Assembly (NCBI GenBank): GCA_934778215.1
Contig: CAKVOE010000002.1
Span: 383,069-447,068, forward strand
Direction: 5' to 3'
Origin: an uncultured Clostridia bacterium
Lineage (GTDB): Bacteria > Bacillota > Clostridia > Christensenellales > UBA1242
Length of the DNA: 64,000 bases
This document shows, one piece after another, positions 1-64,000 of the stretch. The notes beneath the pieces were generated by a model. The model ran no database searches. It was given only the letters and a program-made list of their open reading frames with translations, and had not been told where the DNA came from. The first letter of the stretch is position 1, and each line of letters begins with the position of its first letter. The position numbers and the translations under genes were made by a program.

Positions 1-1
1 A

Positions 2-1066
2 AAATTTATAAATGTAACAAATGGGGTAACTCATAGGCGTTGGCTTAGTATGTCTAATCCCGATTTAAACGAACTTATTACATCACTCATTGGTGAAGAA
101 TATTATTTAAAGCCCGAAAAATTAAAGGAATTAGACAACTATGTTGGCGATGAAAGGGTGGTAGAAGAACTCCAAAAAATTAAAACCTTAAACAAGGTAG
201 AGTTTGCTAGATATTTATTAAAAACACAGGGAGTAATTATAAATCCAAATTCTAGGTTTGATGTACAAGTTAAGCGTATACATGAATACAAGCGTCAGCT
301 TTTAAATGTGCTAAAAATTATTTATTTGTATAGCGAGTTAAAGGAAAATCCTTCTAAAACAGTAACCCCACAAACATTTATTTTTGCCGGAAAGGCAGCA
401 AGTGGGTACTATATGGCAAAGCGAATAATAAAACTTATTTATTGTTTGGGTCAAGATATTGAACAAAACAAGCAAATTGCAAAAAAACTAAAAGTAGTAT
501 TTGTAGAAAATTATAGCGTTTCGCTTGCAGAAGTTTTAATGCCAGCAACTGATGTAACCGAACAAATTTCGCTTGCAGGAAGGGAAGCGAGTGGAACGGG
601 CAATATGAAGGCGGTTATGAATGGTGCCATGATGCTACACACTGCCGATGGCGCAAATATAGAGATAGCCGAAAAGTGTGGAGAGAAGAATTCATTTGCT
701 TTTGGGTTAACGCCAAATCAAGTTGAAGAAATTTGGAAAAAAGGCTACGATGCACAAGGATATTATAACAACAGCCCAAAAATACAAAAGGTAATAGCGT
801 TGTTAAGGCGAGGGTTTAATGGCGAGAGTTTTGCAGATATAGCATCATATTTATTGGGACAGTCTGCAACCCGAGATATTTATATGTGTCTTGCCGACTT
901 TGACAGTTATATAGAAGCACACGAGCAAATGGATAAAATTTATAAAAACAAAAAGAATTGGTTCTCTAAAACCTTGCACAATATTTCTTGCATGGGCTAT
1001 TTCTCGTCAGATAGGTCAATAGATGATTATGTTAATAAGGTTTGGAAATTAAAAAGGATAAATTAA
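2..1066 (+). CDS. glgP: Glycogen/maltodextrin phosphorylase, C-terminal part (5' end outside window)
   Basis: Frame open from nt 2 (KFINVTNGVTHRRWL); GT35 hallmarks KRIHEYKRQLLN and PLP-lysine motif EASGTGNMK. Confidence 0.9.
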   Translation, partial: KFINVTNGVTHRRWLSMSNPDLNELITSLIGEEYYLKPEKLKELDNYVGDERVVEELQKIKTLNKVEFARYLLKTQGVIINPNSRFDVQVKRIHEYKRQLLNVLKIIYLYSELKENPSKTVTPQTFIFAGKAASGYYMAKRIIKLIYCLGQDIEQNKQIAKKLKVVFVENYSVSLAEVLMPATDVTEQISLAGREASGTGNMKAVMNGAMMLHTADGANIEIAEKCGEKNSFAFGLTPNQVEEIWKKGYDAQGYYNNSPKIQKVIALLRRGFNGESFADIASYLLGQSATRDIYMCLADFDSYIEAHEQMDKIYKNKKNWFSKTLHNISCMGYFSSDRSIDDYVNKVWKLKRIN

Positions 1067-1070
1067 TTTA

Positions 1071-2858
1071 ATGTGTAATTTTAAGTTTGATTTACTTACA
1101 GATAAAGAGCCGGTTGGGTCTATAGAGTGTGGAAAACCCATGACCTATTATTTTCGTGTTGCACAAAATGTGTATGTCGAAAAAGTGGTTTTTTCAAGGG
1201 TGTTAGATGGCACCTTTGATTGGGTAGAAAGCGAAATGGTTTTTGATAGTTTCAAAGATGGATATAAAGTATACAAAGCCACAGTCACCTTTGGCAAAGC
1301 TGGCTTATATTGGTACAATTTTAAGGTTGTAAGCAATCAAACTATCATTGTTCAGCAAGGAAGGGAAGAAAATTCGTTAGAAACTTCGCTTGAACCAAAC
1401 AACAGTTTTTCGCAAATTGTAACCGACAAAAAGGTGGTTATGCAATTGCAAGAAATTGGCGGGGTAATCTATCATATTTTTGTAGATAGATTTGCTCGAA
1501 GTGGTAAGGTTTCTTCAAGAAGCAGTTTAACACTAAAACAAAATTGGTTCGATCCAATGACCGAAACGGAAGATTACTCTGTTATAAATAAAGAGTGTTA
1601 TGGCGGAAATTTAAGAGGAATTATAGAAAAATTAGACTATATAAAAAGTTTAAATACAACGGTTATCTTTTTAAGTCCAATTTTTTATGCAGAAAGTTAT
1701 CATAAATACAACACGGCAAATTTCGAATTAATTGACCCAATGTTCGGCAAGTTGTCCGACCTTGAAGAACTTATCAAAAAGGCAAAAGAAAGGGGAATGC
1801 GGGTCATTTTAGACGGTGTTTTTAACCATGTTGGCGGTGATTCGAAATATTTTAATAAATTAGGTAGATTTGTAGAGGTTGGGGCCTACCAATCACTAAA
1901 ATCTAAATATGTAGACTGGTTTAACTTTTACGATTGGCCAGATTCTTATGAAAAGTGGTGGGGTGTTCCAACCCTTCCATGTATGAACGAAAGCAACAAA
2001 GACTATCGCAGGTACATTTGCGGAAAAAATGGAATTATAGAAAGGTATATGAAGTTGGGTCTTGGTGGGTTTAGACTAGATGTGGTAGACGAACTTACAG
2101 ATAGTTTTTTAACGGAAATATGCCAAAAAATTTATTCTATGAACAAAGAAGCGCTAATAATAGGAGAAGTTTGGGAAGACGCCGCCAAAAAGGTATCGTA
2201 TGACCACAGAAGACAATATTTTTGGGGACATCAACTTAATAGCGTAACAAATTATCCGCTTCGAAACGCCATACTCGAATATCTTAAAACGGGCAGTTGC
2301 AATGAACTTATTAATTGTATGAGCATAGTAAAGGACGATTATCCAAAATTTGTGCAATACAATTTAATGAATTTAATTGGCTCGCATGATACTTCAAGAA
2401 TAGCGAACGAAATAGAAAAAATTGATAGTACTCACACAAAAGAACTAACAAAAATGGCAACGCTATTAGAATATAGTTTTATTGGTATACCAACTATTTA
2501 TTATGGCGATGAGGTGGGAACAAAGAACATAAAAGGGAACATCAGTCGAACGCCATATCCTTGGGGAAAGGAAGACAAAAGTCTGCTTTATTGGTATAAA
2601 AGATTAGGTGAGCTAAGAAGTTTAAAATCGGTAGTTAAGGGTAGTTATTCAATAGAAGAAAACGAGGGCGGAGTAGTAGTAATATTGCGTCAATATGAAG
2701 AAGAACGGGTTTATATTGTGCTAAATCATAGCGACAATGAGTACAAACTTATATTAGATGAAAAATACACCGAAATTGTCACGGGAACAACCGCTCCCAA
2801 AAAGACATTTACCGTTCCACCAATGGGCGTTTTAGTTGTAAAAAATTATCTAAAATAA
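1071..2858 (+). CDS. GH13 alpha-amylase family enzyme (neopullulanase/cyclomaltodextrinase-like)
   Basis: GH13 conserved regions DGVFNHVG, GFRLDVVDE, EVWED, NLIGSHDT; starts 4 nt after glgP stop. Confidence 0.85.
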   Translation: MCNFKFDLLTDKEPVGSIECGKPMTYYFRVAQNVYVEKVVFSRVLDGTFDWVESEMVFDSFKDGYKVYKATVTFGKAGLYWYNFKVVSNQTIIVQQGREENSLETSLEPNNSFSQIVTDKKVVMQLQEIGGVIYHIFVDRFARSGKVSSRSSLTLKQNWFDPMTETEDYSVINKECYGGNLRGIIEKLDYIKSLNTTVIFLSPIFYAESYHKYNTANFELIDPMFGKLSDLEELIKKAKERGMRVILDGVFNHVGGDSKYFNKLGRFVEVGAYQSLKSKYVDWFNFYDWPDSYEKWWGVPTLPCMNESNKDYRRYICGKNGIIERYMKLGLGGFRLDVVDELTDSFLTEICQKIYSMNKEALIIGEVWEDAAKKVSYDHRRQYFWGHQLNSVTNYPLRNAILEYLKTGSCNELINCMSIVKDDYPKFVQYNLMNLIGSHDTSRIANEIEKIDSTHTKELTKMATLLEYSFIGIPTIYYGDEVGTKNIKGNISRTPYPWGKEDKSLLYWYKRLGELRSLKSVVKGSYSIEENEGGVVVILRQYEEERVYIVLNHSDNEYKLILDEKYTEIVTGTTAPKKTFTVPPMGVLVVKNYLK

Positions 2859-2863
2859 AACAA

Positions 2864-2897
2864 AACATCAATTCCTTTATGGGAGTTGATGTTTTTT
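2864..2897. terminator. Rho-independent terminator between convergent genes
   Basis: Hairpin AACATCAA-N14-TTGATGTT followed by T-run. Confidence 0.6.
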
Positions 2898-2920
2898 ATA
2901 AAACTTTAAATATTTTTTGG

Positions 2921-3346
2921 TTATTGCATTGATTTTAGCACATCAGATACAAGTTTCATATCTACTGAGCCGTTATAGTTTTGTTTAAAGTGTTTCATAA
3001 CGCTAGGTGTAGATTTGTCTTTTAGTCCTTCAATAATTTCTTTTATCTCTTTTTCGGATAGCATTTTTGGCAAATAAACTTCCAAAATTGCTTTTTGCTC
3101 AGCAATATTTTTTACTTGTTCGGTATTGCCAGCAAGTTCATAATTGGCTTGCTCTTCGTTTAATTCTTTTATAGTTTTAGAAATAATTTTTACCATGTCT
3201 GCATCGGTTACCGTTCCGCCAGATGAGCGGGCTTCTACGCTTGCCAAAAGGTGCTTGTTCATAATAATGCTATAAATTGTTCTTGCGTTTTTGTTTTTGT
3301 CTTTAATGGCTTGAATGTTTGCCGTTTTAATTGTGTCAATAATCAT
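2921..3346 (-). CDS. GatB/YqeY domain protein
   Basis: MIIDTIKTANIQAIKDKNKNAR... typical YqeY N-terminus. Start moved to ATG 3346, preceded by GGAGAGAAAA SD; the upstream ORF extension is hydrophobic junk. Confidence 0.75.
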   Translation of the reverse strand: MIIDTIKTANIQAIKDKNKNARTIYSIIMNKHLLASVEARSSGGTVTDADMVKIISKTIKELNEEQANYELAGNTEQVKNIAEQKAILEVYLPKMLSEKEIKEIIEGLKDKSTPSVMKHFKQNYNGSVDMKLVSDVLKSMQ

Positions 3347-3529
3347 ATAGTTTTCTCTCCTTAAACTGTTTTTAGTATAGCACAATTTGTAATAAAATAA
3401 AAGCGTTTTTGCCATTATTATAAATAAACTTATTCCAAAAAAATTTAACTGTTGTTTCACAGCAAAATGGTTGAGTTGAGTATAATTATTGTGATATAAT
3501 CTTTTGGTAATTTAGGGGAGAAAGTTTTT

Positions 3530-6301
3530 ATGTTGGAACTAAGAGATATTACTAAGGTTTACGAAACAAAAGACCTTAGGGTAGAGGCGTTAAAGGGTAT
3601 AAATATTCAATTTCGAGAAAGTGAGTTTGTATCCATTTTGGGTCCGTCCGGTTGCGGAAAAACGACCTTTTTAAACATTGTGGGCGGACTAGATAAATAT
3701 ACCTCAGGCGACCTAATAATAAATGGCAAAAGCACCAAAAATTTTAATGATAGAGATTGGGACGCTTATAGAAATCATACCATAGGATTTGTCTTTCAAA
3801 GTTATAACCTAATTCCGCATCAAACGGTATTGCAAAATGTAGAATTGGCATTAACTCTTTCAGGTATTAGTGGCGAAGAGCGAAAACAGCGAGCCATTGA
3901 AGCGTTAGAAAAGGTTGGGTTAAAGGACAAAATAAAAAGCAAGCCAAATCAACTTTCGGGCGGGCAGATGCAAAGGGTGGCAATAGCAAGAGCGTTGGTA
4001 AATAACCCAGATATAGTTTTGGCAGATGAACCAACAGGGGCATTAGATAGCAAAACAAGTGTTCAGGTTATGGAATTGTTACGCCAAATAGCAAAAGAAA
4101 AATTAGTCATTATGGTTACGCATAATCCGAGCCTTGCCGACCAGTACAGTACTCGAATAGTTAAATTTTTAGACGGCGAATTGGTAGACGACAGCAATCC
4201 TCTTTCGGAGTTTGAAAAGGAGTTGATTCAAAAAAGAGAGGTTGAACCATCAGCTCCCCAATTAGACTCAAACACAAAAAAGATCAAAAAGGAAAAGGTC
4301 TTTAAAAAGACATCAATGTCATTTTTTACTGCCATGGGGTTATCTTTTAAAAACCTTTTAACAAAAAAGACCCGAACATTATTGGTTGCAATTGCTGGCA
4401 GTATAGGAATTTTTGGAATAGCATTAATATTGGCTCTTTCTAACGGGTTTCAAGCGTATATTAATAAAACACAAGAAGACACGCTGTCTAGTTATCCATT
4501 AACAATAACTCGAAGCAATACCGATGTTACAAGTATAATGCTATCAATATTTACACAAAAGAACGAAATAATTCATGATGATGACGCTGTATATGGCGGA
4601 GATACAATGTCGGGATTGTTTGAAACGGCGTCAAAACAACTTTCAAAAATGAACGACTTAAACGCTTTTAAACAATATTTAGAGGAGCATAAATCAGAAC
4701 TGGGCGAAAATTTAAGTGCCATTCAATACACTTACGAGTTGGGTCTTTCGAGCGGGTTAAGTATGAATTTAATGGGGGGATCGAAAGCGGGAAAGTCTAA
4801 TAGTTTGTTGGATATTCATTTGCCAGACGGTTACCAAGTAAAGCCAGAATCTAGTGCATTATACGACCTAATAATTATGTATGCTGTAGTATATTTAGAA
4901 AGTGAGTTTCCTATGCAAATAGAGGCATCTGGAAACAACTTTAATATCACAATAACAGATGCAACCGATAAAAAATATTCTAAAGAGTATGCTATTGAGT
5001 TTTTGTGTGGTTATATAGAACTTGCAAAAGACTCAATAAATAAACCCGAAGAGAAAAAACTTTCGGTTTTATCACAAAACAAGGCAGATTTTACCAAAAA
5101 AGAGTTTAATGCCATTATTGGTAAGGCTATGGGAATAAATTTGGATTCTTATGAGAAGACCGATTTAAACGTATTTACCGAAATGATAGATAATTTAACA
5201 TTGTTAAAAACGCAATATCAGTTGCTCGGCAATAACAGTAGGTGGGCTACCGAAAGCGATGAAACGATGCTGGTTTTAAACGCAAACTCTGAGTTAGACG
5301 ACTACATTTTATACGCGTTGGGTCTTTATTCTACCGAAGATATGAACAATCATCTAAAAAGCCTTTTTACAGACAACAAAAGCACCATCAAAATTAATTA
5401 TGACGATATAATTGGCAAAGAGTTTAAAATTTTATTAAAAACTGACTATTATGTAGATATAAATGGAAGTGGCGAGTGTGTAGATATAAGAACATTAAAA
5501 GAGTCCGAAAGGGCGGAAGACAGAGAAATCTTTGCCACAGAGTTCAAAAAGCTTTTAGAGGATAAAAACAAGGGCAAAACCATAAAAATTGTGGGTATTG
5601 CAAGACTAAATGACAGTTCTACCGCCGGACCATTAAGCACGGGCATTTGTTACACCGACAAACTTACCAACGAGTTAATAGACAAATACAACAGCGCCTC
5701 AGTCGTTCAAAGCGGTACGGTGCAACCGATTAGCAAAACACCCGTTTCAATCAGTTTTTATGCGTCTACTTTTGAAGCAAAGGAAAAAATAGAGAACTTT
5801 ATAAAGGCGTATAATGATGGGGTAGAAGAGGAAAAGAAGATTGAATATACCGATTATGTTGGATTGATGATGGGTGCAATTTCTACCATAATATCAGCAA
5901 TAAGTTATGTGCTAATTGCCTTTGTTTCGGTATCGCTAATTGTTTCTTCAATTATGATAGGAATAATTACATATATTTCGGTGCTAGAAAGAATAAAAGA
6001 AATTGGCATTTTAAGAGCGGTTGGAGCAAGCAAGAGAGATATAAAAAGAGTATTTACTTCCGAAACGCTAATTATAGGTCTAATTGCAGGACTTATTGGC
6101 GTGTTGTTTGCAGGAATTTGCACAATTCCTATAAATTTAGTTATTAACAACCTTGCAGATATCAAAAATGTCGCAAAATTGCCTATATTAGGTGCGGTTA
6201 TACTTGTTGCTATAAGTATGTTCCTAACATTTGTTGCGGGGCTAATTCCTGCAAAAATTGCGTCAAAAAAGGACCCGGTTATAGCACTAAGGTCAGAATA
6301 A
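3530..6301 (+). CDS. Fused ABC transporter ATPase + FtsX-type permease (MacB-like)
   Basis: Walker A GPSGCGKTT, signature LSGGQMQR, Walker [12 protein letters not shown]. Long extracytoplasmic region, then C-terminal FtsX-like TM bundle. Confidence 0.85.
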   Translation: MLELRDITKVYETKDLRVEALKGINIQFRESEFVSILGPSGCGKTTFLNIVGGLDKYTSGDLIINGKSTKNFNDRDWDAYRNHTIGFVFQSYNLIPHQTVLQNVELALTLSGISGEERKQRAIEALEKVGLKDKIKSKPNQLSGGQMQRVAIARALVNNPDIVLADEPTGALDSKTSVQVMELLRQIAKEKLVIMVTHNPSLADQYSTRIVKFLDGELVDDSNPLSEFEKELIQKREVEPSAPQLDSNTKKIKKEKVFKKTSMSFFTAMGLSFKNLLTKKTRTLLVAIAGSIGIFGIALILALSNGFQAYINKTQEDTLSSYPLTITRSNTDVTSIMLSIFTQKNEIIHDDDAVYGGDTMSGLFETASKQLSKMNDLNAFKQYLEEHKSELGENLSAIQYTYELGLSSGLSMNLMGGSKAGKSNSLLDIHLPDGYQVKPESSALYDLIIMYAVVYLESEFPMQIEASGNNFNITITDATDKKYSKEYAIEFLCGYIELAKDSINKPEEKKLSVLSQNKADFTKKEFNAIIGKAMGINLDSYEKTDLNVFTEMIDNLTLLKTQYQLLGNNSRWATESDETMLVLNANSELDDYILYALGLYSTEDMNNHLKSLFTDNKSTIKINYDDIIGKEFKILLKTDYYVDINGSGECVDIRTLKESERAEDREIFATEFKKLLEDKNKGKTIKIVGIARLNDSSTAGPLSTGICYTDKLTNELIDKYNSASVVQSGTVQPISKTPVSISFYASTFEAKEKIENFIKAYNDGVEEEKKIEYTDYVGLMMGAISTIISAISYVLIAFVSVSLIVSSIMIGIITYISVLERIKEIGILRAVGASKRDIKRVFTSETLIIGLIAGLIGVLFAGICTIPINLVINNLADIKNVAKLPILGAVILVAISMFLTFVAGLIPAKIASKKDPVIALRSE

Positions 6302-6332
6302 AACAACCCTCATCACCAAAATTACAAAAAAT

Positions 6333-6364
6333 AAGAATTCACCAGCCAAGCTGGTGAATTCTTC
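6333..6364. terminator. Bidirectional terminator (ABC transporter / former tRNA-Arg 3' flank)
   Basis: Perfect hairpin AAGAATTCACCAGC-CAA-GCTGGTGAATTCTT. Confidence 0.6.
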
Positions 6365-6373
6365 TTTGAAAAT

Positions 6374-6417
6374 TGGTGTGAATAGGCAGATTCGAACTGC
6401 CGGCCTATCGCTTAGGA
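6374..6417 (-). repeat. 3' half of tRNA-Arg(CCU) (att-site copy)
   Basis: TCCTAAGCGATAGGCCGGCAGTTCGAATCTGCCTATTCACACCA on minus strand; 2 mismatches to the intact tRNA, break in the anticodon loop. Confidence 0.85.
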
Positions 6418-6601
6418 GCAATGGAAAATTATAAAATTAGCGTGTTTATAATCAAAAATCGCAATTATTGTGAAAATTGTAGTCAAAATTGTGTATTAAC
6501 ATCGCTAATCTGCCTAATTTTTGCATTCTAAATACAAAACCTTTGGAATCTACGGTGCACAAATGGTGCACTTTTAAGAGATTTTATGGTTTGGGTGCAT
6601 T

Positions 6602-7294
6602 TCACACATTTTTATCATTAAATGAGTTGATATTTTCTAGATAAATTTCGTGCATATCCATCGCATATTGATCAACATCTTTTACTTTATCATATTTGGC
6701 TAACATTGCCTTATAATGTTCATGTATTATTTTATCGTAGTCATGGTAGAATTTTTCTATCAAAAGAATATTTTCTGTGGCAAAATCCATTATTGGCAAA
6801 GCAAAGAAATATTTAAAATAACGCTGAAATGCAATATTCTCAGGTTTATTTGGATGTAATTCATCATATTTCAATAAAGTATAATTTGCAATTAGTAAAT
6901 CTTCTTCGTCTCCATCGCTAAACAGGTTACCCGATCCGATCTTAAAGTGAAACACATGCTGCAAATAGTTTCGCATACCAAGTAAAATTAAATACCACTC
7001 ATTATTAAATAACGAGTCAACAGTCTTTTTATATTTTTTACTTTTGATATAATTTGTATTCAAATCTTTTTCAAAAGATTTTATATATTGTTTTAGAATA
7101 GAAGAAGTCAAAATAAAATTGTTAAATGCATATTCAACTTCTTTATATTCAATATCTTCAATTTTTTCTCTTACTTTGTAAATGGAATCTAAGGCAAAAT
7201 AATTATATCTAATATTGGTCATTAAGTGACTTAAAGCATTTAATCCTTTTATTATCTTTGCACATTGAAAATTTGATTTATCATTTGTTTTCAT
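6602..7294 (-). CDS. Hypothetical protein with HEPN-like RNxxxH motif
   Basis: Long ORF; motif GMRNYLQHVFH (R-N-x3-H); first ATG at 7294, no clear SD. Confidence 0.5.
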   Translation of the reverse strand: MKTNDKSNFQCAKIIKGLNALSHLMTNIRYNYFALDSIYKVREKIEDIEYKEVEYAFNNFILTSSILKQYIKSFEKDLNTNYIKSKKYKKTVDSLFNNEWYLILLGMRNYLQHVFHFKIGSGNLFSDGDEEDLLIANYTLLKYDELHPNKPENIAFQRYFKYFFALPIMDFATENILLIEKFYHDYDKIIHEHYKAMLAKYDKVKDVDQYAMDMHEIYLENINSFNDKNV

Positions 7295-7338
7295 AGAATT
7301 AGTATAACATAAATACAGCAAAAATGCTTATAATTTAA

Positions 7339-7593
7339 CTAAGATTGAAACAATTTCTTACAAACCCTATAAGTAATTTCAACAACATGGTCAATTTCAA
7401 GGTTATGAAGTTGACCTTTTTCTATGTCTAAATTAAAATACTCTCGCCATTTTTCTTTTGAAAAGCCTTTAACAAAAGTGTCTTCAAGTTCACAAATCTT
7501 GTTTAATTGCAATTGCATTTCAGCAGACATTTTCTCACTTTCTAGAATATCTCTTACTAGTCGTAAAACGTGGTTCAACTTTTTCACCTCCAT
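7339..7593 (-). CDS. Small helical hypothetical protein (84 aa)
   Basis: ATG preceded by GGAGG-like sequence. Its C-terminal part has a diverged copy at 22262..22365 (+). Confidence 0.55.
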   Translation of the reverse strand: MEVKKLNHVLRLVRDILESEKMSAEMQLQLNKICELEDTFVKGFSKEKWREYFNLDIEKGQLHNLEIDHVVEITYRVCKKLFQS

Positions 7594-8014
7594 TTGAAAT
7601 TATAGAAACATATTTGGCATAATCTTCGCCGTCGCTGTACACCAGGAGCATAATATCACTCTGTAAACAGCAAAACATTAACACATGGAAATAACCTTTG
7701 CTATCAATATACATTTCTTCTTTATGTAACGCTATATTGGGATCATCTTCTAACAAGTATTCACGTAAATGGAGGAAGGGATATTTAGCCAAATATATGA
7801 CTCTTTCAACTACATACTTGTCTTCAAAACCATCACACTTATCAATCTTGTTCCTTGTTAATCTTGCATTAGTAATATCACAAACAAATCCCGCCTCCAT
7901 AGCCCACCTCCTTGGCGTTTGTGTTTTACCGTAAATAAATTTCTTTTGCAAGTCATTTTGAGAAATATACGATTTGCTCCAGAAAGTTGTATAAAACTCA
8001 ATTATCTGGAGCAA
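7535..8014 (-). CDS. Hypothetical protein (about 159 aa, start uncertain)
   Basis: ORF only; listed start is TTG; 3' end overlaps the next gene by 59 nt in another frame. Confidence 0.4.
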   Translation of the reverse strand: MLQIIEFYTTFWSKSYISQNDLQKKFIYGKTQTPRRWAMEAGFVCDITNARLTRNKIDKCDGFEDKYVVERVIYLAKYPFLHLREYLLEDDPNIALHKEEMYIDSKGYFHVLMFCCLQSDIMLLVYSDGEDYAKYVSIISNGGEKVEPRFTTSKRYSRK

Positions 8015-8127
8015 ATAAGCATAAAAATTATATGTTTTTCTCCAGAAAATACAGTTTTATTGCATTAACTGGAGAGAATAATTTTTCACCACATTTTCTA
8101 AGGAAAAATATTTTTCTTATAAAATAT

Positions 8128-8167
8128 TGTAAATTAAATACAATTTACAGATTTTTTATGTTATAAT
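8128..8167 (+). promoter_or_regulatory. Extended -10 promoter with overlapping palindromic operator
   Basis: TGTAAATT-N6-AATTTACA perfect inverted repeat (8128..8149) followed by TGtTATAAT (8159..8167), upstream of the T5orf172/PrrC-like/hsd operon. Confidence 0.5.
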
Positions 8168-8188
8168 TGTCATAGATTGGAGGTCTTT

Positions 8189-8863
8189 ATGGAAGAAACT
8201 GCTGGATATATTTACATTTTAACAAACCCATCTTTCCCGGAATATGTGAAAATTGGTTATGCAAGTGATGTTGATGAAAGATTAACACAACTAAATAGAA
8301 GTGAATGCATTCCTTTTTCTTTCCAGGTATATGCAACTTATAAAGTAGCTGAGCGTTTAACTGATAAAAAAGTCCATGCAATAATTGATAGATTTAACCC
8401 AGGGTTAAGAGCAATTGAAAATAATAATGGTAAACAACGCAAAAGAGAGTTTTATATTATGAGTGCTGAAGATGCATATCAAACGCTAGAAGACATTGCA
8501 TCGATAAATGGTCTATTGAAGAACTTAAAACGCATTGCTCCAACTCAGGAACAGAGAAAACAAACAAAAGAAGCTGTTGAGATTAAAAGACACTATGAAA
8601 GGACTAGGAAAAAACTTACATTTTCTGAATATGGAATTCCAATTGGCTCTGAGCTTGTTTATACAAAAGATCCAACAATAAAATGTATAGTTATATCTGA
8701 AACAAAAGTTGAATATGAAGGGAAACAATATTCTCTGAGTGGATTAGCTGGAGAATTGAATGTGCAACGTGGCAGCAAAAATAGACATGTTGCAGGGACT
8801 GATGTTTTTACATATAATGGTGAAATCCTATCAATGGAATTAAGAACAAGATTAGGTATATAA
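8189..8863 (+). CDS. GIY-YIG / T5orf172-domain protein
   Basis: GYIYILTNPSFPEYVKIGYASDVDERLTQLN is the T5orf172-type GIY-YIG core; ATG 8189 lies 5 nt after GGAGG. Confidence 0.7.
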   Translation: MEETAGYIYILTNPSFPEYVKIGYASDVDERLTQLNRSECIPFSFQVYATYKVAERLTDKKVHAIIDRFNPGLRAIENNNGKQRKREFYIMSAEDAYQTLEDIASINGLLKNLKRIAPTQEQRKQTKEAVEIKRHYERTRKKLTFSEYGIPIGSELVYTKDPTIKCIVISETKVEYEGKQYSLSGLAGELNVQRGSKNRHVAGTDVFTYNGEILSMELRTRLGI

Positions 8864-8865
8864 TT

Positions 8866-9930
8866 ATGAGCGAAATAATAGGTTTTGAAAATATTGCAAC
8901 CCATATAAAAAATGATCTTGATTCTGATAAAGATGTGCTTTTGTATGCTTTCAATGCAACAGGAAAAACAAGACTGTCTTGTACTTTTGAAAATGATGAA
9001 AATATAAAATCTCTTAGTTATAATGCAATTGTTGAAGATTATTTTACATGGGATAATGAAGAAAAGGTTATGTCAATTTTAACAAATACATGGCTTTTTA
9101 ACTTTATTAAGGATGAGTACTTAGAAAAAGATATTTTATTTTATTTTAATAAATTTACAGATGTCAAAATTGAACCTTTAATTGATTTTGATACTGGTAA
9201 TGTACAATTTTTACTGCCTGACGAAAATGGTAATAGGATTGCTGTTAAGATTTCAAAAGGTGAAGAAACTTTATTTAAATGGTCGGTTTTTTACGCTGCA
9301 TTAAAGCAAGCTGTTGATATATTAAGTGAAAAACAAGAAGATAGATCAACTGAAGAGTTCAATAATTTGAAATACATAATAATTGATGATCCGATGTCGT
9401 CATTAGATGAATTTAAAATTTATACTTTGTCAATGCAGCTCATTAAATTAATCCAATACGTACATGAAAAAGAAATAGACATTAAATTTTTGATTACAAC
9501 ACACCATGTTATGTTTTATAATATACTTTTTAACACACTAAGAAATAGAAATCCAAAATGTCTATTTTACATAATGCAAAATATTGATCAAAATATTTAT
9601 CTTAAAAATCTTGGGACTAGAACCCCAATATCATATCACCTAAAATCACTTGCCGAAATAAAAAAGGCATTTAATACGAATACAATAAGAAAGAATCATT
9701 TTAACATTTTTAGAAGTGTTATAGAAAAAAGTTCAATATTTTTGGGCTATTCTAATTGGCAAGATTTATTTGCAAATTATGATCACAAAGAAGATTTGAA
9801 TAAAATAGTAAATATGAATAGTCATGAACGATACATGGATTTAGAAACAGAATACCTAACAAATGAACAAATAAATATTTTTAAAGATGGCTTTGACTAT
9901 TTCATTAATACATATAAAATAAAATTATAG
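8866..9930 (+). CDS. PrrC/RloC-like ABC-type ATPase, candidate anticodon nuclease
   Basis: Walker A AFNATGKT, signature-like SKGEE, Walker B IIIDDPMSSLD (AAA_13/PrrC style). C-terminal FRSVIE...NSH (R-x3-E, His 33 aa later). Translationally linked to neighbours in a type I R-M operon. Confidence 0.6.
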   Translation: MSEIIGFENIATHIKNDLDSDKDVLLYAFNATGKTRLSCTFENDENIKSLSYNAIVEDYFTWDNEEKVMSILTNTWLFNFIKDEYLEKDILFYFNKFTDVKIEPLIDFDTGNVQFLLPDENGNRIAVKISKGEETLFKWSVFYAALKQAVDILSEKQEDRSTEEFNNLKYIIIDDPMSSLDEFKIYTLSMQLIKLIQYVHEKEIDIKFLITTHHVMFYNILFNTLRNRNPKCLFYIMQNIDQNIYLKNLGTRTPISYHLKSLAEIKKAFNTNTIRKNHFNIFRSVIEKSSIFLGYSNWQDLFANYDHKEDLNKIVNMNSHERYMDLETEYLTNEQINIFKDGFDYFINTYKIKL

Positions 9931-9939
9931 GAGTAAACA

Positions 9940-11523
9940 ATGGCAAATAACATTAAAGAACAAGAAAGAGATGAACTACATAAAGCGATTTGGAATATTG
10001 CGAATGATTTAAGAGGCTCGGTTGATGGCTGGGACTTCAAACAATATGTTCTAGGCTTTATGTTTTATAGATATATCTCTGAGAATATTGCAAATTATAT
10101 AAATAAAAATGAACATGAGTCTGGTGATATTAATTTTGATTACACAAAATTAAGTGATTCAGAAGCTGAACAGGCTCGAGAAGATATGGTAAACAGTAGA
10201 GGCTTTTTCATTTTGCCAAGCCAACTTTTTTGCAATGTAAGGGCGAATGCAAATAAATTTCCAAAATACAAAGAAAATCTGAATGAAACTTTAGAAAAGG
10301 TTTTTAAAGCCATTGAAAACTCTGCTAAAGGCAGCGATAGCGAAGATGATTTTAAAGGCTTATTTGATGATATTGATGTTAACTCAAATAAACTTGGTGC
10401 TACGGTTGCTAAAAGAAATGAAAAATTGCTTAAAATTTTAGACAACATTGGCGAAATGAAGCTTGGTAATTATCAAGATAATACAATAGATGCATTTGGT
10501 GATGCCTATGAATTTTTGATGGGAATGTATGCCTCGAATGCTGGAAAATCTGGTGGTGAGTATTATACTCCACAAGAAGTCTCAGAATTACTTACAAGAC
10601 TAACAGTTGTTGGTAAAACAGAAGTTAATAAGGTTTATGATCCAGCATGTGGTTCTGGTTCACTGCTTTTGAACTTTGCAAAAGTACTTGGAAAAGATAA
10701 AGTCCGTCAAGGTTTTTTTGGTCAAGAAATAAATCTAACAACATACAATCTTTGCAGAATCAATATGTTTTTACATGACATCAATTATGATGAGTTTAAC
10801 ATTGCTTGTGATGACACTCTTCTTTCTCCTCAGCATTGGGATGAAGAACCTTTTGAAGCGATTGTTTCTAATCCACCATATTCAATTAAGTGGCCTGGCG
10901 ATGATGATATAAAGCTTATAAATGATCCAAGATTTGCTCCAGCTGGAGTTCTTGCACCAAAGTCTAAGGCTGACCTTGCATTTGTTATGCACTCGCTTTC
11001 TTGGCTGGCAACAAACGGAACTGCTGCAATTGTATGCTTCCCTGGAATATTCTATCGTGGCGGTGCAGAGCAAAAAATAAGACAATATTTGATAGATAAT
11101 AACTTTATCGATTGTATTATTCAATTGCCAGATAACCTATTTTTTGGTACAAGCATAGCAACCTGTATAATGGTATTAAAAAAGTCTAAAAATGACAATT
11201 CTACTCTCTTTATAGATGCAAGTAAGTATTGTGTTAAAGTTACAAACAATAATAAATTAAGAACAGGCAAAGGCGGAGATATTGAAAAAATCCTTGAATT
11301 ATTTTCAAATAGAAGAGACGTTGATAACATTGCAAAACTTGTTCCTAATGAAGAAATAGCAAAACAAAACTACAATCTTTCAGTTTCTACATATGTTGAG
11401 AAAGAAGATACCAAGGAAAAAATTGATATTAAAGAATTAAATGCAAAAATAAGGCAAATTGTCAGTCACGAACAAAAATTAAGGGAGTCTATAGATAAAA
11501 TTATTGAAGAAATAGGAGAATAA
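9940..11523 (+). CDS. hsdM: Type I R-M DNA methyltransferase subunit M
   Basis: HsdM N-terminal region, motif [11 protein letters not shown], motif [10 protein letters not shown]. Confidence 0.92.
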
Positions 11524-11526
11524 ATA

Positions 11527-12316
11527 ATGAGAATTAATGAAATTTTGTCTAAGCCTATTTCTGATAATTTTGAATTAATTGAAGAGTTTATTACTTCTCC
11601 TTTAAAAATAGGTAAAATTAGAAAAATAGATGCTGGCTCTGTAAATAGAATATATTTTTGTAAAAGATGCAACTTACCATCATCATTTGTTTCGATGGAT
11701 AATATCCACTGTATATTAGTAAATAATAGATTGTTAAGTATCTCAACGACGTTAAAGTGTACAGGATGCGATGAAACGATTCCAGTGTGGTTTTTAGTTG
11801 AAGGTCAGAAGCCTTTTAATGAGACAACATATCATAATGTAAGATTGCTATTGGCAATTGAGAAACTAAGTGAAAATGTATCATTAAATACTGGAAACTA
11901 TGGTAGTTTTACTGATTTATTAGAGAAAGCTGACCTTTCTTTTAGAAATCAACTAGGATCTGCTGCGATGATGTATTTAAGAAAAATTTTTGAAGGTGTT
12001 ACACACCAAATTGCAAAAGCAGAAGAAATCGGGATATATAAAGATAATGGTGCTATAAGACCTTTTAGAGAGATATTGGAAAAAGTTGATGAAAAACATA
12101 GAATCATACCAAATGAATTTCGGCAAAATAAATATCTACTTTTTAGAGAGTTGAGTAATATTGTTCATAATGACAATATTGAAAACGAAGATATTGCACT
12201 GAATAAGTATCCTGCACTGAAAAGACTGATTATCGGAATATTAGACAAAGTAAAAAATGACGAGGAAATTATGGAAGCTATAGGAACACTTGGCTGGGAT
12301 CAAGAAGGAGGTAATA

Positions 12317-12324
<8 letters not shown>
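11527..12324 (+). CDS. Zinc-ribbon + DUF4145-like (HEPN-related) protein embedded in the hsd operon
   Basis: CxxC pairs (FCKRCN, LKCTGCDE). C-terminal AAMMYLRKIFEGV...LFRELSNIVHND resembles DUF4145. ATGA overlap with hsdS. Confidence 0.55.
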
Positions 12325-13525
<1,201 letters not shown>

Positions 13526-13554
13526 TTAGGCTTTTACAGTATGTATATGGATGT

Positions 13555-14127
13555 GTGAATATTGAATTGAGCATGATTGGTAGAGTCTGCATGTGTAAAA
13601 GAATAATGAAATCGGAAACAAAATCTCAAGGGGATGTTCCATTTTATAAAATTGGAACTTTTGGTGGTATTGCTGATGCTTTTATTTCAAATAAATTATT
13701 TGAAGAATACAAGTCTAAGTATTCTTATCCTAATAAAGGTGATTTATTGATTTCATGTTCTGGCACAATTGGAAAAATCGTTGTATTTGATGGTGAACCA
13801 GCGTATTTTCAAGACTCTAATATTGTCTGGGTTAAAAATGATGAGAATTTGGTGTTGAATAGGTATTTATATTATGTATATCAAACAAATCCATTCATAG
13901 TATCAACTGGTGGAACTATTGCAAGGCTATATAATGAGGGAATTGAAAAAGTAAAAATATCTATTCCACCACTTGAAAAACAAAAAGAGATTGTTGAAAA
14001 GTTAGACCAATTTGATAAAATGGTTAATGACTTGTCAAATGGACTTCCTGCTGAAATTAAAGCAAGACAACAACAATACGAATACTACAGAAATAAACTT
14101 TTGACATTTAAGGAGAAAAAGATTTAA
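13555..14127 (+). CDS. Half-size HsdS (single TRD + distal conserved helix), start uncertain
   Basis: GDVPFYKIGTFG TRD motif and LPAEIKARQQQYEYYRNKLLTF. No ATG/SD at the listed GTG start; frame stays open back through the ACAG repeat. Confidence 0.7.
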   Translation: MNIELSMIGRVCMCKRIMKSETKSQGDVPFYKIGTFGGIADAFISNKLFEEYKSKYSYPNKGDLLISCSGTIGKIVVFDGEPAYFQDSNIVWVKNDENLVLNRYLYYVYQTNPFIVSTGGTIARLYNEGIEKVKISIPPLEKQKEIVEKLDQFDKMVNDLSNGLPAEIKARQQQYEYYRNKLLTFKEKKI

Positions 14128-14555
14128 TGAAAAATAAAATTGCAGGGATTGTTGGATTGATTGTAGTTATATTTCTTTTCACCAGTGGACTTTTTGGATG
14201 GTGTACAAGTGTTTTTGTTTGGCTCATTACATTAAATAATTCTAGCCCATCAATCTCAGTATTCGGACAGTTATTTGTAAAATATGCAACATGGATAGTT
14301 GCGTTTTCTATGGTAGGAATAATATTTAAAAGATTGAATTGGTTTAATAGCGATGCAATGAAATTGGTTTATTTTATAATATCAACAATAATTTCTTTTG
14401 TGCTAAGTTATGTGGTTATGGTTTTAGAAGATTATGTAATTTATGTTGCCATGGTCTTGGGAACCTTAATTTTAACACTTATAGTTATTATTATAATTTT
14501 ATATATAAAAAGAAGAAAACAAAAAAATAAAGGAGAAAATGATGAGTTTTTATAA
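14127..14555 (+). CDS. Small multi-pass membrane protein inside the hsd operon
   Basis: 4 hydrophobic segments, basic tail RRKQKNKGEND; TAATG overlap upstream, overlaps hsdR start. Confidence 0.6.
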   Translation: MKNKIAGIVGLIVVIFLFTSGLFGWCTSVFVWLITLNNSSPSISVFGQLFVKYATWIVAFSMVGIIFKRLNWFNSDAMKLVYFIISTIISFVLSYVVMVLEDYVIYVAMVLGTLILTLIVIIIILYIKRRKQKNKGENDEFL

Positions 14556-17500
14556 CATAGTCTCAGAATCTAACGAAAGCACTGTTATGACTGAATATAA
14601 ACCCACAAATAACAAGTCTGATAAGTATCAAAGCGAAGCTGAACTTGAAAAAGAGTTTATCAAACTGCTTGAATCACAAAGCTATAAATACTTACCTATT
14701 CACACAGAAAATGACTTGATTTTGAATTTAAGGAAGAAACTTGAAGAACTGAATAAATATAATTTTTCTGATAGCGAATGGGATCAGTTTCTTTCTTCAT
14801 GCATAATAGGTAAAAATGAAGGCATTGTTGAAAAAACAAGAAAGATTCAAGAAGACTATGTTCAAATTTTACACAGAGATGATGGAACAACAAAAAACAT
14901 TAAGCTTATAGACAAAATTAATATTCACAATAATAAATTACAAGTAATAAACCAATACATAGAAACAAATGGTAATCATGACACAAGATATGATGTAACA
15001 ATATTAGTTAACGGACTTCCTCTGGTTCATGTAGAATTAAAACGTCGTGGAGTTGCAATTCGTGAAGCATTTAATCAGATAGAGAGATATCAGAGAGATA
15101 GTTTTTGGTCATCAAGTGGATTATTTGAGTATGTGCAAATATTTGTGATCTCTAATGGAACAAATACAAAGTACTACTCTAATACAACAAGATGGAATCA
15201 TTTTAAAGATTTTAACAGACAACAATTTGCAAGAAAATCTAAAACAAGCAACAGTTTTGAGTTTACTTCATTCTGGGCAGACGGAAGTAATAAGATTATT
15301 CCTGACCTTGTTGATTTTACAAAAACATTCTTTTCCAAGCATACATTGTTAAATATTTTAACAAAATACTGTGTTTTTACATCTGAAAACATGCTTTTAG
15401 TAATGAGACCATATCAGATTGTTGCTACAGAAAGAATTATCAATAGAATTGAAGTATCAAACAACTATAAAACATATGGAACAATTAAAGCTGGCGGATA
15501 CATTTGGCACACAACTGGAAGTGGTAAAACTCTTACATCATTTAAAACTGCTCAACTTGCTACTAACTTACCTTTTATAGATAAAGTATTGTTTGTTGTT
15601 GATAGAAAAGATTTGGACTATCAAACAATGAAAGAATATGATCGATTTGAAAAAGGAGCAGCAAACAGTAATACATCTACTGCAATACTAAAAAAACAAC
15701 TAGAAAATAACCAATGCAGAATTATTATAACAACCATTCAAAAACTTGATAGATTTATATCTAAAAACAAAGATCATTCAATTTATAATAAACATATTGT
15801 AATTATATTTGATGAGTGCCATAGATCGCAATTTGGCGATATGCATAAATCTATTACAGGCAAATTTAAAAATTATCATTTATTTGGGTTTACGGGCACG
15901 CCAATTTTCGCAGCAAATTCTAGTAGCGGAAAAGATGTTCAATTAAGAACGACTGAACAGGCTTTTGGTGATATGCTTCATACTTATACAATAGTAGATG
16001 CTATAAATGATAAAAATGTATTACCATTCAGGGTCGATTATATAAAAACAATGGACAAAGAACCAGACATTGATGATAAACCAGTTAATGATATTGATAG
16101 AGAAAAGGCTTTTTTAGCGCCACGAAGAATAAGTAAAATTGTAAGTTATATTTTAGATCACTATAACAGCAAAACTTATAGGAATGAAAAAATGTATTCA
16201 TTCAATAGCCTTCTGAATATTACCGAAGTTGCTAGCGCTAAAAGAAACAAAAAAATTGAAGAACAAAAAGACAAATTATATTTGAATGGATTCAACTCTA
16301 TGCTTTGCGTTGCATCTATTGATGCAGCAAAAGCTTACTACAATGAATTCAAAAAGCAAATGAAAGAAAACCCAAGTAAAAAACTTAAAATTGCAACGAT
16401 TTTCAGTTATGGAGCAAACGAAGAAGAGTCTGATGGAATACTTGGTGAAGAAAACAGTGAAGATACAACAAGACTTGACAAATCTTCAAGAGATTTCTTG
16501 GATGGAGCAATAGTCGATTATAATAAAATGTTTCAAACTAAATATGATACATCAAGCGATAGATTTCAAAACTATTATAAAGATGTGTCACTCAGAATGA
16601 AAAACAGGCAAATCGATCTATTGATTGTTGTAAATATGTTTTTAACTGGATTTGATGCCACTACCCTTAACACTTTATGGGTTGACAAAAATCTTAAGCA
16701 GCATGGACTTATTCAAGCATTTTCAAGGACAAACAGAATACTTAATTCAATAAAAACATTTGGAAATATAATTTGCTTTAGAAACCTACAGAAAAGAACA
16801 GATGATGCAATTAGTTTGTTTGGTGATAAAAATGCTGGTGGCATTTGTCTCATGAAAGGTTTTAAGGACTATTTTGAAGGATATACCGATGAAAAAGGAA
16901 ATAAGAAACCTGGATACAAGGATTTAATTGAGGAACTAGAATATAAATACCCATTATCAGACTCTCAAATTTATGGAGAACGGGCACAAAAAGACTTTAT
17001 AGGATTATTTGGAGCAATACTTAGAATGCGCAACATTCTGTCTTCATTTGATGAATTTGCTGGCAATGAAATTTTAACAGAAAGAGATTTGCAAGATTAT
17101 CAAGGTAGATATAATGATTTGTATGAGGAATGGAAACATAGACGAAATAATGGTGATAAAGAAAATATCAATGATGATGTTGTCTTTGAAGTCGAGCTTA
17201 TAAAACAAATTGAGATCAATATAGATTATATATTATTGCTAGTTCAAAAATATCATGATACACATTGTGAAGATAAAGAAATTCTTGTTTCAATAAACAA
17301 GGCTATAGATAGCAGTTTGCAACTTAGAAGTAAAAAACAACTAATTGACTCATTTATTGCTGGAATTAATGATGTTGATGACATAATGATTGAATGGCAT
17401 GAGTTTGTTGCAGAGCAAAAGGAAAAAGAACTTGCACAGATAATTTCTCAAGAAGGTTTGAAAGATGCCGAAACAAGAAAATTTGTAGATTATTCATTTA

Positions 17501-17649
17501 GAGACGGAAATATGAAAACGACTGGTACAGATATAGATATAATAATGCCTGCAATGTCAAGATTTGGCGGTGGCAATCGTGAAATTAAGAAGAAAAACAT
17601 TATAGAAAAACTTTTGGCATTCTTCGAAAAATTCTTTGGAATTATATAA
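14539..17649 (+). CDS. hsdR: Type I restriction enzyme R subunit
   Basis: HsdR_N nuclease region (VNGLPLVHVELKRR), SF2 helicase motifs TGSGKT, FDECHRSQ, TGTPIF, QAFSRTNR. Confidence 0.92.
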   Translation: MMSFYNIVSESNESTVMTEYKPTNNKSDKYQSEAELEKEFIKLLESQSYKYLPIHTENDLILNLRKKLEELNKYNFSDSEWDQFLSSCIIGKNEGIVEKTRKIQEDYVQILHRDDGTTKNIKLIDKINIHNNKLQVINQYIETNGNHDTRYDVTILVNGLPLVHVELKRRGVAIREAFNQIERYQRDSFWSSSGLFEYVQIFVISNGTNTKYYSNTTRWNHFKDFNRQQFARKSKTSNSFEFTSFWADGSNKIIPDLVDFTKTFFSKHTLLNILTKYCVFTSENMLLVMRPYQIVATERIINRIEVSNNYKTYGTIKAGGYIWHTTGSGKTLTSFKTAQLATNLPFIDKVLFVVDRKDLDYQTMKEYDRFEKGAANSNTSTAILKKQLENNQCRIIITTIQKLDRFISKNKDHSIYNKHIVIIFDECHRSQFGDMHKSITGKFKNYHLFGFTGTPIFAANSSSGKDVQLRTTEQAFGDMLHTYTIVDAINDKNVLPFRVDYIKTMDKEPDIDDKPVNDIDREKAFLAPRRISKIVSYILDHYNSKTYRNEKMYSFNSLLNITEVASAKRNKKIEEQKDKLYLNGFNSMLCVASIDAAKAYYNEFKKQMKENPSKKLKIATIFSYGANEEESDGILGEENSEDTTRLDKSSRDFLDGAIVDYNKMFQTKYDTSSDRFQNYYKDVSLRMKNRQIDLLIVVNMFLTGFDATTLNTLWVDKNLKQHGLIQAFSRTNRILNSIKTFGNIICFRNLQKRTDDAISLFGDKNAGGICLMKGFKDYFEGYTDEKGNKKPGYKDLIEELEYKYPLSDSQIYGERAQKDFIGLFGAILRMRNILSSFDEFAGNEILTERDLQDYQGRYNDLYEEWKHRRNNGDKENINDDVVFEVELIKQIEINIDYILLLVQKYHDTHCEDKEILVSINKAIDSSLQLRSKKQLIDSFIAGINDVDDIMIEWHEFVAEQKEKELAQIISQEGLKDAETRKFVDYSFRDGNMKTTGTDIDIIMPAMSRFGGGNREIKKKNIIEKLLAFFEKFFGII

Positions 17650-17657
17650 AACTCATA

Positions 17658-17684
17658 AGAACGGAACAAAAGCCGTTCTTTTTT
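17658..17684 (+). terminator. Rho-independent terminator after hsdR
   Basis: AGAACGG-N8-CCGTTCT + TTTTT. Confidence 0.6.
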
Positions 17685-17907
17685 ATCATTGGATATTATA
17701 AAATTTTTTTAAAAATAATTTCCTGCGTGATCAAATGGTGAACTAGCGGAGTTGCTAAAATTACCTTGAAAAACAATTAAGGGCTAGAGTTCTCCTCTAT
17801 TTTTCAAACTAAACCTAGTTTTATTAAATGACCGCAAACTTTGTAAAAATATATGTAAAAACCAAGACTGACCAATCTTTGTTGAGTTAAAATAAGAAAC
17901 GAGAAAA

Positions 17908-18766
17908 TTGATGGGCAACGGCATAAAAATTGATAGAGCCAAAACAATATGTAGTGCACTCAACTTAAACTTTTATGCGGGGTTTGATGTTAAAGTAATT
18001 AGTCGTTCGCACGCAAAAGAAACTATACTAAAACTTAAGCGAATTTTGGCAACAATTCTAGCCGATGCAAAAAGGCAAAGATTGGTTGAATATAACTTTG
18101 CATCTTATGATTACATTGCGCCAATTCAAGGACATAAAAAGGAAGTTAAAAAACTCAATGACAAAGAGGCAGTAACTAGCTGGGTATCTAGATAAACTAG
18201 ACAATCCTAGATTGAAAATTGCCTTGCTCATAGCACTCTTTATGGGAATAAGGCGTGGTGAATTTGCAAGTCTTGAATGGAAAGATATAGACTTCGAAAA
18301 TAAGGCAATGAGCATTGCAGGATCTGTGCAAGATATAGTTGGCTTTGGAATAATCACCAAAGAGCCAAAGACTGAAAATTCAAAACGCACAATCTCAATG
18401 CCTGACAAACTCATTGAATACTTACATGAATACGAAGCTTGGTGGCAAAACCAAAAGAAATATCTTGGAGATAGACTTGGCGACACAGATAGACTTTTCT
18501 GCACAGAAGATGGCAAAGACATTTGCCCAGGATTATTACGAGTATGGTTGCAAAAATCTCTTGCACGAGCTGGACTTCCAATCGTCACACTCCACTCGCT
18601 TCGCCATACAAACATAACATTGCAACTAATGGCAGGTGTAGATATGAAAACGGTATCAGCCAGAGCTGGTCACAGCAAAGCCTCAACCACCAGCGACTTC
18701 TACAGCCACTTTCTAAAGAATAGTGATATACATGCAAGCGAAGTAATAAATAAAATTTTTCAATAA
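17908..18766 (+). pseudogene. Tyrosine recombinase/integrase, N-terminally truncated and frameshifted
   Basis: Catalytic C-terminus GIRRGEFASLEWKDIDF...LHSLRHTNITL...AGHSKASTTSDFYSH. Reading frame switches +1 near 18176-18195. About 100 aa of the usual N-terminus are missing. Confidence 0.8.
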
Positions 18767-18868
18767 ACATATAATATTTTATAAATTATTATAAATTGTC
18801 ATAAATTGTTGACAAATGAATTATGCTATGTTAGACTATATAACATCACAATAGTAGGAGGTTACAAA

Positions 18869-19186
18869 TTGGCAAACAATTATGCGGCTGAAAATAGGTT
18901 TGTCAGAAACTGTATTACAAATAATAATTATCTCATTACTAACCATGCTTGGGAAAGAATGTTTACAAGAAAAATTAAATTTGAAGATGTAAAACACACA
19001 ATTTTTAATGGGAATATTGTTGAGGTTGATACAAGAAACTCAAATCCTAGATTAGTTTATAATCTTAATGATAATAATGTTGTTGTAGAAGTAGACATAC
19101 CATCACAATGTATTTTGATAACAGTTGAGAAAGTAGATTGGTCGAAATGGGAAAGAGACAGGACTGGTTTTATTAAAAGAAAATAA
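18869..19186 (+). CDS. DUF4258-like putative toxin
   Basis: ITNHAWERMFTRKIKFEDVKHTIFNGNIVE motif; TTG start 7 nt after AGGAGG. Confidence 0.55.
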   Translation: MANNYAAENRFVRNCITNNNYLITNHAWERMFTRKIKFEDVKHTIFNGNIVEVDTRNSNPRLVYNLNDNNVVVEVDIPSQCILITVEKVDWSKWERDRTGFIKRK

Positions 19187-19201
19187 AAGAGGAACTTAAA
19201 A

Positions 19202-19648
19202 ATGAAATGTAATGAATGCGGATCAGAATTGAAGGTAATTAAAACTGATATTAACAGTGGTTGGGGTAATTATAAAGTAGTTATAAAAGACATTCCAGCT
19301 TTGGTTTGTGAAAAGTGTGGAAATAAACTTTTTAAAGCTGCCGATATGGAGATGATAGAAAAATTATCAATTGCGTTAAGTGAGACGAAAGAGCGACCTG
19401 AGTTTATTAATCTAAAAGAAGCAGCTGATTTGTTAAGAGTCAGCAACCAAACGGTATATAATATGATAAGTGATGGTAGATTAAAGGCTGTTAAGTGCGG
19501 TAGAGAATGGAGATTTATGAGAAAAAATATTGAAAGTGTATTAACTCCCGACAATAATTTAGCATTTGCTGCAAGAAATGGAAAAAATATTTCTATAAAG
19601 GATGAAAGTGCTATTAAAAAAGTGTTAAAGGATATTGATGATAAATGA
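19202..19648 (+). CDS. YgiT/MqsA-type zinc-finger + excisionase-type HTH protein (putative antitoxin/regulator)
   Basis: CNECGSEL...CEKCGNKLF zinc ribbon, then LKEAADLLRVSNQTVYNMISDGRLKAVKCGREWRF (HTH_17-like). Confidence 0.65.
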   Translation: MKCNECGSELKVIKTDINSGWGNYKVVIKDIPALVCEKCGNKLFKAADMEMIEKLSIALSETKERPEFINLKEAADLLRVSNQTVYNMISDGRLKAVKCGREWRFMRKNIESVLTPDNNLAFAARNGKNISIKDESAIKKVLKDIDDK

Positions 19649-20337
19649 GCATAAAAATTCTTGCAAGAAATATTATTAAAGATTTTAATTTAGAATATCC
19701 ACTTAATCTTTATAAGTTTTGTAACGATCTTAATATAAATATTTATCGAGAAGATATTGATATGGACGGCTGTTTAATTTGTAATAAGGGTAAGACGGCG
19801 ATTATAGTAAATTCAAATAATTTAAATAGAGAGAAATTTTCTATAGCACACGAACTTGGACATTTTTTTATTCCAAGTCATAATGAATTAATGTTTAAAT
19901 GTTATGATGTTGGGAACTCTGCTGTTATAACAAAAGTTGAAAATGAAAGAGAAGCTGATGAGTTTGCCTCTGAAATACTATTGCCAGAAGCTTTAATAAC
20001 TAAATATACGGATGATTTAACAATTTCGAAAATAATAGAGGCCGCTAATGTTTTTGAAACGTCTCTCTTATCAACAGCAATTAGGCTGATTAAATTAACT
20101 GAAGAGAATGCTATCTTAATTTACTTATCAAAAGACAAAATAAAATGGCATATATGGTCAGATGTCGGTTTTATGCAATTAAACACAAACTTTGAGTTTA
20201 AGGGTTTTGTTAGCAAAGATAAAATGAGATCAACACAAATTATAACAAATGACGAAGATATAGAATATATATCATCTGAAGTTTATAAGATAAACAATAA
20301 TGATAAACTAATATTAATAAAGGAATTTTGTGAATAA
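19645..20337 (+). CDS. ImmA/IrrE-family zinc metallopeptidase
   Basis: HELGHFFIPSH (HExxH) with downstream EREADEFASEILLP; ATGA overlap with the preceding gene. Confidence 0.75.
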   Translation: MSIKILARNIIKDFNLEYPLNLYKFCNDLNINIYREDIDMDGCLICNKGKTAIIVNSNNLNREKFSIAHELGHFFIPSHNELMFKCYDVGNSAVITKVENEREADEFASEILLPEALITKYTDDLTISKIIEAANVFETSLLSTAIRLIKLTEENAILIYLSKDKIKWHIWSDVGFMQLNTNFEFKGFVSKDKMRSTQIITNDEDIEYISSEVYKINNNDKLILIKEFCE

Positions 20338-20341
20338 AATT

Positions 20342-20371
20342 AAAAAGACGCGGTAAAATAGCGTCTTTTTT
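20342..20371. terminator. Terminator hairpin (3' of ImmA gene and of tRNA-Arg)
   Basis: AAAAAGACGC-N9-GCGTCTTTTTT. Confidence 0.6.
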
Positions 20372-20380
20372 CTTTGAAAT

Positions 20381-20457
<77 letters not shown>

Positions 20458-20582
20458 ATATTAAGTTTTTTGAGTGCTTGGGTGAACTTTTGGTGAACTT
20501 TGGTTTTGTGCGAGTTTGAATTACTTGCAAATTGTCAGTGTTTTAGAGATGTTTAGAGGTTTTAATTTTGTCCAAGTCGATA

Positions 20583-20627
<45 letters not shown>

Positions 20628-20642
20628 GAGCAAAACTATGTT

Positions 20643-21434
20643 CTACTCTTTAATTAAGTTGCCATTACAATGACAAAATTTGTCATTAACTAATTCTGTA
20701 ATATTGGTAATACAATTGTCTTCAGATATTTGCTTATATGACCCATTATCAAACAAATAGGCTTTACCAAAAACTTGTTGAGATGTGCCATTTTCATATA
20801 TAAATGCTCCGTCAGAATAAGCAATAAAGGGCCTTGTTTTGCTATCTGGCAAAGATATATCTTTTAATATATTTTTTCCGTCTAACACCTCTCCTATGCG
20901 TTCTTCAAAATGTGGAAGAATGCTTATTTTTGTCAATCCTAGCCCTTTAATATATTTGTTATAAGAAGCATCAACAGATTCTCCTTCTAATTCCGGTTGG
21001 GCATAAACGATATCTGCACAATTCATACTCCCCGCACTCCCACCAACTATTAATGCCTTTGTATTTTTTATTATTTCTCCTAGTTTAATCTCTTTAAAAA
21101 ATTGATTTTGTGTTGGAACGTGACCACCGCATAAAAATATCAAATCTGCATTCTCTATCAATTCTTTTGTTTTGTCTTTCGTTCTAGCATCTAAAACGGC
21201 GTAGTTGTTAAACGGATATGTAATTTTAAAAGAATCAAACATTAGATTCGCATAAGCATCTGTTTTTTCATAATTAGTTGGTGAACTTGCAACAAATACA
21301 AAATTATTTTGTTTAGGAGTTAATGTTTTTACCAAATCTAAAATTCCGTTTTTGTTGCCAAAATTGTGCGCTACCTTTTTGCCTTCGTTATTCTTGTAAT
21401 ATGTATCTAAGCAACTTGTTAATATTAAATTCAT
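20643..21434 (-). CDS. Peptidase S51 (peptidase E-like) family protein, paralogue 1
   Basis: GGSAGSMNCADIVY nucleophile-elbow region and KGLGLTKISILPH. ATG 21434 after AAGGAG; the upstream ORF extension was rejected. Confidence 0.7.
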   Translation of the reverse strand: MNLILTSCLDTYYKNNEGKKVAHNFGNKNGILDLVKTLTPKQNNFVFVASSPTNYEKTDAYANLMFDSFKITYPFNNYAVLDARTKDKTKELIENADLIFLCGGHVPTQNQFFKEIKLGEIIKNTKALIVGGSAGSMNCADIVYAQPELEGESVDASYNKYIKGLGLTKISILPHFEERIGEVLDGKNILKDISLPDSKTRPFIAYSDGAFIYENGTSQQVFGKAYLFDNGSYKQISEDNCITNITELVNDKFCHCNGNLIKE

Positions 21435-21990
21435 CTTAACTCCTTTAAATTCGCTCGACGTGATGTTTTGCCGTATTAAAAATATGATTGAAAAATTGTA
21501 ACGGCTTTCTCCTTTAATTTGGTTTGGTGTATGGTGCTGTTGTGGGGTACTAGTACAACGCAAAGTATTGTATCATATTCCATACATAAAAGTCAAGTAA
21601 ATGGTGGTGGGATTGTGCTTTTTTGAATTTTAACGGTATATTGTTTTGCAAGTGGTAATAAGGGTATTTTAACGAGGACTGTTGTACAACAACTTTTTAA
21701 AACCTAATTTATTTTCGGCAGGGTTGTTTTTTAGCAAATTGTGATGCGGTATTTGGGGCGTATCTCACTTCAACAAATAATGTCACTAATTATTTTTTAA
21801 GATTTATTAACAAGTTGGTTTATTTCTTTTATTTTTTAATTGTTTGTTGTTATATGGGAAACAAGGATTGGCGGTAATGGTTTTTAATGTAAAAAAATGT
21901 TACTTAAAGCATAAAGTTTTTAGATATTTTGAACAAATTTGCTTTTTCGACAAAAAATTTAACAAATTTTTCGAATTTTACTTCAAACTA

Positions 21991-22019
21991 TTGACATATA
22001 ATTATTTAGGTGTTAAAAT
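21991..22019 (+). promoter_or_regulatory. Sigma-70-type promoter for tRNA-fMet
   Basis: TTGACA-17 nt-TAAAAT about 30 nt upstream of the tRNA. Confidence 0.6.
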
Positions 22020-22051
22020 AGACAAGTAAATCAAATTGATTTGCATTTTAT

Positions 22052-22128
22052 CGCGGAGTAGAGCAGCCCGGAAGCTCGTTGGGCTCATAACCCAAAGGTC
22101 AGTGGTTCAAATCCACTCTCCGCAACCA
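22052..22128 (+). tRNA. Initiator tRNA-fMet (anticodon CAU)
   Basis: C1xA72 mismatch, three G-C pairs closing the anticodon stem (TTGGG-CTCATAA-CCCAA), encoded CCA. Confidence 0.9.
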
Positions 22129-22130
22129 TG

Positions 22131-22163
22131 AAAAACCACTTGTATTTTACAAGTGGTTTTATT
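22131..22163 (+). terminator. Terminator after tRNA-fMet
   Basis: AACCACTTGT-ATTTT-ACAAGTGGTT + TTT. Confidence 0.65.
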
Positions 22164-22261
22164 GTTTATTTTTTTACAAAAAAATGGATTTACGGTAACA
22201 CAAAAACACTTAAGAGGTGGGTTAAAAAAATGTTAAGTTGGTAGATATGAGTTTCAAAAAT

Positions 22262-22365
22262 TCGCAAGAGTGTTTATTTTTAGATATAGAAAAAGGTCAA
22301 CTTATAAGCCTACAAATTGACCATATTGTTGAGATTACTTATAATGTATGTAAAAAGTTGTTTAG
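22262..22365 (+). pseudogene. 3' fragment homologous to the 84-aa gene at 7339..7593
   Basis: Translates FLDIEKGQLISLQIDHIVEITYNVCKKLFR* versus FNLDIEKGQLHNLEIDHVVEITYRVCKKLFQS*; no 5' part present. Confidence 0.7.
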
Positions 22366-23174
22366 ATAGGATGTTTTTCTTTATAATCCCTATATTTTTC
22401 TAAATGTTGATAAACATCTCTCTTTTTGATTGCTACAATTAATTTGGTATCTTTAAGTATCTCTTCATTAACCATAATCACAATTTCTAAACAAGCCAAT
22501 GTATATAAAATAATTTTATCAAAATTTGGTAAATACATTGAAATGCCATTATCAAAAATATCATCCTTAACGGATAACTTGTCTAATAGTTTTTTATCAA
22601 CAATCATGCCATTATGTACAATATTATTTCTTAATGCATGCAACTCATTATAGAAATGAAACTCGTAGTCAAGTTTATCAGTTAATTCTGGAAATTTTTT
22701 ATAAAAATTTGATTTAGGATCATCATTAAATCCTTTGGGTAAATTTTTATCATTGTCTATGTTATACATTAATTTAAAGAACATATTTATATATGTGTCA
22801 GTATTAACCATTAAACATTGCGATACCCATTTATATTCTTCTGCATAATCGGACATGGCTTTAAGGGTCGGATCGTCAAAGATTTTGATCGCATCGACAT
22901 TTTTTTCTGCAAATTTTTGAAAATTATCCAAATTATAATTTAACATTAAATCGTTATTATTAACATTTAAACATTTTAGTATTTTTGAAAATTGATTATC
23001 TGAATTTTTTTGAACTCCACTTTGAATAACTTTCTTTATTTCTTGTCCAATTGGTGTTTCAATCAGTTTACTATTATCAGTTAAGAATTTGTTTAAATAG
23101 TGTTTATATCTTTCTAATACTTTTTCGAGTCCTAACACAACTTCATTTAATTTATATAATTCCTTATTAGTCAT
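22362..23174 (-). CDS. Hypothetical protein with HEPN-like RNxxxH motif
   Basis: ELHALRNNIVHNG motif; clean ATG start. Confidence 0.5.
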   Translation of the reverse strand: MTNKELYKLNEVVLGLEKVLERYKHYLNKFLTDNSKLIETPIGQEIKKVIQSGVQKNSDNQFSKILKCLNVNNNDLMLNYNLDNFQKFAEKNVDAIKIFDDPTLKAMSDYAEEYKWVSQCLMVNTDTYINMFFKLMYNIDNDKNLPKGFNDDPKSNFYKKFPELTDKLDYEFHFYNELHALRNNIVHNGMIVDKKLLDKLSVKDDIFDNGISMYLPNFDKIILYTLACLEIVIMVNEEILKDTKLIVAIKKRDVYQHLEKYRDYKEKHPI

Positions 23175-23307
23175 ACATTTACCTCTCTTCTACAATTATA
23201 TCATATTTAAGCCTCAATTGTATAAATCTTTAATAAAAATTAATTTTTAATTAAAAATTATGAAAAACTAAATATTTTTGTTATAATAAATTCAGAGGTA
23301 AAATCAG

Positions 23308-23694
23308 ATGGATATCAATGAATACATGAGAAGGGTGAGATTTCAACCAAATTCTGCCCATATACCAGATTATATTATGAAAGGTTTTGAAGAAGAAAAA
23401 CGCAAGGAAGAATTAGAAATTCAGAAAACCAAGAAAATAATGCAAATGCAAAAAGATGTAGAAAACCAAAAAGAAAGCCAAGATGCAATGGCTCAAAATC
23501 TCAAGGAGTTAGTAGTATTGCAACATGAGTATAACACCATTATTCAAAATCAATGTGAAGAATTAAAAAGACAAAATATTCAACAAGCAAAAGATTTGAA
23601 AAAGCAAAAGATTTGGAATTGGATTACTTATGGCATTACAACGGCAATTGCATTAGCTTCTGTTATTGGAACTTTTATTAGTCTTTTTAGATAA
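23308..23694 (+). CDS. Coiled-coil protein with C-terminal TM anchor
   Basis: Charged heptad-like middle, WNWITYGITTAIALASVIGTFISLF tail. Confidence 0.5.
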   Translation: MDINEYMRRVRFQPNSAHIPDYIMKGFEEEKRKEELEIQKTKKIMQMQKDVENQKESQDAMAQNLKELVVLQHEYNTIIQNQCEELKRQNIQQAKDLKKQKIWNWITYGITTAIALASVIGTFISLFR

Positions 23695-23873
23695 ATCTTC
23701 AAAGTGCACCCAAACCATGAAATTGGTCAAAAGTGCAACAATTCGTCACCGTGATTTTGGGTTGGTTTGATTAAAAGTTAGAAAAGATAGTCAAATTGAT
23801 TGAGATTTCCTGTCAAATTGGCTATAGTTTTTATGATAATTAATAAAATTGGTGTTAGAAAGGATATTTTAAT

Positions 23874-23930
23874 AATTTTCCATTGCTCCTAAGCGATAGG
23901 TCGGCAGTTCGAATCTGCCTATTCACACCA
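23874..23930 (+). repeat. Island-end + 3' half of tRNA-Arg (inverted copy of 6374..6430)
   Basis: 57 nt, 1 mismatch to the reverse complement of 6374..6430. Confidence 0.85.
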
Positions 23931-24212
23931 ATTAATTAATTTATTTGAAAAAAGTCTCGTTTTTATATGCAAAAATGAGACTTTTTCAAATATTGGCGGG
24001 TTTTGTTGGTTTATTAAAGCTAATAATTTTTGTTATTGCTGTTTAATTGGCATCAAGAGTGTTTAATTGGCATAATAAAAGTGTTTAACCTATATCGTAA
24101 AAGCGGTTGGTATTTCTGTTTAATAAATAGGTTGCATTTAAGTATAAATTTTTGTTTTTGCATTGGCGCAGAACTCAATTGTTAGGCAAAAATTTATACA
24201 CAGTCCGTTAAA

Positions 24213-24716
24213 TTATTTGCAAATTTCGTCTTCTGGAATTTGCTGAACAGATTTAAAATTGTGCTCGAGCATATTCATATTTTCGTCAAAACGCACGCTA
24301 CCAATAATCTTTTTGCCCTTTAAAACTTCTGGTAGCCAAAGTAAATCATCTTTTAGCATACGGTCAAAAGGTACGTTTTCTAAATCAAACCAGTGGGGAA
24401 TAATCTCATCGGTTTCCTTCATTTCGCCGTCATATTTTGTGCATTTATATACAAACATTTCCAAATCAGAATGTTCGCCCTTATACCAAACATTAAAGCG
24501 AATTCTGCCAACTTTTGAGTATTCAACTGGCAATGCGCCGACCTCTTCCACGCACTCTCGTAGCATTGCTTCATCAATGGTTTCGCCGGGATCTTGTTTG
24601 CCCCCAATTCCGTTTAGTGTGCCCTTTGCAAAGCCACGCTTTTTCTCGCCAAGTAAAATTTTACCGTCTTTAATAAATAGTGTTAATGTAGTTTTAATTT
24701 TCTTTAATTCTTCCAT
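24213..24716 (-). CDS. NUDIX hydrolase (MutT-like)
   Basis: Nudix box GIGGKQDPGETIDEAMLRECVEEVG. Confidence 0.8.
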   Translation of the reverse strand: MEELKKIKTTLTLFIKDGKILLGEKKRGFAKGTLNGIGGKQDPGETIDEAMLRECVEEVGALPVEYSKVGRIRFNVWYKGEHSDLEMFVYKCTKYDGEMKETDEIIPHWFDLENVPFDRMLKDDLLWLPEVLKGKKIIGSVRFDENMNMLEHNFKSVQQIPEDEICK

Positions 24717-25171
24717 ATTTTTCTCCTAAAATAAAAATTAAGCTGTAAAATTAACCTCCTTTAAACATAAACAAAAAATAACACAGCCAAATTACAATTT
24801 GTATGTATTTTTTTTGCCATTCTTAAGAAATTAATCTTCCAACTTAAACAAATGGAATGGACGAATCTTTGTAACAATATGATATAACGGCGTGGTCGTT
24901 TTGTCAACACTAAAATTAAAAATATTTAAAATTTTCATAAAAAGAAATTAAAAACTAGCCAAAACTTAAAAATACCGTTATCGTTAAATAATTAATTTCT
25001 ACTGAGCAAAAACCTTTTAAAGAAATTTTATGAGGCACAGCAAAATAAATTTTTAGAAATATAATACAAAAATACGATACAAAACGACATGTTCTATGTT
25101 ATAATGAAAATATAAGAATTAAAATTTTATAAAACATTAGGCTAGTTCGCTTAAAATTTTAAGGAGATTCT

Positions 25172-25723
25172 ATGAAAAATTACTTTATAATTCATGGCAG
25201 TTTTGGAGATAGCAAAGAACATTATTTGCCTTGGCTAAAAAACGAACTAGAAAAATTGGGTGAAGTTGTTTGTGTGGATTTTCCTATTGGCGTTGGAGTG
25301 CAAACATTTGAGAGTTGGTCAAAAGTTCTAGACCAATATAAAGATAAAATAACCGAAGATACAATTTTTATTGGCAGAAGTATTGGTCCAATATTCGCAA
25401 TTAAATACTTAATGAAAAATAACTTGCATATAGACAAATTATTTTCAATAAGTGGTTTTAACAATGCAATTATAGATAATGGCGATTACGATAAAGTAAA
25501 TTCTACAATGTTTGTCGAAAATCTAAAAGATTTTAAAAAACATTGTAACCGTATAACTTGTATTATAAGTGAAAATGACCCTTATGTTAAACTTAAAGAT
25601 TTAGAGGATTTTGCAAACATACTTGCAGACAAAATAATCAATATCAAAGACGGTGGGCATTTTAATGCCGACTCAGACTATGGCGAAAAATTTGAAAAAT
25701 TACTAAAAGAAATTGAGGGGTAA
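25172..25723 (+). CDS. Alpha/beta serine hydrolase (YdeN/RBBP9-like)
   Basis: About 180 aa, IIHGSFGDSKEHYLPWL start, GRSIG nucleophile motif, late DGGHF. Confidence 0.6.
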   Translation: MKNYFIIHGSFGDSKEHYLPWLKNELEKLGEVVCVDFPIGVGVQTFESWSKVLDQYKDKITEDTIFIGRSIGPIFAIKYLMKNNLHIDKLFSISGFNNAIIDNGDYDKVNSTMFVENLKDFKKHCNRITCIISENDPYVKLKDLEDFANILADKIINIKDGGHFNADSDYGEKFEKLLKEIEG

Positions 25724-25727
25724 AAAT

Positions 25728-26492
25728 ATGAAAACACTAATTATGTCATCAAGTTTCAGAGGCTTTACGACCGATGAAAACGGAAATAAAATACCTTGCA
25801 AGATAGACAATGAAAATGGTTTTTTAGATACACTTAAAAAATATCTTACTAAAAGAAAATGTATGGTTATTATTTCAGGTAATCCTAAAAAAATACATAC
25901 AAAAGACCCAAACGATATAACAAGAAAGTATTTCGCCATGAGTGGTATTGCTTTTGACGAATACATATATGTGAATGACCAGAACAAAGATAAAATAAAA
26001 GAATATATAGCAAAGGCTGATTGTATCAATTTGTTTGGTGGACATTTACCAACAGGAAATGCATTTATAAATGAACTTAATTTACGAGAACTTGTTAAAG
26101 ATTTTGATGGAGTTTTAATTGGTGGATCTGGTGGGGCAATGGACATGGCAGATACTGTTTATTGCAAGCCTGAAGAAGATGGTGAATTTGCTGATAAAAC
26201 ATTTAATCGTTATTTAAAAGGACTTGGGATTACTAATATCAATATAATTCCGCATTACTATTTAATAAAGGATAAAATGCTTGATGGTGCTAGAATTATA
26301 GAAGATGTTATTGCACCTGATACGTATAAAACACCTTTGATCGTATTACCAGACGGAAGTTACATTGTTCAAGAAGGTCAAAGACAACTACTATATGGAG
26401 AATCCTTCTTGTTCAAAAACGGCAAGTTAATTAAAATCTGTGAAAATAACAAGACAAAAATATTATCTGATTACAAAGAAAAGAAATTTTAA
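25728..26492 (+). CDS. Peptidase S51 family protein, paralogue 2
   Basis: GGSGGAMDMADTVY...KGLGITNINIIPH; ATG after GAGGGG. Confidence 0.7.
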   Translation: MKTLIMSSSFRGFTTDENGNKIPCKIDNENGFLDTLKKYLTKRKCMVIISGNPKKIHTKDPNDITRKYFAMSGIAFDEYIYVNDQNKDKIKEYIAKADCINLFGGHLPTGNAFINELNLRELVKDFDGVLIGGSGGAMDMADTVYCKPEEDGEFADKTFNRYLKGLGITNINIIPHYYLIKDKMLDGARIIEDVIAPDTYKTPLIVLPDGSYIVQEGQRQLLYGESFLFKNGKLIKICENNKTKILSDYKEKKF

Positions 26493-26508
26493 GTTTAAGG
26501 AGAAAATT

Positions 26509-27246
26509 ATGTTTGAAAACAAAGTAGTTTTAATTACGGGCGGAACTCGTGGAATTGGCAGAGCTACTGCTATTAAATTTGCAAAACTCGGTGCAAAAAT
26601 TGTAGCTGTTTATCATGGAAATGAGAAAAGTGCAAATAGTTTAGTTAAAGAGATTGAAGCATTTGGTGGTGCGGTCAAAACATTAAAAGCAGATGTTTCA
26701 GTTGAGAGCGAACTAGATAGAATTGTTGATTTAACATTGTCCGAGTTTGGAAAAATAGACATCTTGGTTAATAATGCTGGAATAGTTTTTGATAGAGAAT
26801 TTGAAGATATAAAATATGATGAGAGTTTGCAAATTTTGAAGACTAACACTCTTGCTCCACTATTTTTAAGTCAAAGAACTGCACCAATAATGCTTAAAAA
26901 TAATGGCGGTGTAATCATAAATGTAAGTAGCACAAGTGGAATGTATGACTTTAACCCTGGTACAGCAGATTACGCTATGAGCAAAATTGCTTTGCAATCT
27001 CTTACAAAAGACCTATCTATGAAATATGCTCCTAAAATTAGAGTTAATGCAGTCGCACCCGGTTGGGTTAATACAGATATGAATGCTGACTTACCAAAAG
27101 AATTTGTTGAAAGTGAAACAGCAAAATATCATATGAAACGTTGGGCTGAACCTGAAGAAATTGCAGATGTAATTATTTATCTTGCTAGTCCTAATGCAAG
27201 TTATGTTACAGGATCTGTGCTAGTGCTTGATGGCGGTCATTGTTAA
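26509..27246 (+). CDS. Short-chain dehydrogenase/reductase (FabG-like)
   Basis: TGGTRGIGRA Rossmann motif, NNAG, catalytic YAMSK. Confidence 0.85.
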   Translation: MFENKVVLITGGTRGIGRATAIKFAKLGAKIVAVYHGNEKSANSLVKEIEAFGGAVKTLKADVSVESELDRIVDLTLSEFGKIDILVNNAGIVFDREFEDIKYDESLQILKTNTLAPLFLSQRTAPIMLKNNGGVIINVSSTSGMYDFNPGTADYAMSKIALQSLTKDLSMKYAPKIRVNAVAPGWVNTDMNADLPKEFVESETAKYHMKRWAEPEEIADVIIYLASPNASYVTGSVLVLDGGHC

Positions 27247-27259
27247 AAAGGAGAAAATT

Positions 27260-28633
27260 ATGAAACAAGCAAATAAAATACAAATTGATAACGATATATA
27301 TGGCATTATAGCAGAAATACTCGTTGGGTTGATGATTGTCGCAGGTTTAGTAGTTGCTAAAACTGGGGGAAGGTTAGCGGAAGTTCCTAAGTTGATGTTA
27401 TTTGTAATTTTAGTGGTACTAGTTTTGTGCGTTGAAGCGTTTGTGCTTTCGATTATACAATTAAAAAAGAAGTTGTCCTTTAATGCAAAAATAGGAAAAA
27501 ATCTAAAGGAAAAAGAAATTGTTTTATTAAAAGAAGAGTTGCGTCAATTATCAGGGCGGACAGCAGATATAATGATTGCACAAGTTCCAATAATACTATT
27601 AGTTCCTTTAATTTGGTTGTTTGTTAATAAAATTAAAACAGGCGAAAGTATAGCAGAAATAGTACTGTTTGGTTTATGTATTGCTTTTGTAGTGTTTTTA
27701 ATTTTTGCAGGTTTTTGTAGTTTTATTAAGAAGAAAATACATGCAAAGCGTATGGCAAAGCATAAAAGTATAAAACTAATGGGAAAACTAGAACAGGTGT
27801 ACTTGGTGCCGTATGTTAGATTAAACAGAGAAGCATATTACTGTTTAAGAATTTCTTATATTGAAGATGGCGAAAAAAAGGAGTTTACGACCGCCCCCGA
27901 CTGTTCTAAAGAATTTGTTGCCCACCTAAATAAACTTGAATATATTCCGCTTATAAAAAACAAAGAAGAAATTACCATAGACAGAAAGGAAGTAGTAAAT
28001 GTTCCCCAAAATAATTATGCGACAGATATCGATTTTTATAATTTGCAAAAATTCACAACTAAAAAAAATAAAACAAATGAGGCCAATAGTACAAGTGAGG
28101 CTAATAGTACAAGTGCAAAACCAAACAATATAAACAAATCAGAACAAGTTCTTGATATTGTTAAATATTTTTTGGGTATAGCATTTCCGTTAATACTAAT
28201 ATTGGTTGGTGCTTTTGTGCTGTTAAAAATGAGAAACAATTTTAACCCTTCGGCTTGTGTGTTTCCGTGTGTATTAATAGTTTCGGGTTTAATTGCTTTT
28301 ACCGCATACACTATCATGGCTTTTCGTTTGATAAACAAAAAAAAGTGTGTAAATTTTGGCAAAAAAAATGTTGCAGAGAGTTTCAAAATATTAAGAATTA
28401 GCCAATATGAAAGGAACCTACAAAACTATAATTTATATACAATCAAATATTATTACTATGACGAAAACAAACGTTTACGCCACGACAAAGATCGGATTAT
28501 GTTGGTGGGTGCATACAAGTCTGATATGACCAATTTAAACAGATTGCCTATAAAAACATATAAAAAACATGCAATCATAGATTTTGAAGAGTTGACGAGT
28601 TCATTACACAGAAAGAGAAATGTCCTTGAATAA
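27260..28633 (+). CDS. Multi-pass membrane protein of unknown function
   Basis: Several TM segments; internal 21-nt tandem duplication (NEANSTSEANSTS). Confidence 0.55.
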   Translation: MKQANKIQIDNDIYGIIAEILVGLMIVAGLVVAKTGGRLAEVPKLMLFVILVVLVLCVEAFVLSIIQLKKKLSFNAKIGKNLKEKEIVLLKEELRQLSGRTADIMIAQVPIILLVPLIWLFVNKIKTGESIAEIVLFGLCIAFVVFLIFAGFCSFIKKKIHAKRMAKHKSIKLMGKLEQVYLVPYVRLNREAYYCLRISYIEDGEKKEFTTAPDCSKEFVAHLNKLEYIPLIKNKEEITIDRKEVVNVPQNNYATDIDFYNLQKFTTKKNKTNEANSTSEANSTSAKPNNINKSEQVLDIVKYFLGIAFPLILILVGAFVLLKMRNNFNPSACVFPCVLIVSGLIAFTAYTIMAFRLINKKKCVNFGKKNVAESFKILRISQYERNLQNYNLYTIKYYYYDENKRLRHDKDRIMLVGAYKSDMTNLNRLPIKTYKKHAIIDFEELTSSLHRKRNVLE

Positions 28634-28640
28634 AAATATA

Positions 28641-28701
28641 ATTAAAAAAGGATAAGGTTGCGGAGAACATTATGGCAATAGAAGTAGAAGCGGGGTTTAA
28701 G
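28641..28701 (+). repeat. Duplicate of the SD + first 11 codons of the CYTH-like gene (partner 29310..29369)
   Basis: About 60 nt similar, 32-nt perfect core ATTATGGCAATAGAAGTAGAAGCGGGGTTTAA. Confidence 0.85.
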
Positions 28702-28786
28702 GCTTAGGGGTTTTTCTGCACTTAAATAATTACTTTCAAAAAATCAGAATGGAGATTATAACGCAAAAGGAGAAACTTAATAAACA

Positions 28787-29308
28787 ATGAAAATAATTTA
28801 TGTTCATCACGCATTAAGACAAAAGGGTAATCCGCCGAGCCAAAATGACAAAATACAGCCACTAGGTCTAAAAGACGCAGAAATTGTGGCTGAACTTATA
28901 AAAATGTTGGCAGAGCATTCAAGCGTTAAAGCAATTTACACCTCGCCATATTATAGATGTGCAAAAACTGCGGAGATAATCAATAAATATATAAAGGTTC
29001 CAATATATGATGAGCCTAGATTTAATGAATTTAACAATGTGTTTAATGCAGTTGCCGGCGATAAAACAACTACAAAAACAGAAACATGGACGGAATGTCA
29101 AAACAGAATAAGAGAAGCAATAAAAGATATTGTGGATAAATACGATGATGCCGATACGGTTATTTGTGTGACAAGCGGTATAAATATAACGGCATTTATT
29201 AGTTTGGCTTTTAAAATACCACCAAGTGAAGATTTGCCACTTCCACTTGTGCCAAGTTGTTCGCCAATTGGATTTGACATAGATAAAGATTGTTTCAAGC
29301 AAAAATAA
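28787..29308 (+). CDS. Histidine-phosphatase (PGAM-like) family protein, divergent
   Basis: IIYVHHALRQ...LGLKDAEIVAELI...AIYTSPYYRCAKTAEII follows the family pattern, but RHG is replaced by HHA. Confidence 0.45.
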   Translation: MKIIYVHHALRQKGNPPSQNDKIQPLGLKDAEIVAELIKMLAEHSSVKAIYTSPYYRCAKTAEIINKYIKVPIYDEPRFNEFNNVFNAVAGDKTTTKTETWTECQNRIREAIKDIVDKYDDADTVICVTSGINITAFISLAFKIPPSEDLPLPLVPSCSPIGFDIDKDCFKQK

Positions 29309-29338
29309 AATTAAAAAAGATAAGGTTATGGAAAAATT

Positions 29339-29935
29339 ATGGCAATAGAAGTAGAAGCGGGGTTTAAAGTTAAAGAAAGCAAAGAAGAAGCAGAAAAGAT
29401 TTTGCTAGATAATGGCTTTGTAAATACTTTTAAAACTGCACATACAAGAGATGTGTATTTTGGAAAAGATATAGAGATTGAAGGCAAAAGTGAAGAAGAA
29501 ATCAAACGCAGTATGGTGCGTCTTCGTGGGTTTGAAACGTTTGAAAATTTGGAACTTTTGGGCGAAGAATATCCCGAAGGCAAATACAAGACAGATTTTA
29601 AAACGACACTAGATATATGCAATCTCTTGCTCAAAAACGGGTTTGATGTTATAATAGACACCGAAAAGACCGACTGGGTTTACAAAAAAGGCAGATGTTG
29701 GCACCAATTACAAGAAATTAAAAATATCGGGCTTGTGGACTATGTTTATAACGAAGAAATCTTTGATAAAGGCTATTCTGAAAAAGAGCAATTTGACCTA
29801 TTACACAAACAAATGACCGACCTTGGTTTCCACCTAGAATACGACCTTGGCATAGATAAACTTCGCATACTTCTATCTGGTCAAATTCAATTTTCCACAA
29901 ACCAAATCGGCAAATATAACTATCAGGAGAAATAA
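29339..29935 (+). CDS. CYTH-like (triphosphate tunnel) protein, tentative
   Basis: N-terminal IEVEAGFKV...RDVYF resembles the ExExK...D.Yf start of CYTH proteins. Confidence 0.4.
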   Translation: MAIEVEAGFKVKESKEEAEKILLDNGFVNTFKTAHTRDVYFGKDIEIEGKSEEEIKRSMVRLRGFETFENLELLGEEYPEGKYKTDFKTTLDICNLLLKNGFDVIIDTEKTDWVYKKGRCWHQLQEIKNIGLVDYVYNEEIFDKGYSEKEQFDLLHKQMTDLGFHLEYDLGIDKLRILLSGQIQFSTNQIGKYNYQEK

Positions 29936-29949
29936 ATGGAAGCACCTAG

Positions 29950-30075
29950 CTTATTATTAAACACTCAAACAAAATTGACTCGCTCAATCTATCTATGTCA
30001 GTTGGCATTGCTCTGTACGAGTTTAGTAAGCAGTCTACAAAATATATTTGCAAATCACATTTGAGAAAAGATTAA
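29950..30075 (+). pseudogene. 3' remnant of a SpoU/TrmH methyltransferase
   Basis: Translates LIIKHSNKIDSLNLSMSVGIALYEFSKQ, the C-terminal SLN..S.A..I.LYE knot motif; no upstream part. Confidence 0.5.
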
Positions 30076-30158
30076 TATCTTTGTGTGATAATGCAGATTA
30101 ATTACAAAATGTTTATATATTAATGTATAAGAAAAACACAATGGTTAAGGAGAGTAAT

Positions 30159-30617
30159 ATGCAAGTTGAGAAGATTAAAAGAGATGAGTTGTTTAAATTA
30201 GAAAAGGAATACATTTTTCATGGTAGTCCAAAATTGTTTGAAATTGGCAAACCACACAAAGCTAAATGTAATACAAAAAATCCTGTTAATGAGCAAAATG
30301 CAATTTATGGAGCATCCGATTTAAGATTTGCCATAATATTTGCATTTGAAAAGTTGCCAAGAGAACGCTTTTCGTGGGCTGCTGTTAATGAGAATGGAAA
30401 GTATATCGCAGAATTAAGAGATGATACTTATGTTGATGATAATGCAAAAGGATATTTGTATTGTTATGATAAATCTAAATTTAAGCCTACAAGTCAAGGA
30501 TCTGCTCAACATGTGTGTATGGAAGAATTAAAACCAATTAAAGTTTTTGAGATTGAATACAAAGACTATGTCGATTTATTTGTTAGTGTTAAAAAAGAAA
30601 ATGAGGTGGTATTATGA
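30159..30617 (+). CDS. Hypothetical protein
   Basis: ORF with AAGGAG SD before ATG 30159. Confidence 0.5.
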   Translation: MQVEKIKRDELFKLEKEYIFHGSPKLFEIGKPHKAKCNTKNPVNEQNAIYGASDLRFAIIFAFEKLPRERFSWAAVNENGKYIAELRDDTYVDDNAKGYLYCYDKSKFKPTSQGSAQHVCMEELKPIKVFEIEYKDYVDLFVSVKKENEVVL

Positions 30618-30736
30618 ATAACATAGTAATAATTAGCGGTGGAGCAAATGGTTTAGGACTTGAATTAGTTAAAGTATTACATAAAGAAGGATATTTCGTT
30701 TGCAATATTGACAAAGATGGAAAAGCATTTTGTTAG
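30614..30736 (+). pseudogene. 5' fragment of an SDR gene (40 codons)
   Basis: MNNIVIISGGANGLGLELVKVLHKEGYFVCNIDKDG then premature stop. Confidence 0.5.
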
Positions 30737-30876
30737 GAAAGGTTGTTATTTTTCTTTAAAAATTTAAAAATTTTTTATACAGAATTGAAAATGATATGTT
30801 ATAATACAAGCATAGTTGCAAAGATGCTCAAAATTATACTCCACTTATGCAACTTAAAAATAAAAAGGAGAATATT

Positions 30877-33354
30877 ATGATAAAAAGAAAATCAATTTTG
30901 ACATTTGTTTTGGCTTTTTGCTGTATCTTTTCTGCAATGTTTTTCTTGACTGCTTGCGGTGGGGATAAAGATAAAAAGATTGACAAAATTGAAACAGAAA
31001 GTGGAATTATTGCAAGTGGTGAGTTCAATAAGGGCGATACTCTTATTTGTAATTCAATTAGCCCACAAAGCGATGAAGGAAAAGCCGTAATTGAAAAAAT
31101 TAAGTATAAAGATTACGACAAAAAAAGTGATGTATATATTTATGATATACACATAAAAAATGGCGATGTTAAGGTTCAGCCAAATGGAAAAGTAAAAATT
31201 ACAATGCCAGCACCTACAATTAGTGCTTATGGTTTTACCGCATTCCATATTATGTCTAATGACAAGGTTGAAATGATGTCAACAATCTATAATGATGGAA
31301 AAATAACGTTTGAAACAATTAGTTTCTCATATTTTATCGTGGCAAAAAATGCACCGAGATATGATTTTACAGCAAAAGTTCAAGAAGAGGGTGGCAACAT
31401 TTGGTGGGGACACGACAACAAAGGCAAATTGTTTGAATACAAACTTAAAGAAGACGAAGATATTTTACTAGAAGCAAAAGCGGATACTGGTTATCAATTT
31501 GATGGCTGGTATAACGACAGTGGCGTTTTGATTTCTACAGAGAGTGAATGTAGTTTTAAAATGGGAACTAATGCAAAAACCGTTATTGCAAAATTTAAAG
31601 AATTACCTGTAGAATTAGTGTCTTTGCAGGTCAATGTTGAAAATTCTGGATTAAAAGCAAGCGGAAAAACGCTTAAACACAAAGGAGCAACAGAAGAGGA
31701 CCTTAATATTAATAATGTTGTTGTAAATGGACTGTTGTCTGACAATTCTAGCATTACAATGACAAAAGATACTGACTATACTGTTGACCTTGGTGGATTA
31801 GACTTAAATACTATTGGAACTTATACAATCACTTTTACAAGTGTTGCAAACACAAACATTAAACAAACTTTTGAAATAGAAGTGAAAGAATATGTGATTG
31901 AATATACATATCTTGAAAATGGTTATGGCGAATGCTTAAACAAAGAATATGACGGGGGTGCGTTGTTTGTAGCGAGCAATGCAATCATAATCAATGGAAA
32001 ATCGTTAAGAGAAATTAATGATGTTGTTGCATTGGGTAGTATGGCAGACCAAGACTTACTTGCAGTTTGCCAACCACTAAAAGATAAGGTTTCATATAAA
32101 TGGGTACAAAAAGGAACAAATACCGAAGTTCAACCTGCAAACGATGTCACAATGCCGGGCATATCTTATGCATATAACAGAAGAGCGGTTGGCGATGAAC
32201 TTGTGGGACCAGCAACAGTTGGAGAATATGAGTTTATATTTAGTTTTGAAATTGATGGCACACCAGTTGAACAATTTAGACGTGAAGGTAAAGTTACCGA
32301 AAGAAAATTTAAGAAAATTATGAGTGCAGACGAGTTTACAACTGATACAGGTGGCATTGGACTTTTTGCAAGTTTGCGTTATTACACAATCGTTGGCATA
32401 GTTGACGGTCAACCTTATGTTATGCAAATGCCAAAAGACATTTTGGAAACAACAGGTTTAGAAAATGTTGAAGCAACAGCAAGGCTTGCAACAAGCGATG
32501 GATTCGAAGGAATTTTGCTTGGAAATGGTTATGACACAGTATTTACAAAATATTACTATAATAGCTTCGTGAAGAGATATTATCCTAAAACCGGAAGTGA
32601 CCAAACACAACTGTGGGAATTTGGCACAGGACATTATGGCACAAGGCTTGAAAAATATTCTGCAAATTTTGCTTATGACCTTTTTGGAACAGGAACAATG
32701 AGATTGAGCGGAGATAAAATTGTGCGTTCGCTTGATGTAAATATTAGCGGAGATGAAGGTAAAGACACCGGGCTTATGTTTAGGTTTGCCGAAGATGGCG
32801 CTGTTACAATTTATTCCCCTTATTTAGATAATGAAAACTGTGCATTAAGACTTGTTAAAAATACAGACGGAACATTTGCATTCACAGGAAAAGACAAAAC
32901 AACAGACACAAGAGAAAGTTATAAAATTTATATTTACTCATACTATGTTCCAATCACAGAAAGATATGATTTTGTAGGCGATATATCGCAATGTCAAAAG
33001 GAATATGACGGAAACGCAATCACATTTAATGCATACAAAGATTTTAGAATTTTTAATGAAGAAATCAGTGACATTGGTGGATTATTAAAAAGTGGAATGC
33101 GTGGAAATAATGGTGGTCAATATAGGTTTGCTTATGCAAATAGTGATAACGGCAAAGGCGGTAAAGGCGGTAAAGATGAAGTGCTTGTCGAAATGACTGT
33201 GTCGCCAGATGGAACAATTACAGGACCTTCTGCTGTTGGAGATTATATGTTGTATTTTCAAAAACTTGTGACCGAAAAAGATGGTTCAACTTATTGGCAA
33301 ACAATGGGATATGGTCCACTTTGCACATTTACAATTTACACAATTTCCGCATAA
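30877..33354 (+). CDS. Large surface lipoprotein with Listeria-Bacteroides (Flg_new-type) repeat and Ig-like regions
   Basis: Signal peptide + lipobox FFLTAC; GYQFDGWYNDSGVLIS repeat signature; ATG 30877 after AAGGAG. Confidence 0.7.
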   Translation: MIKRKSILTFVLAFCCIFSAMFFLTACGGDKDKKIDKIETESGIIASGEFNKGDTLICNSISPQSDEGKAVIEKIKYKDYDKKSDVYIYDIHIKNGDVKVQPNGKVKITMPAPTISAYGFTAFHIMSNDKVEMMSTIYNDGKITFETISFSYFIVAKNAPRYDFTAKVQEEGGNIWWGHDNKGKLFEYKLKEDEDILLEAKADTGYQFDGWYNDSGVLISTESECSFKMGTNAKTVIAKFKELPVELVSLQVNVENSGLKASGKTLKHKGATEEDLNINNVVVNGLLSDNSSITMTKDTDYTVDLGGLDLNTIGTYTITFTSVANTNIKQTFEIEVKEYVIEYTYLENGYGECLNKEYDGGALFVASNAIIINGKSLREINDVVALGSMADQDLLAVCQPLKDKVSYKWVQKGTNTEVQPANDVTMPGISYAYNRRAVGDELVGPATVGEYEFIFSFEIDGTPVEQFRREGKVTERKFKKIMSADEFTTDTGGIGLFASLRYYTIVGIVDGQPYVMQMPKDILETTGLENVEATARLATSDGFEGILLGNGYDTVFTKYYYNSFVKRYYPKTGSDQTQLWEFGTGHYGTRLEKYSANFAYDLFGTGTMRLSGDKIVRSLDVNISGDEGKDTGLMFRFAEDGAVTIYSPYLDNENCALRLVKNTDGTFAFTGKDKTTDTRESYKIYIYSYYVPITERYDFVGDISQCQKEYDGNAITFNAYKDFRIFNEEISDIGGLLKSGMRGNNGGQYRFAYANSDNGKGGKGGKDEVLVEMTVSPDGTITGPSAVGDYMLYFQKLVTEKDGSTYWQTMGYGPLCTFTIYTISA

Positions 33355-33394
33355 TTACTTAATTTTAAAATAATTTTGCAATTAAAAAAATATA

Positions 33395-33428
33395 ACTGAG
33401 AGTTACAATTGGTGCTCTCAGTTTTTTT
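33395..33428 (+). terminator. Terminator after lipoprotein gene
   Basis: ACTGAGAG-N12-CTCTCAGT + TTTTTTT. Confidence 0.65.
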
Positions 33429-33563
33429 GTTAATACTTTTCCCTGAAAAGTAAAAGGTTTTTATACAAGAATGTAAATAATAGGGTAGAATACTAATATA
33501 AGTCGCAACCCCCCTAAATTTATTAATTAAAAGGTAAAAGGTTTAATTTATTATTTTTATTTT

Positions 33564-34013
33564 TTAAATCTTATTAAAATAAGCAATATTTAAAGTAAAC
33601 AAAGTTTTGGAAGTAATGCGATTATTTGAATTAAATTCATCTAATGACTGCCACTTAAACTCGTTATGTTCAGTTAATTTAATGTCATCATAGTTATTGA
33701 CTTTTACTACAAAGTTGTATTGTCGTGACTTTTTGCCCGAACCAGACAAATAATCAAAATAATTAATATAACTTACGATTTGGGTTACATCTAAGTTGCT
33801 TTCTTCTTTAACTTCTCTAATAAGTGCGTCAAATAGCCCCTCGCCTTTTTCCAATTTGCCACTTGGAATTTCGTCAATTCCTCCCATAAAATCATCAGCT
33901 TTTCTACCTAGAATTAAACATTTGTTTTCGTCATTAAAAATAACTCCTCCAACTACTAATTTTTCAATTCCGTCCTCTTTAGCTTTTTCTATTAAAACAT
34001 TTTCAAATTTCAT
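33564..34013 (-). CDS. NUDIX hydrolase
   Basis: Nudix box SGKLEKGEGLFDALIREVKEESNL; ATG 34013 after GGAG. Confidence 0.75.
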   Translation of the reverse strand: MKFENVLIEKAKEDGIEKLVVGGVIFNDENKCLILGRKADDFMGGIDEIPSGKLEKGEGLFDALIREVKEESNLDVTQIVSYINYFDYLSGSGKKSRQYNFVVKVNNYDDIKLTEHNEFKWQSLDEFNSNNRITSKTLFTLNIAYFNKI

Positions 34014-34281
34014 ATTTATTCTCCTATTAAATTTTGTAGTGGGGACAAAAATAGCAATTATAATTATATGCACTAGTTAACAGGTTTAAGTAAATTCAAG
34101 ACATCTACCCGTTTGGTCAAATTATATCACAAAAAAACTAAATAAAAAAATGATTTTTGATACAAAAGTGTGACACATAATATTGACATTAAAAAATCTT
34201 ATTATAGAATGCAATTAAAAGGTTGAAGAAAAGTAATATTCTTCAACCTTTTGCATTTTAAAGGGAGGTATGATATAATAA

Positions 34282-34596
34282 ATGGAGAAAGGTCCTAGTA
34301 CTTATGCTGAATACTGGACAAGTCCGTATAATGAAGCAAAGCATTTTAACGATCATGGCTGGCAAATGGGGTTTAAAGATGATTTCGTAGGATACTCTGA
34401 AGCTGCTAAAAACTTAGCAATAAGCGAAGCTGATGATGTGCTTGCATTTGTGAGAAAAGATGGTTGTGTGTGCAAGTTTAATACTACTTTAAGACATTTT
34501 ATAGTTATTAATAGAGGTGGTAAAATTATTTCGTTTTATAAGGCTGATATAAAGTATTTTTTAAGCGAATTTAATAAAAAGGGTTTATATAAATAA
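34282..34596 (+). CDS. Small stand-alone toxin-like protein (possibly BECR-fold RNase-like)
   Basis: AKHFNDHGWQMGF...YSEAAKNL...FVRKDG...KFN...FIVINRGGKIISFYK pattern recalls C-terminal nuclease domains of polymorphic toxins; assignment by eye only. Confidence 0.35.
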   Translation: MEKGPSTYAEYWTSPYNEAKHFNDHGWQMGFKDDFVGYSEAAKNLAISEADDVLAFVRKDGCVCKFNTTLRHFIVINRGGKIISFYKADIKYFLSEFNKKGLYK

Positions 34597-34612
34597 AAAG
34601 GAGAATTTTAAA

Positions 34613-34918
34613 ATGAGAAAATGCAGAATTTGTGGATTAGGTAATATTGAATATGACAATGATACTTGTAAAGTATGCGGATGGGAAGCAGATACAATAC
34701 AAGAGGAAAATCCAAATTATGTTGGTGGAGCTAATAATATGACTTACAATCAACAAATGAAGTTTTGGATAGAAAATAAGAATGAAATAACAAAAAGTAA
34801 AGATGATTTCTTTGTCGTCAAACTTTCATTAGAGTATTATAAGAAAAATTTTCAATGTATAAATGAAGAAATTTTAAGAAAAGAAGAAGCTGGACAAATA
34901 GTTCAAGAAATAAAATAG
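34613..34918 (+). CDS. Cysteine-rich CPCC-family protein
   Basis: CRICG...CKVCGWEADTIQEENPNYVGGANNMTYNQ matches the CPCC consensus (C.CC...C.vCgWeDD..Q...P...gGaN). Confidence 0.65.
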   Translation: MRKCRICGLGNIEYDNDTCKVCGWEADTIQEENPNYVGGANNMTYNQQMKFWIENKNEITKSKDDFFVVKLSLEYYKKNFQCINEEILRKEEAGQIVQEIK

Positions 34919-34939
34919 CTAAAGAAGGAAAAAAAGGAA

Positions 34940-35623
34940 GTGTTTATACAAAAAATAGATAAAAATAATAATTATAAATTGCATTACACATGCAAACTGT
35001 GTGGAGCAAAATATGCATATGAAACAGATAAGTGTTTTGTTTGTGGTTGGTTGTTTGATAAGGCTCAAAATGAAAATCCAAATTTAGACATAGGGAAAAA
35101 TATTTTAAGTCTTATTAAATATAAATGTGTATTCTACCTTAACGAAGATAAACTGCTAGGAATGGATCAAGAATATTTACAAGGAGTAGTCAGAGTTTTA
35201 TATGATAAAAATCCGAAATATTACGACAAATATGATATTAGAGAAATAGATAAAATGATTTTATTAAAACACAAGCCTTGCGAAAATCCACCTTATAAGT
35301 GTAAAATGTGTGGATTAGGAGATATTAAACATTGCTTCTATATTTGCGAATATTGTGGATGGGAAGATGATTCCTTACAAAATGATGAGCCAGATTATTT
35401 CGGTGGAGCAAATGAAATGAGTTTAAATCAATACAGGGAGTTTTGGAATAATAATAAAGAAAAAATATTAAAATCTAAAAATAGATGTTTTAAAGCAATA
35501 GACTTGTCTAGAAAATATTACGAAAAACACTTTAAAGAAATCAACGAATCTATATTAGAACAAGAAGAAAGTGAAAGACAAAAATTATATGAATTGGCAA
35601 AAGAATATAAAAAAGAAAACTAA
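34940..35623 (+). CDS. Protein with two CPCC-like zinc-ribbon modules
   Basis: CKLCG...CFVCGWLFDKAQNENP and CKMCG...CEYCGWEDDSLQNDEPDYFGGANEMSLNQ; GTG start uncertain. Confidence 0.6.
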   Translation: MFIQKIDKNNNYKLHYTCKLCGAKYAYETDKCFVCGWLFDKAQNENPNLDIGKNILSLIKYKCVFYLNEDKLLGMDQEYLQGVVRVLYDKNPKYYDKYDIREIDKMILLKHKPCENPPYKCKMCGLGDIKHCFYICEYCGWEDDSLQNDEPDYFGGANEMSLNQYREFWNNNKEKILKSKNRCFKAIDLSRKYYEKHFKEINESILEQEESERQKLYELAKEYKKEN

Positions 35624-35688
35624 TTAAATTAAGAAAAATAAAAGAAGTCATATGATATGGCTTCTTTTGATTTATACAAGGAGATTTT

Positions 35689-36420
35689 ATGAAAGAAAAA
35701 TATGAAGTTGATAACAATTTAATACAAGATAAAACTGTATATGAAAAAGAAAAGTTAGCGAAAAAACTTAAACTAGTTAGAAATGAATTTAAAACAGTTG
35801 GTAAATATGGTATGCCACTAATTAAAAAACAAGAAATTGATTTAGAGAAAATCGATTTATGGAATTACACAAAGACAAAATTAAACGATGTAGATAATAA
35901 AGATAAAACGATTCACTTTTTTACTTATGATTGGAATTTTGAAAGTGTATATGAAAAGCCAGAAGAAGCGCTTGAAAAGCTAGATCAATATTATGCTATT
36001 CTTACACCTGAATTTAGTACTTATAAAGATATGCCTCTTGCTAGACAAATAGATAGCGTGTTCAAAAACCGTTGGTGTGGAGCCTTTTGGCAAAAACAAG
36101 GCGTGTTAGTAATTCCAACAGTTTCTTGGGGGTCTATTCCTTGTATGGAGTTTTGCTTTGATGGGATTGAAAAAGGTTCAGTTGTAGCAGTTTCAACTTA
36201 TACAAGAGAAGATAATAAAGCGGGTTTTATGCTTGGATATAACAAAATGATTGAAATAATTGAGCCGTCAGCGGTAATTTGCTATGGAACACCTTTTGAA
36301 GAAATGAAGGGGAACATAAAAGCAATAGACCCTTTTAACAAGGAAGAACTCATTAAAAAAATGGGTTTTGCTGAATTCACTAGAAAATATTTAGCTGGTG
36401 AATTATATCCAGAGGTATAG
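35689..36420 (+). CDS. DUF4417-like protein
   Basis: IHFFTYDWNFESVYEKPE...LTPEFSTYKDMPLARQIDSVFKNRWCGAFWQKQGVLVIPTVSW resembles the DUF4417 core. Confidence 0.55.
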   Translation: MKEKYEVDNNLIQDKTVYEKEKLAKKLKLVRNEFKTVGKYGMPLIKKQEIDLEKIDLWNYTKTKLNDVDNKDKTIHFFTYDWNFESVYEKPEEALEKLDQYYAILTPEFSTYKDMPLARQIDSVFKNRWCGAFWQKQGVLVIPTVSWGSIPCMEFCFDGIEKGSVVAVSTYTREDNKAGFMLGYNKMIEIIEPSAVICYGTPFEEMKGNIKAIDPFNKEELIKKMGFAEFTRKYLAGELYPEV

Positions 36421-36430
36421 GAGGCATAAA

Positions 36431-37255
36431 GTGAAAAATTTTAAACTGACTATAGACTTGTTGCCGAAAGGCGCTTGGGGTAATGATTTTAGCAAAACCT
36501 TACCTAAAAAGGAGTGGGATATTGTTAGAAATTCTTGTTACGAAAGAGCCAACAATAAATGCGAAATTTGTGGGTTTGAAACAGATGAACTTGATGCTCA
36601 CGAAGTTTGGGATTTTGATATTGAAACAAAAACTCAAACACTTAAAGACATAATTGCTATTTGTAGCAAATGTCATGGGGTTAAACATATTAGAAATTCG
36701 CAAAGGCTAGGCTTTGAAGAAAATGCAAAGAGTCACTTTATGAAAGTAAATAATTGTAGCGAAATGGAATTTGCCGCTCATTTAGTGAAAGCACAAATGG
36801 ATTTTGAAGAAAGAAATAACGTTTATAGGTGGAAAAGAAAGGCAGATTTAAGAAAATTTGGTCTTGAAAACGCCACAATTAAAGAGAAAAATATCCCTTA
36901 CATACAAAATCCTTATGAGCATGTTGATTGGAATGACTATGATTTCATAAAAAATAATCATAATATGCTATTTTATGTAGAAAAGAATGATAATTATTGT
37001 TTGGAACCTAAAATCCTAAGTATTGATATTAACAATTATCAAGGAACGATAAAAATAGTAAGCGATAATGCTAACAAAATTGAATGGTATTTGGATAATA
37101 ATAAGATAAAAACTAAGTATAACACAGTTGGGGAGTTTTCAACCATGGTGAATGTTCAAAATCTTGAAGGAAAGGAATTAGCCTTTGCTTTGTTTGGAGA
37201 AGGGGGTAAAACGCTTTCTAAAACATTTGAACTTTTGCCACAGGAGGTGCTATAA
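36431..37255 (+). CDS. HNH-like zinc-finger nuclease-domain protein
   Basis: CEICGFETDELDAHEVWDFD...ICSKCHGVKH; GTG 36431 lies 6 nt after AGGAGG; stop overlaps next start (TAATG). Confidence 0.5.
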   Translation: MKNFKLTIDLLPKGAWGNDFSKTLPKKEWDIVRNSCYERANNKCEICGFETDELDAHEVWDFDIETKTQTLKDIIAICSKCHGVKHIRNSQRLGFEENAKSHFMKVNNCSEMEFAAHLVKAQMDFEERNNVYRWKRKADLRKFGLENATIKEKNIPYIQNPYEHVDWNDYDFIKNNHNMLFYVEKNDNYCLEPKILSIDINNYQGTIKIVSDNANKIEWYLDNNKIKTKYNTVGEFSTMVNVQNLEGKELAFALFGEGGKTLSKTFELLPQEVL

Positions 37256-37530
37256 TGGGAATGTGTAAACCAAGTGGAGGAATAAGCAAATCTGTGGGTA
37301 GTCTTGGTAGTTTACCACGCAGAGCGACTCCCAACACAAGAATAGATCTATATAATGAAAATGGGAATTTAATTCAACAAAGATGGTATGGTCCAGATGG
37401 TTGGGTAATTCATAATAGAGATTATAATCATGGATTCCCTCGACCACATGACCATTATTGGGTTTGGGATAATAAAAATGGACCTCAAAGAGGTAAAGAA
37501 CACTCAAACCCTGATGATATTTTTTGTTAA
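37255..37530 (+). CDS. Small His/Trp-rich protein, family A (91 aa)
   Basis: NTRIDLYNENGNLIQQRWYGPDGWVIHNRDYNHGFPRPHDHYWVW; paralogue at 38762..39055. Confidence 0.6.
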   Translation: MGMCKPSGGISKSVGSLGSLPRRATPNTRIDLYNENGNLIQQRWYGPDGWVIHNRDYNHGFPRPHDHYWVWDNKNGPQRGKEHSNPDDIFC

Positions 37531-37541
37531 AAGGAGAAAAT

Positions 37542-37982
37542 ATGCACAAAATTAAAAAGTGGGCAAAATGTGATGTTTGTGGCAGAACTTTACTTGCCAG
37601 CAAAACTGGAAACGGAGAGTGTCAATATTGTGGTTGGTATAACAATAGACTCGGAGAAATAAACGAAAACGAAGTAATTTTCCCTAATTTAATATCATTA
37701 AATAAGGCAAAAAGATTATATCAAGAAGGAAAGTCTTTTAGACCAGACTTAAATGATTTTCTTGACGGATTATATTTTTATAGCGAAATGGAGTTTTGGT
37801 ATAAGGGATTAAATTGTTGCTTGTATCTAAGAAGCAACACGAATAGAAAAATCGAATTTGGTTGGAGTCCAGAAAATGTGTATTTCTTTTTAGATAAAGA
37901 AGATTTCATTCAAAATGCAAAAATTGGTGATGAATTTATAAAAGATATTTGGAATAAAGTTGAAAATCCAAAGTATTTATAG
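37542..37982 (+). CDS. Zinc-ribbon (CPCC-related) protein, family B
   Basis: CDVCG...GNGECQYCGW + C-terminal LNDFLDGLYFYSEMEFWY domain; paralogues at 38036 and 39068. Confidence 0.6.
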   Translation: MHKIKKWAKCDVCGRTLLASKTGNGECQYCGWYNNRLGEINENEVIFPNLISLNKAKRLYQEGKSFRPDLNDFLDGLYFYSEMEFWYKGLNCCLYLRSNTNRKIEFGWSPENVYFFLDKEDFIQNAKIGDEFIKDIWNKVENPKYL

Positions 37983-38035
37983 TTTTATTTAATATTCGCT
38001 ATTAATACAAATTAAACGGATAAAATAGGAGTAAA

Positions 38036-38485
38036 ATGAAAGAAAAAAATATACAAGCAAAATGTGATGTTTGTGAAAATGATATTTTAGTTGATGAATA
38101 TGGCAATGGAGATAATTGCCCTATTTGTGGTTGGCGACAATCAGAAGAGTCATTTTATCATAAAGATGTGGCTGGGATAAGAAATATTCCATGTCTTAAC
38201 AATGCGGTTAAACAATATAAAGAAGGCAAGTCTGCTATTTTAGCAAACTTTAGTGACTTTGTTATGGCGTATAAAAATTATGGCGAAGTAGAATTTACCT
38301 TAAATAATACAAGATACGGGGTGTATTTTGATGATAAATATAAAAAAGTTGCCATGGAAAATTTAAGAGATAATGTAACACAATATTTTGAAAGTATTGA
38401 AGATTTTGCAGATAATGCTAAGATTAACGGAGTCAATTTAAAATTTTTATGGCAATTCGTAACAGATACTGATTTTTTACAGTAA
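38036..38485 (+). CDS. Zinc-ribbon (CPCC-related) protein, family B paralogue
   Basis: CDVCE...GNGDNCPICGW + FSDFVMAYKNYGEVEF. Confidence 0.6.
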   Translation: MKEKNIQAKCDVCENDILVDEYGNGDNCPICGWRQSEESFYHKDVAGIRNIPCLNNAVKQYKEGKSAILANFSDFVMAYKNYGEVEFTLNNTRYGVYFDDKYKKVAMENLRDNVTQYFESIEDFADNAKINGVNLKFLWQFVTDTDFLQ

Positions 38486-38581
38486 AGGTTAAATATAGAC
38501 ATTTTAGTTACATTAACAATATTGAGTTTACAAAGTAAACTTTTATGTGTCTAAATGTACCTATGTGTCAGTTTTAGGTGC

Positions 38582-38715
38582 ATTTAGAAAGAATTAGACC
38601 GATAGTTGAGTTTATGACTATCGGTCTTTTTTATGGAACGAATTTTGACAGAAATTGCGTTGTTAAGTGACGACAAAGAATCTTCAAACTTTTGTATTAA
38701 AAGGGGATAAAATGA
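38582..38715 (+). repeat. Cassette-boundary repeat R1 (terminator hairpin + promoter-like leader)
   Basis: AGACCGATAGTTGAGTTTATGACTATCGGTCT hairpin and TTGACAGAAATTGCGTTGTTAAGTGACG...CTTCAAACTTTTGTATTAAAA; copy at 39733..39905. Confidence 0.8.
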
Positions 38716-38761
38716 AAAATGTTAACAAAAAAACGTACAAAACAAAGACGGAGGTGTTATA

Positions 38762-39055
38762 ATGGGAGCAGGAGGAGTTACAAATCGAACAGTAGAACGA
38801 GTAAATGGAAAACGAGGTGATTTGCCAACGAGTGGAGCGAAGCCAAATTCTAGATATGATTTGTATGTAAATGGTGAAAAAGTTCAAAGCAGGTGGTTTG
38901 ATTCAAAAGGTAAAGTTATAAGAAATAGAGATTTTAATCATCAGGACGCTCACAATAATCATGAATTTCCACATGACCATAATTGGAGTTGGGGTAAAGG
39001 ATGTCCTGAGAGAAATCCTGAGAATTTAGAACCCGACTATGATATGTATTATTAA
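38762..39055 (+). CDS. Small His/Trp-rich protein, family A paralogue (97 aa)
   Basis: NSRYDLYVNGEKVQSRWFDSKGKVIRNRDFNHQ...FPHDHNWSW. Preceded by a 16-codon leader ORF (38712..38762) overlapping its ATG. Confidence 0.6.
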   Translation: MGAGGVTNRTVERVNGKRGDLPTSGAKPNSRYDLYVNGEKVQSRWFDSKGKVIRNRDFNHQDAHNNHEFPHDHNWSWGKGCPERNPENLEPDYDMYY

Positions 39056-39067
39056 AAGGAGATAAAG

Positions 39068-39697
39068 ATGACAAAAAAATTAACTGATTATGAAATTGAT
39101 AAACAGATAAAAAAGCAATTATTAGTTAGAAATGAATTTCTATACCATGGCAATTCTATGGGGAAATATAATTTTCCTGTGATAAGAAAACAAAATAGAA
39201 ATGTTTCAGGATTAAATACTAAGGATTTTAAATTTTTTGATTATGATGACCCTTATATAAAAGACCAAATGACAAAATGCTCAATTTGTGGTTCAGTCGC
39301 ATTGCAAGACCAATATGGAAATGGAGAATGTAAACATTGTGGTTGGAAATTTAGTAAAGATGAGGAAATGTTTGAACAAAAATTGGGTATAAGTTATCCA
39401 ATGTTAGTTACTCCAACAACTGCAAGAGAACAATATAAAAAGGGGTTACCTTTTAAAGCAACATTTAAAGAATTTGTAAATGGCTTATATTTTTACAGCG
39501 AAATGCTTTTTGAGTATGATAAAACAACCTATGAAGTTTTTTTAAAAAAAGATTATACCATAGTGTTTTGCTCAAAAGAAATACAACAAGAATATAAAAC
39601 AAGACAAGATTTTGAAAACAATGCTAATATAAATGGAGTTTTGTTAAAAGAATTATGGAATAAAATTGATAAGCCGTCATTTATGTTTTGTGGATAA
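39068..39697 (+). CDS. Zinc-ribbon family B paralogue with N-terminal extension
   Basis: CSICG...GNGECKHCGW + FKEFVNGLYFYSEMLFEY. N-terminus KKQLLVRNEF..GKYNFPVIRKQ resembles the DUF4417 protein N-terminus KKLKLVRNEF..GKYGMPLIKKQ. Confidence 0.6.
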   Translation: MTKKLTDYEIDKQIKKQLLVRNEFLYHGNSMGKYNFPVIRKQNRNVSGLNTKDFKFFDYDDPYIKDQMTKCSICGSVALQDQYGNGECKHCGWKFSKDEEMFEQKLGISYPMLVTPTTAREQYKKGLPFKATFKEFVNGLYFYSEMLFEYDKTTYEVFLKKDYTIVFCSKEIQQEYKTRQDFENNANINGVLLKELWNKIDKPSFMFCG

Positions 39698-39732
39698 AAT
39701 GATTTGACAGCAACCCTCAGCAAACGTACCAG

Positions 39733-39905
39733 ATTTAGAAAGTTTACGAAAGAATTAGACCGATAGTTGAGTTTATGACTGTCGGTCTTTTTAGGCACGC
39801 AAGAAGATTTTTAATCTTCTATTGGAGCGGATTTAGACGGCAATTACGTTGTTAAATGACGATAAAAAATCTTCAAACTTTTGTATTAAAATAGGGGAAA
39901 TGATA
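39733..39905 (+). repeat. Cassette-boundary repeat R2 (copy of R1 with ~35-nt insertion)
   Basis: Same hairpin and leader as 38582..38715, followed only by a 16-codon ORF. Confidence 0.8.
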
Positions 39906-40116
39906 TAATATGGGCGTATTTGATGATTTAATTAAATTGATATTGGCAGATTCAAAATAATATGAAATATTTAGATCTAGTAGAATTAGTAAAAAACCAG
40001 TCTACAAAAAGTTGTGGGAATGCTAAAACACAAACCATTTAGAAAAGATCTTAAGATGTAAATTTATTTGTACAAAATTATTAAAAGTATGTTATACTCT
40101 AATTAGAGGATAAATT

Positions 40117-40953
40117 ATGAAGGTTGTAACTATTTGTGGAAGTATGAAATTTGCAAAGGAAATGCAAACTATTGCAGGCGTATTGGCAATAGAGAACGGC
40201 TGGTGTGTTTTACAATGCGTTTATGATTTAGATTTTGCAAATTTAACAAGCGAAGATTTGAATTTGTTAAAAAATGAACATTTAAAAAGAATAGAACTTT
40301 CAGATTCAATTTACGTTGTAAACATTGGTGGATATATTGGGAATTCGACCAAACTTGAAATTGAGTACGCAAAAAAATTAGGCAAAGAAGTTATCTATCA
40401 CGAATTCAACTTAGTAAGCGAACTAAATAATTATAAACCATTTAATGAAGACGAAAAAGAAAATGTAAAAAAGGTTTTGGACTTTTTGGCAAACAATACA
40501 AATTGTTACGATAGGTCTAATTTAAAAGGTCATGTAACCGCTGGTGGACTTATTGTTGACGGCAGTGGCAATGTATTATTAAATCATCACAAAAAGACAG
40601 GAATGTGGTTTCAGTTTGGTGGTCATAGTGATGGTGATACTAATTGCATCAATGTTGCTCGCAGAGAGATAAGCGAAGAGGCTGGGATTTTTGATTGTAA
40701 ACTTATTTCAAAAAATATTTTTGATGTCGATGTTCAACAAATTGCATATAGTGCGAAGAAAAATGAACCAGAGCATTTTCATTATGATATTAATTTTTTA
40801 TTTTTAGTTAGGGATAAAAACTTTGAAATCTCAAACGAGTCCACTGAGATTAAATGGGTCACTATTGAAGAAGCAAAAAGGCTTATAGATAAAGAAGATA
40901 AAGCCATGCAAAGAATGCTTGCAAAATATGAGTTGTATTGTAAACAAAATTAA
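40117..40953 (+). CDS. Fusion: nucleoside 2-deoxyribosyltransferase-like (DUF4406-like) N-domain + NUDIX hydrolase
   Basis: VVTICGSMKF...DSIYVVNIGGYIGNSTKLEIEYAKKLGK N-domain; Nudix box GGHSDGDTNCINVARREISEEAGI. Confidence 0.55.
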   Translation: MKVVTICGSMKFAKEMQTIAGVLAIENGWCVLQCVYDLDFANLTSEDLNLLKNEHLKRIELSDSIYVVNIGGYIGNSTKLEIEYAKKLGKEVIYHEFNLVSELNNYKPFNEDEKENVKKVLDFLANNTNCYDRSNLKGHVTAGGLIVDGSGNVLLNHHKKTGMWFQFGGHSDGDTNCINVARREISEEAGIFDCKLISKNIFDVDVQQIAYSAKKNEPEHFHYDINFLFLVRDKNFEISNESTEIKWVTIEEAKRLIDKEDKAMQRMLAKYELYCKQN

Positions 40954-40968
40954 CTAAAAGGTAAGGAT

Positions 40969-41085
40969 ATGAAACATATAGTAATATTAAGACAGCCATT
41001 TTTTAATATGGTTTTAAATGGAGAGAAGACAATTGAAAGCAAATGTTTTTTTGCATTAAAAAATTTGTTAAAAATTCGCAAATAA
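40969..41085 (+). pseudogene. 5' fragment of an ASCH-domain gene
   Basis: MKHIVILRQPFFNMVLNGEKTIES then unrelated tail and stop after 38 codons. Confidence 0.45.
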
Positions 41086-41139
41086 AAAATCGCCAAAACC
41101 CTATGAAAATAAATGGTTTTAGCGACTTTTATCAGTGTA

Positions 41140-41208
41140 GCTGGTGACGGTAATCGGACCCGTCCCCCACCTTACCAAGGCAGTGCTTTACCTCTAAGCC
41201 ACATCAGC
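41140..41208 (-). tRNA. tRNA-Thr(GGU)-like gene, atypical (possible pseudogene)
   Basis: Manual fold gives acceptor, D and anticodon arms (loop TTGGTAA). But T-loop is TCCGATT, variable region 3 nt, one acceptor mismatch, no CCA, only 69 nt. Confidence 0.45.
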
Positions 41209-41264
41209 GTAGTTTTTAGCTCCATAAATTTGGAGCCTATGAAAATGTAATTTGGGGAACAAAA

Positions 41265-41494
41265 CGCCTTACCAAGGTGGTGCTCTACCACTGAGCCACA
41301 ATATCATAAACCCTTATTTAGGGCAAATTATTTAGTTGTATTTTGGTTAAAACCGAATCTTACCAAGCAAGTGCTCTACCTACTGAGCTACGTTAGCATA
41401 AGTTGTTGCTCCATAAAATTTGGAAATATTAAGTTGTAAATTTTACCCCCAAATACCTTACCAAGGTGGTGCTCTACCGCTGAGCCACACCAGC
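41265..41494 (-). repeat. Three tandem 5' halves of tRNA-Thr(GGU) with ~50-nt hairpin-containing spacers
   Basis: c41265..41305, c41355..41397, c41454..41494 each run from the tRNA 5' end to just past the anticodon loop. Confidence 0.8.
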
Positions 41495-41789
41495 AAATGC
41501 TGTTTTTTGAATGATTTTTGCGGTGAAATTTAGTGGTTAAAAAGTGCTATTTTTGTTTTACCAACACATAACCTAAATTTTGTGAATACACCCCAGGTCC
41601 GCCCATAAATACTAGTCCTTAGGGTTGGATTTTTCTTTTATTTTCAATTTTAATTTTTGATAGTGGGGGTGGGGAGTATGCTTTGGAAATTAGTGTGGGC
41701 TTTTTGCTGGTAATTTTATTAAAATTGAAATGGAATACATAGAAAATATTGCCAAAATTAATAATATTTGATAAATTTTCAAAAAACAC

Positions 41790-41818
41790 TTGATTTTTGA
41801 ATTAAAATTATGTATATT
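41790..41818 (+). promoter_or_regulatory. Sigma-70-type promoter for tRNA-Ser
   Basis: TTGATT-17 nt-TATATT about 35 nt upstream of the tRNA. Confidence 0.55.
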
Positions 41819-41853
41819 AGTTGTGTTGATTGCGTAGAGCAATTAATTAATAT

Positions 41854-41943
41854 GGAGAGATGGCTGAGTGGTCGAAAGCGGCGGTCTTGAAAACCGTTGA
41901 GGGTGCAAGTCCTCCTGGGGTTCGAATCCCTATCTCTCCGCCA
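41854..41943 (+). tRNA. tRNA-Ser (anticodon UGA)
   Basis: GGAGAGA acceptor, CTTGAAA anticodon loop, long variable arm GAGGGTGCAAGTCCTCC, T-arm GGGGTTCGAATCCC, CCA. Confidence 0.9.
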
Positions 41944-42040
41944 TTTTAAACGTAAATCTTATGAACTAAGATTTGTGTTTTTTTATTTTCAAATATTGAG
42001 CTTTTAAATTTTTTATGGTATAATCTTAAAGGAGATAAAA

Positions 42041-42889
42041 ATGAAGACATTTAACGAAAGATTTAATTGTAAGATAAATGACAATCTATTTAATATATTT
42101 AAAGATCGTTGTATTGTTGCTGTTTTTGAAGTTTTAGATAAAAAAATAGTGAACAAACAGATAGAAACTGATTATCTAAAGCAAATAGGCGAAGGATCTT
42201 CATATTATGAAATTACAGTTAGCTATGGTCTAGGTATGGACTTTTTAACAGAGAAAAGCATAAAAGGAAAAGACACAATTATTGGCAAAGATTTGATTAG
42301 TTGCATTAATGAAAATAAGTTTTTATATAAAATGGAAATTATTATAAATCTTAAATCGCTTGAAGATAAAGATAAACTAAAACTCATCAATGAAATAAAG
42401 AACATTATAAATGAAACTAGACTACCAATTCTTCTTTTGCACAATAAAAAAGAAGCGTATTTTCTTCCTTCTAATTGCAAAGAATTAGACAAACAAGTTG
42501 ATAATACTTTTAATTGGTTGGATGCTTATCCAAGTGTTAAAAATGAATATATTAAAGCTATAAAGCAATTGAATTTAGATCCAAAAGAAAGTTTAAATAA
42601 TTTAAGAAAATCTTTAGAAGATCTTATTAAAATCATAACAAAAACTAATTCGACCAAAACAGATAAAATTAAATCGGCTTTATCAAAATACTTAAGTGAT
42701 AAGGGAATTACGTCGGAAATTATTAATGTATATAATTGTATATTCTCCCATTTAAATGATTATCAAAACAATTATGTAAAACATACAAATCAAAAACTTC
42801 CAGAACATATTTTCAATAAAAATGAAACAAATTTTTTATTGTATCAATATACCAATTTTATTCAATTTATTCTTTTATTAGAAAAATAA
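42041..42889 (+). CDS. Hypothetical protein, possibly Abi-like
   Basis: ORF with GGAG SD. C-terminal helical region LNNLRKSLEDLIKII...NDYQNNYVKH is only vaguely reminiscent of AbiJ/HEPN-type tails. Confidence 0.4.
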   Translation: MKTFNERFNCKINDNLFNIFKDRCIVAVFEVLDKKIVNKQIETDYLKQIGEGSSYYEITVSYGLGMDFLTEKSIKGKDTIIGKDLISCINENKFLYKMEIIINLKSLEDKDKLKLINEIKNIINETRLPILLLHNKKEAYFLPSNCKELDKQVDNTFNWLDAYPSVKNEYIKAIKQLNLDPKESLNNLRKSLEDLIKIITKTNSTKTDKIKSALSKYLSDKGITSEIINVYNCIFSHLNDYQNNYVKHTNQKLPEHIFNKNETNFLLYQYTNFIQFILLLEK

Positions 42890-42891
42890 AA

Positions 42892-43059
42892 GTGGCTACT
42901 TTATGCCGTGAAAGGTGCTTGACATGAGGTGGAATAAAAACATAATATCAAAGAAATGAAAGAAACAAGAGTATAATTCTTGTTTCTTTCTCTTAATTGA
43001 AAAGTTTTATCTTATTCCAGAGTCCTCATGTCAAGTTCACCATGGAATAAATTAGCCAC
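42892..43059. repeat. Long imperfect inverted repeat (two ~47-nt arms) around a central hairpin
   Basis: GTGGCTACTTTATGCCGTGAAAGGTGCTTGACATGAGGTGGAATAA versus TTATTCCAGAGTCCTCATGTCAAGTTCACCATGGAATAAATTAGCCAC; inner hairpin AAAGAAACAAGA-N8-TCTTGTTTCTTT. Confidence 0.75.
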
Positions 43060-43068
43060 GACTTTATT

Positions 43069-44568
43069 TTATACATATATTCTAACTTCAACTTCTTTAA
43101 AGTTTGGTATTGTTTTATTTTGTATGTATTGTGGCAATTTAGATGTAAATTCTGCAACAAAAAAGCCCTGATTTTTATCAGGACTTGTTTTTATTGGGCT
43201 ATTAAAAGTTATCTCTATTTTATCTTCAAAAACTTTTATTTCTTGAATAAGATAATCAATTAAAAGTTTAGGTTCAAGTTGCAATGCGTGAATGTAATAT
43301 TCTTTAATATCTTCTTTTGAGAGTTTAAGTATAGTTTTAGATTTTTCAATCATTATTTGTCTTTCTAATTCTTCAATTTGATTTTCAAGGTCTTTCATTC
43401 GTTTGTTTGTTGTATTGTTAACAACTCCTTGTTCAACTGCCTTCATTATATTGTTTAATGTGCTTTCGGCTTGTTTTTTATCCTTTAATAATAAATTTAA
43501 TATTGAATTGCCATTTGATTGAGATTCTTGTACTTTCATTATACCATCTATTATTTTATCCATATATTTTGAAGAAGAAAGTATTTTTATAATGTTATCT
43601 ACAATAAAGTTTTCAAACATTTCTTTTCTTACCATAGATTTTTTGCAACCATTTTTTCGTTTTCTTCCAAGACATTTATAATAGTGTCTCTTGGTGCCAT
43701 TACTCGCTGTTCCACATTCTGCACTAATTGGCATTCCACAATAACCACATTTAAGTTTATGCCTTAATAAATACACAACTTCAGTGCTTCGCTTTCCATA
43801 TTTGTTTAGGTTTATCTTTTGCCTAACATTATCATAAATTTCATTCGGTACTATTGCTGGATACATGTTATTAAAGATTTGTCCGTCAAATCTATAAATT
43901 CCAGAATATTTTTCATTTTTCAAAATGTTGTAAATAGTATTTCTTGCAAAAGGTTTGCCTTTGTTAAAAATTCTTTTTTCGGTCAACAGTAAAATTATAT
44001 CTTTAACATAAGTTCCAATAGAGTATTGTTTGTATATAAATCTTACAACTTCAGCTTGTTCTTCGTTCACTTTTACTTTATGGTTTTCTACATAATATCC
44101 ATAGATAATATTTCCACCAGTAAAATTTCCTTTAAGTCTTGTTTCATTCATCCCACGCTTTACTTTTTGAGCAAGTTCTGCTGAATAATATTCAGCCATT
44201 CCTTCAAGCAAACTTTCAAGTATTATGCCTTCAGGTGTGTCAGGGATATTTTCCATTGCAGAGAGTAGTTTTACGTCATTGTCTTTCAGTATCTTTTTGT
44301 TTTTAGCAGTTTCATATTTGTTCCTACTAAATCTGTCTAGTTTGTAAACAATAACATACTGCCATTCTTTATTTGCAGAATCTTTTATCATTTGTTGAAA
44401 ATCTGGTCTATTATCGTTTGTTCCTGTCATAGCTCTATCTATGTATGTGTTAAGAATAACAAAATTGTTATTCTTCGCATATTGTTCACATACTCTTAAT
44501 TGACCTTCTATGCTTTGTTCGGATTGACTATCTGAACTATATCTTGCATATATTACTGCTGTTTTCAC
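43069..44568 (-). CDS. Large serine recombinase
   Basis: AVIYARYSSDSQ catalytic-Ser motif, recombinase domain, zinc ribbon CGYCG...YYKC, C-terminal coiled coil. Start reassigned to GTG 44568 after AAGGAG. Confidence 0.85.
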   Translation of the reverse strand: MKTAVIYARYSSDSQSEQSIEGQLRVCEQYAKNNNFVILNTYIDRAMTGTNDNRPDFQQMIKDSANKEWQYVIVYKLDRFSRNKYETAKNKKILKDNDVKLLSAMENIPDTPEGIILESLLEGMAEYYSAELAQKVKRGMNETRLKGNFTGGNIIYGYYVENHKVKVNEEQAEVVRFIYKQYSIGTYVKDIILLLTEKRIFNKGKPFARNTIYNILKNEKYSGIYRFDGQIFNNMYPAIVPNEIYDNVRQKINLNKYGKRSTEVVYLLRHKLKCGYCGMPISAECGTASNGTKRHYYKCLGRKRKNGCKKSMVRKEMFENFIVDNIIKILSSSKYMDKIIDGIMKVQESQSNGNSILNLLLKDKKQAESTLNNIMKAVEQGVVNNTTNKRMKDLENQIEELERQIMIEKSKTILKLSKEDIKEYYIHALQLEPKLLIDYLIQEIKVFEDKIEITFNSPIKTSPDKNQGFFVAEFTSKLPQYIQNKTIPNFKEVEVRIYV

Positions 44569-44601
44569 TTTATTTTTTCTCCTTTTATTAAGTTTTATTT
44601 T

Positions 44602-44745
44602 TGTCTTTCGACAGAGCGAAAAGAAACGAAAATGGATTAAAATTCTTTTGTTTGTAATTTTTCTTTTCTTGTCAAGGGTTGTGAAACAATACATTTTACC
44701 CTTGACAAGAAAGAGTTTTCGTTTATGCTCTGTAACCGAAAGACA
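44602..44745. repeat. Nested palindrome between Rep stop and recombinase start
   Basis: Outer ~30-nt arms TGTCTTTCGACAGAGCGAAAAGAAACGAAAA / TTTTCGTTTATGCTCTGTAACCGAAAGACA; inner 11-bp CTTGTCAAGGG / CCCTTGACAAG. Confidence 0.75.
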
Positions 44746-44746
44746 A

Positions 44747-45628
44747 TCAATAAGCTTTGGGTAGTTTATCTATAAGAAATTTATCTTTATTCGGTTGTCC
44801 TAAAACTTCGCCAGTTTCAAAATCTAGGCATTTGAAGTCGTCAAAAAGTAAAATTTTTCTATCTTCTTGACCTATTTTGCAAACAACGTCATCATCTAAA
44901 ATATCTGCAACAAAATATGTTTGTAAGTGCTTTGAATAGATAACTTTTTCACCAGTTTTGCGAATGTATTTCATAATGTAATTAACTGCATCATTAACAC
45001 CAACATTATTGATTATTTCTTTGAAATCGTTCCTACCAAATCTCTCTAAAAAGAATGTGTTTTGATGGGCAATTTGCATTTGGTGTGTTTTAGTGGAGTA
45101 ATCTCTTGTTTCAATAATCTCGCCAACCATTTCAGTAATTACAAATATCCCATGAAAATGTAATCTCTCTAGTTTTGGACTTCGTTCAAACACTCCAATA
45201 TATTTCCAGACTTTTCTATGAGATAGATGTCTTAAACAAGTAAGTAATTTCTTTCTAAATTCTTCTTCGTTTAGTTTGTTGCTGTCATAGGTAAAAGTGC
45301 AAAAGTGAGTCCATTGTTGCAGTCCAATTTTTCTATACAATCTCGTAAGTCTAACTATTTTATTTCTCTTTTCTTTTTCTAAAGTTGCTTTAACAAACTC
45401 TTTCGCTTTTTCTTCATCTTTAATTTCTTCATTTATCTTTTCAATAACTTTTTCAGTTTTCTCTTTCTTTGTTCCTGTTTCAGATTTATATAACTGTTTA
45501 AGTTTTTCTTCGGTTTCATTTTTAACTCGCTTTTTGCTATTCTTTCGTTTCTTCCATATTTGTTTTTCAGGTGGTATTCCAATAAAATGACTACCATCAA
45601 AATATACTTTAGTTTTGGGATAGTCCAT
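44747..45628 (-). CDS. HUH-type rolling-circle replication initiator (Rep)
   Basis: Motif 1 HFCTFTYD, HUH motif RLHFHGIFV, Tyr motif AVNYIMKYIRK. Confidence 0.7.
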   Translation of the reverse strand: MDYPKTKVYFDGSHFIGIPPEKQIWKKRKNSKKRVKNETEEKLKQLYKSETGTKKEKTEKVIEKINEEIKDEEKAKEFVKATLEKEKRNKIVRLTRLYRKIGLQQWTHFCTFTYDSNKLNEEEFRKKLLTCLRHLSHRKVWKYIGVFERSPKLERLHFHGIFVITEMVGEIIETRDYSTKTHQMQIAHQNTFFLERFGRNDFKEIINNVGVNDAVNYIMKYIRKTGEKVIYSKHLQTYFVADILDDDVVCKIGQEDRKILLFDDFKCLDFETGEVLGQPNKDKFLIDKLPKAY

Positions 45629-45743
45629 ATTGCACCTCGCATTTTTTGAACGACATAATCTGATTCAGCATTGCCACCAAAAATTCATTGTCTAGCAAAG
45701 TTAAATCTAATTCGTTTTCAAATTCAATTTTTAGTTTTTGCAT
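45609..45743 (-). CDS. Small ORF (44 aa) overlapping the rep start
   Basis: Strong SD AAGGAG 9 nt before ATG 45743; overlaps rep by 20 nt; no similarity recognised. Confidence 0.35.
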   Translation of the reverse strand: MQKLKIEFENELDLTLLDNEFLVAMLNQIMSFKKCEVQYGLSQN

Positions 45744-46075
45744 AATTTTTAACTCCTTTTTGTAAATTTGGAATTAAAAAGGACATAGAAAAAACCTTGT
45801 TTTTCTACGCCCATAAAATGCAACCACTGGCTTTTAATTTTGGCTAAAAGCAAACCAATAAACTATCTTCTCGGTCTTACCATTTTTGCGTTGTCTTTTT
45901 ATTTCCAGTTTTACTTTAGCACAAGTTATTCACAAAATGTAATGACTTAACTTGTACTTTACCTATACAAAAAACAACTTTTCTTAACATTTACCCAAAC
46001 TAAACTTGTTATTACTTGATATTTCTTAACAAAAAAGAGTATGTATTTTACACACTCTATTTGTTTGTTAGATTA

Positions 46076-46204
46076 TATGCAATATGCTAAATATCTATCT
46101 TTAAATTTTCTTCTGCGTTTGTAAACAATGTCTGTGCTAACTCCTAAAAATTCGGCAATAAGTTTTACTTCAACACCATTGTAATAGTATTCTAAAATTT
46201 GGCT
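46076..46204 (-). pseudogene. C-terminal fragment of a sigma-70 region-4/LuxR-like HTH gene
   Basis: ILEYYYNGVEVKLIAEFLGVSTDIVYKRRRKFKDRYL; bounded upstream by a stop with no start codon. Confidence 0.3.
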
Positions 46205-46284
46205 TTACAATTTGTTAGTTATGTATTTGGAAAATGTCTTTGAAACAACAATATTGAAATTTGAAAACAAACTACAATACAATT

Positions 46285-46350
46285 TGCCGAGTGGTAAAAA
46301 AAAAGAGGTTTTGCGATAAGCCTGCGCGCAAACCTCTTTTTTACTCGGCA
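46285..46350. other. Long GC-rich-loop hairpin (bidirectional terminator-like)
   Basis: TGCCGAGT..AAAAAGAGGTTT-loop-AAACCTCTTTTT..ACTCGGCA. Confidence 0.6.
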
Positions 46351-46438
46351 ATGTTTGTTCAAAAGAAATGTTTTTTTGCTAGTTGTTTTTCTATTTTTGT
46401 AGTTCATTTTGTTTGTATTGTTTAATTGTTTTTATGTT

Positions 46439-46496
46439 CGTGTGCTTGTCTTCGGTGGAGCGTAGCGACACCGACTTGTATCAAGACAAGCACACG
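46439..46496. other. GC-rich compound hairpin
   Basis: CGTGTGCTTGTCT-TCGGTG-GAGCGTAGCGA-CACCGA-...AGACAAGCACACG. Confidence 0.6.
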
Positions 46497-46653
46497 TTTA
46501 AATGCCAATTTAGACTAAAATACTAACTTACGCCTTCAAATACAAAGCTTTAAACTTTAGATTTCTAAAGTTTTCTAAAAAAATCAACATAATTATTTAC
46601 ATTCCTAAATTTTTATGATATAATAAAAATATCTATATTTGGAGGGTCATATT

Positions 46654-46869
46654 TTGATTGTGTATTATAAATTTTATGATTATATCAAAAGACGAAAGAT
46701 TAAAATAAAAGATATAATCAATGAAACAGGAATATCCAGTGCAACACTTGCAAATCTTGGAACAAATAAAAGTGTTACAACCGACACAATTGGTAAATTA
46801 TGTAGTTATTTAAAATGCCAACCTAGTGAAATTATGGAATTTGAAGAAAAAGGAGTAGACAATGGGTAA
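46654..46869 (+). CDS. Small HTH protein, candidate R-M controller (C protein)
   Basis: IKDIINETGISSATLANLGTNKSVTTDTIGKLCSYL HTH; TTG 46654 lies 7 nt after GGAGGG; overlaps methylase start. Confidence 0.6.
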   Translation: MIVYYKFYDYIKRRKIKIKDIINETGISSATLANLGTNKSVTTDTIGKLCSYLKCQPSEIMEFEEKGVDNG

Positions 46870-47860
46870 ATTAAATTATATTGATTTATTTGCAGGTGTT
46901 GGGGGGTTAAGTTTAGGGTTTGATAATGCTGGATTCCAAAATTTATTTGCTGTAGAGTATGATAAAGTGTTTGCTGAAAATTATTCTCTTAATTTTAAAA
47001 ATCATAGAATACTATGTAAGGACATTAAAGAAATAGATGAAAGCGAGATTAGGTCAATAATTGGAGATACTAAAGTGGATATAATTATTGGAGGGCCTCC
47101 ATGCCAAGGGTTCTCAATTGCTGGGAACATAGGAAGAAATTTTATTGATGACCCAAGGAACAACTTATTTAAAGAATTTGTTCGTTTTGTAAAAATTATT
47201 CAACCCAAAATGTTTTTATTAGAAAATGTTGCAGCTATGGAAAAGCATAATAAAGGCAAAACATTAGAAATAATAAAAGAAGAATTTAAAAAATTGGGAT
47301 ATGAAATCAAACATAAAGTTTTGAATAGTAAATTTTACAATGTTCCGCAAGAAAGAAGACGAATTGTTCTAGTTGGAGCAAAAGATAAAAATAATTTTGA
47401 GTTTCCAATTGAAAATAATAAATTTATTAGTATAGAAGAAGCTATCGGAGATTTACCTCCCCTAAAAAGTGGAGAGAAAAGTTTAATTCCAAATCATTCA
47501 GCAATGAATCATTCAAAACAAATGCTTGAAAAAATGCAATACGTTAAAGACGGCGGAGATAGAAATGACATTCCATTAGAATTAAGGCCCAAATCTGGAG
47601 ATGCGAGAAAATATATAAGATATAATAGTAAAAAACCTTCTATATGCATAACAGGAGACATGAGAAAAGTTTTTCACTACAATCAAAATAGAGCATTGAC
47701 AAACAGAGAATTGGCACGAATTCAAACATTCCCAGATAACTTTACTTTTGTTGGGAATAATGGTAAAATACAACAGGCAATTGGGAATGCGGTGCCACCA
47801 AATCTTGCATATGAATTAGCACTAAAAATAAAGGAGGCTTTAAATGGCAAATTATCCTAA
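46862..47860 (+). CDS. DNA (cytosine-5)-methyltransferase
   Basis: Motifs DLFAGVGG (I), GGPPCQGFS (IV), ENV (VI), QERRRIVLVG (VIII), GNAVPP (X). Confidence 0.92.
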   Translation: MGKLNYIDLFAGVGGLSLGFDNAGFQNLFAVEYDKVFAENYSLNFKNHRILCKDIKEIDESEIRSIIGDTKVDIIIGGPPCQGFSIAGNIGRNFIDDPRNNLFKEFVRFVKIIQPKMFLLENVAAMEKHNKGKTLEIIKEEFKKLGYEIKHKVLNSKFYNVPQERRRIVLVGAKDKNNFEFPIENNKFISIEEAIGDLPPLKSGEKSLIPNHSAMNHSKQMLEKMQYVKDGGDRNDIPLELRPKSGDARKYIRYNSKKPSICITGDMRKVFHYNQNRALTNRELARIQTFPDNFTFVGNNGKIQQAIGNAVPPNLAYELALKIKEALNGKLS

Positions 47861-48854
47861 AATTAATTATATCGGAAATAAATCAAAACTAGTTGATTGG
47901 ATTATTTCAAATATGCCTATTAAAACTGGAACTGTTGTTGATTTGTTTTCTGGTGGTTCATCTGTGTCTTATGCACTTAAAAAACAACATTTTTCAGTTA
48001 TTTCTAACGATTGCTTATATAGCAATTATATCTTAAGTAAAGCAATAATAGAAAATTCAAAAGATACTCTAAATAAAGATGTTTTTGATATAAAAATTTC
48101 AGACAATGAAATTTCTAAAAAATACAACGAAATATCTAAATACTTAACAAACATTCTTTACTATGATTATGAAGTAGAAGAATTAGCAAAATTAATAATA
48201 ATATCTGAAAAATTAAAGGATTATCAAAAATCATTATTTCTTGCTCTTATCAGAAGATCAATGATTAGAAAACTTCCATATTCAAGAATGAATGTTCCAT
48301 GGAATCAAATACAAAAATTAAGGGATGAAAAATACAGTTATGAAAAATATGGAAGAAAAAGAGCATATCATAATAAATCTTTTGAAAGTTTAATGATTGC
48401 TGATTTAGAAAATTACAATCAAAGTGTTTTTGATAATACTAAGAATAATAAAAGTTATCACATGGATTCGTATGATTTTATTAAAACACTTAAAAACAAT
48501 GTAGACATAATTTATATGGACCCACCTTATCCCAAAACAATGAATAAATATGGTGAGTTTTATGGAATATATGATAAAATTTTTAACAAAGAAATTAATT
48601 ATATAAATCTATCGCAAAATGAAAAGTTTCTTGATAATTTTGTAAAACTTATTAAAGAATGTGTCCCAAAAACAGATTATATAGTCATAAGTTTGAATAA
48701 TAAAACATCTCCATCTATACAAGAAATTGAACAAGCTATTCAAGCATTTGGAGAAACAAAAATTTTTGAAAAAGAGCACCAATATAAAGTAACTAATAAA
48801 ACAAATAAAAATACAACAATAGAGCAATTACTAATATTGAAGACAAAAAAATAA
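47844..48854 (+). CDS. D12-class (Dam-like) N6-adenine DNA methyltransferase
   Basis: NYIGNKSKLVDWI, DLFSGGSSVS (FxGxG) and IIYMDPPY motifs. Confidence 0.8.
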   Translation: MANYPKINYIGNKSKLVDWIISNMPIKTGTVVDLFSGGSSVSYALKKQHFSVISNDCLYSNYILSKAIIENSKDTLNKDVFDIKISDNEISKKYNEISKYLTNILYYDYEVEELAKLIIISEKLKDYQKSLFLALIRRSMIRKLPYSRMNVPWNQIQKLRDEKYSYEKYGRKRAYHNKSFESLMIADLENYNQSVFDNTKNNKSYHMDSYDFIKTLKNNVDIIYMDPPYPKTMNKYGEFYGIYDKIFNKEINYINLSQNEKFLDNFVKLIKECVPKTDYIVISLNNKTSPSIQEIEQAIQAFGETKIFEKEHQYKVTNKTNKNTTIEQLLILKTKK

Positions 48855-48860
48855 GAGTTA

Positions 48861-49943
48861 TTAACTCTTATTTTTTTCATAAAACTTACTATTATGTATT
48901 TTAAGAAATTCTAATCGTTCTGGATTAAGCAACCGGTTATCTATTTTATAATTTTTATATTTGTCTTGAAGTTCTTTTGATACTCTTTTACCCCATATAG
49001 GAATTCCGTTTGTATCAAAAGTTAAATCAAATTTATCAAATAAGATATCTATATTCCTTGAGAATAGAAAACCATTGTTTACATTGTATTGTTCTTCTGG
49101 AGAACTTTCATGGAATGGTTTAATATGGGAAGCAACATAAGATGTATGTTCTATTTGTTCAAAATCACAAACAACCTTTCCAAAAATTGTCTTCGCTTCA
49201 TCTTTTAATGCTTTCTTATATAGAGAATGTAAATAGGGGTCTCTACTTTTTAATTCTTCAGTGTCAGGAAGATTATCTGAATCTAATGATAAAATTCTAT
49301 TTCTGCAAAACACTCCTGTTAACCTTCTAGCTATACCATAAAGATACCTTTTTTGATTATATTTTCTATCATCAAAACCTGTTATTGAAACAAATCTTTT
49401 TTGCGTCTCTAATTCTTCTCTTGTTAAAAACCCCTTTCCAATATTTGATATATCCTTTAAAGAGATTAATGCACACAAATCCTCTTCATTCAATGGACCA
49501 CTATATGCCAATGTTTTTATAAGAAAATTGACTTGCCTTACATTATCAAATTCTGTTATTGCGGAATTAAATTTAGAATTTTCATATACAATTCTTGAAA
49601 ATAAATCTTGTTTTTTCTCTTTATTGGTTTCTTTTATAAATTGTTTAGTTAATTTGTGATATCCTTTTAATTGCGGCTCAATAAAGCCCAATTTTACAAA
49701 TTGATTAAGTGATTTCCGAGTGGAACCCATATCTGCTTTAGGATATACATGATATACTTTTTCCTGTAACCTGCCATATAATTCTTTTGTTAATTCATTT
49801 TCATAAAGTTTATATGTATCAATAAAATCAACCATAATTTGAAGAACGTTATTAAATTGTTCTCCAAATATGTCAGAATATTCCAAAGTTAATTTCCAAT
49901 AATTTTCATACTTTTGATTTTTAACGCTTCTTTTTGTTGCCAT
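48861..49943 (-). CDS. HNH-family putative type II restriction endonuclease
   Basis: Convergent with the methylases; ASHIKPFHESSPEEQYNVNNGFLFSRNIDILFDKFDLTF is an HNH (HNH_2-like) signature. Confidence 0.65.
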   Translation of the reverse strand: MATKRSVKNQKYENYWKLTLEYSDIFGEQFNNVLQIMVDFIDTYKLYENELTKELYGRLQEKVYHVYPKADMGSTRKSLNQFVKLGFIEPQLKGYHKLTKQFIKETNKEKKQDLFSRIVYENSKFNSAITEFDNVRQVNFLIKTLAYSGPLNEEDLCALISLKDISNIGKGFLTREELETQKRFVSITGFDDRKYNQKRYLYGIARRLTGVFCRNRILSLDSDNLPDTEELKSRDPYLHSLYKKALKDEAKTIFGKVVCDFEQIEHTSYVASHIKPFHESSPEEQYNVNNGFLFSRNIDILFDKFDLTFDTNGIPIWGKRVSKELQDKYKNYKIDNRLLNPERLEFLKIHNSKFYEKNKS

Positions 49944-50040
49944 ATTTTAACTCCTTTGAGTATAATTATAGCATATTATTTTACTTTATGTAACTATTTA
50001 GATAGAAAAATTCGTTTTACGTTACAAACTCTCCGCCAGT

Positions 50041-50242
50041 AGTGAACTGTACGTACCCTCGTAAAAATGGGGAATGTGTGCAGTTTTCCTTTTTACATGA
50101 ATGTTTTGGTGTAATTGTTCTCTTTGAAAAACCCAAAGACTCAAAATAAAGTGAATCTTCAAAGTTGTCCAACTTTTGGGGTTCACTTCATTTTTGGGGT
50201 GCACCCCAAAACCCATCTCACTCAAATTGGATAAATTTACAA
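50041..50242 (+). repeat. ~200-bp direct repeat, copy 1
   Basis: About 90% identical by eye to 53397..53597; contains GGGGTGCACCCC palindrome. Confidence 0.85.
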
Positions 50243-50312
50243 GTGGACTTCAAAAATGAAGTCTGGATTGAAATTGGTATCACTGCTAACAAGTTTTTAT
50301 ATGAAAATATAA

Positions 50313-50555
50313 ATGCTTATGACTGATACCAAAACAAAATGTTTTGTTGATTGTAAAGAATTACAAGAGAACACTGCCAAATTTAATTTTGAAGATAATA
50401 CTTTAAAGTTAGGTAAAACAAGTTTGTCAAATCAGCAACTTAAACGAATAAGTTTAATGTTTGCAACCGACTTAAAAAACTTTGCCGAAACCTTTGGCAA
50501 CTCTCAAAATCTTACTGCAAAAGAAGTTTATTCTCACTTGCAAAACAATCAATAA
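50313..50555 (+). CDS. Hypothetical protein (80 aa)
   Basis: ORF only. Confidence 0.35.
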   Translation: MLMTDTKTKCFVDCKELQENTAKFNFEDNTLKLGKTSLSNQQLKRISLMFATDLKNFAETFGNSQNLTAKEVYSHLQNNQ

Positions 50556-50571
50556 AACTAAAAAGAGAGGA

Positions 50572-52503
50572 TTAATCCTCTCTTTTTCTTTGTTTTAAAA
50601 TGTTTAAAAATGTTTTATTTCTATCAGAAGAATCTGAAACTATAGTTCGTAAATCAATAATAAATACATGAGCATTTGCTTTTGGTAAATAACGATAATA
50701 AGCTTTTGTTTGTTCATCAGTTGAAAATAATTGGGTGAAATTTTCAGAGTTTTCAATTGAAAATTCAAAATTTTCATCAATTGTTGTTACAATATAACTC
50801 CATACAGTTTCAACACTTGGTATATTCTTTTTAACAATGGCTATATCATCTGGTAATTCTGATAAAGATTTATTTTTTTCATCTAAATCAGCTTTTGGAC
50901 TTTTAAATTCTACCATTACAAGATTTTTTGAGCCATCTGTTTTATTAAAGAAAATTGACAAATCTGGTCTATGGGAGATTTTAAATTTATTGTTATTCTT
51001 TTCTTCAATCTCATCTTTTATTTGGTTAACAGTTTTATCACTGGCAGCATAAGAATAAGTCATAAATTTATCATCTAACAACCAAATATTACTTAACAAA
51101 TGTTTATTTTCATCTTCTTCGCTTGATGAAGTTTTCATTGGCATAAATATATCATGATAAAATTTTTCATTTTCTACGTTTTCTTCAACCGCAATTTTTA
51201 AGGCTTTTATAATATTTTCTCTGTAAAAAATATATTCGCCTAATTCAGATAAAGCAATTGAACTTAACTCCGATATAGATTTATTATATTCAGTCGAGTC
51301 TATACTTCGATCTGATAGTAATTTTTCAAATTTATTAATAACCTTTTCTTTTTTTACACTGAATTCTTTTTTTGCTTCTTTTAATAGAGAACTTTCTGAT
51401 TTTAATATATCAGTATTTTCTGCAATAATATCAGATAAATAAGGTGCTTTATTAATTGCTTTTTCTTCTTCTTGTTTATTTAATTCGAGCAATTGAGGAT
51501 ATTTATTAAAAATAATTTGATGCATATGCTTTTTCATTTCAAATTTTAAGTCTGAAATTAATAATGGAACATCTATAGTTGCCTGTTTTTTTCCTGTTAA
51601 AGCAGTGAGTTCACTTCGTCCATCATTATCTTTATCGTCAAGATAATCAGAACACAACAACATAATAAAAGAATCATTATTAGGTAATCCCGCAGAAAAA
51701 CCTAATGAGTCATCATCTATCTCTAAAATAGCTCTCCCATTTGCACAAAAATAGACTCTTTTGCTATTTTTAGAATTTTTCTTAAAAATATAATATAAAT
51801 CAAATTTATAATTTTCTTTAGTAATATCTGAATAGATATCAAATTCACAACTTTCCAACGCAGGTATGTTGTCCCAATTTATTACTCTTGTGTTTTCATC
51901 AATCATTATAGTAATGGTAAATTGTTTACCTTGCTGTTTTAATAAAAACAATTTGATAAGTAGATATTCTTTTATACTAGCTAATATTTCATCAATGTCA
52001 GCATTACATCTTAAATCTATTCTTGACCTACTATCACTTACATTGTTATAGTAGGTAGAAGTAACATTTGTAAATTTAATAATAGTAGAGTTTTTATCAA
52101 TGGTCGACTTAACAACTGACATATCCTTTTCTTCAAAATCTAAGCTAAAAGGAATAATGACTTTACATTGCTCATTTTGTACATCGCTTTCAATATCTAT
52201 ATTTTTAAAAACTTTTAACCAAGTAAATCTACCGCTACCTTTACAACCTAAAGTTATTTTGTTTTTTGTCCATAATTCCATAAAGGCATCTCTATTTTTT
52301 GTATCAAAGCCTTCACCATTATCCTTTATTGTAAACCCTATCATTTTAGGTGTAACTTCTTCAAATGTATTATCATGAAGAATTTCTATTTCAATATTAG
52401 TAGCATTAGCTTCTAATGAATTTGTGATGCTTTCATATAAAGGTTGTAAAAACTTTATATTTTTCCCTAAATTATTAACTATATTTGGAATATTTACTTT
52501 CAT
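50572..52503 (-). CDS. GHKL-type ATPase fused to a PD-(D/E)xK (Shedu/DUF4263-like) nuclease domain
   Basis: N-box ESITNSLEA, G1 IKDNGEGFD, G2 GCKGSGRF. C-terminal EKFYHDIF...NIWLLDDKF...HRPDLSIFF...LVMVEFKSP. AAGGAG SD. Confidence 0.6.
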   Translation of the reverse strand: MKVNIPNIVNNLGKNIKFLQPLYESITNSLEANATNIEIEILHDNTFEEVTPKMIGFTIKDNGEGFDTKNRDAFMELWTKNKITLGCKGSGRFTWLKVFKNIDIESDVQNEQCKVIIPFSLDFEEKDMSVVKSTIDKNSTIIKFTNVTSTYYNNVSDSRSRIDLRCNADIDEILASIKEYLLIKLFLLKQQGKQFTITIMIDENTRVINWDNIPALESCEFDIYSDITKENYKFDLYYIFKKNSKNSKRVYFCANGRAILEIDDDSLGFSAGLPNNDSFIMLLCSDYLDDKDNDGRSELTALTGKKQATIDVPLLISDLKFEMKKHMHQIIFNKYPQLLELNKQEEEKAINKAPYLSDIIAENTDILKSESSLLKEAKKEFSVKKEKVINKFEKLLSDRSIDSTEYNKSISELSSIALSELGEYIFYRENIIKALKIAVEENVENEKFYHDIFMPMKTSSSEEDENKHLLSNIWLLDDKFMTYSYAASDKTVNQIKDEIEEKNNNKFKISHRPDLSIFFNKTDGSKNLVMVEFKSPKADLDEKNKSLSELPDDIAIVKKNIPSVETVWSYIVTTIDENFEFSIENSENFTQLFSTDEQTKAYYRYLPKANAHVFIIDLRTIVSDSSDRNKTFLNILKQRKRED

Positions 52504-53042
52504 TATTTTACTCCTTAATAATTTATATTATAACATATAAATTTTCAATTTGTATATAGATTATATAAATATTTTAATCTTAATCCATTTATCTCCGACA
52601 TACACTTTAAAGTTAGAATTGGATAGCATTGGCCCCGCCAAGTGAATAAAAGGGAAGACTTAAAGTCTTTCTTTTTGTTTACAATGAAATTGAACCCTAA
52701 CGGGTTTCTTCACTGAAGGCTTTTATTACACAAAGATATTTTAGCAACCGAAAATGATATTTCTACGCAATTGATTTTACTAACATAAAAACAAAGGAGT
52801 ATGTTTTTATCATTATGAATGCAGTAATGTTACCATTTACCCAAAGCCAATATTATTGTGAGTGTAACGAACAATATCATTAAAATTTGTTTTGAATAAA
52901 ATTGAAATGTGTTATAATATGAAATATGAAAGAAAATTTATTAGCATCTTTTATTAGATATTGCCTCTAAAATTTAAGGTTTTGAAAAGAGGGGTAAAAC
53001 TGCAAACAACAATTAAAAAATTTTTTGACGAAATAGGTGGTT

Positions 53043-53333
53043 ATGGAAAATAAAGATAAGATTGAAGAATTGGAACAGAGAATTATTAAAATTGAAGAAC
53101 GCAACAAAATGGTAGAAGGTGATAAGCGCTGGGAAACGAGCATAATCAGGCATATTTTTATTATTCTATTTACATATGCATTTGCTGTGTCATATATCTT
53201 TGTCGCAGACACAACTAATCCTTTTTTAGGTGCGATAATTCCTTGTGTAGGTTTCTTTTTATCTACAATAACAATTAAGCCTATCAAAAAATGGTTCTTA
53301 AATAAAGATAAAAAAAATAAAAAGAGTAAATAA
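53043..53333 (+). CDS. Small two-TM membrane protein
   Basis: Charged N-terminus, two hydrophobic spans, Lys-rich tail. Confidence 0.45.
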   Translation: MENKDKIEELEQRIIKIEERNKMVEGDKRWETSIIRHIFIILFTYAFAVSYIFVADTTNPFLGAIIPCVGFFLSTITIKPIKKWFLNKDKKNKKSK

Positions 53334-53396
53334 TTAAAACAAATCGCAAAATCAAAGAAAAATAATCAAAAAAAGACTTATGGTTGTACACACACA

Positions 53397-53597
53397 AGTG
53401 AACTGTACGCGCCGTTGTGAAAATGGGGAATGCGTGCAGTTTTCCTTTTTACATGAATGTTTTGGTGTAATTGTTCTTTTTGAAAAACCAAAGACTCAAA
53501 ATAAAGTGAATCTCCAAAGTTGTCTAACTTTTGGGGTTCTCTTCATTTTTGGGGTACACCCCAAAATTCATCTCGCTTAAATTGGATAAATTTACAA
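53397..53597 (+). repeat. ~200-bp direct repeat, copy 2
   Basis: See 50041..50242. Confidence 0.85.
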
Positions 53598-53886
53598 AGA
53601 GATGAACACGGGGATTGGGTTAAGACAAAAAAATAACCCTAATTTGTAGTAAATCAGAGTTGTTTTATGCGTTTTATCCAATTCTCACGACCATCTCTAT
53701 CTAACTATAGCCAAGTAAAAGATACTTTCCTTATAATCTTTGGTGTTAGGATAACAATGCCTGCAACACCATTTTTGCAAAAATAAAAGAATCGCATATT
53801 AGAATGCAGTTCCGACTGGCGGAAAGGAAGTCTTTGTGTAAATAACGATCTTTCAATTAAGATGAAGTTTTTTTCAGGAATTATTT

Positions 53887-54369
53887 TTATTCTGTTGATA
53901 GTTTCTTTTTTAAATCTTTTTGTCTATCAAGCAACTTCTTATTATCTTTTTTCAAACTTTCAACAGTATTGATCAATTTTTGCTTATTTTCCTTTAATTC
54001 ATTACTTTGTCTGATTGTTATATCTATATTTTTTAATTGTATAGTAATTGAATTGATTTGTTGTTTAATTTCCCCAATTTTATTATTATTTTCTAGAATA
54101 TTTTTATCTAAATTCTCAATCTCTTGTTTAATTTCTGCATTTTTTTCTCTATCTTTAAGAACTAGTTCAGCCAAATTAGGATTGAAAAATTCAAAATGTC
54201 CACACTTAGTACAAATATATGTACTTGCATAAACATCGTTATGTAAAGCATATTGAAAAGATTCTCCCACTAGTCCTACTGCTACAGTATCTAATTCTGC
54301 TTCATAAGGAAAATCAACTTCCTCCAAATCTTCACAACCACATTGTGTGCATTTTATTTTATTATTCAT
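53887..54369 (-). CDS. Zinc-ribbon + coiled-coil protein
   Basis: CTQCGC...CTKCGH then heptad-rich tail; ATG 54369 after GGAGG. Confidence 0.5.
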   Translation of the reverse strand: MNNKIKCTQCGCEDLEEVDFPYEAELDTVAVGLVGESFQYALHNDVYASTYICTKCGHFEFFNPNLAELVLKDREKNAEIKQEIENLDKNILENNNKIGEIKQQINSITIQLKNIDITIRQSNELKENKQKLINTVESLKKDNKKLLDRQKDLKKKLSTE

Positions 54370-54819
54370 AATATAACCTCCATAAATACATACTATAATT
54401 TTATCATAACTATATTTATTTGTCAAATTAGTCCTTGTCTCACTTATTTTCTTGGATTATCCCCCCTTACATTTGCTTTTGTCTGGGTTTTTGTAGCATA
54501 GTTTTCGTATAAATCAACGGAATACAATATTGCTTAAGCGCTTAAAAATATCTAAATAAATATCATAACTAGGTTTTACTGAAGTAAACCTCATTTTTGT
54601 AAATATTCATTAATTATTACAATTTTATTCTTAAAACATCAAAATAAAAATTAAAAATAAAGGATATATCATTTCTGTAATTTAGATTGAATTTTGTAAT
54701 GTTTTGCCAAAAATCAAGAATGCACTACTTATTGAAAATATGAATCGCAAATTTTTTATTTGAAAAAGGTTTTGAAATTTGCTTTAAATAAGTTATACTA
54801 AAAGTAAGGGAGAATCGAA

Positions 54820-55239
54820 ATGGATATTTGGGAAAAATTGTATAATGAAGCAAAGAAAGAGTATCATCCAGAAGAGGTTTCGCCATTTATTGATGCGCAC
54901 CATGTAGTATGTGCAATTGAAGCCGAAAATGGAGAAATTTACACTGGTTTTTGTATTGAAGGAGCGAGTGGAGTTGTTGCTCTTTGTGCAGAAAGAGTTG
55001 CCGGGTTAAATATGTATATTCAAAGCGGACAGACGGTTGTTAAAAGAATGATTGCGTTCAGAAATGAACCGCCAAAAGAGAATGGGGGAATGCCATGTGG
55101 TGCGTGTAGAGAATTTTTCTTACAACTATCAGACAAAAACAAAGATATGGAAATTTTAACAGATTACGAAAGTAGAAGCACGGTAAAATTAATTGATTTA
55201 ATGCCGGGCTGGTGGGGCTGGAAAAGGTATAAAAAATAA
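54820..55239 (+). CDS. Cytidine/blasticidin-S deaminase-family protein
   Basis: CAERVA and PCGACREF zinc-binding motifs, ~139 aa. Confidence 0.7.
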   Translation: MDIWEKLYNEAKKEYHPEEVSPFIDAHHVVCAIEAENGEIYTGFCIEGASGVVALCAERVAGLNMYIQSGQTVVKRMIAFRNEPPKENGGMPCGACREFFLQLSDKNKDMEILTDYESRSTVKLIDLMPGWWGWKRYKK

Positions 55240-55240
55240 A

Positions 55241-55432
55241 ATGTTTATAAGTGTCGTTCTTTTAGTTTTGTGTGGAATTGCTTCAGAAGATGTAAATTTG
55301 GTAAAATCACTTGTTGATAATAAGTGTAAAGATAAAACGCTTTTTGTGACCGAAGGTCTTTGTGCGGTAGAAAAACATATTCAAAAGAATTTTGAGGTTA
55401 CACATTTTTATTATAATCAAGACAATTTGTAA
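55241..55432 (+). pseudogene. Duplicated 5' segment of the downstream TrmH-family methyltransferase gene
   Basis: 55265..55429 is ~93% identical by eye to 55807..55971; encodes only the N-terminal 55 or so residues. Confidence 0.7.
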
Positions 55433-55767
55433 GTCCCTTGAACTTGAATGGTTTAGAAAAGATTGCAGTCTAAATTGGTTTGCTTTATTGACAAAAAATT
55501 TCAAAGTGATATATTTGGGGCAGTTTAATAAGGATTTATTTGCATTGGTTTGCCTTGCATTATTGCTCAAAGTGCTGTATGTTTAGGTTTTTTCCTGTAA
55601 GTTCCGTCAGTAAAGAGTTGTTTTGTAGGACGGAAGGAGTAGTATAAAGTAAAATTGTTTTGAAAAACGGAAGAAATGGTGCCATGCCCGAGTTTTTATG
55701 GGGTAATTTGTTTATAAATATAGTGCAAACAATTGCTTTTTGCAAAATTAGATGATAAAATTTAGTT

Positions 55768-56631
55768 ATGGAAAATCAATTGATAGAACAGATAAAAAGC
55801 AAGTCGGTTTTGTGTGGCATTGCTTCGGAAGATGTAAATTTGGTAAAATCACTTGTTGACAATAAGTGTAAAGATAAAACGCTTTTTGTAACCGAAGGTC
55901 TTTGGGCGGTGGAAAAACTTATTCAAAAGAATTTTGAGGTTACACATTTTTATTATAATCAAGACAATTTGCAAAAAGTGAGTCATGAAACATTGGAAAA
56001 AATTGCACAAATGGCAAAGTATGCACAAAAAACTTTGGCAATTTCTGAAAAAGCGTGCAAAAAAATTAGCGACCGAGATGGCTTTGATGAATATTTTGTA
56101 GTGGCAAAACTAAAATCTTATTCGCTAGACGACATAGAAAGGCTAATAGATGGCAAAACCAATGTGATGGCAATAGTTATGGACGGGTTGGAGCAACCGG
56201 GAAATATTGGTGCAATTTTGCGTTCATTTGACTGTGCCGGTGGCGATTTTGCAATAAGCACCAACAAACAAGCACGGCTTTCTAATAGTAGGCTTATAAG
56301 GTCAAGTTTGGGGGCAAGTTTTATGCTTCCTGTGTTAGAAGCAGACATAAACACCGTTCAGCAATGGCTTGTAAAAAACAATTTTAAATGTATTGTAACC
56401 GACCTTCAATCTCAAAAAAGTTATAGGGAGGCCGATTACTCTGGTCGTATTGCAATTATTGCGGGCAACGAGCATACAGGAATATCTGATTCGTGGCGAA
56501 GAGTAAAAAATGCACAGCCAATTATTATTCCTATGCTAGGAACGTGTGAGTCGCTTAATGTTGGGTTTGCTTCAACCTTAGTTGCTTATGAGGCAGGCTT
56601 GCAAAAGTTTGGAAACAAAAAAACAACGTAG
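55768..56631 (+). CDS. SpoU/TrmH-family RNA 2'-O-methyltransferase (TsnR/NHR-like architecture)
   Basis: N-terminal substrate-binding domain, then GLEQPGNIGAILRS, IIAGNEHTGIS, ESLNVGFASTLVAYE motifs. Confidence 0.8.
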   Translation: MENQLIEQIKSKSVLCGIASEDVNLVKSLVDNKCKDKTLFVTEGLWAVEKLIQKNFEVTHFYYNQDNLQKVSHETLEKIAQMAKYAQKTLAISEKACKKISDRDGFDEYFVVAKLKSYSLDDIERLIDGKTNVMAIVMDGLEQPGNIGAILRSFDCAGGDFAISTNKQARLSNSRLIRSSLGASFMLPVLEADINTVQQWLVKNNFKCIVTDLQSQKSYREADYSGRIAIIAGNEHTGISDSWRRVKNAQPIIIPMLGTCESLNVGFASTLVAYEAGLQKFGNKKTT

Positions 56632-57115
56632 CATATTGTTGTTATGCTTGTAAAGAAGTAAAAACCTAAACAAAATTTTGTTTGGGTTTTTTTATAAATT
56701 TAAAAACAGCCCAATTAGGCAGAACATAAGTTTTGTAATTCCCCCAATTTTTGTAAAAATATTAACATTGGTGAAAAACGCCCTTTAGCAATGCAAATTT
56801 ACAAAATTTGTAGTCTTTGCATATTGCACTTATTTAAAAAATACGCCCTAAAAAATACAATTTAAAAAACGAAATTTCAAAAATGTTATAAAGAAAAAAT
56901 GCTCAAAAACAAGGTAAAATTGCAAGTTATTATTTTTTGGGGTAAAATTTCATACTTTTAACACAAACCATTGGTTATATTTAATACGTAGCAAGGTTTT
57001 AAACTAATTAGCACGCTTTAAAAACAAAGGGTGTTTAAAAACTTAGCAGTTAAAAAAGTAGGTCGTTGTATGACACCATGTAAGTTAACAAAAAATATAT
57101 AACCAGCGGTTTGCC

Positions 57116-57290
57116 GTTGCAAAAGAGTAAAACGCCAACAAGAGCAAATGGAAAAAATCCACAAGTGCAAAAGAGTAAAATACCAGCAAGAGCAAAAAGA
57201 GTAAAGTTTCCGCAAGAACAAAAGGATAAACGGCCCACAAGTGCAAAATGGCAAAAGTTTTGCAAGTGCAAAAGAGCAAAGTTGGTATAT
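57116..57290 (+). repeat. About 3.3 imperfect ~50-nt tandem repeats rich in GCAAAAGAGTAAA
   Basis: Units start near 57116, 57166, 57217, 57267; located ~100 nt upstream of the ABC operon. Confidence 0.7.
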
Positions 57291-57389
57291 GTTAAACAAT
57301 GGTGCAAAATGGTTATAATTAAGTTTGACTATTTAAAAAATAAACTTATACTATTTTAGGTACGCAATTTAATTTTTTAGGAGAGCAAT

Positions 57390-58091
57390 ATGAATGTTTT
57401 GTCTTTAAAAGATGTTAATAAAGATTATAAAACTGGAGAAATAACAGTATCCGCCTTAAAAAATGTTTCTTTTGATTTAAACGAGGGCGAGTTTGTTGTT
57501 ATTCTTGGAGCATCGGGTGCGGGAAAGACTACATTATTAAACCTTTTGGGTGGAATGGATAGTGCAACCAGCGGAGAGATAATTATAGATGGTAAAAATA
57601 TAACAAAGTTTAACAAAAAGCAATTAACAGATTACCGAAGGTACGATGTGGGCTTTGTTTTTCAATTTTACAATTTGATGCCAAACCTAACCGCCCTAGA
57701 AAATGTGGAACTTGCCGTAGAAATATGCGATAACCACCTAGACCCACAAAGTGTTTTAACATCGGTTGGACTTGCAGATAGGCTAAATAATTTTCCTGCC
57801 GAACTTTCGGGAGGGGAACAGCAAAGGGTTTCTATTGCACGGGCAATTGCAAAAAATCCAAAAATGATATTGTGCGATGAACCTACGGGTGCTCTAGATT
57901 ACGCCACGGGTAAAAAGATATTAAAGTTATTGCAAGATTTTTCGAAACAGAATGGAAAACTTGTTGTAGTGGTAACGCATAACACGGCACTAAAGGATAT
58001 GGCAGATAAGGTAATAAAAATAAAAAGCGGGCGAATAGAAAGAGTAGACATAAACAGCAATCCCGTCCCAGTAGAGGAGATTGAATGGTGA
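57390..58091 (+). CDS. ABC transporter ATP-binding protein (MacB/FtsE-like)
   Basis: [28 protein letters not shown]. Confidence 0.9.
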
Positions 58092-59947
58092 GAACTTATT
58101 TTAAAAGCGTTCGTAGAATGTTTAAAAAGCATATAATAAGGCTTTTTTCACTAGTTGGTATAATAGTTATATCAATAGGTTTTATATCGGGCATCGGCTC
58201 TCCTACTGATATGGTCAAAGACAGCATAAACAAATATTATCAAAGCCAAAATGTAAGCGACTTTATACTAAAAAGCAAATCGGGTGGCTTTACTGCTGAA
58301 CAGATAGATAAGGTAAAATCACATTTTGGTCATACAAATGTAGAAAGCGGAATGTCGTTAGATATAAAAACCGGCGAAAAAAGGTCTTTAAGGGTGTATT
58401 TTTTAGATTTTGAGAATTTAAACACCAACATTCCAGAAATAGTGCAAGGTCAAACAATTACTAAAAACAATGAAAATTACGCCTATGCAGAGGTAGCGGA
58501 TAACATTATTAAGGGGTACTCAGTTGGCGATGAGGTAGAGTTAGATTTGGCATCGGCACTTAATTTGCCGTTTGAGTACAAAATAAATGTAACTATAAAG
58601 GGGATAGTAAAAAGCCCGCTAACCTTTGGTAAAGACGGCGAGCCTAGTTACAACAACCCAGAAGATACAGTTATACCCGAAAATGTGACCGAAATAAACA
58701 AATTAGATTTATTAGAAAACATAATTTACTGTCCAATAGAAATTTGTTCGTTTATGCCCAAAGGAGATTTGTACATTAAAGCAAATGACAGAAATTTGTT
58801 TAACGCATTTTCGCCTGAGTATGAAAACTATATACAAAGTCAACAAACAGAAATAACAAGCTTATTAGGTGAAGATATAAAAATTATTACCCTATACGAC
58901 AACTATAGTTTTAAATCTATTATTGCAAGTGCAGATAAGGTTCGCAAAATTGGAAACATATTAATGGTTATTTTTATTGCGGTAACGCTTTTGGTAGTGC
59001 TTTCTTCTTCTATGCGATTAATGGACGAAGAGCGGTCGCAAATTGCTTGTCTTAAAACGCTAGGTTATGGTTCTGCAAGCATAATAATGCGGTATGTTTT
59101 GTTTGCTCTTGTGGCACTCGCTTTGGGTGGATTATTAGGGTATTTTGTTGGGTATGGTGTTTCGTGGCTAATTTATCATGTATTTAATTACGGACACGTT
59201 ATGCCACAGCCTTCGGTAATAGTAAACCCAAGTTATTACTTTATTTCGTTTAGCACAATTTTTGTTGTTACAATTGTTGCAATATTTTTGTTGGGTCTTC
59301 GCTATGCAAACGCTAAGCCTGCTAGCTTGTTGCGTCCAAAGCCTCCAAAAAAAGGGAAAAGAATATTGCTCGAAAAAATACCATTTATTTGGAAAAGGCT
59401 TTCGTTTAGGTTAAAATCTTCTTTTAGAAATGTTTTAAGATACAAAACAAGATTTTTAATGATGCTTATTTCGGTGGCGGTTTCTGCAGGGCTGGTTTTT
59501 GCAGGGTTCTCGCTTTTGGATATATGTTTGTTTAGCGATTTTGGCTCCTCTACAATAGTAGGAATAGCCGTTGTTTTGGTGGTTTTTGCAGGGCTTTTAA
59601 CGGCTGTAGTTATAAACACACTAACAACCATAAACATTAGCGAACGAGAAAGAGAAATTGCAACACTTATGGTGCTAGGTTACCACGACAAAGAAATATG
59701 CGGGTACATTTATCGTGAAATATACATAAGTACCCTTTTGGGAATTATTTTTGGTTACCCCGTAGGGGTTGGTTTTGCCACACTAATTTTTAAAACAATT
59801 GGTTTTGGTTCGGTGGCAGATGTAAAATGGTTTATGTGGCTTTTAATTCCTATAATTATTTATGGTTTTACATTGTTAGTAACATTAATTTTGAAGCCAA
59901 AGATTATTAAAACAAAAATGAATGAAAGTTTAAAAGCGGTAGAGTAG
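58085..59947 (+). CDS. FtsX-family ABC permease with two FtsX modules
   Basis: Overlaps the ATPase gene; N-terminal TM + large extracytoplasmic domain + two 3-4 TM clusters. Confidence 0.8.
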   Translation: MVRTYFKSVRRMFKKHIIRLFSLVGIIVISIGFISGIGSPTDMVKDSINKYYQSQNVSDFILKSKSGGFTAEQIDKVKSHFGHTNVESGMSLDIKTGEKRSLRVYFLDFENLNTNIPEIVQGQTITKNNENYAYAEVADNIIKGYSVGDEVELDLASALNLPFEYKINVTIKGIVKSPLTFGKDGEPSYNNPEDTVIPENVTEINKLDLLENIIYCPIEICSFMPKGDLYIKANDRNLFNAFSPEYENYIQSQQTEITSLLGEDIKIITLYDNYSFKSIIASADKVRKIGNILMVIFIAVTLLVVLSSSMRLMDEERSQIACLKTLGYGSASIIMRYVLFALVALALGGLLGYFVGYGVSWLIYHVFNYGHVMPQPSVIVNPSYYFISFSTIFVVTIVAIFLLGLRYANAKPASLLRPKPPKKGKRILLEKIPFIWKRLSFRLKSSFRNVLRYKTRFLMMLISVAVSAGLVFAGFSLLDICLFSDFGSSTIVGIAVVLVVFAGLLTAVVINTLTTINISEREREIATLMVLGYHDKEICGYIYREIYISTLLGIIFGYPVGVGFATLIFKTIGFGSVADVKWFMWLLIPIIIYGFTLLVTLILKPKIIKTKMNESLKAVE

Positions 59948-60152
59948 GTGGTATTTTTTTAGAAAAATTGTGGCAAAAATGTTTGCTAAGTTTGTAATTG
60001 TTTTTGGAACAAAACCGCTCTTTAAAATAATTAAATGATAAAGATAGTAAATTTAAATAATAAATTTCATCTACCTAGTTAAATATTTAAAGTATTGCAA
60101 AATCCGAAAAAATATGCTATAATGCCTCATATTAGGAGGCATTCACGATGAA

Positions 60153-60281
60153 ATGGACAGATTCATGATAAACAATTCATCGCTTTGCATTGCACTATTT
60201 GACGGCAGACCTGGCGGAACAAGTTCCACAATCGCTTATGCAAAGAAACATGGTGTCAAAGTTATAGAAATCAAGCCATAA
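60153..60281 (+). pseudogene. C-terminal remnant of a SLOG/DUF1273-like gene
   Basis: MDRFMINNSSLCIALFDGRPGGTSSTIAYAKKHGVKVIEI resembles the tail of that family; only 42 codons. Confidence 0.35.
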
Positions 60282-60310
60282 AAAATCCCACTACAACAAG
60301 TGGGATTTAT

Positions 60311-61084
60311 TTATAGTTCTTTGTCCATAGCAACCGCACATTCGAGAGCAAGTGGTATCATTTTTTCTTTGCCTTTTATATCATTATTTGTTAAACTTCT
60401 TGGGTCGTAATCTTCTTTAGCCAAACTATCTGCCCCATAAAAAATTTGCGCAAAATTAATATTTCTAAATTTGCATACGGCAGCCATAGCTGAACATTCC
60501 ATTTCTACTGTTATTGCGCCTTGTAATTTTCTTCTTTCAACTTTTGATTTTGTTTCCCTATAAACAGCATCTGTTGTCCAAGTTTTGCCTTTATGATAAT
60601 GCAGTCCTAAATTTTTTATAACATTCTCTACACAAGCAACAGATTTCGTATTCAATTTTATTTCATCACTAGCTTTCATATAATGATAACTAGTTCCTTC
60701 ATCTCTTATTGCTGATGTAGGAATAATTATAGAATAATCTTCCATTTCTTCTTTTAAACAACCACAACAACCAACCAATAATAAGTTTTTAATACCATAA
60801 ATCTGTATATCTTCAAAATTTGCCACACAAGCAGGGGCACCCACTGGAGAGTGATATACTGCAATATCGGCACCTTTGTAGTTTACTATATATACAGGCC
60901 ATGTATTTGTTGCATTAGTAATTTTTACACTAAATATTTTAGGATTGAATTTTTTTACAAATGATTCCATAAGGCTTTTAGAAAAGAAGGAAACACATGT
61001 CTTTGGCAAAACATCATTATTTTCCTTGAAAGTTTCTGGATTTATAACCGCAGTTTTACAATTATCAAACTCCTCTAATAACAT
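60311..61084 (-). CDS. Nucleoside phosphorylase (PNP_UDP_1 family)
   Basis: GCCGC...VEMECSAMAAV motif; ATG 61084 after GGAGG. Confidence 0.7.
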   Translation of the reverse strand: MLLEEFDNCKTAVINPETFKENNDVLPKTCVSFFSKSLMESFVKKFNPKIFSVKITNATNTWPVYIVNYKGADIAVYHSPVGAPACVANFEDIQIYGIKNLLLVGCCGCLKEEMEDYSIIIPTSAIRDEGTSYHYMKASDEIKLNTKSVACVENVIKNLGLHYHKGKTWTTDAVYRETKSKVERRKLQGAITVEMECSAMAAVCKFRNINFAQIFYGADSLAKEDYDPRSLTNNDIKGKEKMIPLALECAVAMDKEL

Positions 61085-61207
61085 AGGCACCTCCAATAAA
61101 TTTATCATATTATATCATAGAAACGATGATTTGTGATAAATTTTTTGAAAAAAGTATTGATTTTCACGAATTTTGTACTATACTAACAACAATTAAGGAG
61201 TAAAATT

Positions 61208-61813
61208 ATGAAAAAGGAAAGATTGGAAGAAGAAACTATGGAATTAAACGCGAACAATATTAATTATTTGGATTATAAGACTGTAAGGGATATTTTATTT
61301 AAAATGCAACGCTTCTGCGATAGTGGAAAACCTAAAAAGAAAGAAATTATATTAAGACAAAAAGAAGAAATAAAAAAAGTTCTAGACGATATTAATATAT
61401 ATTGCAGATCAAAAAACAGAACTCATGTTTACGACGAGGAAATTAGCAAAATGATGAAAGGCGTTGTAGAAAAAAGTATTGCTTTTGAATATCAAGGAGT
61501 TGCAAGTTTGTATTTGCAAGGCATAGCAAAAAATCAGATATGTGATATAGATGAAAAATATACTAGAGCAATTGTTGAGGAGTTAACACATCAATATGGA
61601 CAAAGAGGAACTACTCCGAAAATTAAAAAGGTTTTAACCGCTTGTAAAAATGGTGATTATGGAGTTGAGTATAGCAGAGAGCAAATTAAATTCTTGATTG
61701 ATATTTATAATACCCATTGTTCTGAGTTTAGAAGTAATGCCGAAACTATTGGTTGGGGTAATGGTTTTTATGGCCCAATAGAAAAAGATGACCAAACAGA
61801 GTTAACTAAGTAA
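61208..61813 (+). CDS. Hypothetical protein (201 aa)
   Basis: ORF with AAGGAG SD. Confidence 0.5.
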   Translation: MKKERLEEETMELNANNINYLDYKTVRDILFKMQRFCDSGKPKKKEIILRQKEEIKKVLDDINIYCRSKNRTHVYDEEISKMMKGVVEKSIAFEYQGVASLYLQGIAKNQICDIDEKYTRAIVEELTHQYGQRGTTPKIKKVLTACKNGDYGVEYSREQIKFLIDIYNTHCSEFRSNAETIGWGNGFYGPIEKDDQTELTK

Positions 61814-61834
61814 TTTTTATTTATAGGAGTATTT

Positions 61835-62581
61835 ATGATATTGTTTTTAACAAGTAGCTTAGATGCTTATGAAAAAGATGAGAATGGCGTTAAGCACCCT
61901 CATAATTTTGGTAACGAAAATGGAATATTAGATAATTTCAAAAAATATATAAAGAAATATGATAATTTCTTGTTTGTTGCAAGTCAAACAGAAGATGAAA
62001 ATAAAACAGGTATATATGCCAATATTATTTTTAAATCTTTTGAAATGACATTGCCTTTTAAAAATTATAGAGTTTTGGATCATAGAACAAAGGACCAAGC
62101 ACAAGATTTAATAAAAAATGCAGATTTTATATACCTTTGTGGAGGACATGTCCCTAGTCAACTTGCCCTATTTGAACAACTTAATTTAAGAGAGTTAATC
62201 AAAAATACCAATGCAGTAATTTGTGGCGGAAGTGCTGGAAGTATGGATAGTGCAGATATTGTATATTGTCCACCTGAACTTGATGGTGAAGCAAAAGATA
62301 AGAATTTTAAAAGATACAGGCAAGGTTTAGGCATTACAAACATTAATATCTATCCACACTGGAATCCAGATTTAATCGATCAAGAATTTTTAGACGGACA
62401 AAATATTTTTAAAGATATTATGCTTGAAGATAGTAAAACAAAACCATTTGTTGCTTTTGATGATGGAACATATATTTTAGAGATTGATGGCAAAGCTAAA
62501 TTATTTGGTAAAGCATATTACTTTGAAAATGGAACATACACCGAAATAAAAAATATGGAGAAAGATAATTTATGCTTATAA
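61835..62581 (+). CDS. Peptidase S51 family protein, paralogue 3
   Basis: GGSAGSMDSADIVY...QGLGITNINIYPH, collinear with 20643 and 25728 products. Confidence 0.7.
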   Translation: MILFLTSSLDAYEKDENGVKHPHNFGNENGILDNFKKYIKKYDNFLFVASQTEDENKTGIYANIIFKSFEMTLPFKNYRVLDHRTKDQAQDLIKNADFIYLCGGHVPSQLALFEQLNLRELIKNTNAVICGGSAGSMDSADIVYCPPELDGEAKDKNFKRYRQGLGITNINIYPHWNPDLIDQEFLDGQNIFKDIMLEDSKTKPFVAFDDGTYILEIDGKAKLFGKAYYFENGTYTEIKNMEKDNLCL

Positions 62582-62847
62582 AATTAACTATTGATAGTGA
62601 AACTAGAGAAATTAAATTAGGATTATTCTCTAAAAAGATTAAAATAAATGGCTTAGTGGTGAAATTTAAAAAATGTGGTCAAGGCGTTTTAATTTCTGGA
62701 TTAGTTGAAATGAATGCTGATGGAACTACAAATTTAGGACAAACGCACTATCCAGAGATTTTAGTTAAAAAAGGCGAAGTAAAAGATTTATACTTTCCTG
62801 TTACAGATAGTAGTATAAACATTAAAATAGAAATAATAAAAAATTAA
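62572..62847 (+). CDS. Hypothetical small protein (91 aa)
   Basis: ORF overlapping upstream stop. Confidence 0.4.
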   Translation: MLIKLTIDSETREIKLGLFSKKIKINGLVVKFKKCGQGVLISGLVEMNADGTTNLGQTHYPEILVKKGEVKDLYFPVTDSSINIKIEIIKN

Positions 62848-62867
62848 ACAAAAGGAGAAGAAATGCT

Positions 62868-63578
62868 ATGAAACTTATACTAAATGGTGGTGGTTCTGAC
62901 GAACAAATAAGAGATAGCATTTCTCTCTTTGCCCAACATGTCAAAGGTGGAAAAGTTATGTACATACCACTTGCATGGAATAATGGCAACATGGAAAATT
63001 GCATTGATTGGTTTAGAACCCAAGTAGAACCTTTTGGAATTTCGAACATAATTCAGATACTAGACGCTAAAAAAATAACAAAAGAAGAATTAAAAAAATG
63101 TACCGGCATTTTCATTGGTGGAGGCAATACTTATAAACTATTAAAGATGCTCAAAGAAACACCTGCATTTGAAAATATAAAAGAATTTATGCTAAGAAAG
63201 GATAGCATCATTATGGGTGGAAGTGCTGGTGCTCTAATATTTGGCAAATCTATTGATAGTTGCCTTGATGATGGTCTTGGGATAAAAAGTATTTGCGACC
63301 AAAATCTCGTTGGCCTTAAAGATACAACAGGTTTTAACTGCATAAACGGATATTCAATCTTGCCACATTATATGAGAAAACCAGAGCAAGCAAATCTCAC
63401 AAATCAAAGAATTGAGAGATTGTTAAGTGAAGGATATAAACTTATATGCTTACCTGAAGAAACAAGTTTAGTTATTGAAGATAATAAAATAAGAATAATT
63501 GGTAGCCAACCCGCTAAAATTATAACAAAAGAAACAAATAAAACAATTCAAAACACCGAAATCGTAAGGTGTTTATAA
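62868..63578 (+). CDS. Peptidase S51 family protein, paralogue 4 (more divergent)
   Basis: IGGGNTYKLL...MGGSAGALIFG nucleophile region. Confidence 0.65.
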   Translation: MKLILNGGGSDEQIRDSISLFAQHVKGGKVMYIPLAWNNGNMENCIDWFRTQVEPFGISNIIQILDAKKITKEELKKCTGIFIGGGNTYKLLKMLKETPAFENIKEFMLRKDSIIMGGSAGALIFGKSIDSCLDDGLGIKSICDQNLVGLKDTTGFNCINGYSILPHYMRKPEQANLTNQRIERLLSEGYKLICLPEETSLVIEDNKIRIIGSQPAKIITKETNKTIQNTEIVRCL

Positions 63579-64000
63579 GGAGGAAAACATTAAAAAAGAA
63601 AAACTTTATATGATGTAGCGTCTATCACCAACAACTTTATGAAAGAACTTAAAATTGCCATTAGGTTTGACAGAATCAAAGACAACATTGATGTCGTTAA
63701 AGATTTTGATTTGACAGGCGAATTTAATTCTTTGCTTAAAGATATTTTGTTGTCAGAATTTAATGAAGAGCAGTTTGAAAAAAATGGCAACAACGTTTGC
63801 AAAAGGATATACAACTGTATATCCACCTTACGGCCCACAAAATAGAGATAGAACACCAGCATACAACAATGTATTAAAGAAGTTAAGTGATAGTATTTCA
63901 GTTAAAATAAATGATGAAAATACTAAGACTAAATTTGCTGCAGAAGAAACAAAGGACGACTCTTTTGAGCTTTCATATATATATATCAAATGTTTAAGAA

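Follow-up and report, generated by a model that had tools for sequence, protein, structure and literature searches.

Five co-directional genes lie at positions 35689-38485 of a 64,000-nucleotide stretch of DNA from an uncultured Clostridia bacterium, the whole of which is referred to here as the window. Do these genes form a toxin-immunity or phage-exclusion module, as a sequence-only reading had proposed from their layout, and which of the products would then be the toxin? That reading had placed a putative nuclease or toxin tip in the HNH-like gene and had described the last two genes as a pair of zinc-ribbon paralogues. All five ORFs are present, together with the strong hairpin claimed for the end of the unit, and two hairpins form its 5' and 3' boundaries:

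35639-35669, plus strand: hairpin with T-run between the upstream CPCC genes and DUF4417 (RNAfold -14.2 kcal/mol)
35689-36420, plus strand: DUF4417 protein, 243 aa (Pfam PF14386, 1.2e-52; phrog_940, 3.1e-56)
36431-37255, plus strand: HNH-like protein, 274 aa from GTG 36431 (phrog_5200, 6.7e-32)
37255-37530, plus strand: A1, candidate toxin of 91 aa, all-beta and His-rich (homologues, hhalign, AF2 model)
37542-37982, plus strand: B1, 146 aa from ATG 37542, CPCC zinc ribbon and alpha+beta C-terminal domain (Pfam CPCC, 1.3e-5)
38036-38485, plus strand: B2, 149 aa, CPCC zinc ribbon and C-terminal domain (Pfam CPCC, 2e-6; phrog_3711, 5e-9)
38596-38627, plus strand: intrinsic-terminator-like hairpin closing the five-gene unit (13-bp stem and T-run, about -19.5 kcal/mol)

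The HNH-like ORF is open from 36398 and likely starts at GTG 36431, behind a GGAGG motif; it ends at 37255, where its stop codon overlaps the start of A1 in a TAATG junction, as inspection of the sequence confirmed. The B1 ORF is open from 37524 and ends at 37982, with ATG 37542 as the likely start. The terminal hairpin has a repeat copy at 39757-39788. The order DUF4417, HNH-like gene, A and B recurs in unrelated contigs (L001/L002, L008 and L063-L068), and both the A gene and the DUF4417-B fusion found in many related loci evolve under purifying selection (dN/dS of 0.155 and 0.113, respectively). Since the same order is found in unrelated contigs and is accompanied by purifying selection, the five-gene arrangement is more than chance. 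DUF4417 and HNH phage-type genes co-occur with toxin-immunity genes in many gut Clostridia, and judged by its sequence relationships the locus is best described as a mosaic conflict locus, in which a toxin-type gene, zinc-ribbon immunity proteins and two phage-type genes (DUF4417 and HNH) are combined. No TM or signal-like segment was detected in the ten proteins of the locus that were scanned, and PADLOC-DB v2 models gave no match at E <0.01 in nine window proteins other than B3 or in the fusion protein P0286. This agrees with the initial impression that the genes carry no secretion or delivery domain and belong to no characterised system: no delivery domain, signal peptide or TM segment was found, and no PADLOC defence model matched.

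The homologues of the small His/Trp-rich protein A1 point to this protein as the candidate toxin. While A-family proteins match no Pfam or NCBIfam model, A1 has 284 close, standalone homologues. A profile search with the A family retrieved 561 representative proteins, the nearest of which are standalone and ~90-100 aa long; every one of the 120 closest relatives stands alone at a length of 89-126 aa, and 69/120 measure exactly 97 aa. In more distant relatives, the domain forms the very C-terminal end of RHS, MafB, LXG and phage PT-TG toxins. It ends the RHS proteins P0174 and P0252 and the MafB protein P0265 (Pfam MafB, 7.9e-68), and lies at aa 364-430 (3.8e-14) of a Listeria LXG toxin (Pfam LXG, 2.2e-34). 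In the 'toxin' of Paenibacillus phage Fern, it follows a PT-TG pre-toxin domain and occupies aa 615-678 of the 676-aa protein; an hhalign comparison of A1 with this C-terminus gave a probability of 97.6 (E 3.8e-12). These relationships suggest that A is a polymorphic-toxin C-terminal domain in standalone form and hence a candidate toxin, and the toxin-immunity reading is now backed by the homology of the 91/97-aa family to RHS, MafB, LXG and PT-TG C-termini. The assignment of the toxin tip to the HNH-like gene, in contrast, has to be rejected.

The AF2 model of A1 (pLDDT 93.4) comprises six strands, and the fold is a simple beta-hairpin meander. Foldseek matched this fold to phage 'minor capsid' proteins in BFVD (E 2e-6, TM 0.7). 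On the PDB, it returned no significant match to a solved structure or known enzyme (best E 0.13), and consequently no activity can be assigned to A. The profile search also gave a weak likeness to the zinc-binding histidine-triad unit of PhtD (E 1.3), and the invariant residues Asp56, His59, His65 and His67 may form a metal site. In the long relatives P0209, P0235 and P0219, an A-like domain is followed by a pore-forming Tox-WTIP membrane tail, and other long relatives carry TM or glycine-zipper segments before the A-like domain; in such proteins, A might be an accessory head and the membrane segment the lethal part.

Downstream of A1, the two ~147-aa cysteine-rich proteins were indeed found to combine a CPCC-type N-terminal ribbon with a shared C-terminal domain. 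Both B1 and B2 lie above the Pfam CPCC cut-off (PF14206; 25.3 and 27.9 vs 24.5 bits), their common C-terminal domain matches phrog_3711, and the identity between the two proteins is only about 33%. C10, C13, C28, C31 and W33 occur without exception in 31 B sequences; a third B protein of the window, B3, scores below the Pfam CPCC threshold and aligns with all four cysteines. The ORF directly after the Fern toxin is homologous to the B C-terminal domain (HMM 5e-9; hhalign probability 94.5, E 7.9e-8), and homology (5e-14) also links the ORF behind the MafB-A toxin with that behind the YD-shell-A toxin. On the basis of this homology, B is assigned as the putative immunity protein matching A. A further CPCC protein of 101 aa, encoded upstream of the unit, matches chain I of 8EY4, a 'Cys_rich_CPCC domain-containing protein' (E 1e-6), and chain A of 8EY4 is described as an E. 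coli toxin-immunity protein (PMC13068155). CPCC proteins can serve as immunity proteins. The B proteins carry the same Pfam domain as the CPCC protein of 8EY3/8EY4 and match the 8EY4 profile weakly (E 0.2-0.5); however, the domain common to B and the Fern immunity protein is the C-terminal domain and not the ribbon.

The remaining two genes of the unit are of phage type. The DUF4417 gene passes the Pfam gathering threshold (178.6 vs 28.9 bits) over profile positions 2-177 of 183. DUF4417 is an integral and often fused partner of B; the two are joined or adjacent at nearly every A locus. As to its structure, Foldseek offered no more than a weak match to tRNA-guanine transglycosylase (E 0.11, prob 0.8). 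Homologues concentrated in phage replication modules with known roles had been named as an outcome that would speak against a toxin-immunity module. DUF4417 homologues do sit in phages, adjoining terminase genes and with an HNH gene intervening in Mycobacterium phage Qobbit, but in no recognised role, so that this outcome did not arise. The HNH-like gene matches PHROG 5200 'HNH endonuclease' (E 6.7e-32). Its N-terminal 134 aa, which are 40-44% identical to phage HNH genes (tblastn, aa 3-134), contain a CxxC...H...CxxCH nuclease-like domain, with the Cys pairs and the His residues of 'AHEVW' and 'CHGVKH' present in the sequence. The Pfam HNH model (PF01844) scores 15.4 bits, below its cut-off of 21.4 bits, and the C-terminal ~140 aa gave no match.

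Beyond the window, a standalone A gene immediately followed by B is found in 55 species of gut Christensenellales-like Clostridia. The conserved A-B adjacency, which had been proposed as a check, holds in essentially every locus examined from these species, with an A-to-B gap of about 10-15 nt in essentially all loci. The loci occur in a fused DUF4417-B form (~37 loci), a split form (~9 loci) and an HNH-containing form. Flanking genes are not conserved among them, and neither secretion genes in the flanks nor any large-protein family within about 6 kb of A are recurrent in the loci from the 55 species. The genes scanned around the island in the window encode hydrolases, NUDIX proteins, a surface protein, methylases and a recombinase; related loci lie in conflict islands, with Hachiman genes and further small toxin-like pairs as neighbours.

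How do two B genes relate to the single A gene of the unit? Across loci, the A and B types (three each) co-vary, A1 being found with B2, A3 with B1 and A2 with B3. L001 has an A1-type gene with 75% identity to A1 and, directly after it, a B2-type gene with 60% identity to B2; these sequence types suggest B2 as the likely cognate immunity partner of A1. The B genes behind A3-type toxins in L066 and L008 share 93-94% identity with B1, and the A genes at these loci are only 44-51% identical to A1. At the DNA level, identity to L066 is ~80% in DUF4417/HNH, ~45-53% across A and 93-96% across B1. The unit thus shows the mosaic identity of cassette exchange and holds an orphan cassette, with B1 lacking a cognate A in the window. 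As B1 matches an A3-type toxin that is absent from the window, we read it from its sequence as an orphan immunity gene gained by recombination. The notion of two zinc-ribbon paralogues consequently stands in so far as both are CPCC proteins with a shared C-terminal domain, but the two are not equivalent, B2 being the likely cognate of A1 and B1 the orphan. This difference in specificity class had previously been overlooked. Since orphan immunity genes are expected for toxins exchanged between cells, the orphan B1 sits awkwardly with a purely intracellular toxin.

The five-gene unit has further cassettes on both sides:

34216-34253, plus strand: terminator-like hairpin and first cassette leader (TCTTCAAcCTTTTGCATT ... 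GGAGGT ... TATAAT; RNAfold -18 kcal/mol; repeat D1)
34282-34596, plus strand: X104, 104 aa, candidate small toxin of a separate cassette outside the five genes (position, L063 homologue)
34613-34918, plus strand: CPCC zinc-ribbon protein, 101 aa, likely immunity protein of the X104 cassette (Pfam CPCC, 3.4e-8)
34940-35623, plus strand: double CPCC zinc-ribbon protein, 227 aa (Pfam CPCC, 4.8e-15, two stretches)
38634-38761, plus strand: second cassette leader copy (direct repeats D1-D3)
38762-39055, plus strand: A2, 97 aa, canonical form of the A family (43% identity to A1)
39068-39697, plus strand: B3, 209 aa, first ~42-60 aa of DUF4417, zinc ribbon and B C-terminal domain (alignment with fusions)
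39757-39960, plus strand: third hairpin (39757-39788) and third leader copy (repeats D1-D3; hairpin -18.3 kcal/mol)

The direct-repeat family D1 has copies at 34235, 38676 and 39865. The leader at 34216-34253 precedes the X104 unit; X104 itself has no Pfam, NCBIfam or PDB match, and in L063 a 106-aa homologue followed by a CPCC gene occupies the same position upstream of DUF4417. The second leader holds a uORF of 16 codons (38712-38762, peptide MKNVNKKTYKTKTEVL) that ends in a TAATG junction with A2, and similar uORFs of 16-17 codons are present in 7 other loci. A2 is related to A1 with an E-value of 7e-17 and is 82-87% identical to A genes of other species. B3 derives from the canonical ~400-aa DUF4417-CPCC-B fusion through an in-frame deletion, with the joint RKQN|RNVSG relative to the fusions of L004 and L005. 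P0271 has a B3-like form (83% identical), and other deletion end-points are seen in P0273/L007, P0283 and P0296; the DUF4417 core was thus lost in-frame at least four separate times. In both deletion loci with readable neighbours (the window and L007), A and B are intact. Repeated deletion of the core next to intact A and B genes fits with B being indispensable while A is present.

We consider it probable that toxin-immunity cassettes of polymorphic-toxin ancestry are stacked in this locus and are now standalone intracellular modules. A1 and A2 would then be all-beta, His/Asp-rich toxin domains with a ~65-residue core, and B would neutralise A by binding through its C-terminal alpha+beta domain, with the CPCC ribbon as an accessory domain, similar in type to one present in a toxin-immunity complex of known structure. 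Every type of A would be matched by a particular type of B, namely A1 by B2 and A2 by B3, and B1 would be an orphan brought by recombination. DUF4417, here accompanied by the HNH-like gene, would be a phage-packaging-type gene that is genetically locked to the pair and usually fused to B; it could act as a sensor, a trigger or a second activity and would be dispensable for neutralisation. A would be kept inactive by B and would hit a cytoplasmic target once B is lost or titrated. Because A has its own strong RBS and no export or delivery domain, and B is predicted to be cytoplasmic, an intracellular toxin-antitoxin or abortive-infection-type module of polymorphic-toxin ancestry is most likely.

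Several features are shared with polymorphic toxins (Zhang, Aravind et al. 2012). A is homologous to their toxin C-terminal domain, their immunity gene stands immediately downstream of the toxin as B does after A, toxin and immunity types co-vary, cassettes recombine between conserved flanks and orphan immunity genes accumulate. However, the toxin here is free-standing, with 91-97 aa and its own RBS, and has no trafficking, repeat or pre-toxin domain; A1 and A2 consist of the toxin domain only, instead of a C-terminal domain behind trafficking domains. Furthermore, no secretion or delivery apparatus such as a T5SS, T6SS, T7SS, PVC or phage head is linked to it in the locus flanks searched, and the immunity domain is usually fused to the phage-packaging-associated DUF4417. 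The only annotated pair of A domain and B C-terminal domain that we found is gp26/gp27 of phage Fern (phrog_18811, phrog_3711), in the lysogeny/moron region of this temperate phage. In contrast to the present locus, its toxin is long and its 73-aa immunity protein has neither CPCC ribbon nor DUF4417; both proteins have putative functions only (PMC6070908).

In comparison with type II toxin-antitoxin and abortive-infection modules, the two small, translationally linked cytoplasmic genes are likewise autonomous and lie in variable or defence islands. Such modules include fused sensor-antitoxin designs, e.g. CapRel. The neutraliser is here kept whenever the toxin is kept, and its tether to a phage-related domain resembles the sensor-antitoxin fusions by analogy. 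The type II family would fit the adjacency of the genes, the boundaries of a common transcription unit and the cytoplasmic location predicted from sequence, whereas the toxin-first gene order and the origin of the toxin family from secreted polymorphic toxins differ from it. No DNA-binding antitoxin domain was recognised, and no TA family of Pfam or NCBIfam and no PADLOC model matched. A more specific proposal, which we put forward as tentative and rather unlikely, is that A/DUF4417-CPCC-B represents a new toxin-antitoxin (abortive-infection) family that responds to phages. Its toxin domain, taken over from secreted polymorphic toxins, would be held by a DUF4417-tethered immunity domain, and DUF4417 would be the sensor or decoy that frees the toxin during phage DNA packaging. 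The promoter-like TGnTATAAT element in which the toxin start codon is embedded could also yield toxin-less transcripts of the immunity gene.

Alternatively, the A proteins could be toxins that act between bacteria and leave the cell by an export or delivery route encoded outside the module, for instance as secretion-system cargo or in phage-like particles, and the B genes including orphan B1 would guard against the cell's own and its neighbours' toxins. This would suit the use of the A domain by T7SS LXG, MafB, RHS and phage-borne toxins, the near-identity of B1 to the B gene of another lineage whose toxin is missing here, the tandem B genes behind a single A in L039 and L050, and the phage-packaging-type DUF4417/HNH neighbours, with MuF-type 'minor capsid' proteins sharing the A fold. 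We nevertheless regard it as unlikely: A carries no signal peptide, LXG, WXG, PT or other trafficking domain, all of its 120 closest relatives are standalone, the flanks of 55 loci show no recurrent secretion genes, and orphan antitoxins ('anti-addiction' genes) occur with intracellular toxin-antitoxin modules too.

Standalone toxin cassettes, accompanied by immunity genes, are a typical component of polymorphic toxin loci (Zhang et al. 2012, PMC3482391), and A1 and A2 might accordingly be silent 'orphan' cassettes, which are not expressed alone and form a recombination reservoir for a full-length polymorphic toxin elsewhere. The three copies of the shared leader and hairpin element and the exchange of A between conserved flanks would agree with this reading. 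Yet the A genes keep their start: the ATG is conserved, and 49 of 57 starts have it embedded in TGnTATAAT, mostly directly after the near-perfect Shine-Dalgarno sequence GGAGGTG. Besides that, the N-terminal MG(A/S)GG is conserved with synonymous variation, and the dN/dS of A is low. With no large-protein family recurrent near A in the 55 species, and the closest long relatives coming from other phyla, silent cassettes are improbable.

Improbable, too, is a role of A as a small metal-binding (histidine-triad-like) subunit that would join DUF4417, B and HNH in a complex of phage-packaging origin, acting as an enzyme or in DNA processing. The co-inheritance of A, B and DUF4417, the B-DUF4417 fusion, the PhtD likeness, the lack of a recognisable enzyme fold in A and the position of DUF4417 beside HNH and terminase genes in phages could be accommodated by such a complex. 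It is harder to reconcile with the presence of the A domain at the end of toxins from four or more delivery families, all with small immunity-like ORFs behind them, with the persistence of A and B where the DUF4417 core was repeatedly deleted, and with loci consisting of A and B alone (L035 and L052); specificity classes and an orphan B are unexpected for enzyme subunits. The last reading, a decaying prophage remnant without present function in which a packaging module was deletion-fused to a MuF-type toxin tip, is already disfavoured and highly improbable. In its favour are the packaging-adjacent DUF4417 and HNH genes of phages, the A fold of phage minor capsid proteins, the decayed copies in L042, L057 and L059 and, in L008, an HNH-like gene broken into two ORFs. 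Against it are the maintenance of the module in 55 species in unrelated contexts, strong purifying selection and a derived, maintained DUF4417-CPCC-B architecture.

Within the proposed stack of intracellular toxin-immunity cassettes, the sequence-only reading had overlooked the A2-B3 module (38762-39697) and the small-protein/CPCC unit (34282-35623). The third leader is trailed only by a 16-codon ORF (39910-39960) and looks like an empty or decayed cassette slot.

The stretch between 34.2 and 40.0 kb of the window comprises ten closely spaced genes on the plus strand, arranged in three units that are set apart by four strong hairpins (-14 to -19.5 kcal/mol). The sequence-only reading had described the middle unit of five genes, namely DUF4417, an HNH-like gene, A1, B1 and B2, and all of these ORFs and their boundaries were recovered; it had overlooked a second A-B pair (A2 and B3) directly downstream as well as an upstream unit of X104 and CPCC genes. 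A1 and A2 (43% identity, E 7e-17) belong to a family of small His-rich candidate toxins (A), and B1 to B3 combine a CPCC zinc ribbon with an alpha+beta C-terminal domain and represent the candidate immunity proteins (B).

Features of the region (window coordinates)
34216-34253, plus strand: hairpin
35639-35669, plus strand: hairpin
35689-36420, plus strand: DUF4417 gene (Pfam, 1.2e-52), first gene of the middle unit
36431-37255, plus strand: HNH-like gene of the middle unit, probable GTG start at 36431
37255-37530, plus strand: A1, its ATG overlapping the HNH-like stop codon as TAATG
37542-37982, plus strand: B1, Pfam CPCC above threshold, phrog_3711 match in the C-terminal domain
38036-38485, plus strand: B2, Pfam CPCC above threshold, phrog_3711 match in the C-terminal domain
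38596-38627, plus strand: hairpin
38712-38762, plus strand: upstream ORF of A2 with its own Shine-Dalgarno sequence, peptide MKNVNKKTYKTKTEVL
38762-39055, plus strand: A2, directly downstream of the middle unit, forming the second A-B pair with B3
39068-39697, plus strand: B3, partner gene 3' of A2
39757-39788, plus strand: hairpin

None of the ten proteins contains a candidate hydrophobic segment for a signal peptide or transmembrane helix. The PADLOC scan gave zero matches, the Rfam scan of the window returned four tRNAs and no leader RNA family, and blastn of the full 5.7-kb region yielded a single short 68% match to phage DNA. The upstream unit, bounded by hairpins (34282-35623), consists of X104, a 104-aa protein that belongs to no family, and two CPCC proteins 3' of it, one of 101 aa and one of 227 aa with two CPCC ribbons. 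L063, a related locus from another genome, has a homologous pair of a 106-aa protein and a CPCC protein at the corresponding site 5' of DUF4417. The unit looks like a third toxin/immunity cassette; relatives of X104 were not detectable in the phage collection or the PDB.

A profile search with A1 and A2 yielded 284 close relatives, and all 120 listed among them are 89-126 aa long, have no Pfam domain and carry no source name beyond 'hypothetical protein'. The exhaustive profile search gave 561 representatives; among the best 150, 88 comprise up to 130 aa, 48 range from 131 to 300 aa and 14 exceed 300 aa. In the long relatives, the A domain is located at the extreme C-terminus behind varied delivery domains: RHS repeats (proteins P0174 and P0252), the Neisseria MafB domain (P0265; MafB 7.9e-68) and LXG. 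A is likewise C-terminal in a 433-aa LXG protein encoded on a Listeria monocytogenes chromosome (LXG 2.2e-34; A at aa 364-430, 3.8e-14) and in the 676-aa 'toxin' of Paenibacillus phage Fern, where a PT-TG pre-toxin domain precedes it (hhalign probability 97.6, E 3.8e-12). A small His-rich toxin domain is common to RHS, MafB, LXG and phage toxins, and the homology suggests that free-standing A is such a domain that has lost its carrier. In three of the long relatives, a pore-forming Tox-WTIP membrane tail follows the A-like domain, and in two RHS relatives a transmembrane segment precedes it; in these proteins, killing may not depend on A alone.

The family shares the motif G.LP..G.PNS..DLY..G.L.Q.R[WY][YF]..G....[DN].D[YF].H...H.FPH.H.W.W, in which Asp56, His59, His65 and His67 (A1 numbering) vary little or not at all. 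The AlphaFold2 model, of high confidence (pLDDT 93.4), shows an all-beta fold with six strands. The Foldseek comparison proposed earlier for A bore fruit among phage models, where A resembles 'minor capsid' and other phage proteins of a viral model library (E ~2e-6, TM 0.7), and failed to place A next to a solved structure: no PDB relative fell below E 0.1, the best matches (E 0.13) being generic beta-hairpin domains and Rhs shells. His-Me finger nucleases, M23/LAS peptidases and other enzymes, which had been considered from the HxH motif, were rejected after Foldseek gave no significant PDB match. Pfam and NCBIfam scans returned nothing usable (a weak DUF2963 match was disregarded), and the PDB sequence search gave merely an insignificant match to the PhtD histidine triad (E 1.3). 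The Asp/His cluster, together with this weak, non-significant likeness to a zinc-binding histidine triad, would be compatible with a metal site in A. The candidate immunity proteins of A-type toxins have no signal peptides in the sequences read, which points to a cytoplasmic target of A.

The link between B and immunity comes from the ORF directly following the Fern toxin gene. This 73-aa protein, gp27, is homologous to the C-terminal domain of B (HMM 5e-9; hhalign probability 94.5, E 7.9e-8). In addition, the 101-aa CPCC protein of the window matches chain I of 8EY4, annotated as 'Cys_rich_CPCC domain-containing protein' (E 1e-6; PDB 8EY3/8EY4), and chain A of 8EY4 is called an E. coli toxin-immunity protein in a passage of PMC13068155. 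On these homologies, the B zinc-ribbon proteins are the likely immunity partners of A. Two families without a Pfam or NCBIfam model, a His-rich toxin domain and an alpha+beta immunity domain, are hereby defined and linked as putative partners.

Neither hmmsearch nor hhalign (probability 0.3) related B to the candidates that follow MafB-A, YD-A, RHS-A and LXG-A toxins, and therefore A-type toxins would be accompanied by at least three unrelated immunity families. One family of small ORFs follows MafB-A and YD-shell-A toxins (L060/L061 4496-4891 and L069 1666-2115; mutual match 5e-14), and a second one with two members, which by eye have a C-terminal sequence in common, follows LXG-A toxins (L062 1343-1702; L075 4193-4579). 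Both are without a Pfam match and probably constitute alternative immunity families for the A domain. In P0315 (346 aa) and P0320 (344 aa), an unrelated N-terminal domain of ~190 aa precedes an extra zinc ribbon, the CPCC ribbon and the B C-terminal domain; therefore, the immunity part can also be tethered to domains other than DUF4417.

Scanning one genome per species with an A alignment as query, we found A in 55 loci from 55 species. The carriers are nearly all metagenome-assembled gut Clostridia labelled as Christensenella-like, 'Onthoplasma', Anaerocaecibacter and similar, with a few A-bearing contigs under other labels; the window proteins themselves are nearest to those of Christensenellales and Christensenellaceae MAGs. 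At least 55 species conserve the module, which places it in Christensenellales-like Clostridia, a group that is abundant in human and animal guts and poorly studied. Neighbourhood mining bore out the suspected A-B adjacency, as a B-domain gene lies within a few nucleotides 3' of A in every locus with readable neighbours. In ~37 loci, B is fused as the C-terminal part of a ~400-aa DUF4417-CPCC-B protein, and ~9 loci show the split order A, B (in some cases a second B) and DUF4417. The HNH-containing order DUF4417, HNH-like, A and B is found in the window, L001/L002, L008 and L063-L068, and a few loci have A and B only. Other conserved flanking genes were absent from the A loci, which argues that the A-B module is an autonomous, mobile unit. 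Median dN/dS values of 0.155 (A) and 0.113 (fusion) show both partners to be under purifying selection. Silent orphan cassettes and a dead prophage remnant, as which the phage-related DUF4417 and HNH-like genes might be read, are both less likely explanations of these conserved loci.

Related loci have conflict-island neighbours, including Hachiman (HamA and helicase), large helicases and small toxin-like pairs containing DUF6883 and DUF4926. In L063-L068, the DUF4417-HNH-A-B unit itself lies inside such an island. Among the other small, free-standing toxin-like genes here are two with weak DUF6883 matches, one followed by a DUF4926-containing protein and the other by a 76-aa ORF; the further cargo comprises a 982-aa CvpA-like membrane protein, Hachiman (HamA and helicase) and large DUF4011-family helicases.

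The types of A and B co-vary across genomes. Window A1 and B2 are 75% and 60% identical to their L001 counterparts, and window A2 and B3 reach 84-87% and 79-80% with L005 and L008. The A3 type, found in L066 and L008 (97% identical to each other, 44-51% to A1), is accompanied by B proteins 93-94% identical to window B1. The resulting pairs are A1-B2, A3-B1 and A2-B3. From this pairing, B2 is predicted to be the cognate of A1, and B1, inserted between A1 and B2, would be an orphan immunity gene, the window having no toxin of the matching type. The mosaic is directly visible in the DNA identity between the window and L066, with ~80% for DUF4417 and HNH, ~45-53% for A and 93-96% for B1.

B3 corresponds to the canonical fusion minus the DUF4417 core, which is removed by a precise in-frame deletion (joint RKQN|RNVSG). 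The same deletion form occurs in another MAG (P0271, 83% identical), and at least three further end-points give proteins of 228, 268 and 288 aa (P0273/L007, P0283 and P0296). The core has been lost in-frame at least four independent times with differing end-points, always sparing the first 40-80 residues and the entire B part, and in the window and L007 an intact A precedes the deleted gene. That DUF4417 was lost repeatedly and B was kept each time fits the idea that B is indispensable while A is present.

The three units have a repeated leader in common, comprising a hairpin, TCTTCAAnCTTTTGyATT, a Shine-Dalgarno sequence and TATAAT. A third copy of hairpin and leader (39730-39912) is followed merely by a 16-codon ORF (MGVFDDLIKLILADSK, 39910-39960) and resembles a cassette slot that is empty or has decayed. 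The junction at the A start reads GGAGGTGnTATAATG, and the motif GGAGGTGnTATAATGGG is conserved across species at A starts (window 37241-37257 and 38748-38764; L004-L058). An extended -10-like TGnTATAAT (at least 5/6 matches) with the start codon embedded as TATAATG was found in 49/57 A genes, mostly right behind GGAGGTG, compared with 4/412 control ORFs; 27/57 A genes have a -35-like hexamer at 16-18 nt. The motif may represent an extended Shine-Dalgarno sequence with an AT-rich spacer, and hence a very strong ribosome-binding site; alternatively, it may be a promoter yielding toxin-less transcripts of the immunity gene. At 8/57 A starts, namely those of A2, L007, L018, L021, L023, L041, L050 and L053, an upstream ORF of 16-17 codons, preceded by its own Shine-Dalgarno sequence, ends in a TAATG junction with A. 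Loci of the HNH-containing sub-type have the end of the HNH-like gene at this junction instead, and the C-terminal residues EVL of the window upstream ORF equal the end of the HNH-like protein (QEVL). The short ORF may serve translational coupling as a leader, or it may be what is left of the 3' end of an HNH gene.

In the mechanism we favour, A would be a toxin with a His/Asp metal site and a target in the cytoplasm, and the C-terminal domain of B would bind it. The module would operate inside the cell that makes it, in the manner of toxin-antitoxin or abortive-infection systems, and DUF4417, with HNH if present, might serve as a phage-related sensor or second activity that is dispensable for neutralisation. 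As the main alternative, an unlinked route would carry A from cell to cell. Such export would more naturally explain the orphan immunity gene B1, but it finds no support in the A sequence or the conserved neighbourhood. A non-toxic enzyme complex is less likely, considering the toxin-tip homology of A.

In its working and its domains, the module resembles a polymorphic toxin-immunity pair. However, polymorphic toxins end a trafficking protein, which is the defining architecture, and are linked to a secretion system, whereas the module has neither; a free-standing module without a delivery domain is a new setting for a polymorphic-toxin domain. It is also similar to type II toxin-antitoxin or Abi modules, yet no toxin-antitoxin family or PADLOC model matched. 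The module is built from a DUF and two domain families for which no model existed, and it is conserved in a gut lineage that has received little study. Should it prove phage-responsive, it would represent a novel defence architecture, with a new toxin activity still to be discovered; should it be only a TA-like addiction cassette, it would offer a clean natural example of how toxin and immunity types co-vary, how orphan immunity genes are captured and how domains are lost.

DUF4417 is a widespread phage domain, which here obtains its first genetic context: it is joined to an immunity domain in one protein, from which it has been lost several times. The model of the fusion P0286 is of high confidence (pLDDT 90.4) and shows an alpha/beta DUF4417, a zinc ribbon and an alpha+beta domain of a helix and four strands; Foldseek found no significant relative of it in the PDB. 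The recurring, non-significant top match was tRNA-guanine transglycosylase (probability 0.4-0.8, with E 0.11 at 0.8; P0286 residues 1-215, window 35689-36420). ParB-like domains are frequent fusion partners of phage DUF4417. DpdA, a TGT-family DNA transglycosylase, and the ParB-like DpdB form a DNA-modification pair, which the TGT likeness and ParB fusions of DUF4417 presumably echo. A DpdA-like DNA base-exchange or glycosylase activity of DUF4417 is a lead and nothing more. Invariant residues of the domain include HFF..D, (S/T)P[DE]FS, Q, R-W and VIPT.

Both CPCC and DUF4417 are uncharacterised in the literature, and the only substantive mention of DUF4417 describes it as a fusion partner of ParB-CTPase folds that is enriched in phages. 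The domain occurs in 492 phage records and, where the annotation was read, is encoded a short way 5' of the terminase small subunit, as in Dorea phage DO134P1 and Mycobacterium phage Qobbit (gp1 DUF4417, gp4 HNH, gp5 TerS); a published table gives the same position for Streptococcus phage A25. DUF4417-HNH as a conserved pair of the same families was rejected, the Dorea phage neighbour being unrelated and the mycobacteriophage gp4 sharing only a generic HNH likeness. PDB sequence searches with DUF4417 and the HNH-like protein returned nothing. The HNH-like protein matches PHROG 5200 (6.7e-32), its N-terminal 134 aa being 40-44% identical to annotated phage HNH genes with Pfam HNH below cut-off, and its C-terminal ~140 aa have no convincing match.

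The island is flanked by NUDIX hydrolase genes on either side (33564-34073, minus strand; 40117-40953, plus strand), of which the downstream one encodes an additional N-terminal domain of ~130 aa without a Pfam match. Further 3', tRNA-Thr (minus strand) and tRNA-Ser (plus strand) are followed by genes for a large serine recombinase, a Rep-like protein and Dcm- and Dam-type methyltransferases (41139-41943, 43069-48854), and this stretch past the tRNAs is probably an integrated mobile element.

Follow-up and report, generated by a model that had tools for sequence, protein, structure and literature searches.

Repeats related to a tRNA-Thr-proximal element bound toxin-like cassettes in an uncultured Clostridia bacterium

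Polymorphic toxin systems, as Zhang, Aravind et al. reportedly described in 2012, include orphan toxin/immunity modules that lie downstream of rhs, cdiA and mafB genes. The locus analysed here is like such modules in that a toxin-tip gene is followed by a small partner gene and in that the units stand in tandem and vary between species. It is unlike them in that it has neither a parent toxin gene nor shared upstream coding homology, in that the toxin-tip gene (A) brings a start codon of its own and encodes a conserved N-terminus, and in that DUF4417, with or without an HNH protein, joins the pair as a third component through fusion or adjacency. Another likeness is to SPP1-gp7/MuF-type 'minor capsid' proteins with C-terminal toxin domains. 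The structure model of A2 matches predicted phage 'minor capsid' and other phage proteins (TM 0.61-0.65), both A1 and A2 have a weak match to the C-terminus of the phrog_18811 'toxin' family, and DUF4417 and the HNH protein belong to phage-type families. Unlike those proteins, A has no capsid or delivery domain, and the locus has no phage structural genes.

Two kinds of recombinase-bearing systems are also comparable. The rAID-1 arrays are recombinase-associated immunity-gene arrays of Bacteroidales, with an XerD-like recombinase, mostly orphan immunity genes and repetitive intergenic sequences (Ross et al. 2019, bioRxiv 10.1101/471110). Similarly, this locus is a co-directional array of small conflict genes in a gut bacterium, its intergenic sequences are repetitive, and in relatives a tyrosine recombinase stands at its head. 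In contrast to rAID-1, the toxin-like genes are intact, the A-type cassettes of relatives and the first cassette here (cassette 0) each have their own promoter, leader and RBS, the host is a member of the Clostridia, and the repeat is tied to a tRNA-Thr gene. A dedicated tyrosine recombinase heading the array, as in integrons and rAID-1, is present in four relatives and absent from the window, the 64,000-nt stretch of DNA that was analysed. Elements that target tRNA genes with lambda- or Tn916-type tyrosine integrases are similar in other respects. Near the tRNA the relatives carry repeated short words, and their cargo lies between the attachment region and an integrase whose N-terminal domain is of the arm-binding type; an excisionase-like HTH gene is present as well. 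As in tRNA-island accretion, different elements occupy the same tRNA in different strains. The differences are that the window has no recombinase genes with the array, that its units are not bounded by tRNA direct repeats, and that the putative words of the repeat lie astride a terminator within one arm.

The features of the island are listed in Table 1. A first-pass annotation had noticed two repeats, R1 and R2, flanking a pair of small genes, and they are real paralogous repeats. Positions 38569-38631 and 39730-39792 are 86% identical, and positions 38634-38711 and 39823-39900 are 83-87% identical, compared with 65 +/- 5% for random window segments aligned by the same procedure. When the whole 1.23-Mb genome was searched with R1, R2 was found at E=1.1e-24 and a further copy, R3, at E=3.6e-6, with no others below E=0.04. 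All three copies are in this one locus; R is thus not a common terminator/promoter repeat spread through the genome, which was part of what would have spoken against the earlier interpretation. R follows three units in the window and two in a related locus (L077), and the proposal that it marks cassette boundaries holds.

Table 1. Features of the toxin-like cassette island and its surroundings (window coordinates unless a contig is named).
Feature	Position	Strand	Remarks
Promoter and leader of first cassette	34183..34281	+	TTGACA-16-TAGAAT; intact; promoter scan 11/12
Leader hairpin of first cassette	34217-34252	+	AAAAGGTTGAAGAA-N8-TTCTTCAACCTTTT, then GCATTTTAAA and RBS; fold z=-6.7
Cassette 0	34282..35623	+	104-aa toxin-like ORF, CPCC protein (101 aa), double-CPCC protein (227 aa)
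Cassette 1	35689..38485	+	Pfam and PHROG matches
DUF4417 gene	35689-36420	+	cassette 1; 243-aa protein, PF14386 178.6 bits
HNH-like protein gene	36431-37255	+	cassette 1
A1	37255-37530	+	cassette 1; 91 aa, stand-alone
B1	37542-37982	+	cassette 1
B2	38036-38485	+	cassette 1
R1	38541-38702	+	left-arm words, conserved block, terminator hairpin, right-arm words, leader 3' arm
R1 terminator hairpin	38596-38627	+	T-run behind; terminator scan: 13 pairs, TTTTTT run
16-codon mini-ORF MKNVNKKTYKTKTEVL	38712..38762	+	stop overlaps A2 ATG via TAATG
A2	38762..39055	+	97 aa, stand-alone, all-beta
B3	39068..39697	+	209 aa
R2	39701-39891	+	left-arm words, conserved block, two hairpins, right-arm words, leader 3' arm
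R2 hairpin	39757-39788	+	
Second hairpin of R2	39802-39820	+	formed by 28-nt extra piece
Decayed cassette 3	39910..40042	+	two gene stubs
16-codon stub MGVFDDLIKLILADSK	39910-39960	+	remnant of toxin-like gene
26-codon stub MKYLDLVELVKNQ..	39962-40042	+	remnant of 76-aa gene, intact in relatives
Deoxyribosyltransferase-like::NUDIX gene	40117-40953	+	further cargo; 278-aa homologue in G017
38-codon ASCH stub	40969-41085	+	further cargo; G017 counterpart 144 aa
One-word R vestige	41032-41054	+	last word ATTGAAAGCAAATGTTTTTTTGC of tRNA-proximal R, fused to truncated ASCH gene
tRNA-Thr terminator hairpin	41090-41125	-	tRNA-Thr and hairpin span 41090..41208
tRNA-Thr(GGU)	41139-41208	-	ARAGORN, Rfam; anchor adjoining R in relatives (alignment)
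R3 (third copy)	G000:C2:447193-447248		~100 nt past window end

R is built from a conserved block and a terminator hairpin, with a pair of short direct words in front and another pair behind. The hairpin shared by R1 and R2, AGACCGATAG-N12-CTATCGGTCT followed by a T-run, has a perfect 10-bp stem and the same loop in both copies; of the two variable positions that had been assigned to it, there is a single A/G difference, which gives a U.G pair. It has the properties of an intrinsic terminator, namely a stem-loop and T-run downstream of a gene on the same strand (111 nt past B2 in R1 and 60 nt past B3 in R2); the z-scores of its fold are -4.6 (R1) and -3.5 (R2). The left-arm words of R1 read ..GTGTCTAAATGTACCTATGTGTCAG and its right-arm words TTGACAGAAATTGC .. 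GTGACGACAAAG, and the left-arm words of R2 read TTTGACAGCAACCCTCAGCAAACGTACCAG. The promoter-like leader attributed to both repeats is present in part: the 3' arm of the leader (TCTTCAAACTTTTGTATTAAAA at 38681-38702 in R1, and 39870-39891 in R2) and the RBS are left, and the promoter and the rest of the leader are gone. R2 does have an insertion, which measures 28 nt instead of about 35. Its first 12 nt (TAGGCACGCAAG) also occur in R3, and R1 and the copies in relatives have no insert. The last word of the tRNA-proximal vestige corresponds to ..AAAATTGACAGCAAATGTTTTTTGGGC.. at the same place in the alignment of relatives.

The words differ between lineages (TTGACAGCAA, TTTACTACAC, GTGTACCTAA, TTGACATCAA and GACACCTAC) while the anatomy of R is otherwise constant. 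The right-hand words are inverted in two genomes (G027 and G021), and hybrid word sets occur in G020 and in R1 of the window. Of the five occurrences of TTGACAGCAA in the genome, four lie within R2 and R3, and no cluster of it was found near recombinase genes anywhere in the genome. An integron attC site was considered for R, as the right-arm GTTAAGT/GTTAAAT fits GTTRRRY, and was rejected because there is no inverse core, imperfect long palindrome or IntI. A CRISPR/tracrRNA-like reading of GTTTTAGAG with the terminal hairpin was likewise set aside, there being no repeat array and no cas, tnpB or iscB, and the words being inverted in two lineages.

Homology of R to a tRNA-Thr-proximal element is observed across the family. 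Twelve of 36 genomes of family relatives, from 10 genera, carry R, one copy each. In all ten R-bearing relatives inspected, R lies ~150-200 nt from tRNA-Thr with a variable gene on its other side. In these small-genome gut Clostridia the element's order toward the anchor is cargo genes, R, tRNA terminator, tRNA-Thr. R retains 82-88% identity across genera, while the adjacent A genes are saturated at synonymous sites (dS 1.2-1.5). In four relatives (G028, G005, G007 and G021), an HTH_17-like protein of 87-88 aa is followed by a tyrosine integrase of 408-453 aa, one to three cargo genes, R and tRNA-Thr. The two genomes that share a word type also have the closest integrases (69% identity versus 45-58%), a correlation based on four genomes. 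In a fifth relative (G017), an integrase remnant is followed by the same 278-aa NUDIX278 gene, a 144-aa ASCH gene, R and tRNA-Thr, and this cargo is 87% identical in nucleotides to that of the window over 1 kb. On the island side, the nearest few kb contain no integrase in about half of the R-bearing relatives; two of these cases are at contig edges. An integrase and cargo thus stand beside the tRNA in four relatives and as a remnant in G017, and not in the window's genome, where no homologues of the large integrase or the HTH protein were found. No recombinase adjoins the window's array; the nearest PF00589 match, at window ~18.2 kb, is 16 kb upstream and not related to the relatives' large integrase.

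How did the island arise? Probably, though with considerable room for doubt, it is a stack of decayed cargo slots of tRNA-Thr elements, in which R is the integrase-proximal att arm together with the cargo terminator and A2-B3 is one cargo unit. It is the order of HTH gene, tyrosine integrase, cargo, R and tRNA-Thr in four relatives that leads to this reading of R and of the island as accreted slots. R would end the cargo transcript with its intrinsic terminator, and the four short direct words that flank its hairpin in pairs would be putative arm-type sites to which the element's integrase or excisionase may bind. The island (34.2-41.1 kb) would comprise at least three accreted cargo slots, each closed by an R (R1, R2 and the vestige), with A2 and B3 between R1 and R2 forming one unit. 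The integrase and excisionase genes would have been lost from the island by deletion. A deletion would have brought the 3' arm of the following cassette's leader hairpin straight up against the right arm of R, and the R copies would later have exchanged sequence by gene conversion or unequal recombination. If so, what remains at the locus is the cargo and end modules of mobile elements. In other words, the presence of several side-by-side toxin-like cassettes in a 1.2-Mb gut bacterium would be explained as mobile-element cargo aimed at one tRNA gene.

This explanation has its costs. Accretion predicts an orphan tRNA-Thr 3' half, and none was found between the cassettes or elsewhere in the genome, where the 3' half is single and the extra copies are 5' halves only, on the far side of the tRNA. 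Direct repeats of part of the tRNA do not occupy both ends of the island, and none was seen by eye at its left edge. Because the large integrase, the HTH protein and the orphan 3' half are all missing from the genome, accretion requires several unobserved deletions. The identical junction of right arm and leader in R1 and R2 needs an extra duplication or conversion step, and four words in one arm astride a terminator are unusual.

Some of that exchange between R copies can be traced. R1, R2 and R3 are mosaics of each other. The left arms of R1 and R2 are 54% identical, whereas R2 shares 80-82% identity there with R3 and with the copy in G028; for the loop and right arm, R1 is closest to R2 and R2 to R1. 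R1 and R2 thus share the derived junction and the loop and not the left arm or the 28-nt insert, so the copies must since have exchanged sequence. Furthermore, where R1 of strain L037 and R2 of L035 differ from the window copies, the alternative state is that of the other repeat. Mosaic similarity and these shared polymorphisms point to gene conversion among the R copies. Of the earlier idea that cassettes recombine at R, the exchange of sequence between copies is borne out, and a site for swapping cassettes is not; an att-arm and terminator end fits better. Cassette content varies between species of the genus and is the same in every long conspecific contig that reaches the neighbouring genes (12-17 contigs).

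The cargo itself centres on three linked components. Of 72 loci, nearly all have B behind A, and DUF4417 is either fused to the pair or next to it. A cultured relative, Anaerocaecibacter muris, also has an A-type cassette. A profile of A gave 554 matches, C-termini of RHS proteins among them, and stand-alone homologues of ~97 aa form at least 160 clusters. A2 is a stand-alone version of the domain that forms the C-terminal tip of RHS toxins, and A and B are a putative toxin/immunity pair. N29, Q42, R44, W45, R56, D57, H60 and P70-H-D-H73 of A2 are invariant or nearly so, and its dN/dS of 0.05-0.15 shows purifying selection. R and the promoter-leader hairpin are conserved, whereas A2 and its homologues have reached saturation at synonymous sites; as two conserved non-coding modules, they are concrete targets for binding and transcription work. 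The A2 model has a pLDDT of 84.7. Foldseek against PDB gave nothing below E=0.09 for this model or for that of a 398-aa fusion protein, and at the sequence level neither the A profile nor DUF4417 found a match in PDB. If A is toxic inside the producer cell, toxin tips would be reused here with no means of delivery, and one example of such reuse would be in addiction or abortive-infection modules of mobile elements.

B3, the conserved partner of A2, descends from a DUF4417-CPCC-B fusion gene by a 567-nt deletion between two short similar stretches. Its nt 1-137 correspond to nt 1-137 of the fusion gene of G006 and its nt 120-630 to nt 687-1197. In other words, 189 codons were lost in frame, with an 18-nt overlap and a junction at ~39187-39204. 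What is left is the first ~42 residues of the DUF4417 domain, an in-frame linker, the CPCC zinc ribbon and the B C-terminal domain, and no PF14386 (DUF4417) match is obtained at E<=0.1. The N-terminus of B3 had been taken for a copy of that of the DUF4417 protein, made by domain shuffling. The resemblance exists and is modest (39% over 31 aa, E=3e-4; 80% over 30 nt); since B3 is the fusion minus 189 codons in frame, its N-terminus was not shuffled. In about 40 loci A is followed by a fusion protein of 398-447 aa, and L065 has an independent, different in-frame deletion of the fusion gene. The linkage of A, CPCC protein and DUF4417 is seen as fusion, as permuted gene order and as recurrent in-frame loss of the DUF4417 core. 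This gives a clearer picture of an uncharacterised three-part set, widespread in uncultured gut Clostridia, of an A toxin-tip domain, a CPCC zinc-ribbon protein and DUF4417.

Both CPCC proteins of cassette 0 match PF14206, and no family was found for its 104-aa toxin-like ORF. The gene order of cassette 1 recurs in G019 and L066. After R2, the 16-codon ORF noted earlier is present and is not alone, as the 26-codon remnant follows it. In L077, a leader, a frameshifted gene (MGVLDDLIK..), the intact 76-aa gene and R follow one another, and in G006 the 76-aa gene precedes R. The 76-aa protein was suspected to be DUF4926, which Pfam did not bear out, and a related 161-aa cargo protein gave a weak match only. 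PADLOC matched none of the ten island proteins and, like Pfam and PDB, offers no functional anchor for A or B.

A simpler history can be considered, in which R is a mere terminator-plus-promoter spacer, an A-B unit with its spacer was doubled by unequal crossing-over, the genes diverged, and the spacers were kept alike by gene conversion or selection for termination. The close loops and right arms of R1 and R2, the quality of the hairpin as a terminator and the tandem A-B units of L098 and L107 are what such a local duplication would leave. However, A1 and A2 are only 43% identical and the B paralogues about 30-35%, and closer orthologues exist in other species (cassette 1 in L066 and G019; A2 in L063, at 87%), which indicates that the cassettes are old lineages and not a local duplicate. 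In L066 both cassettes are present and R does not separate them, R1 and R2 diverge in their left arms, and R is orthologous to the tRNA-Thr-proximal element with its lineage-specific words and integrase linkage; local duplication is thus unlikely. Dedicated capture, as in integrons or rAID-1, would make R, perhaps with the leader, a site where a tyrosine recombinase inserts, excises or reorders cassettes. R does stand at cassette ends in several species, after the fusion gene (directly after the A/fusion pair in L064, L069 and L071) and after the 76-aa gene, with two copies of identical loop flanking cassette 3 in L077. The lineage-specific words and hybrid arms, the tyrosine integrase heading the slot in four relatives, an unrelated integrase directly upstream of A in L029-L032, and the repetitive intergenic sequences and recombinase of rAID-1 (10.1101/471110) agree with it too. 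Yet the window's array has no adjoining recombinase, the multi-gene slots of G007 and G006 have no internal R, the A-type cassettes of relatives and cassette 0 bring their own promoters, the perfect stem is unlike the imperfect palindrome of attC, and no variant arrangement was found among the 12-17 conspecific contigs. Capture of this kind is quite improbable. The same small chance is given to its fuller version, a cassette-exchange system in which R and the shared promoter-leader are the two ends and a Tn916-like integrase with its HTH partner reads the words and loads or reshuffles toxin-tip/partner cassettes between integrase and tRNA-Thr. If true, this would give the Firmicutes a counterpart of integrons or rAID-1, with stand-alone toxin modules as the cassettes.

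That A2-B3 serves as a silent reserve module for recombination into the gene of a large delivery toxin is very improbable. The A domain is an RHS C-terminal tip elsewhere, and the B gene comes directly behind A. The cassettes had been likened to the orphan arrays of polymorphic toxins. That comparison is not supported: the A-type cassettes of relatives and the first cassette have promoters, leaders and RBSs of their own. A has its own RBS, ATG and conserved N-terminus (MG..), the at least 160 stand-alone clusters are under purifying selection, and R is non-coding, with no shared pre-toxin coding stretch. The 97%-complete genome contains no RHS repeat, no WXG100 protein and no other copy of A, so the earlier remark that a large delivery protein is lacking is supported, and A1 and A2 are not the C-termini of large delivered proteins in this genome. 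Least credible of all is that R is a structured regulatory RNA (a riboswitch, sRNA or guide-RNA-like scaffold) instead of a DNA site. Across genera, R keeps a block GTTTTAGAGAGTTT.. with a hairpin and U-run behind it, and G.U pairs in the stem of some relatives fit an RNA-level hairpin. Against this, no Rfam family was matched (in a scan of 33-43 kb at E<=1, tRNAs were the sole matches at or near R), the sequence behind the hairpin is no more stably folded than its shuffles (z=+0.3 in R1 and +0.4 in R2), there is no adjacent cas, tnpB or iscB, and the inversion of the right-hand words in two lineages fits protein-DNA binding and not a single RNA fold.

Two observations concern the leaders. The 16-codon ORF described as overlapping the ATG of the A-family paralogue is there, and it was considered as a conserved regulator. 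Among 61 A genes from other loci, 8 are preceded by an ORF of 15-17 codons, as is A in G003, and 24 have no in-frame ATG. With only about one in six loci having such an ORF, this role was rejected. The promoter-leader module of cassette 0 is found upstream of cassettes in at least 13 other loci. Considered as an RNA element, its helix is 90% paired without covariation, the sequence being too conserved to show any, and an A.C mismatch in the hairpin is kept in 11 of 16 sequences.

The window spans G000:C2:383069-447068 in a genome that comprises 1.23 Mb at ~30% G+C. Relatives of this genome belong to uncultured Clostridia of the gut, among them Christensenella-like MAGs, Candidatus Onthoplasma, Candidatus Borkfalkia, and Anaerocaecibacter. 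The pair of non-coding repeats (R1 and R2) reported by the first-pass annotation was borne out in position by alignment. The two copies were 86% identical between 38569-38631 and 39730-39792 and 83-87% identical between 38634-38711 and 39823-39900, against a baseline of 65 +/- 5% for random segments aligned by the same procedure. R is specific to this locus and not a genome-wide repeat, because, apart from R2 (E=1.1e-24), a search of the whole genome with R1 yielded a single further copy, R3 (E=3.6e-6), located ~100 nt past the window end. The hairpin of R (AGACCGATAG-N12-CTATCGGTCT followed by a T-run) was called a terminator by scan and fold, and differs by a single base between R1 and R2. 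R2 has an additional 28-nt hairpin whose initial 12 nt are common to R3 and which is absent from R1 and from all relatives. A degenerate, frameshifted 3' fragment of a gene of the B family of CPCC zinc ribbons (..KVDGKLVKDIWNEVENANWLQ, stop) was found 5' of R3 (window 64004-64094 equivalent, L003:1380-1470). On its right side R3 keeps a remnant of a tRNA terminator, the tRNA is absent, and contig C2 ends 2 kb further.

When R2 was searched against 60 relatives, 12 of the 36 same-family genomes, representing 10 genera, gave a single copy each. In the 10 copies inspected, R and the 3' end of the minus-strand tRNA-Thr were ~150-200 nt apart, with the tRNA's own terminator in between and a variable gene on the other side of R. 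Anchoring on the hairpin revealed a plan common to all copies, namely a word of 9-11 nt in two direct copies, a conserved block (..GTTTTAG..AGTTT..GAAAGAATT), then the hairpin with its T-run, and the word in two further copies. What does R do? The word types depend on the lineage (TTGACAGCAA, TTTACTACAC, GTGTACCTAA, TTGACATCAA, GACACCTAC), the right-hand words are inverted in genomes G027 and G021, and left and right types are unlike in G020 and window R1. The lineage change, inversion, and hybrids fit putative protein-binding DNA sites, and are a misfit with a single RNA fold. R identity between genera was 82-88% while synonymous sites of the neighboring A genes (A being a toxin-tip-like domain family) were saturated; therefore R is either constrained or moving horizontally by itself. 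A word pair (TGACAGCAATTGACAGCAAATGT) with a nearby inverted TTGCTGTC was also seen just past a truncated tRNA-Thr at L069:7880-7960 and L066:5540-5620, where other inserted DNA, encoding R-M and BRO-like genes, begins. Both element ends may thus be marked by these words.

Four genomes (G028, G005, G007, and G021) share the order HTH_17-like protein (87-88 aa), tyrosine integrase (408-453 aa, with Phage_integrase, SAM-like, and central domains), one to three cargo genes, R, terminator, and tRNA-Thr. The integrase N-terminus looks like what we take to be an arm-binding domain, as in Tn916-type integrases. Among the four, integrases were closest in the two genomes with a shared word type (69% vs 45-58%). 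G017 has a C-terminal integrase remnant; after it come an orthologue of the 278-aa NUDIX fusion gene seen in the window, an ASCH gene of 144 aa, R, and lastly tRNA-Thr. In the window, the vestigial R is followed by the tRNA terminator and then tRNA-Thr. The window's genome contains no homologue of the relatives' integrase or HTH protein and no orphan tRNA 3' half.

A second conserved non-coding module, the leader, consists of a promoter, a hairpin (AAAAGGTTGAAGAA-N8-TTCT(T/C)CAACCTTTT), and GCATTTT. It is present in at least 13 other loci and precedes unrelated first genes, including the window's 104-aa ORF, A2-type genes, the DUF4417 gene of G019, and the cassette-3 gene of L077 (a compared locus) and G006. 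Its fold is strong (z=-6.7), and its conservation is too high to reveal covariation. The leader could be a 5' stabilizer, an attenuator, or an operator. R1 and R2 keep the 3' arm of the leader alone, their regions past the terminator hairpin fold no better than shuffles, and a promoter scan found no sigma-70-like site of at least 9/12 between the R1 terminator and A2.

Features of the island and its surroundings (window positions)
Feature	Position	Description
Island	34.2-41.1 kb	can be read as three stretches of cargo, all R-terminated
Segment 1		cassette 0 (104-aa ORF, CPCC proteins) and cassette 1 (DUF4417, HNH-like, A1, B1, B2); ends in R1
Segment 2		A2-B3; ends in R2
Segment 3		cassette-3 stubs, NUDIX and ASCH genes; ends in vestigial R, then tRNA-Thr
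R1	38541-38702	
A2	38762-39055	43% identity to A1
R2	39701-39891	
Vestigial R	41032-41054	last word only, fused to ASCH gene shortened to 38 codons
tRNA-Thr with tRNA 5'-half copies	41139-41494 and beyond	three copies beyond tRNA-Thr

The simplest origin of the island would be that tRNA-Thr elements, or their cargo ends, arrived one after another, and that their recombinase parts were deleted afterwards. After its first R, L077 retains a terminator-like remnant, a promoter, and the full leader; in the window, the R right arm adjoins the leader 3' arm directly. R1 and R2 have this derived junction and the hairpin loop in common, with a left-arm identity of just 54%; what R2 and R3 have in common is the left-arm type (80% identity) and the first 12 nt of the insert. 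Strain L037 has the canonical TCAACCTTTTGCATT in R1 where window R1 and R2 both have TCAAACTTTTGTATT, and at one position R2 of L035 agrees with R1 whereas window R2 does not. These mosaics and shared polymorphisms indicate that sequence has passed between R copies through gene conversion or unequal exchange.

The first-pass annotation proposed that cassettes are duplicated or exchanged by recombination at R, that the N-terminus of B3 was copied from the window's DUF4417 protein, and that the locus recalls the orphan toxin/immunity arrays found downstream of polymorphic toxin genes, here lacking a large delivery protein. Recombination among R copies was upheld, as was their place at the ends of modules, but neither domain shuffling nor an orphan array belonging to a larger toxin gene was. 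B3 matches the window's DUF4417 protein by just 39% over 31 aa. In G006 and G003 (same genus), in G013, and in ~40 of the 72 loci of other species, the gene after A is a fusion of 393-447 aa, in the order DUF4417 domain, linker, CPCC zinc ribbon, and B C-terminal domain. Aligned to the fusion gene of G006, B3 covers nt 1-137 and nt 687-1197, the two stretches overlapping by 18 nt, and lacks 567 nt (189 codons) in frame, which makes it a product of deletion and not of shuffling. In L065, from another species, the same DUF4417 core was lost by a different in-frame deletion (228 aa). The stand-alone DUF4417 gene (window 35689-36420 equivalent) is split into 57 and 129 aa in conspecific L034, L040, and L041 (Hadza-type contigs). 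The split gene and the two independent deletions suggest repeated loss of this domain.

The orphan-array reading is unsupported, as neither RHS repeats nor WXG100 nor another copy of A occur in this genome. Cassette order was the same in all long conspecific contigs that carried identical A2, B2, or NUDIX proteins and reached neighboring genes, and no sign of ongoing within-species cassette exchange was seen; short Logan contigs end inside R, as an assembly repeat predicts. The locus is best read as a new form of two known things, the probable accretion of an island at a tRNA and toxin-tip/partner cassettes in a detached state. The two non-coding modules and the uncharacterized three-protein set deserve bench study.

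The 16-codon ORF overlapping the A2 ATG was confirmed, and is not treated as a conserved element: ORFs of 15-17 codons occur 5' of A in 8 of 61 genes surveyed in other loci and in G003, and 24 of the surveyed genes have no in-frame ATG there. The 16-codon ORF said to be all that remains after R2 (MGVFDDLIK..) is present but accompanied by a 26-codon stub (MKYLDLVELVKNQ..), both being remains of a third cassette. L077 has, in this order, the same leader, a frameshifted MGVLDDLIK.. gene, an intact 76-aa gene, and another R; the 76-aa gene stands before R in G006.

What are A and B? No model for A exists in Pfam, NCBIfam, or PADLOC. A profile of A1 and A2 matched 554 proteins; many were stand-alone (~90-100 aa), many carried A at the extreme C-terminus behind an RHS core or RHS repeats, and two carried it ahead of a Tox-WTIP domain. 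The confidently predicted A2 structure is all-beta (pLDDT 84.7); it has no PDB neighbor and resembles predicted phage 'minor capsid' and other phage proteins (TM 0.61-0.65). A2-type genes are under purifying selection (dN/dS 0.05-0.15, dS saturated). B nearly always follows A (72 loci), and DUF4417 is fused to B, just downstream (A, B, sometimes a second B, DUF4417, sometimes HNH), or upstream (DUF4417, HNH, A, B, the order of window cassette 1, G019, and L066). Fusion and permuted order argue that the three would act together. From position only, we infer a putative toxin role for A-type and immunity role for B-type proteins.

The far side of the same tRNA-Thr is a second integration hot spot, where conspecific L033, L034, and L035 differ by three distinct mobile elements (541-aa serine recombinase with HUH Rep; 911-aa helicase with integrase; 246-aa protein with 512-aa serine recombinase). 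In L029-L032, with an 86%-identical A2 homologue, the A/fusion pair is flanked by tRNA-Arg(CCU) on one side and by a different tyrosine integrase, of 339 aa, on the other; the cassette therefore also occupies the integrase-proximal slot in a second family of elements. Cargo slots of G007 (L142) and G006 (L024 5463-5957, 7483-7857) hold a 204-aa protein with ..HCVKCVA.., then small MK(F/K)LD.. proteins, one with a weak DUF4926 match; these sets are further putative pairs of the toxin/immunity-like kind, with no relation to A and B. Stand-alone A proteins have a conserved N-terminus (MGMCKPSGG or MGAGGVPNR; alignments A4 and A6) missing from RHS-fused copies, and the MGMC type often has a C-terminal Cys (..YC, ..FC). 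A weak match to B1 outside the window (G000:C1:587064-587264) falls within a 12,490-aa open frame; a giant protein is thus encoded in this 1.2-Mb genome.

Follow-up and report, generated by a model that had tools for sequence, protein, structure and literature searches.

The open reading frame at positions 50572 to 52503 (minus strand) of the window, by which we mean the whole 64,000-nucleotide stretch of DNA analyzed here, is a real and intact gene. Its 643-amino-acid product, referred to as GHKL-nuclease, combines a GHKL ATPase, an S5-like domain, a helical linker, and a predicted PD-(D/E)xK nuclease in a single polypeptide, as judged from the open reading frame list, homologues, and AlphaFold2 models. 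We consider it likely that this one protein works on its own as an immune nuclease of the paraMORC3 or GHKL-type Shedu (VcSduA-like) kind, and its gene is carried on a 2.4-kb cassette within a serine-recombinase island beside a restriction-modification (R-M) system. Because proteins of this kind have already been described and shown to protect Vibrio cholerae, the gene represents a new member of a known defense family and not a new system.

The minus-strand reading frame and all of the motifs quoted in the original prediction were located where expected. In the ATPase part, YESITNSLEA contains E24 and N28, DNGEGF spans D61 to F66, and GCKGSGRF spans G86 to F93; in the nuclease part, EKFYHDIF contains E446 and H450, NIWLLDDKF spans N472 to F480, and HRPDLSIFFNKTDGSKNLVMVEFKSP carries P513, D514, E532, and K534. 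An N-terminal Bergerat-fold ATPase followed by an S5-like domain, as had been proposed, was supported by Pfam and by Foldseek searches with the AlphaFold2 model, which had a mean pLDDT of 85 for the 643-amino-acid protein (85 and 89 across the models used for the architecture). The GHKL domain occupies residues ~1 to 160 (52024 to 52503, minus strand), and Pfam HATPase_c_3 spans residues 22 to 135 with an E-value of 4.7e-10, above the gathering score. Its motifs comprise an N-box (E24/N28), G1 (D61xG63xG65), G2 (G86xxG89xG91-R92), and motif IV (T140). Across 74 aligned sequences, E24, N28, D61, G63, G89, G91, and R92 were invariant, while G65 and T140 were at least 90% conserved. The S5-like transducer or middle domain (residues ~165 to 300; 51604 to 52011, minus strand) was assigned from Foldseek alignments to GHKL-plus-transducer modules, in which 310 to 460 columns were aligned with E-values of 1e-9 to 2e-8 and target TM scores of 0.35 to 0.52. 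Targets were GyrB43 (3zkd), MLH1 (4p7a), MORC2 (9cdj), MORC4, and SMCHD1 (6mw7); for the ATPase and S5-like part, matches to Hsp90, GyrB43, SMCHD1, MORC2, and MLH1 had E-values of about 3e-10 to 1e-8. MORC proper is defined by a GhXhhpXXRhl motif within the S5 domain (Iyer et al. 2008, PMC2292703), and we do not class GHKL-nuclease as a MORC.

The long helical middle anticipated in the original prediction was evident in the AlphaFold2 model as residues 316 to 441 (51181 to 51558, minus strand), where DSSP assigned five helices, the last of 39 residues. Residues ~442 to 640 (50584 to 51180, minus strand) form a predicted PD-(D/E)xK nuclease domain with an E...PD...ExK core, delineated by conserved columns, the order of strands and helices, and weak matches. 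Its parts are a helix bearing E446 and H450, an N472xW474LLD477D478K479 insert, P513-D514, and E532-x-K534. D477, D478, K479, D514, E532, and K534 were invariant in the 74 sequences, E446 and P513 were nearly so (E446 at least 90% conserved), and DSSP on the models gave the canonical alpha-beta-beta-beta-alpha-beta order. Pfam returned a weak match to VRR_NUC (E = 0.05), which one of the 74 members reached at 3.8e-4. The isolated C-terminal model was without a significant Foldseek match (best E-values of 0.026 in PDB and 0.002 in BFVD), so we based the nuclease assignment on motifs and topology. Although singly non-significant, the Foldseek matches were dominated by PD-(D/E)xK enzymes, with weak matches to Can2, EcoO109I, XisH, McrC, EndoMS, and TnsA. 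The invariance of D514/E532/K534, the canonical topology, and this enrichment together support the C-terminal PD-(D/E)xK core that had been proposed. Searches of PDB sequences with the 643-amino-acid protein and with the family profile gave nothing meaningful, and NCBIfam and PHROGs searches with the protein gave noise only.

The original prediction regarded this architecture as unnamed and uncharacterized. It has in fact been described as paraMORC3 (PMC2292703), as Shedu type 1D (Gu et al. 2023, bioRxiv 10.1101/2023.08.10.552793), and in the experimentally studied VcSduA (PMC12137116). ParaMORC3 proteins consist of GHKL and S5 domains followed by a C-terminal RE-fold domain with E-D-ExK, are stand-alone or R-M-linked, and are widely but sporadically distributed, and have been reported as prevalent among Proteobacteria and Bacteroidetes (Iyer, Abhiman & Aravind 2008, PMC2292703). 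Compared with this published description, GHKL-nuclease shares the GHKL and S5 domains, the C-terminal E-D-ExK domain (invariant D514, E532, and K534, at least 90% conserved E446, and canonical topology), the sporadic distribution, and the occurrence of stand-alone and R-M-linked genes, the latter at ~20% of loci. In contrast to the prevalence reported for paraMORC3, the genomes encoding GHKL-nuclease and its nearest relatives are Bacillota-like gut MAGs. Matches to the 643-amino-acid protein at E ≤ 0.001 numbered 271, well above chance, with nearly all of the 120 listed being full length, and 2602 clusters at 50% identity were obtained at E ≤ 1e-3, almost all of 600 to 670 amino acids. Relatives are sporadic: among 185,579 species genomes, about 250 carry them, spread over more than eight unrelated phyla, and they also occur on plasmids and one phage; the 74 aligned sequences derive from Bacillota, Bacteroidota, Pseudomonadota, Campylobacterota, Elusimicrobiota, Cyanobacteriota, and others. 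Pfam detects the ATPase half of these proteins only, and PADLOC v2 is blind to the family; its models did not recognize GHKL-nuclease.

VcSduA, a Shedu type I-D protein encoded in VSP-II of Vibrio cholerae WASA, has validated phage defense activity (Adams et al. 2025, PMC12137116). The substitutions E27A and K557A abolish defense, the protein alone is sufficient for protection in E. coli, and cultures were protected at all tested MOIs, which its authors read as direct immunity (PMC12137116). In our comparisons, GHKL-nuclease aligned end to end with a 672-amino-acid Vibrio protein, P0121 (BLASTP E = 2e-26; hhalign E = 2.4e-46), whose N-box Glu and ExK Lys stand at positions 27 and 557, respectively. 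As these residues are the ones mutated in VcSduA, we tentatively linked P0121 to VcSduA; the residue pair E27 plus K557 was found in 0 of 74 other family members. Those Vibrio cholerae copies of the 672-amino-acid protein that could be placed lie in a type I R-M island beside mnmE, not in VSP-II, and may not be VcSduA itself. Both GHKL-nuclease and VcSduA are the product of a single gene within a defense island and have a GHKL ATPase at the N terminus and a PD-(D/E)xK nuclease at the C terminus, with a clamp-like region in the middle, whereas GHKL-nuclease is only 22% identical to the Vibrio branch, is shorter (643 versus 672 amino acids), and comes from a low-GC uncultured bacterium. Taken jointly with the remainder of the preferred explanation, the residue numbering in P0121 makes a VcSduA-like identity likely, and the one-gene, ATP-gated immune nuclease that had been envisaged from the DNA matches the experiments on this same architecture (PMC12137116).

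A more specific resemblance of the nuclease surroundings to DUF4263, the nuclease domain of canonical Shedu, had also been proposed but did not reach significance. PF14082 (SduA_C) matched 0 of 74 members at E ≤ 0.01 and 0 of 10 proteins at E ≤ 10, a set that contained the C-terminal domain by itself as well as Vibrio P0121, so that the DUF4263 label of VcSduA was not reproducible with Pfam for this family or for P0121. The PADLOC SduA model matched 1 of 74 members (E = 0.003), and Shedu structures were absent from the 50 listed Foldseek PDB matches of the C-terminal model. Alignment of the family to a 30-sequence SduA alignment by hhalign gave E = 0.1 when the whole protein was used; restricted to the nuclease domain, it gave P = 0.011 over 91 to 156 collinear columns, a score reached by 1 of 120 column shuffles. 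In this weak alignment, N-x-[WF]-[LI]-L, [FY]-x-Y, D, and E-[IL]-K-x-P were collinear with canonical SduA, which likewise consists of one protein, a PD-(D/E)xK immune nuclease whose N-terminal region is regulatory. Vibrio fluvialis encodes a true SduA_C protein (E = 1.3e-25) right next to a member of the GHKL-nuclease family, and the two are therefore distinct proteins. By profile comparison and among the listed Foldseek matches, a specific DUF4263 (Shedu) affinity of GHKL-nuclease is not demonstrable.

The island region at 42 to 55 kb of the window is low in GC. A large serine recombinase (541 amino acids) and a Rep-like protein (293 amino acids), identified with Pfam, are encoded at 43069 to 45628 on the minus strand. 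A separately transcribed type II R-M system follows at 46639 to 49943 (open reading frame list, Pfam, and PADLOC), consisting of an HTH_26 controller (46639 to 46869), a C5 MTase (46862 to 47860, plus strand), a D12 N6A MTase (47844 to 48854, plus strand), and an HNH REase (48861 to 49943, minus strand; PADLOC REase_II, E = 3.9e-74). The presence of a complete type II R-M system near the gene was correctly foreseen, its end lying 628 bp away, but the proposed convergence of the gene with the REase gene was not: in the open reading frame list the two genes lie in tandem on the minus strand, the GHKL-nuclease gene being upstream, and convergence is instead between the REase gene and the two MTase genes. 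A promoter-like site (TATACA-18-TG-TATAAT; 52527 to 52556, minus strand), located 24 nucleotides upstream of the start codon, was found by consensus match only, in a region where the count of such sites was not above shuffle expectation, and a bidirectional intrinsic-terminator hairpin with a 12-bp stem (50560 to 50587) overlaps the stop codon. Judged by this promoter-like site and the strong terminator, the gene is predicted to be its own transcription unit; the REase gene has its own promoter-like site at 49965 to 49994.

The ~200-bp direct repeats that had been noted around the gene are present as copy A (50041 to 50242, 202 nucleotides, with a 20-nucleotide palindrome, TTTTGGGGTGCACCCCAAAA) and copy B (53397 to 53597), which are 92% identical over 202 nucleotides. 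No Rfam family matched the repeats, and they were absent from related islands. Since the right end of copy A meets the cassette boundary determined by blastn, the repeats are probably the footprint of a cassette insertion or duplication. The mobile cassette itself (50231 to 52640, minus strand), delimited by blastn and contexts, spans 2.4 kb, contains the GHKL-nuclease gene and an 80-amino-acid open reading frame, and is 97% identical in two other islands (L086 and L089) with different flanks. The order of recombinase, controller, R-M, and GHKL genes recurs in L086 to L088, and islands of close relatives have DpnII R-M, RT, and PycTM neighbors, and a serine recombinase is present there too. 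In the window, the R-M system and the GHKL-nuclease cassette are carried together on a serine-recombinase island. The 80-amino-acid convergent open reading frame (50313 to 50555) was considered as a partner or antitoxin and rejected, as its conservation is confined to cassettes with more than 90% identity and it is missing beside a 90%-identical homologue (L085) and beside all distant homologues.

The defense-island context was also seen across homologues, near which R-M genes and mobile elements were found. Of 79 loci, 15 had type I R-M genes no more than 7 kb away, with none nearby in the other 64. About one in five immediate neighbors (n = 132) was an R-M protein (HsdS, 9; Eco57I/N6_Mtase, 6; HsdR, 4; D12, 3; MmeI, 2; MutH-like, 2; and others); resolvases, IS1595, and HipA were likewise represented. 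Many of the 79 locus contexts were uninformative.

Such linkage bears on the possibility that GHKL-nuclease is an accessory subunit of restriction-modification and not an autonomous system, acting by looping the DNA that separates sites of recognition from sites of cleavage, by processing ends that R-M generates, or as a PrrC-like back-up when the type I enzyme is inhibited. Looping of this sort was already proposed by Iyer et al. (2008, PMC2292703), and a precedent is PrrC, a nuclease that a linked type I R-M enzyme keeps silent (PMC1484252, PMC2610378). In 7 loci the homologue is nested inside the operon, with hsdM/hsdS on one side, hsdR on the other, and all on one strand, and in 3 more it stands at the operon edge; Vibrio copies ([X]) occur in the arrangements hsdM-hsdS-SduA-[X] and hsdR-AAA_21-hsdM-hsdS-[X]-RhuM, and the gene studied here lies upstream of an REase gene at a distance of 628 bp. 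We nevertheless regard an accessory role as unlikely. The gene and the REase gene have separate promoter-like sites, and a strong terminator closes the former; the 97%-identical cassette adjoins a different R-M system (DpnII) in L086, and the nearest MTase genes are several kb from the L085 homologue, so there is no fixed partner. A conserved partner gene was likewise not found across the 79 loci, and VcSduA protects alone in E. coli (PMC12137116).

A related proposal, to which we assign a low probability, would make the protein an independent, non-Shedu lineage serving as an R-M-coupled second-line nuclease in the PrrC niche between hsdS and hsdR. The nuclease would load on DNA ends made by the R-M system, or would be freed when a phage anti-restriction protein disables the type I complex, and the cassette would travel and plug into whichever R-M system its island carries. 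PrrC and RloC are NTPase-regulated nucleases found beside or inside type I R-M loci (PMC1484252, PMC2610378), and family members also occupy the niche between hsdS and hsdR; however, PrrC and RloC pair an ABC-type NTPase with a tRNA anticodon RNase, whereas GHKL-nuclease pairs a GHKL ATPase with a PD-(D/E)xK domain.

Under the preferred explanation of a stand-alone immune nuclease, for which gene context and the published VcSduA experiments argue as a candidate defense role, the N-terminal GHKL and S5 module would bind ATP and dimerize, by analogy with GyrB, MutL, and MORC. Dimerization would close a clamp, together with the helical middle region, around DNA, and ATP binding and hydrolysis would license the PD-(D/E)xK domain (E446, D514, E532, and K534) to cut phage or plasmid DNA, with direct, non-abortive immunity as the expected outcome. 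The dimer-clamp gating, the DNA target, and the sparing of self are the parts of this mechanism that we infer.

A triggered nuclease could instead degrade host and phage DNA alike, killing the cell as an abortive-infection toxin or stabilizing the mobile island as an addiction toxin. Carriage on mobile islands that also bear recombinases and IS elements, HipA toxins among the neighbors of homologues, and a cassette that encodes no modification partner or obvious self/non-self mark would be in keeping with such a toxin, and abortive infection has been proposed for another Shedu, PD-T4-8 (Gu et al., bioRxiv 10.1101/2023.08.10.552793). We consider a toxin role quite improbable, given that VcSduA was protective at all tested MOIs, read as direct immunity (PMC12137116), and that an antitoxin-like conserved neighbor is absent, the 80-amino-acid open reading frame being restricted to near-identical cassettes.

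The best structural matches of the protein in Foldseek, MutL, GyrB/Topo VI-B, and MORC/SMCHD1, share the same ATP-operated, dimerizing GHKL-plus-transducer module, which is functionally coupled to DNA cleavage or clamping. Unlike GHKL-nuclease, MutL, GyrB, and MORC are housekeeping or chromatin enzymes, and their nuclease partner is of another fold (the MutL C-terminal domain or Toprim) or absent, whereas GHKL-nuclease has a PD-(D/E)xK domain fused in cis. A housekeeping DNA repair or topology factor, that is, a GHKL enzyme resembling MutL or a topoisomerase and equipped with a nuclease of its own, would draw on this common module and on the remark of Iyer et al. that stand-alone paraMORC3 might act independently of R-M (PMC2292703), but is very improbable and was rejected on distribution and context, as the genes are sporadic (about 250 of 185,579 species genomes in unrelated phyla), reside on low-GC islands, plasmids, and one phage, move as a cassette, and have R-M genes and mobile elements as neighbors instead of repair genes.

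Overall, judged by its context and by analogy with VcSduA, GHKL-nuclease would be a real defense gene and a further member of a known family, and for this locus the result is mainly a gain in annotation and not a new principle. For the family, it means that a validated yet barely studied type of single-gene defense is widespread (~2600 clusters at 50% identity), with many members in uncultured gut Bacillota, and that current annotation misses it, since Pfam reports only the ATPase and PADLOC v2 nothing. The frequent nesting of homologues within type I R-M operons and the swapping of the 2.4-kb cassette between serine-recombinase islands raise the question of how R-M systems and second-line nucleases cooperate, and the family provides a compact model for an ATP-driven GHKL clamp that gates a nuclease.

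The gene at positions 50572-52503 of the window (minus strand; 1,932 nt) encodes a 643-aa product, and a sequence check recovered all motifs from which a fused GHKL ATPase and nuclease had been predicted: the N-box YESITNSLEA (with E24 and N28), DNGEGF (residues 61-66), GCKGSGRF (86-93), EKFYHDIF (446-453), NIWLLDDKF (472-480), and HRPDLSIFFNKTDGSKNLVMVEFKSP (511-536). A word-indexed search matched 271 proteins at E<=0.001, with full-length coverage (630-670 aa) in nearly all of the best 120 of these. An exhaustive search of 1.84 billion cluster representatives with a family profile returned 2602 at E<=1e-3, 1907 at E<=1e-10, and 762 at E<=1e-30. Based on the many full-length homologues and the size of the profile-defined family, we conclude from sequence comparison that this is a genuine gene and not a chance reading frame.

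Pfam HATPase_c_3 was detected on residues 22-135 (E=4.7e-10, exceeding the gathering score). An AlphaFold2 model of the full-length protein, built with 41 homologues as input (mean pLDDT 85), was aligned by Foldseek to GHKL plus transducer modules in the PDB over 310-460 columns (E 3e-10 to 2e-8), among them Hsp90, GyrB 43-kDa fragments, SMCHD1, MORC2/4, MLH1, and PMS1. On these matches, the N-terminal half, up to about residue 300, comprises the complete Bergerat-fold ATPase that had been predicted, followed by an S5-like transducer. The predicted long helical middle corresponds to five helices over residues 316-441, and the ATPase and nuclease are fused via the transducer and this helical linker. 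A separate model of the C-terminal 200 residues (pLDDT 89) proceeds from a helix carrying E446 and H450 through two short strands with short helices between them, a strand at 515-520 directly preceded by P513-D514, a strand at 526-533 ending in E532-x-K534, and a long helix (540-560) to a strand at 564-573, which as modeled is the canonical PD-(D/E)xK order. Across 74 homologues from many phyla, E24, N28, D61, G63, G89, G91, and R92 of the ATPase half and W474, D477, D478, K479, D514, E532, and K534 of the nuclease half were invariant, while E446, H450, N472, and P513 were conserved in at least 90%. Both the ATP-binding and hydrolysis site and the PD-(D/E)xK triad with its helix Glu are intact. 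The first strands of the nuclease core are separated by an invariant insert specific to the family, N472-x-W-L-L-D-D-K479...S488, that may be regulatory or supply a further metal ligand. No Foldseek match of the C-terminal model was significant (best E=0.026 in the PDB and 0.002 in BFVD), and structural support for the modeled nuclease fold is only qualitative: the weak lists consist mostly of PD-(D/E)xK enzymes and include Can2, EcoO109I, XisH, McrC, EndoMS, TnsA, Mrr, and RecE-like proteins as well as bunyavirus and arenavirus L endonucleases, and the isolated domain weakly matched VRR_NUC (E=0.05). Overall, the original prediction read the structure of this protein essentially correctly, its PD-(D/E)xK core being borne out by the invariant D514/E532/K534 and the element order.

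The likeness of the nuclease surroundings to the DUF4263 domain of Shedu, which had also been proposed, could not be demonstrated. PF14082 (SduA_C) was found in none of 74 family members at E<=0.01 and in none of 10 proteins at E<=10, a set that contained the Vibrio homologue P0121 and the isolated C-terminal domain, and the PADLOC SduA model matched a single member of the 74 (E=0.003). Comparison of the family by hhalign with 30 aligned genuine SduA sequences gave E=0.1 for the whole protein; the domains alone aligned collinearly at P=0.011, with the D, the ExK, and an N-x-[WF]-[LI]-L block ahead of them all matched up, a score reached by 1 of 120 column-shuffled controls. These alignments are suggestive of a remote kinship of the nuclease domain to SduA and do not separate DUF4263 from a generic PD-(D/E)xK fold. 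The SduA_C protein and the GHKL-nuclease are clearly distinct proteins, as V. fluvialis encodes both (SduA_C, E=1.3e-25) as adjacent genes of one hsdM-hsdS-sduA-GHKL operon.

The architecture, at first not recognized as a named system, had already been described. Iyer, Abhiman and Aravind defined paraMORC3 in 2008 as GHKL plus S5 with a conserved C-terminal RE-fold domain bearing E-D-ExK motifs, sporadic and either stand-alone or in R-M neighborhoods (PMC2292703), and the type 1D Shedu homologues of Gu et al. include proteins with a GHKL (HATPase_c_3) N terminus and an Hsp90/MORC-like middle domain (bioRxiv 10.1101/2023.08.10.552793). VcSduA of V. cholerae combines a GHKL ATPase at its N terminus with a PD-(D/E)xK nuclease at its C terminus. 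In E. coli it confers protection from Drexlerviridae and in V. cholerae from phage X29, and the authors predicted that two copies entwine into a dimer that has a clamp-like cavity (Adams et al. 2025, PMC12137116). Protection is lost in its E27A and K557A mutants; phage defence by this architecture needs both ATPase and nuclease (PMC12137116).

A tblastn search of plasmids identified P0121 as a 672-aa 'ATP-binding protein' of a Vibrio fluvialis plasmid, with variants 91-96% identical in V. cholerae and many Gammaproteobacteria. It aligned end to end with the 643-aa product (BLASTP, 22% identity, E=2e-26) and matched the family by hhalign (E=2.4e-46). Its N-box Glu and ExK Lys are residues 27 and 557, the numbers mutated in VcSduA, a pair present in none of 74 other family members (Glu at 27 in five, Lys at 557 in none). 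Based on this residue numbering, VcSduA probably belongs to the P0121 branch. The V. cholerae copy that could be placed is on an island with type I R-M genes beside mnmE, not in VSP-II. The Vibrio genes are the last or second-last of type I R-M operons: hsdM-hsdS-SduA(DUF4263)-GHKL-nuclease on V. fluvialis plasmid pIDH5335-1 (1-5956), and hsdR-AAA_21-hsdM-hsdS-GHKL-nuclease-RhuM in V. cholerae (1072-11071), where the island beside mnmE also carries MobI and an integrase.

In a scan of 185,579 species with a single genome each, relatives occurred in about 250, spanning Bacillota, Bacteroidota, Alpha-, Gamma-, and Deltaproteobacteria, Campylobacterota, Elusimicrobiota, Melainabacteria-like Cyanobacteriota, Lentisphaerota, Nitrospirota, and others; homologues were also found on 53 plasmids and one phage. 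The distribution is sporadic and laterally mobile. In that phage, vB_RanS_PJN03, the full-length homologue (ON245412.1, 40034-41992; 96% coverage, 23% identity) falls in a region annotated as N-acetylmuramoyl-L-alanine amidase, probably a mis-annotation or overlapping feature. All-against-all clustering of neighbors at 79 loci revealed no universally conserved partner gene, and the most recurrent families were all R-M or mobility genes: HsdM (13 loci), HsdS (12), HsdR (12), D12 MTase (7), Resolvase (6), and IS1595 (4). R-M proteins made up about one in five of 132 immediate neighbors, far exceeding their genome-wide share, as R-M genes usually constitute <1% of a genome. The defence-gene setting expected of the homologues is thereby supported.

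The gene is carried on a mobile defence island. GC content is 0.23-0.30 over 42-55 kb compared to 0.33-0.35 in the flanks, and, by Pfam, the low-GC region opens with genes for a large serine recombinase and for a Rep-like protein. Homologues of the same 90%-identity cluster in other assemblies occupy similarly built islands with different cargo; three of these loci carry a serine recombinase, HTH_26 controller, D12 MTase, PycTM, DpnII REase, N6_N4 MTase, and reverse transcriptase, then the GHKL gene, which points to a family of integrative elements whose defence cargo can be exchanged. Their reverse transcriptase (RVT_1) is 498 aa, their DpnII-type R-M system has two MTases, and a TraG/VirD4 coupling protein lies near the cassette. 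Nucleotide comparison showed that the window shares only 50231-52640 with those islands (97% identity), from which we conclude that the gene moves as a 2.4-kb cassette. No methyltransferase gene lies within it. Its convergent 80-aa ORF is conserved solely in near-identical cassettes and was ruled out as a family-wide partner.

The direct repeats of about 200 bp reported around the gene were recovered at 50041-50242 and 53397-53597 (92% identity over 202 nt). The first copy ends on its right (50242) where the cassette has its boundary (50231). The repeats had no Rfam family match, were not found in related islands carrying the cassette, and are probably a mark left locally when the cassette was inserted or duplicated. 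They contain a perfect 20-nt palindrome, TTTTGGGGTGCACCCCAAAA, at 50192-50211 in the first copy and at the equivalent position in the second. Elsewhere, a stretch of 168 nt from the 5' part of a SpoU-type RNA methyltransferase gene (55768-56631) occurs as a direct repeat (55265-55432 and 55807-55974; 95% identity), its upstream copy being read as a 63-aa ORF (55241-55432); the repeat may have been left by integration or recombination at the right edge of the island. Within 41139-41494, tRNA-Thr (41139-41208) is adjoined by two degenerate tRNA-like copies, one at 41240-41305 (Rfam tRNA 26.6 bits, below the gathering score of 29), with a third copy, of 40 nt, at 41455-41494; these could be att-site duplications left over near the island. 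A 139-aa ORF (54820-55239) carries CAE...PCGAC, a zinc motif of the kind usual in small deaminases of cytidine or blasticidin-S, and its counterpart in a related locus (L082) has no precomputed Pfam match on record. Between cassette and island edge, a 179-aa ORF (53887-54426, minus strand) with a Cys-rich zinc-ribbon-like N terminus and coiled-coil C terminus gave only weak coiled-coil matches to SMC/LmuB/ZorA models. Four imperfect repeats of about 40 nt (57118-57256; spacing 25-48 nt) lie just 5' of an ABC-transporter ATPase gene (57390-58091).

The adjoining type II R-M system is complete, as predicted, and ends 628 bp from the GHKL gene; it comprises an HTH_26 controller, a C5 cytosine MTase, a D12 adenine MTase, and an HNH REase (PADLOC REase_II, E=3.9e-74). 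The REase gene is not convergent with the GHKL gene as had been thought; both are on the minus strand in tandem, and the convergent pair is the MTase genes and the REase gene. A promoter-like TATACA-18-TG-TATAAT, a consensus match only in a region where such sites do not exceed shuffle expectation, lies 24 nt 5' of the GHKL start codon, and a bidirectional terminator with a 12-bp stem overlaps the stop codon. With these signals, and a separate promoter-like site for the REase gene, the GHKL gene looks monocistronic. Among the 79 homologue loci, 15 have type I R-M genes within 7 kb (M, S, and R together in 10 of the 15), and in 7 loci the GHKL gene is nested in the operon, in the same orientation, with hsdM/hsdS on one side and hsdR on the other. 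This nesting, and the precedent of PrrC, a nuclease linked to type I R-M, would suit an accessory or guard of R-M systems, a role we consider unlikely given the gene's autonomous expression signals, the absence of a fixed partner, and the ability of VcSduA to work alone. An abortive or addiction toxin is slightly less likely still, as VcSduA cultures were protected at all MOIs tested, read by the authors as direct, not abortive, immunity (PMC12137116). A MutL-like housekeeping factor is highly improbable in view of the distribution and genomic context of homologues.

For direct defence, analogy with GyrB, MutL, MORC, and the dimer predicted for VcSduA suggests that ATP binding would dimerize the N-terminal domains and shut a clamp on DNA, that hydrolysis would license or reset cleavage by the two nuclease domains, and that the substrate would be invading DNA. 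Of the uncharacterized defence gene originally proposed, the gene and its structural reading are real, while its kind has already been named and, for the same architecture, validated in VcSduA. Overall, we conclude that the GHKL-nuclease belongs to a known, experimentally validated kind and is not a new system; the gain is in annotation, for a family missed by Pfam and PADLOC, and also in its cassette-like mobility and the question of its coupling to R-M systems.
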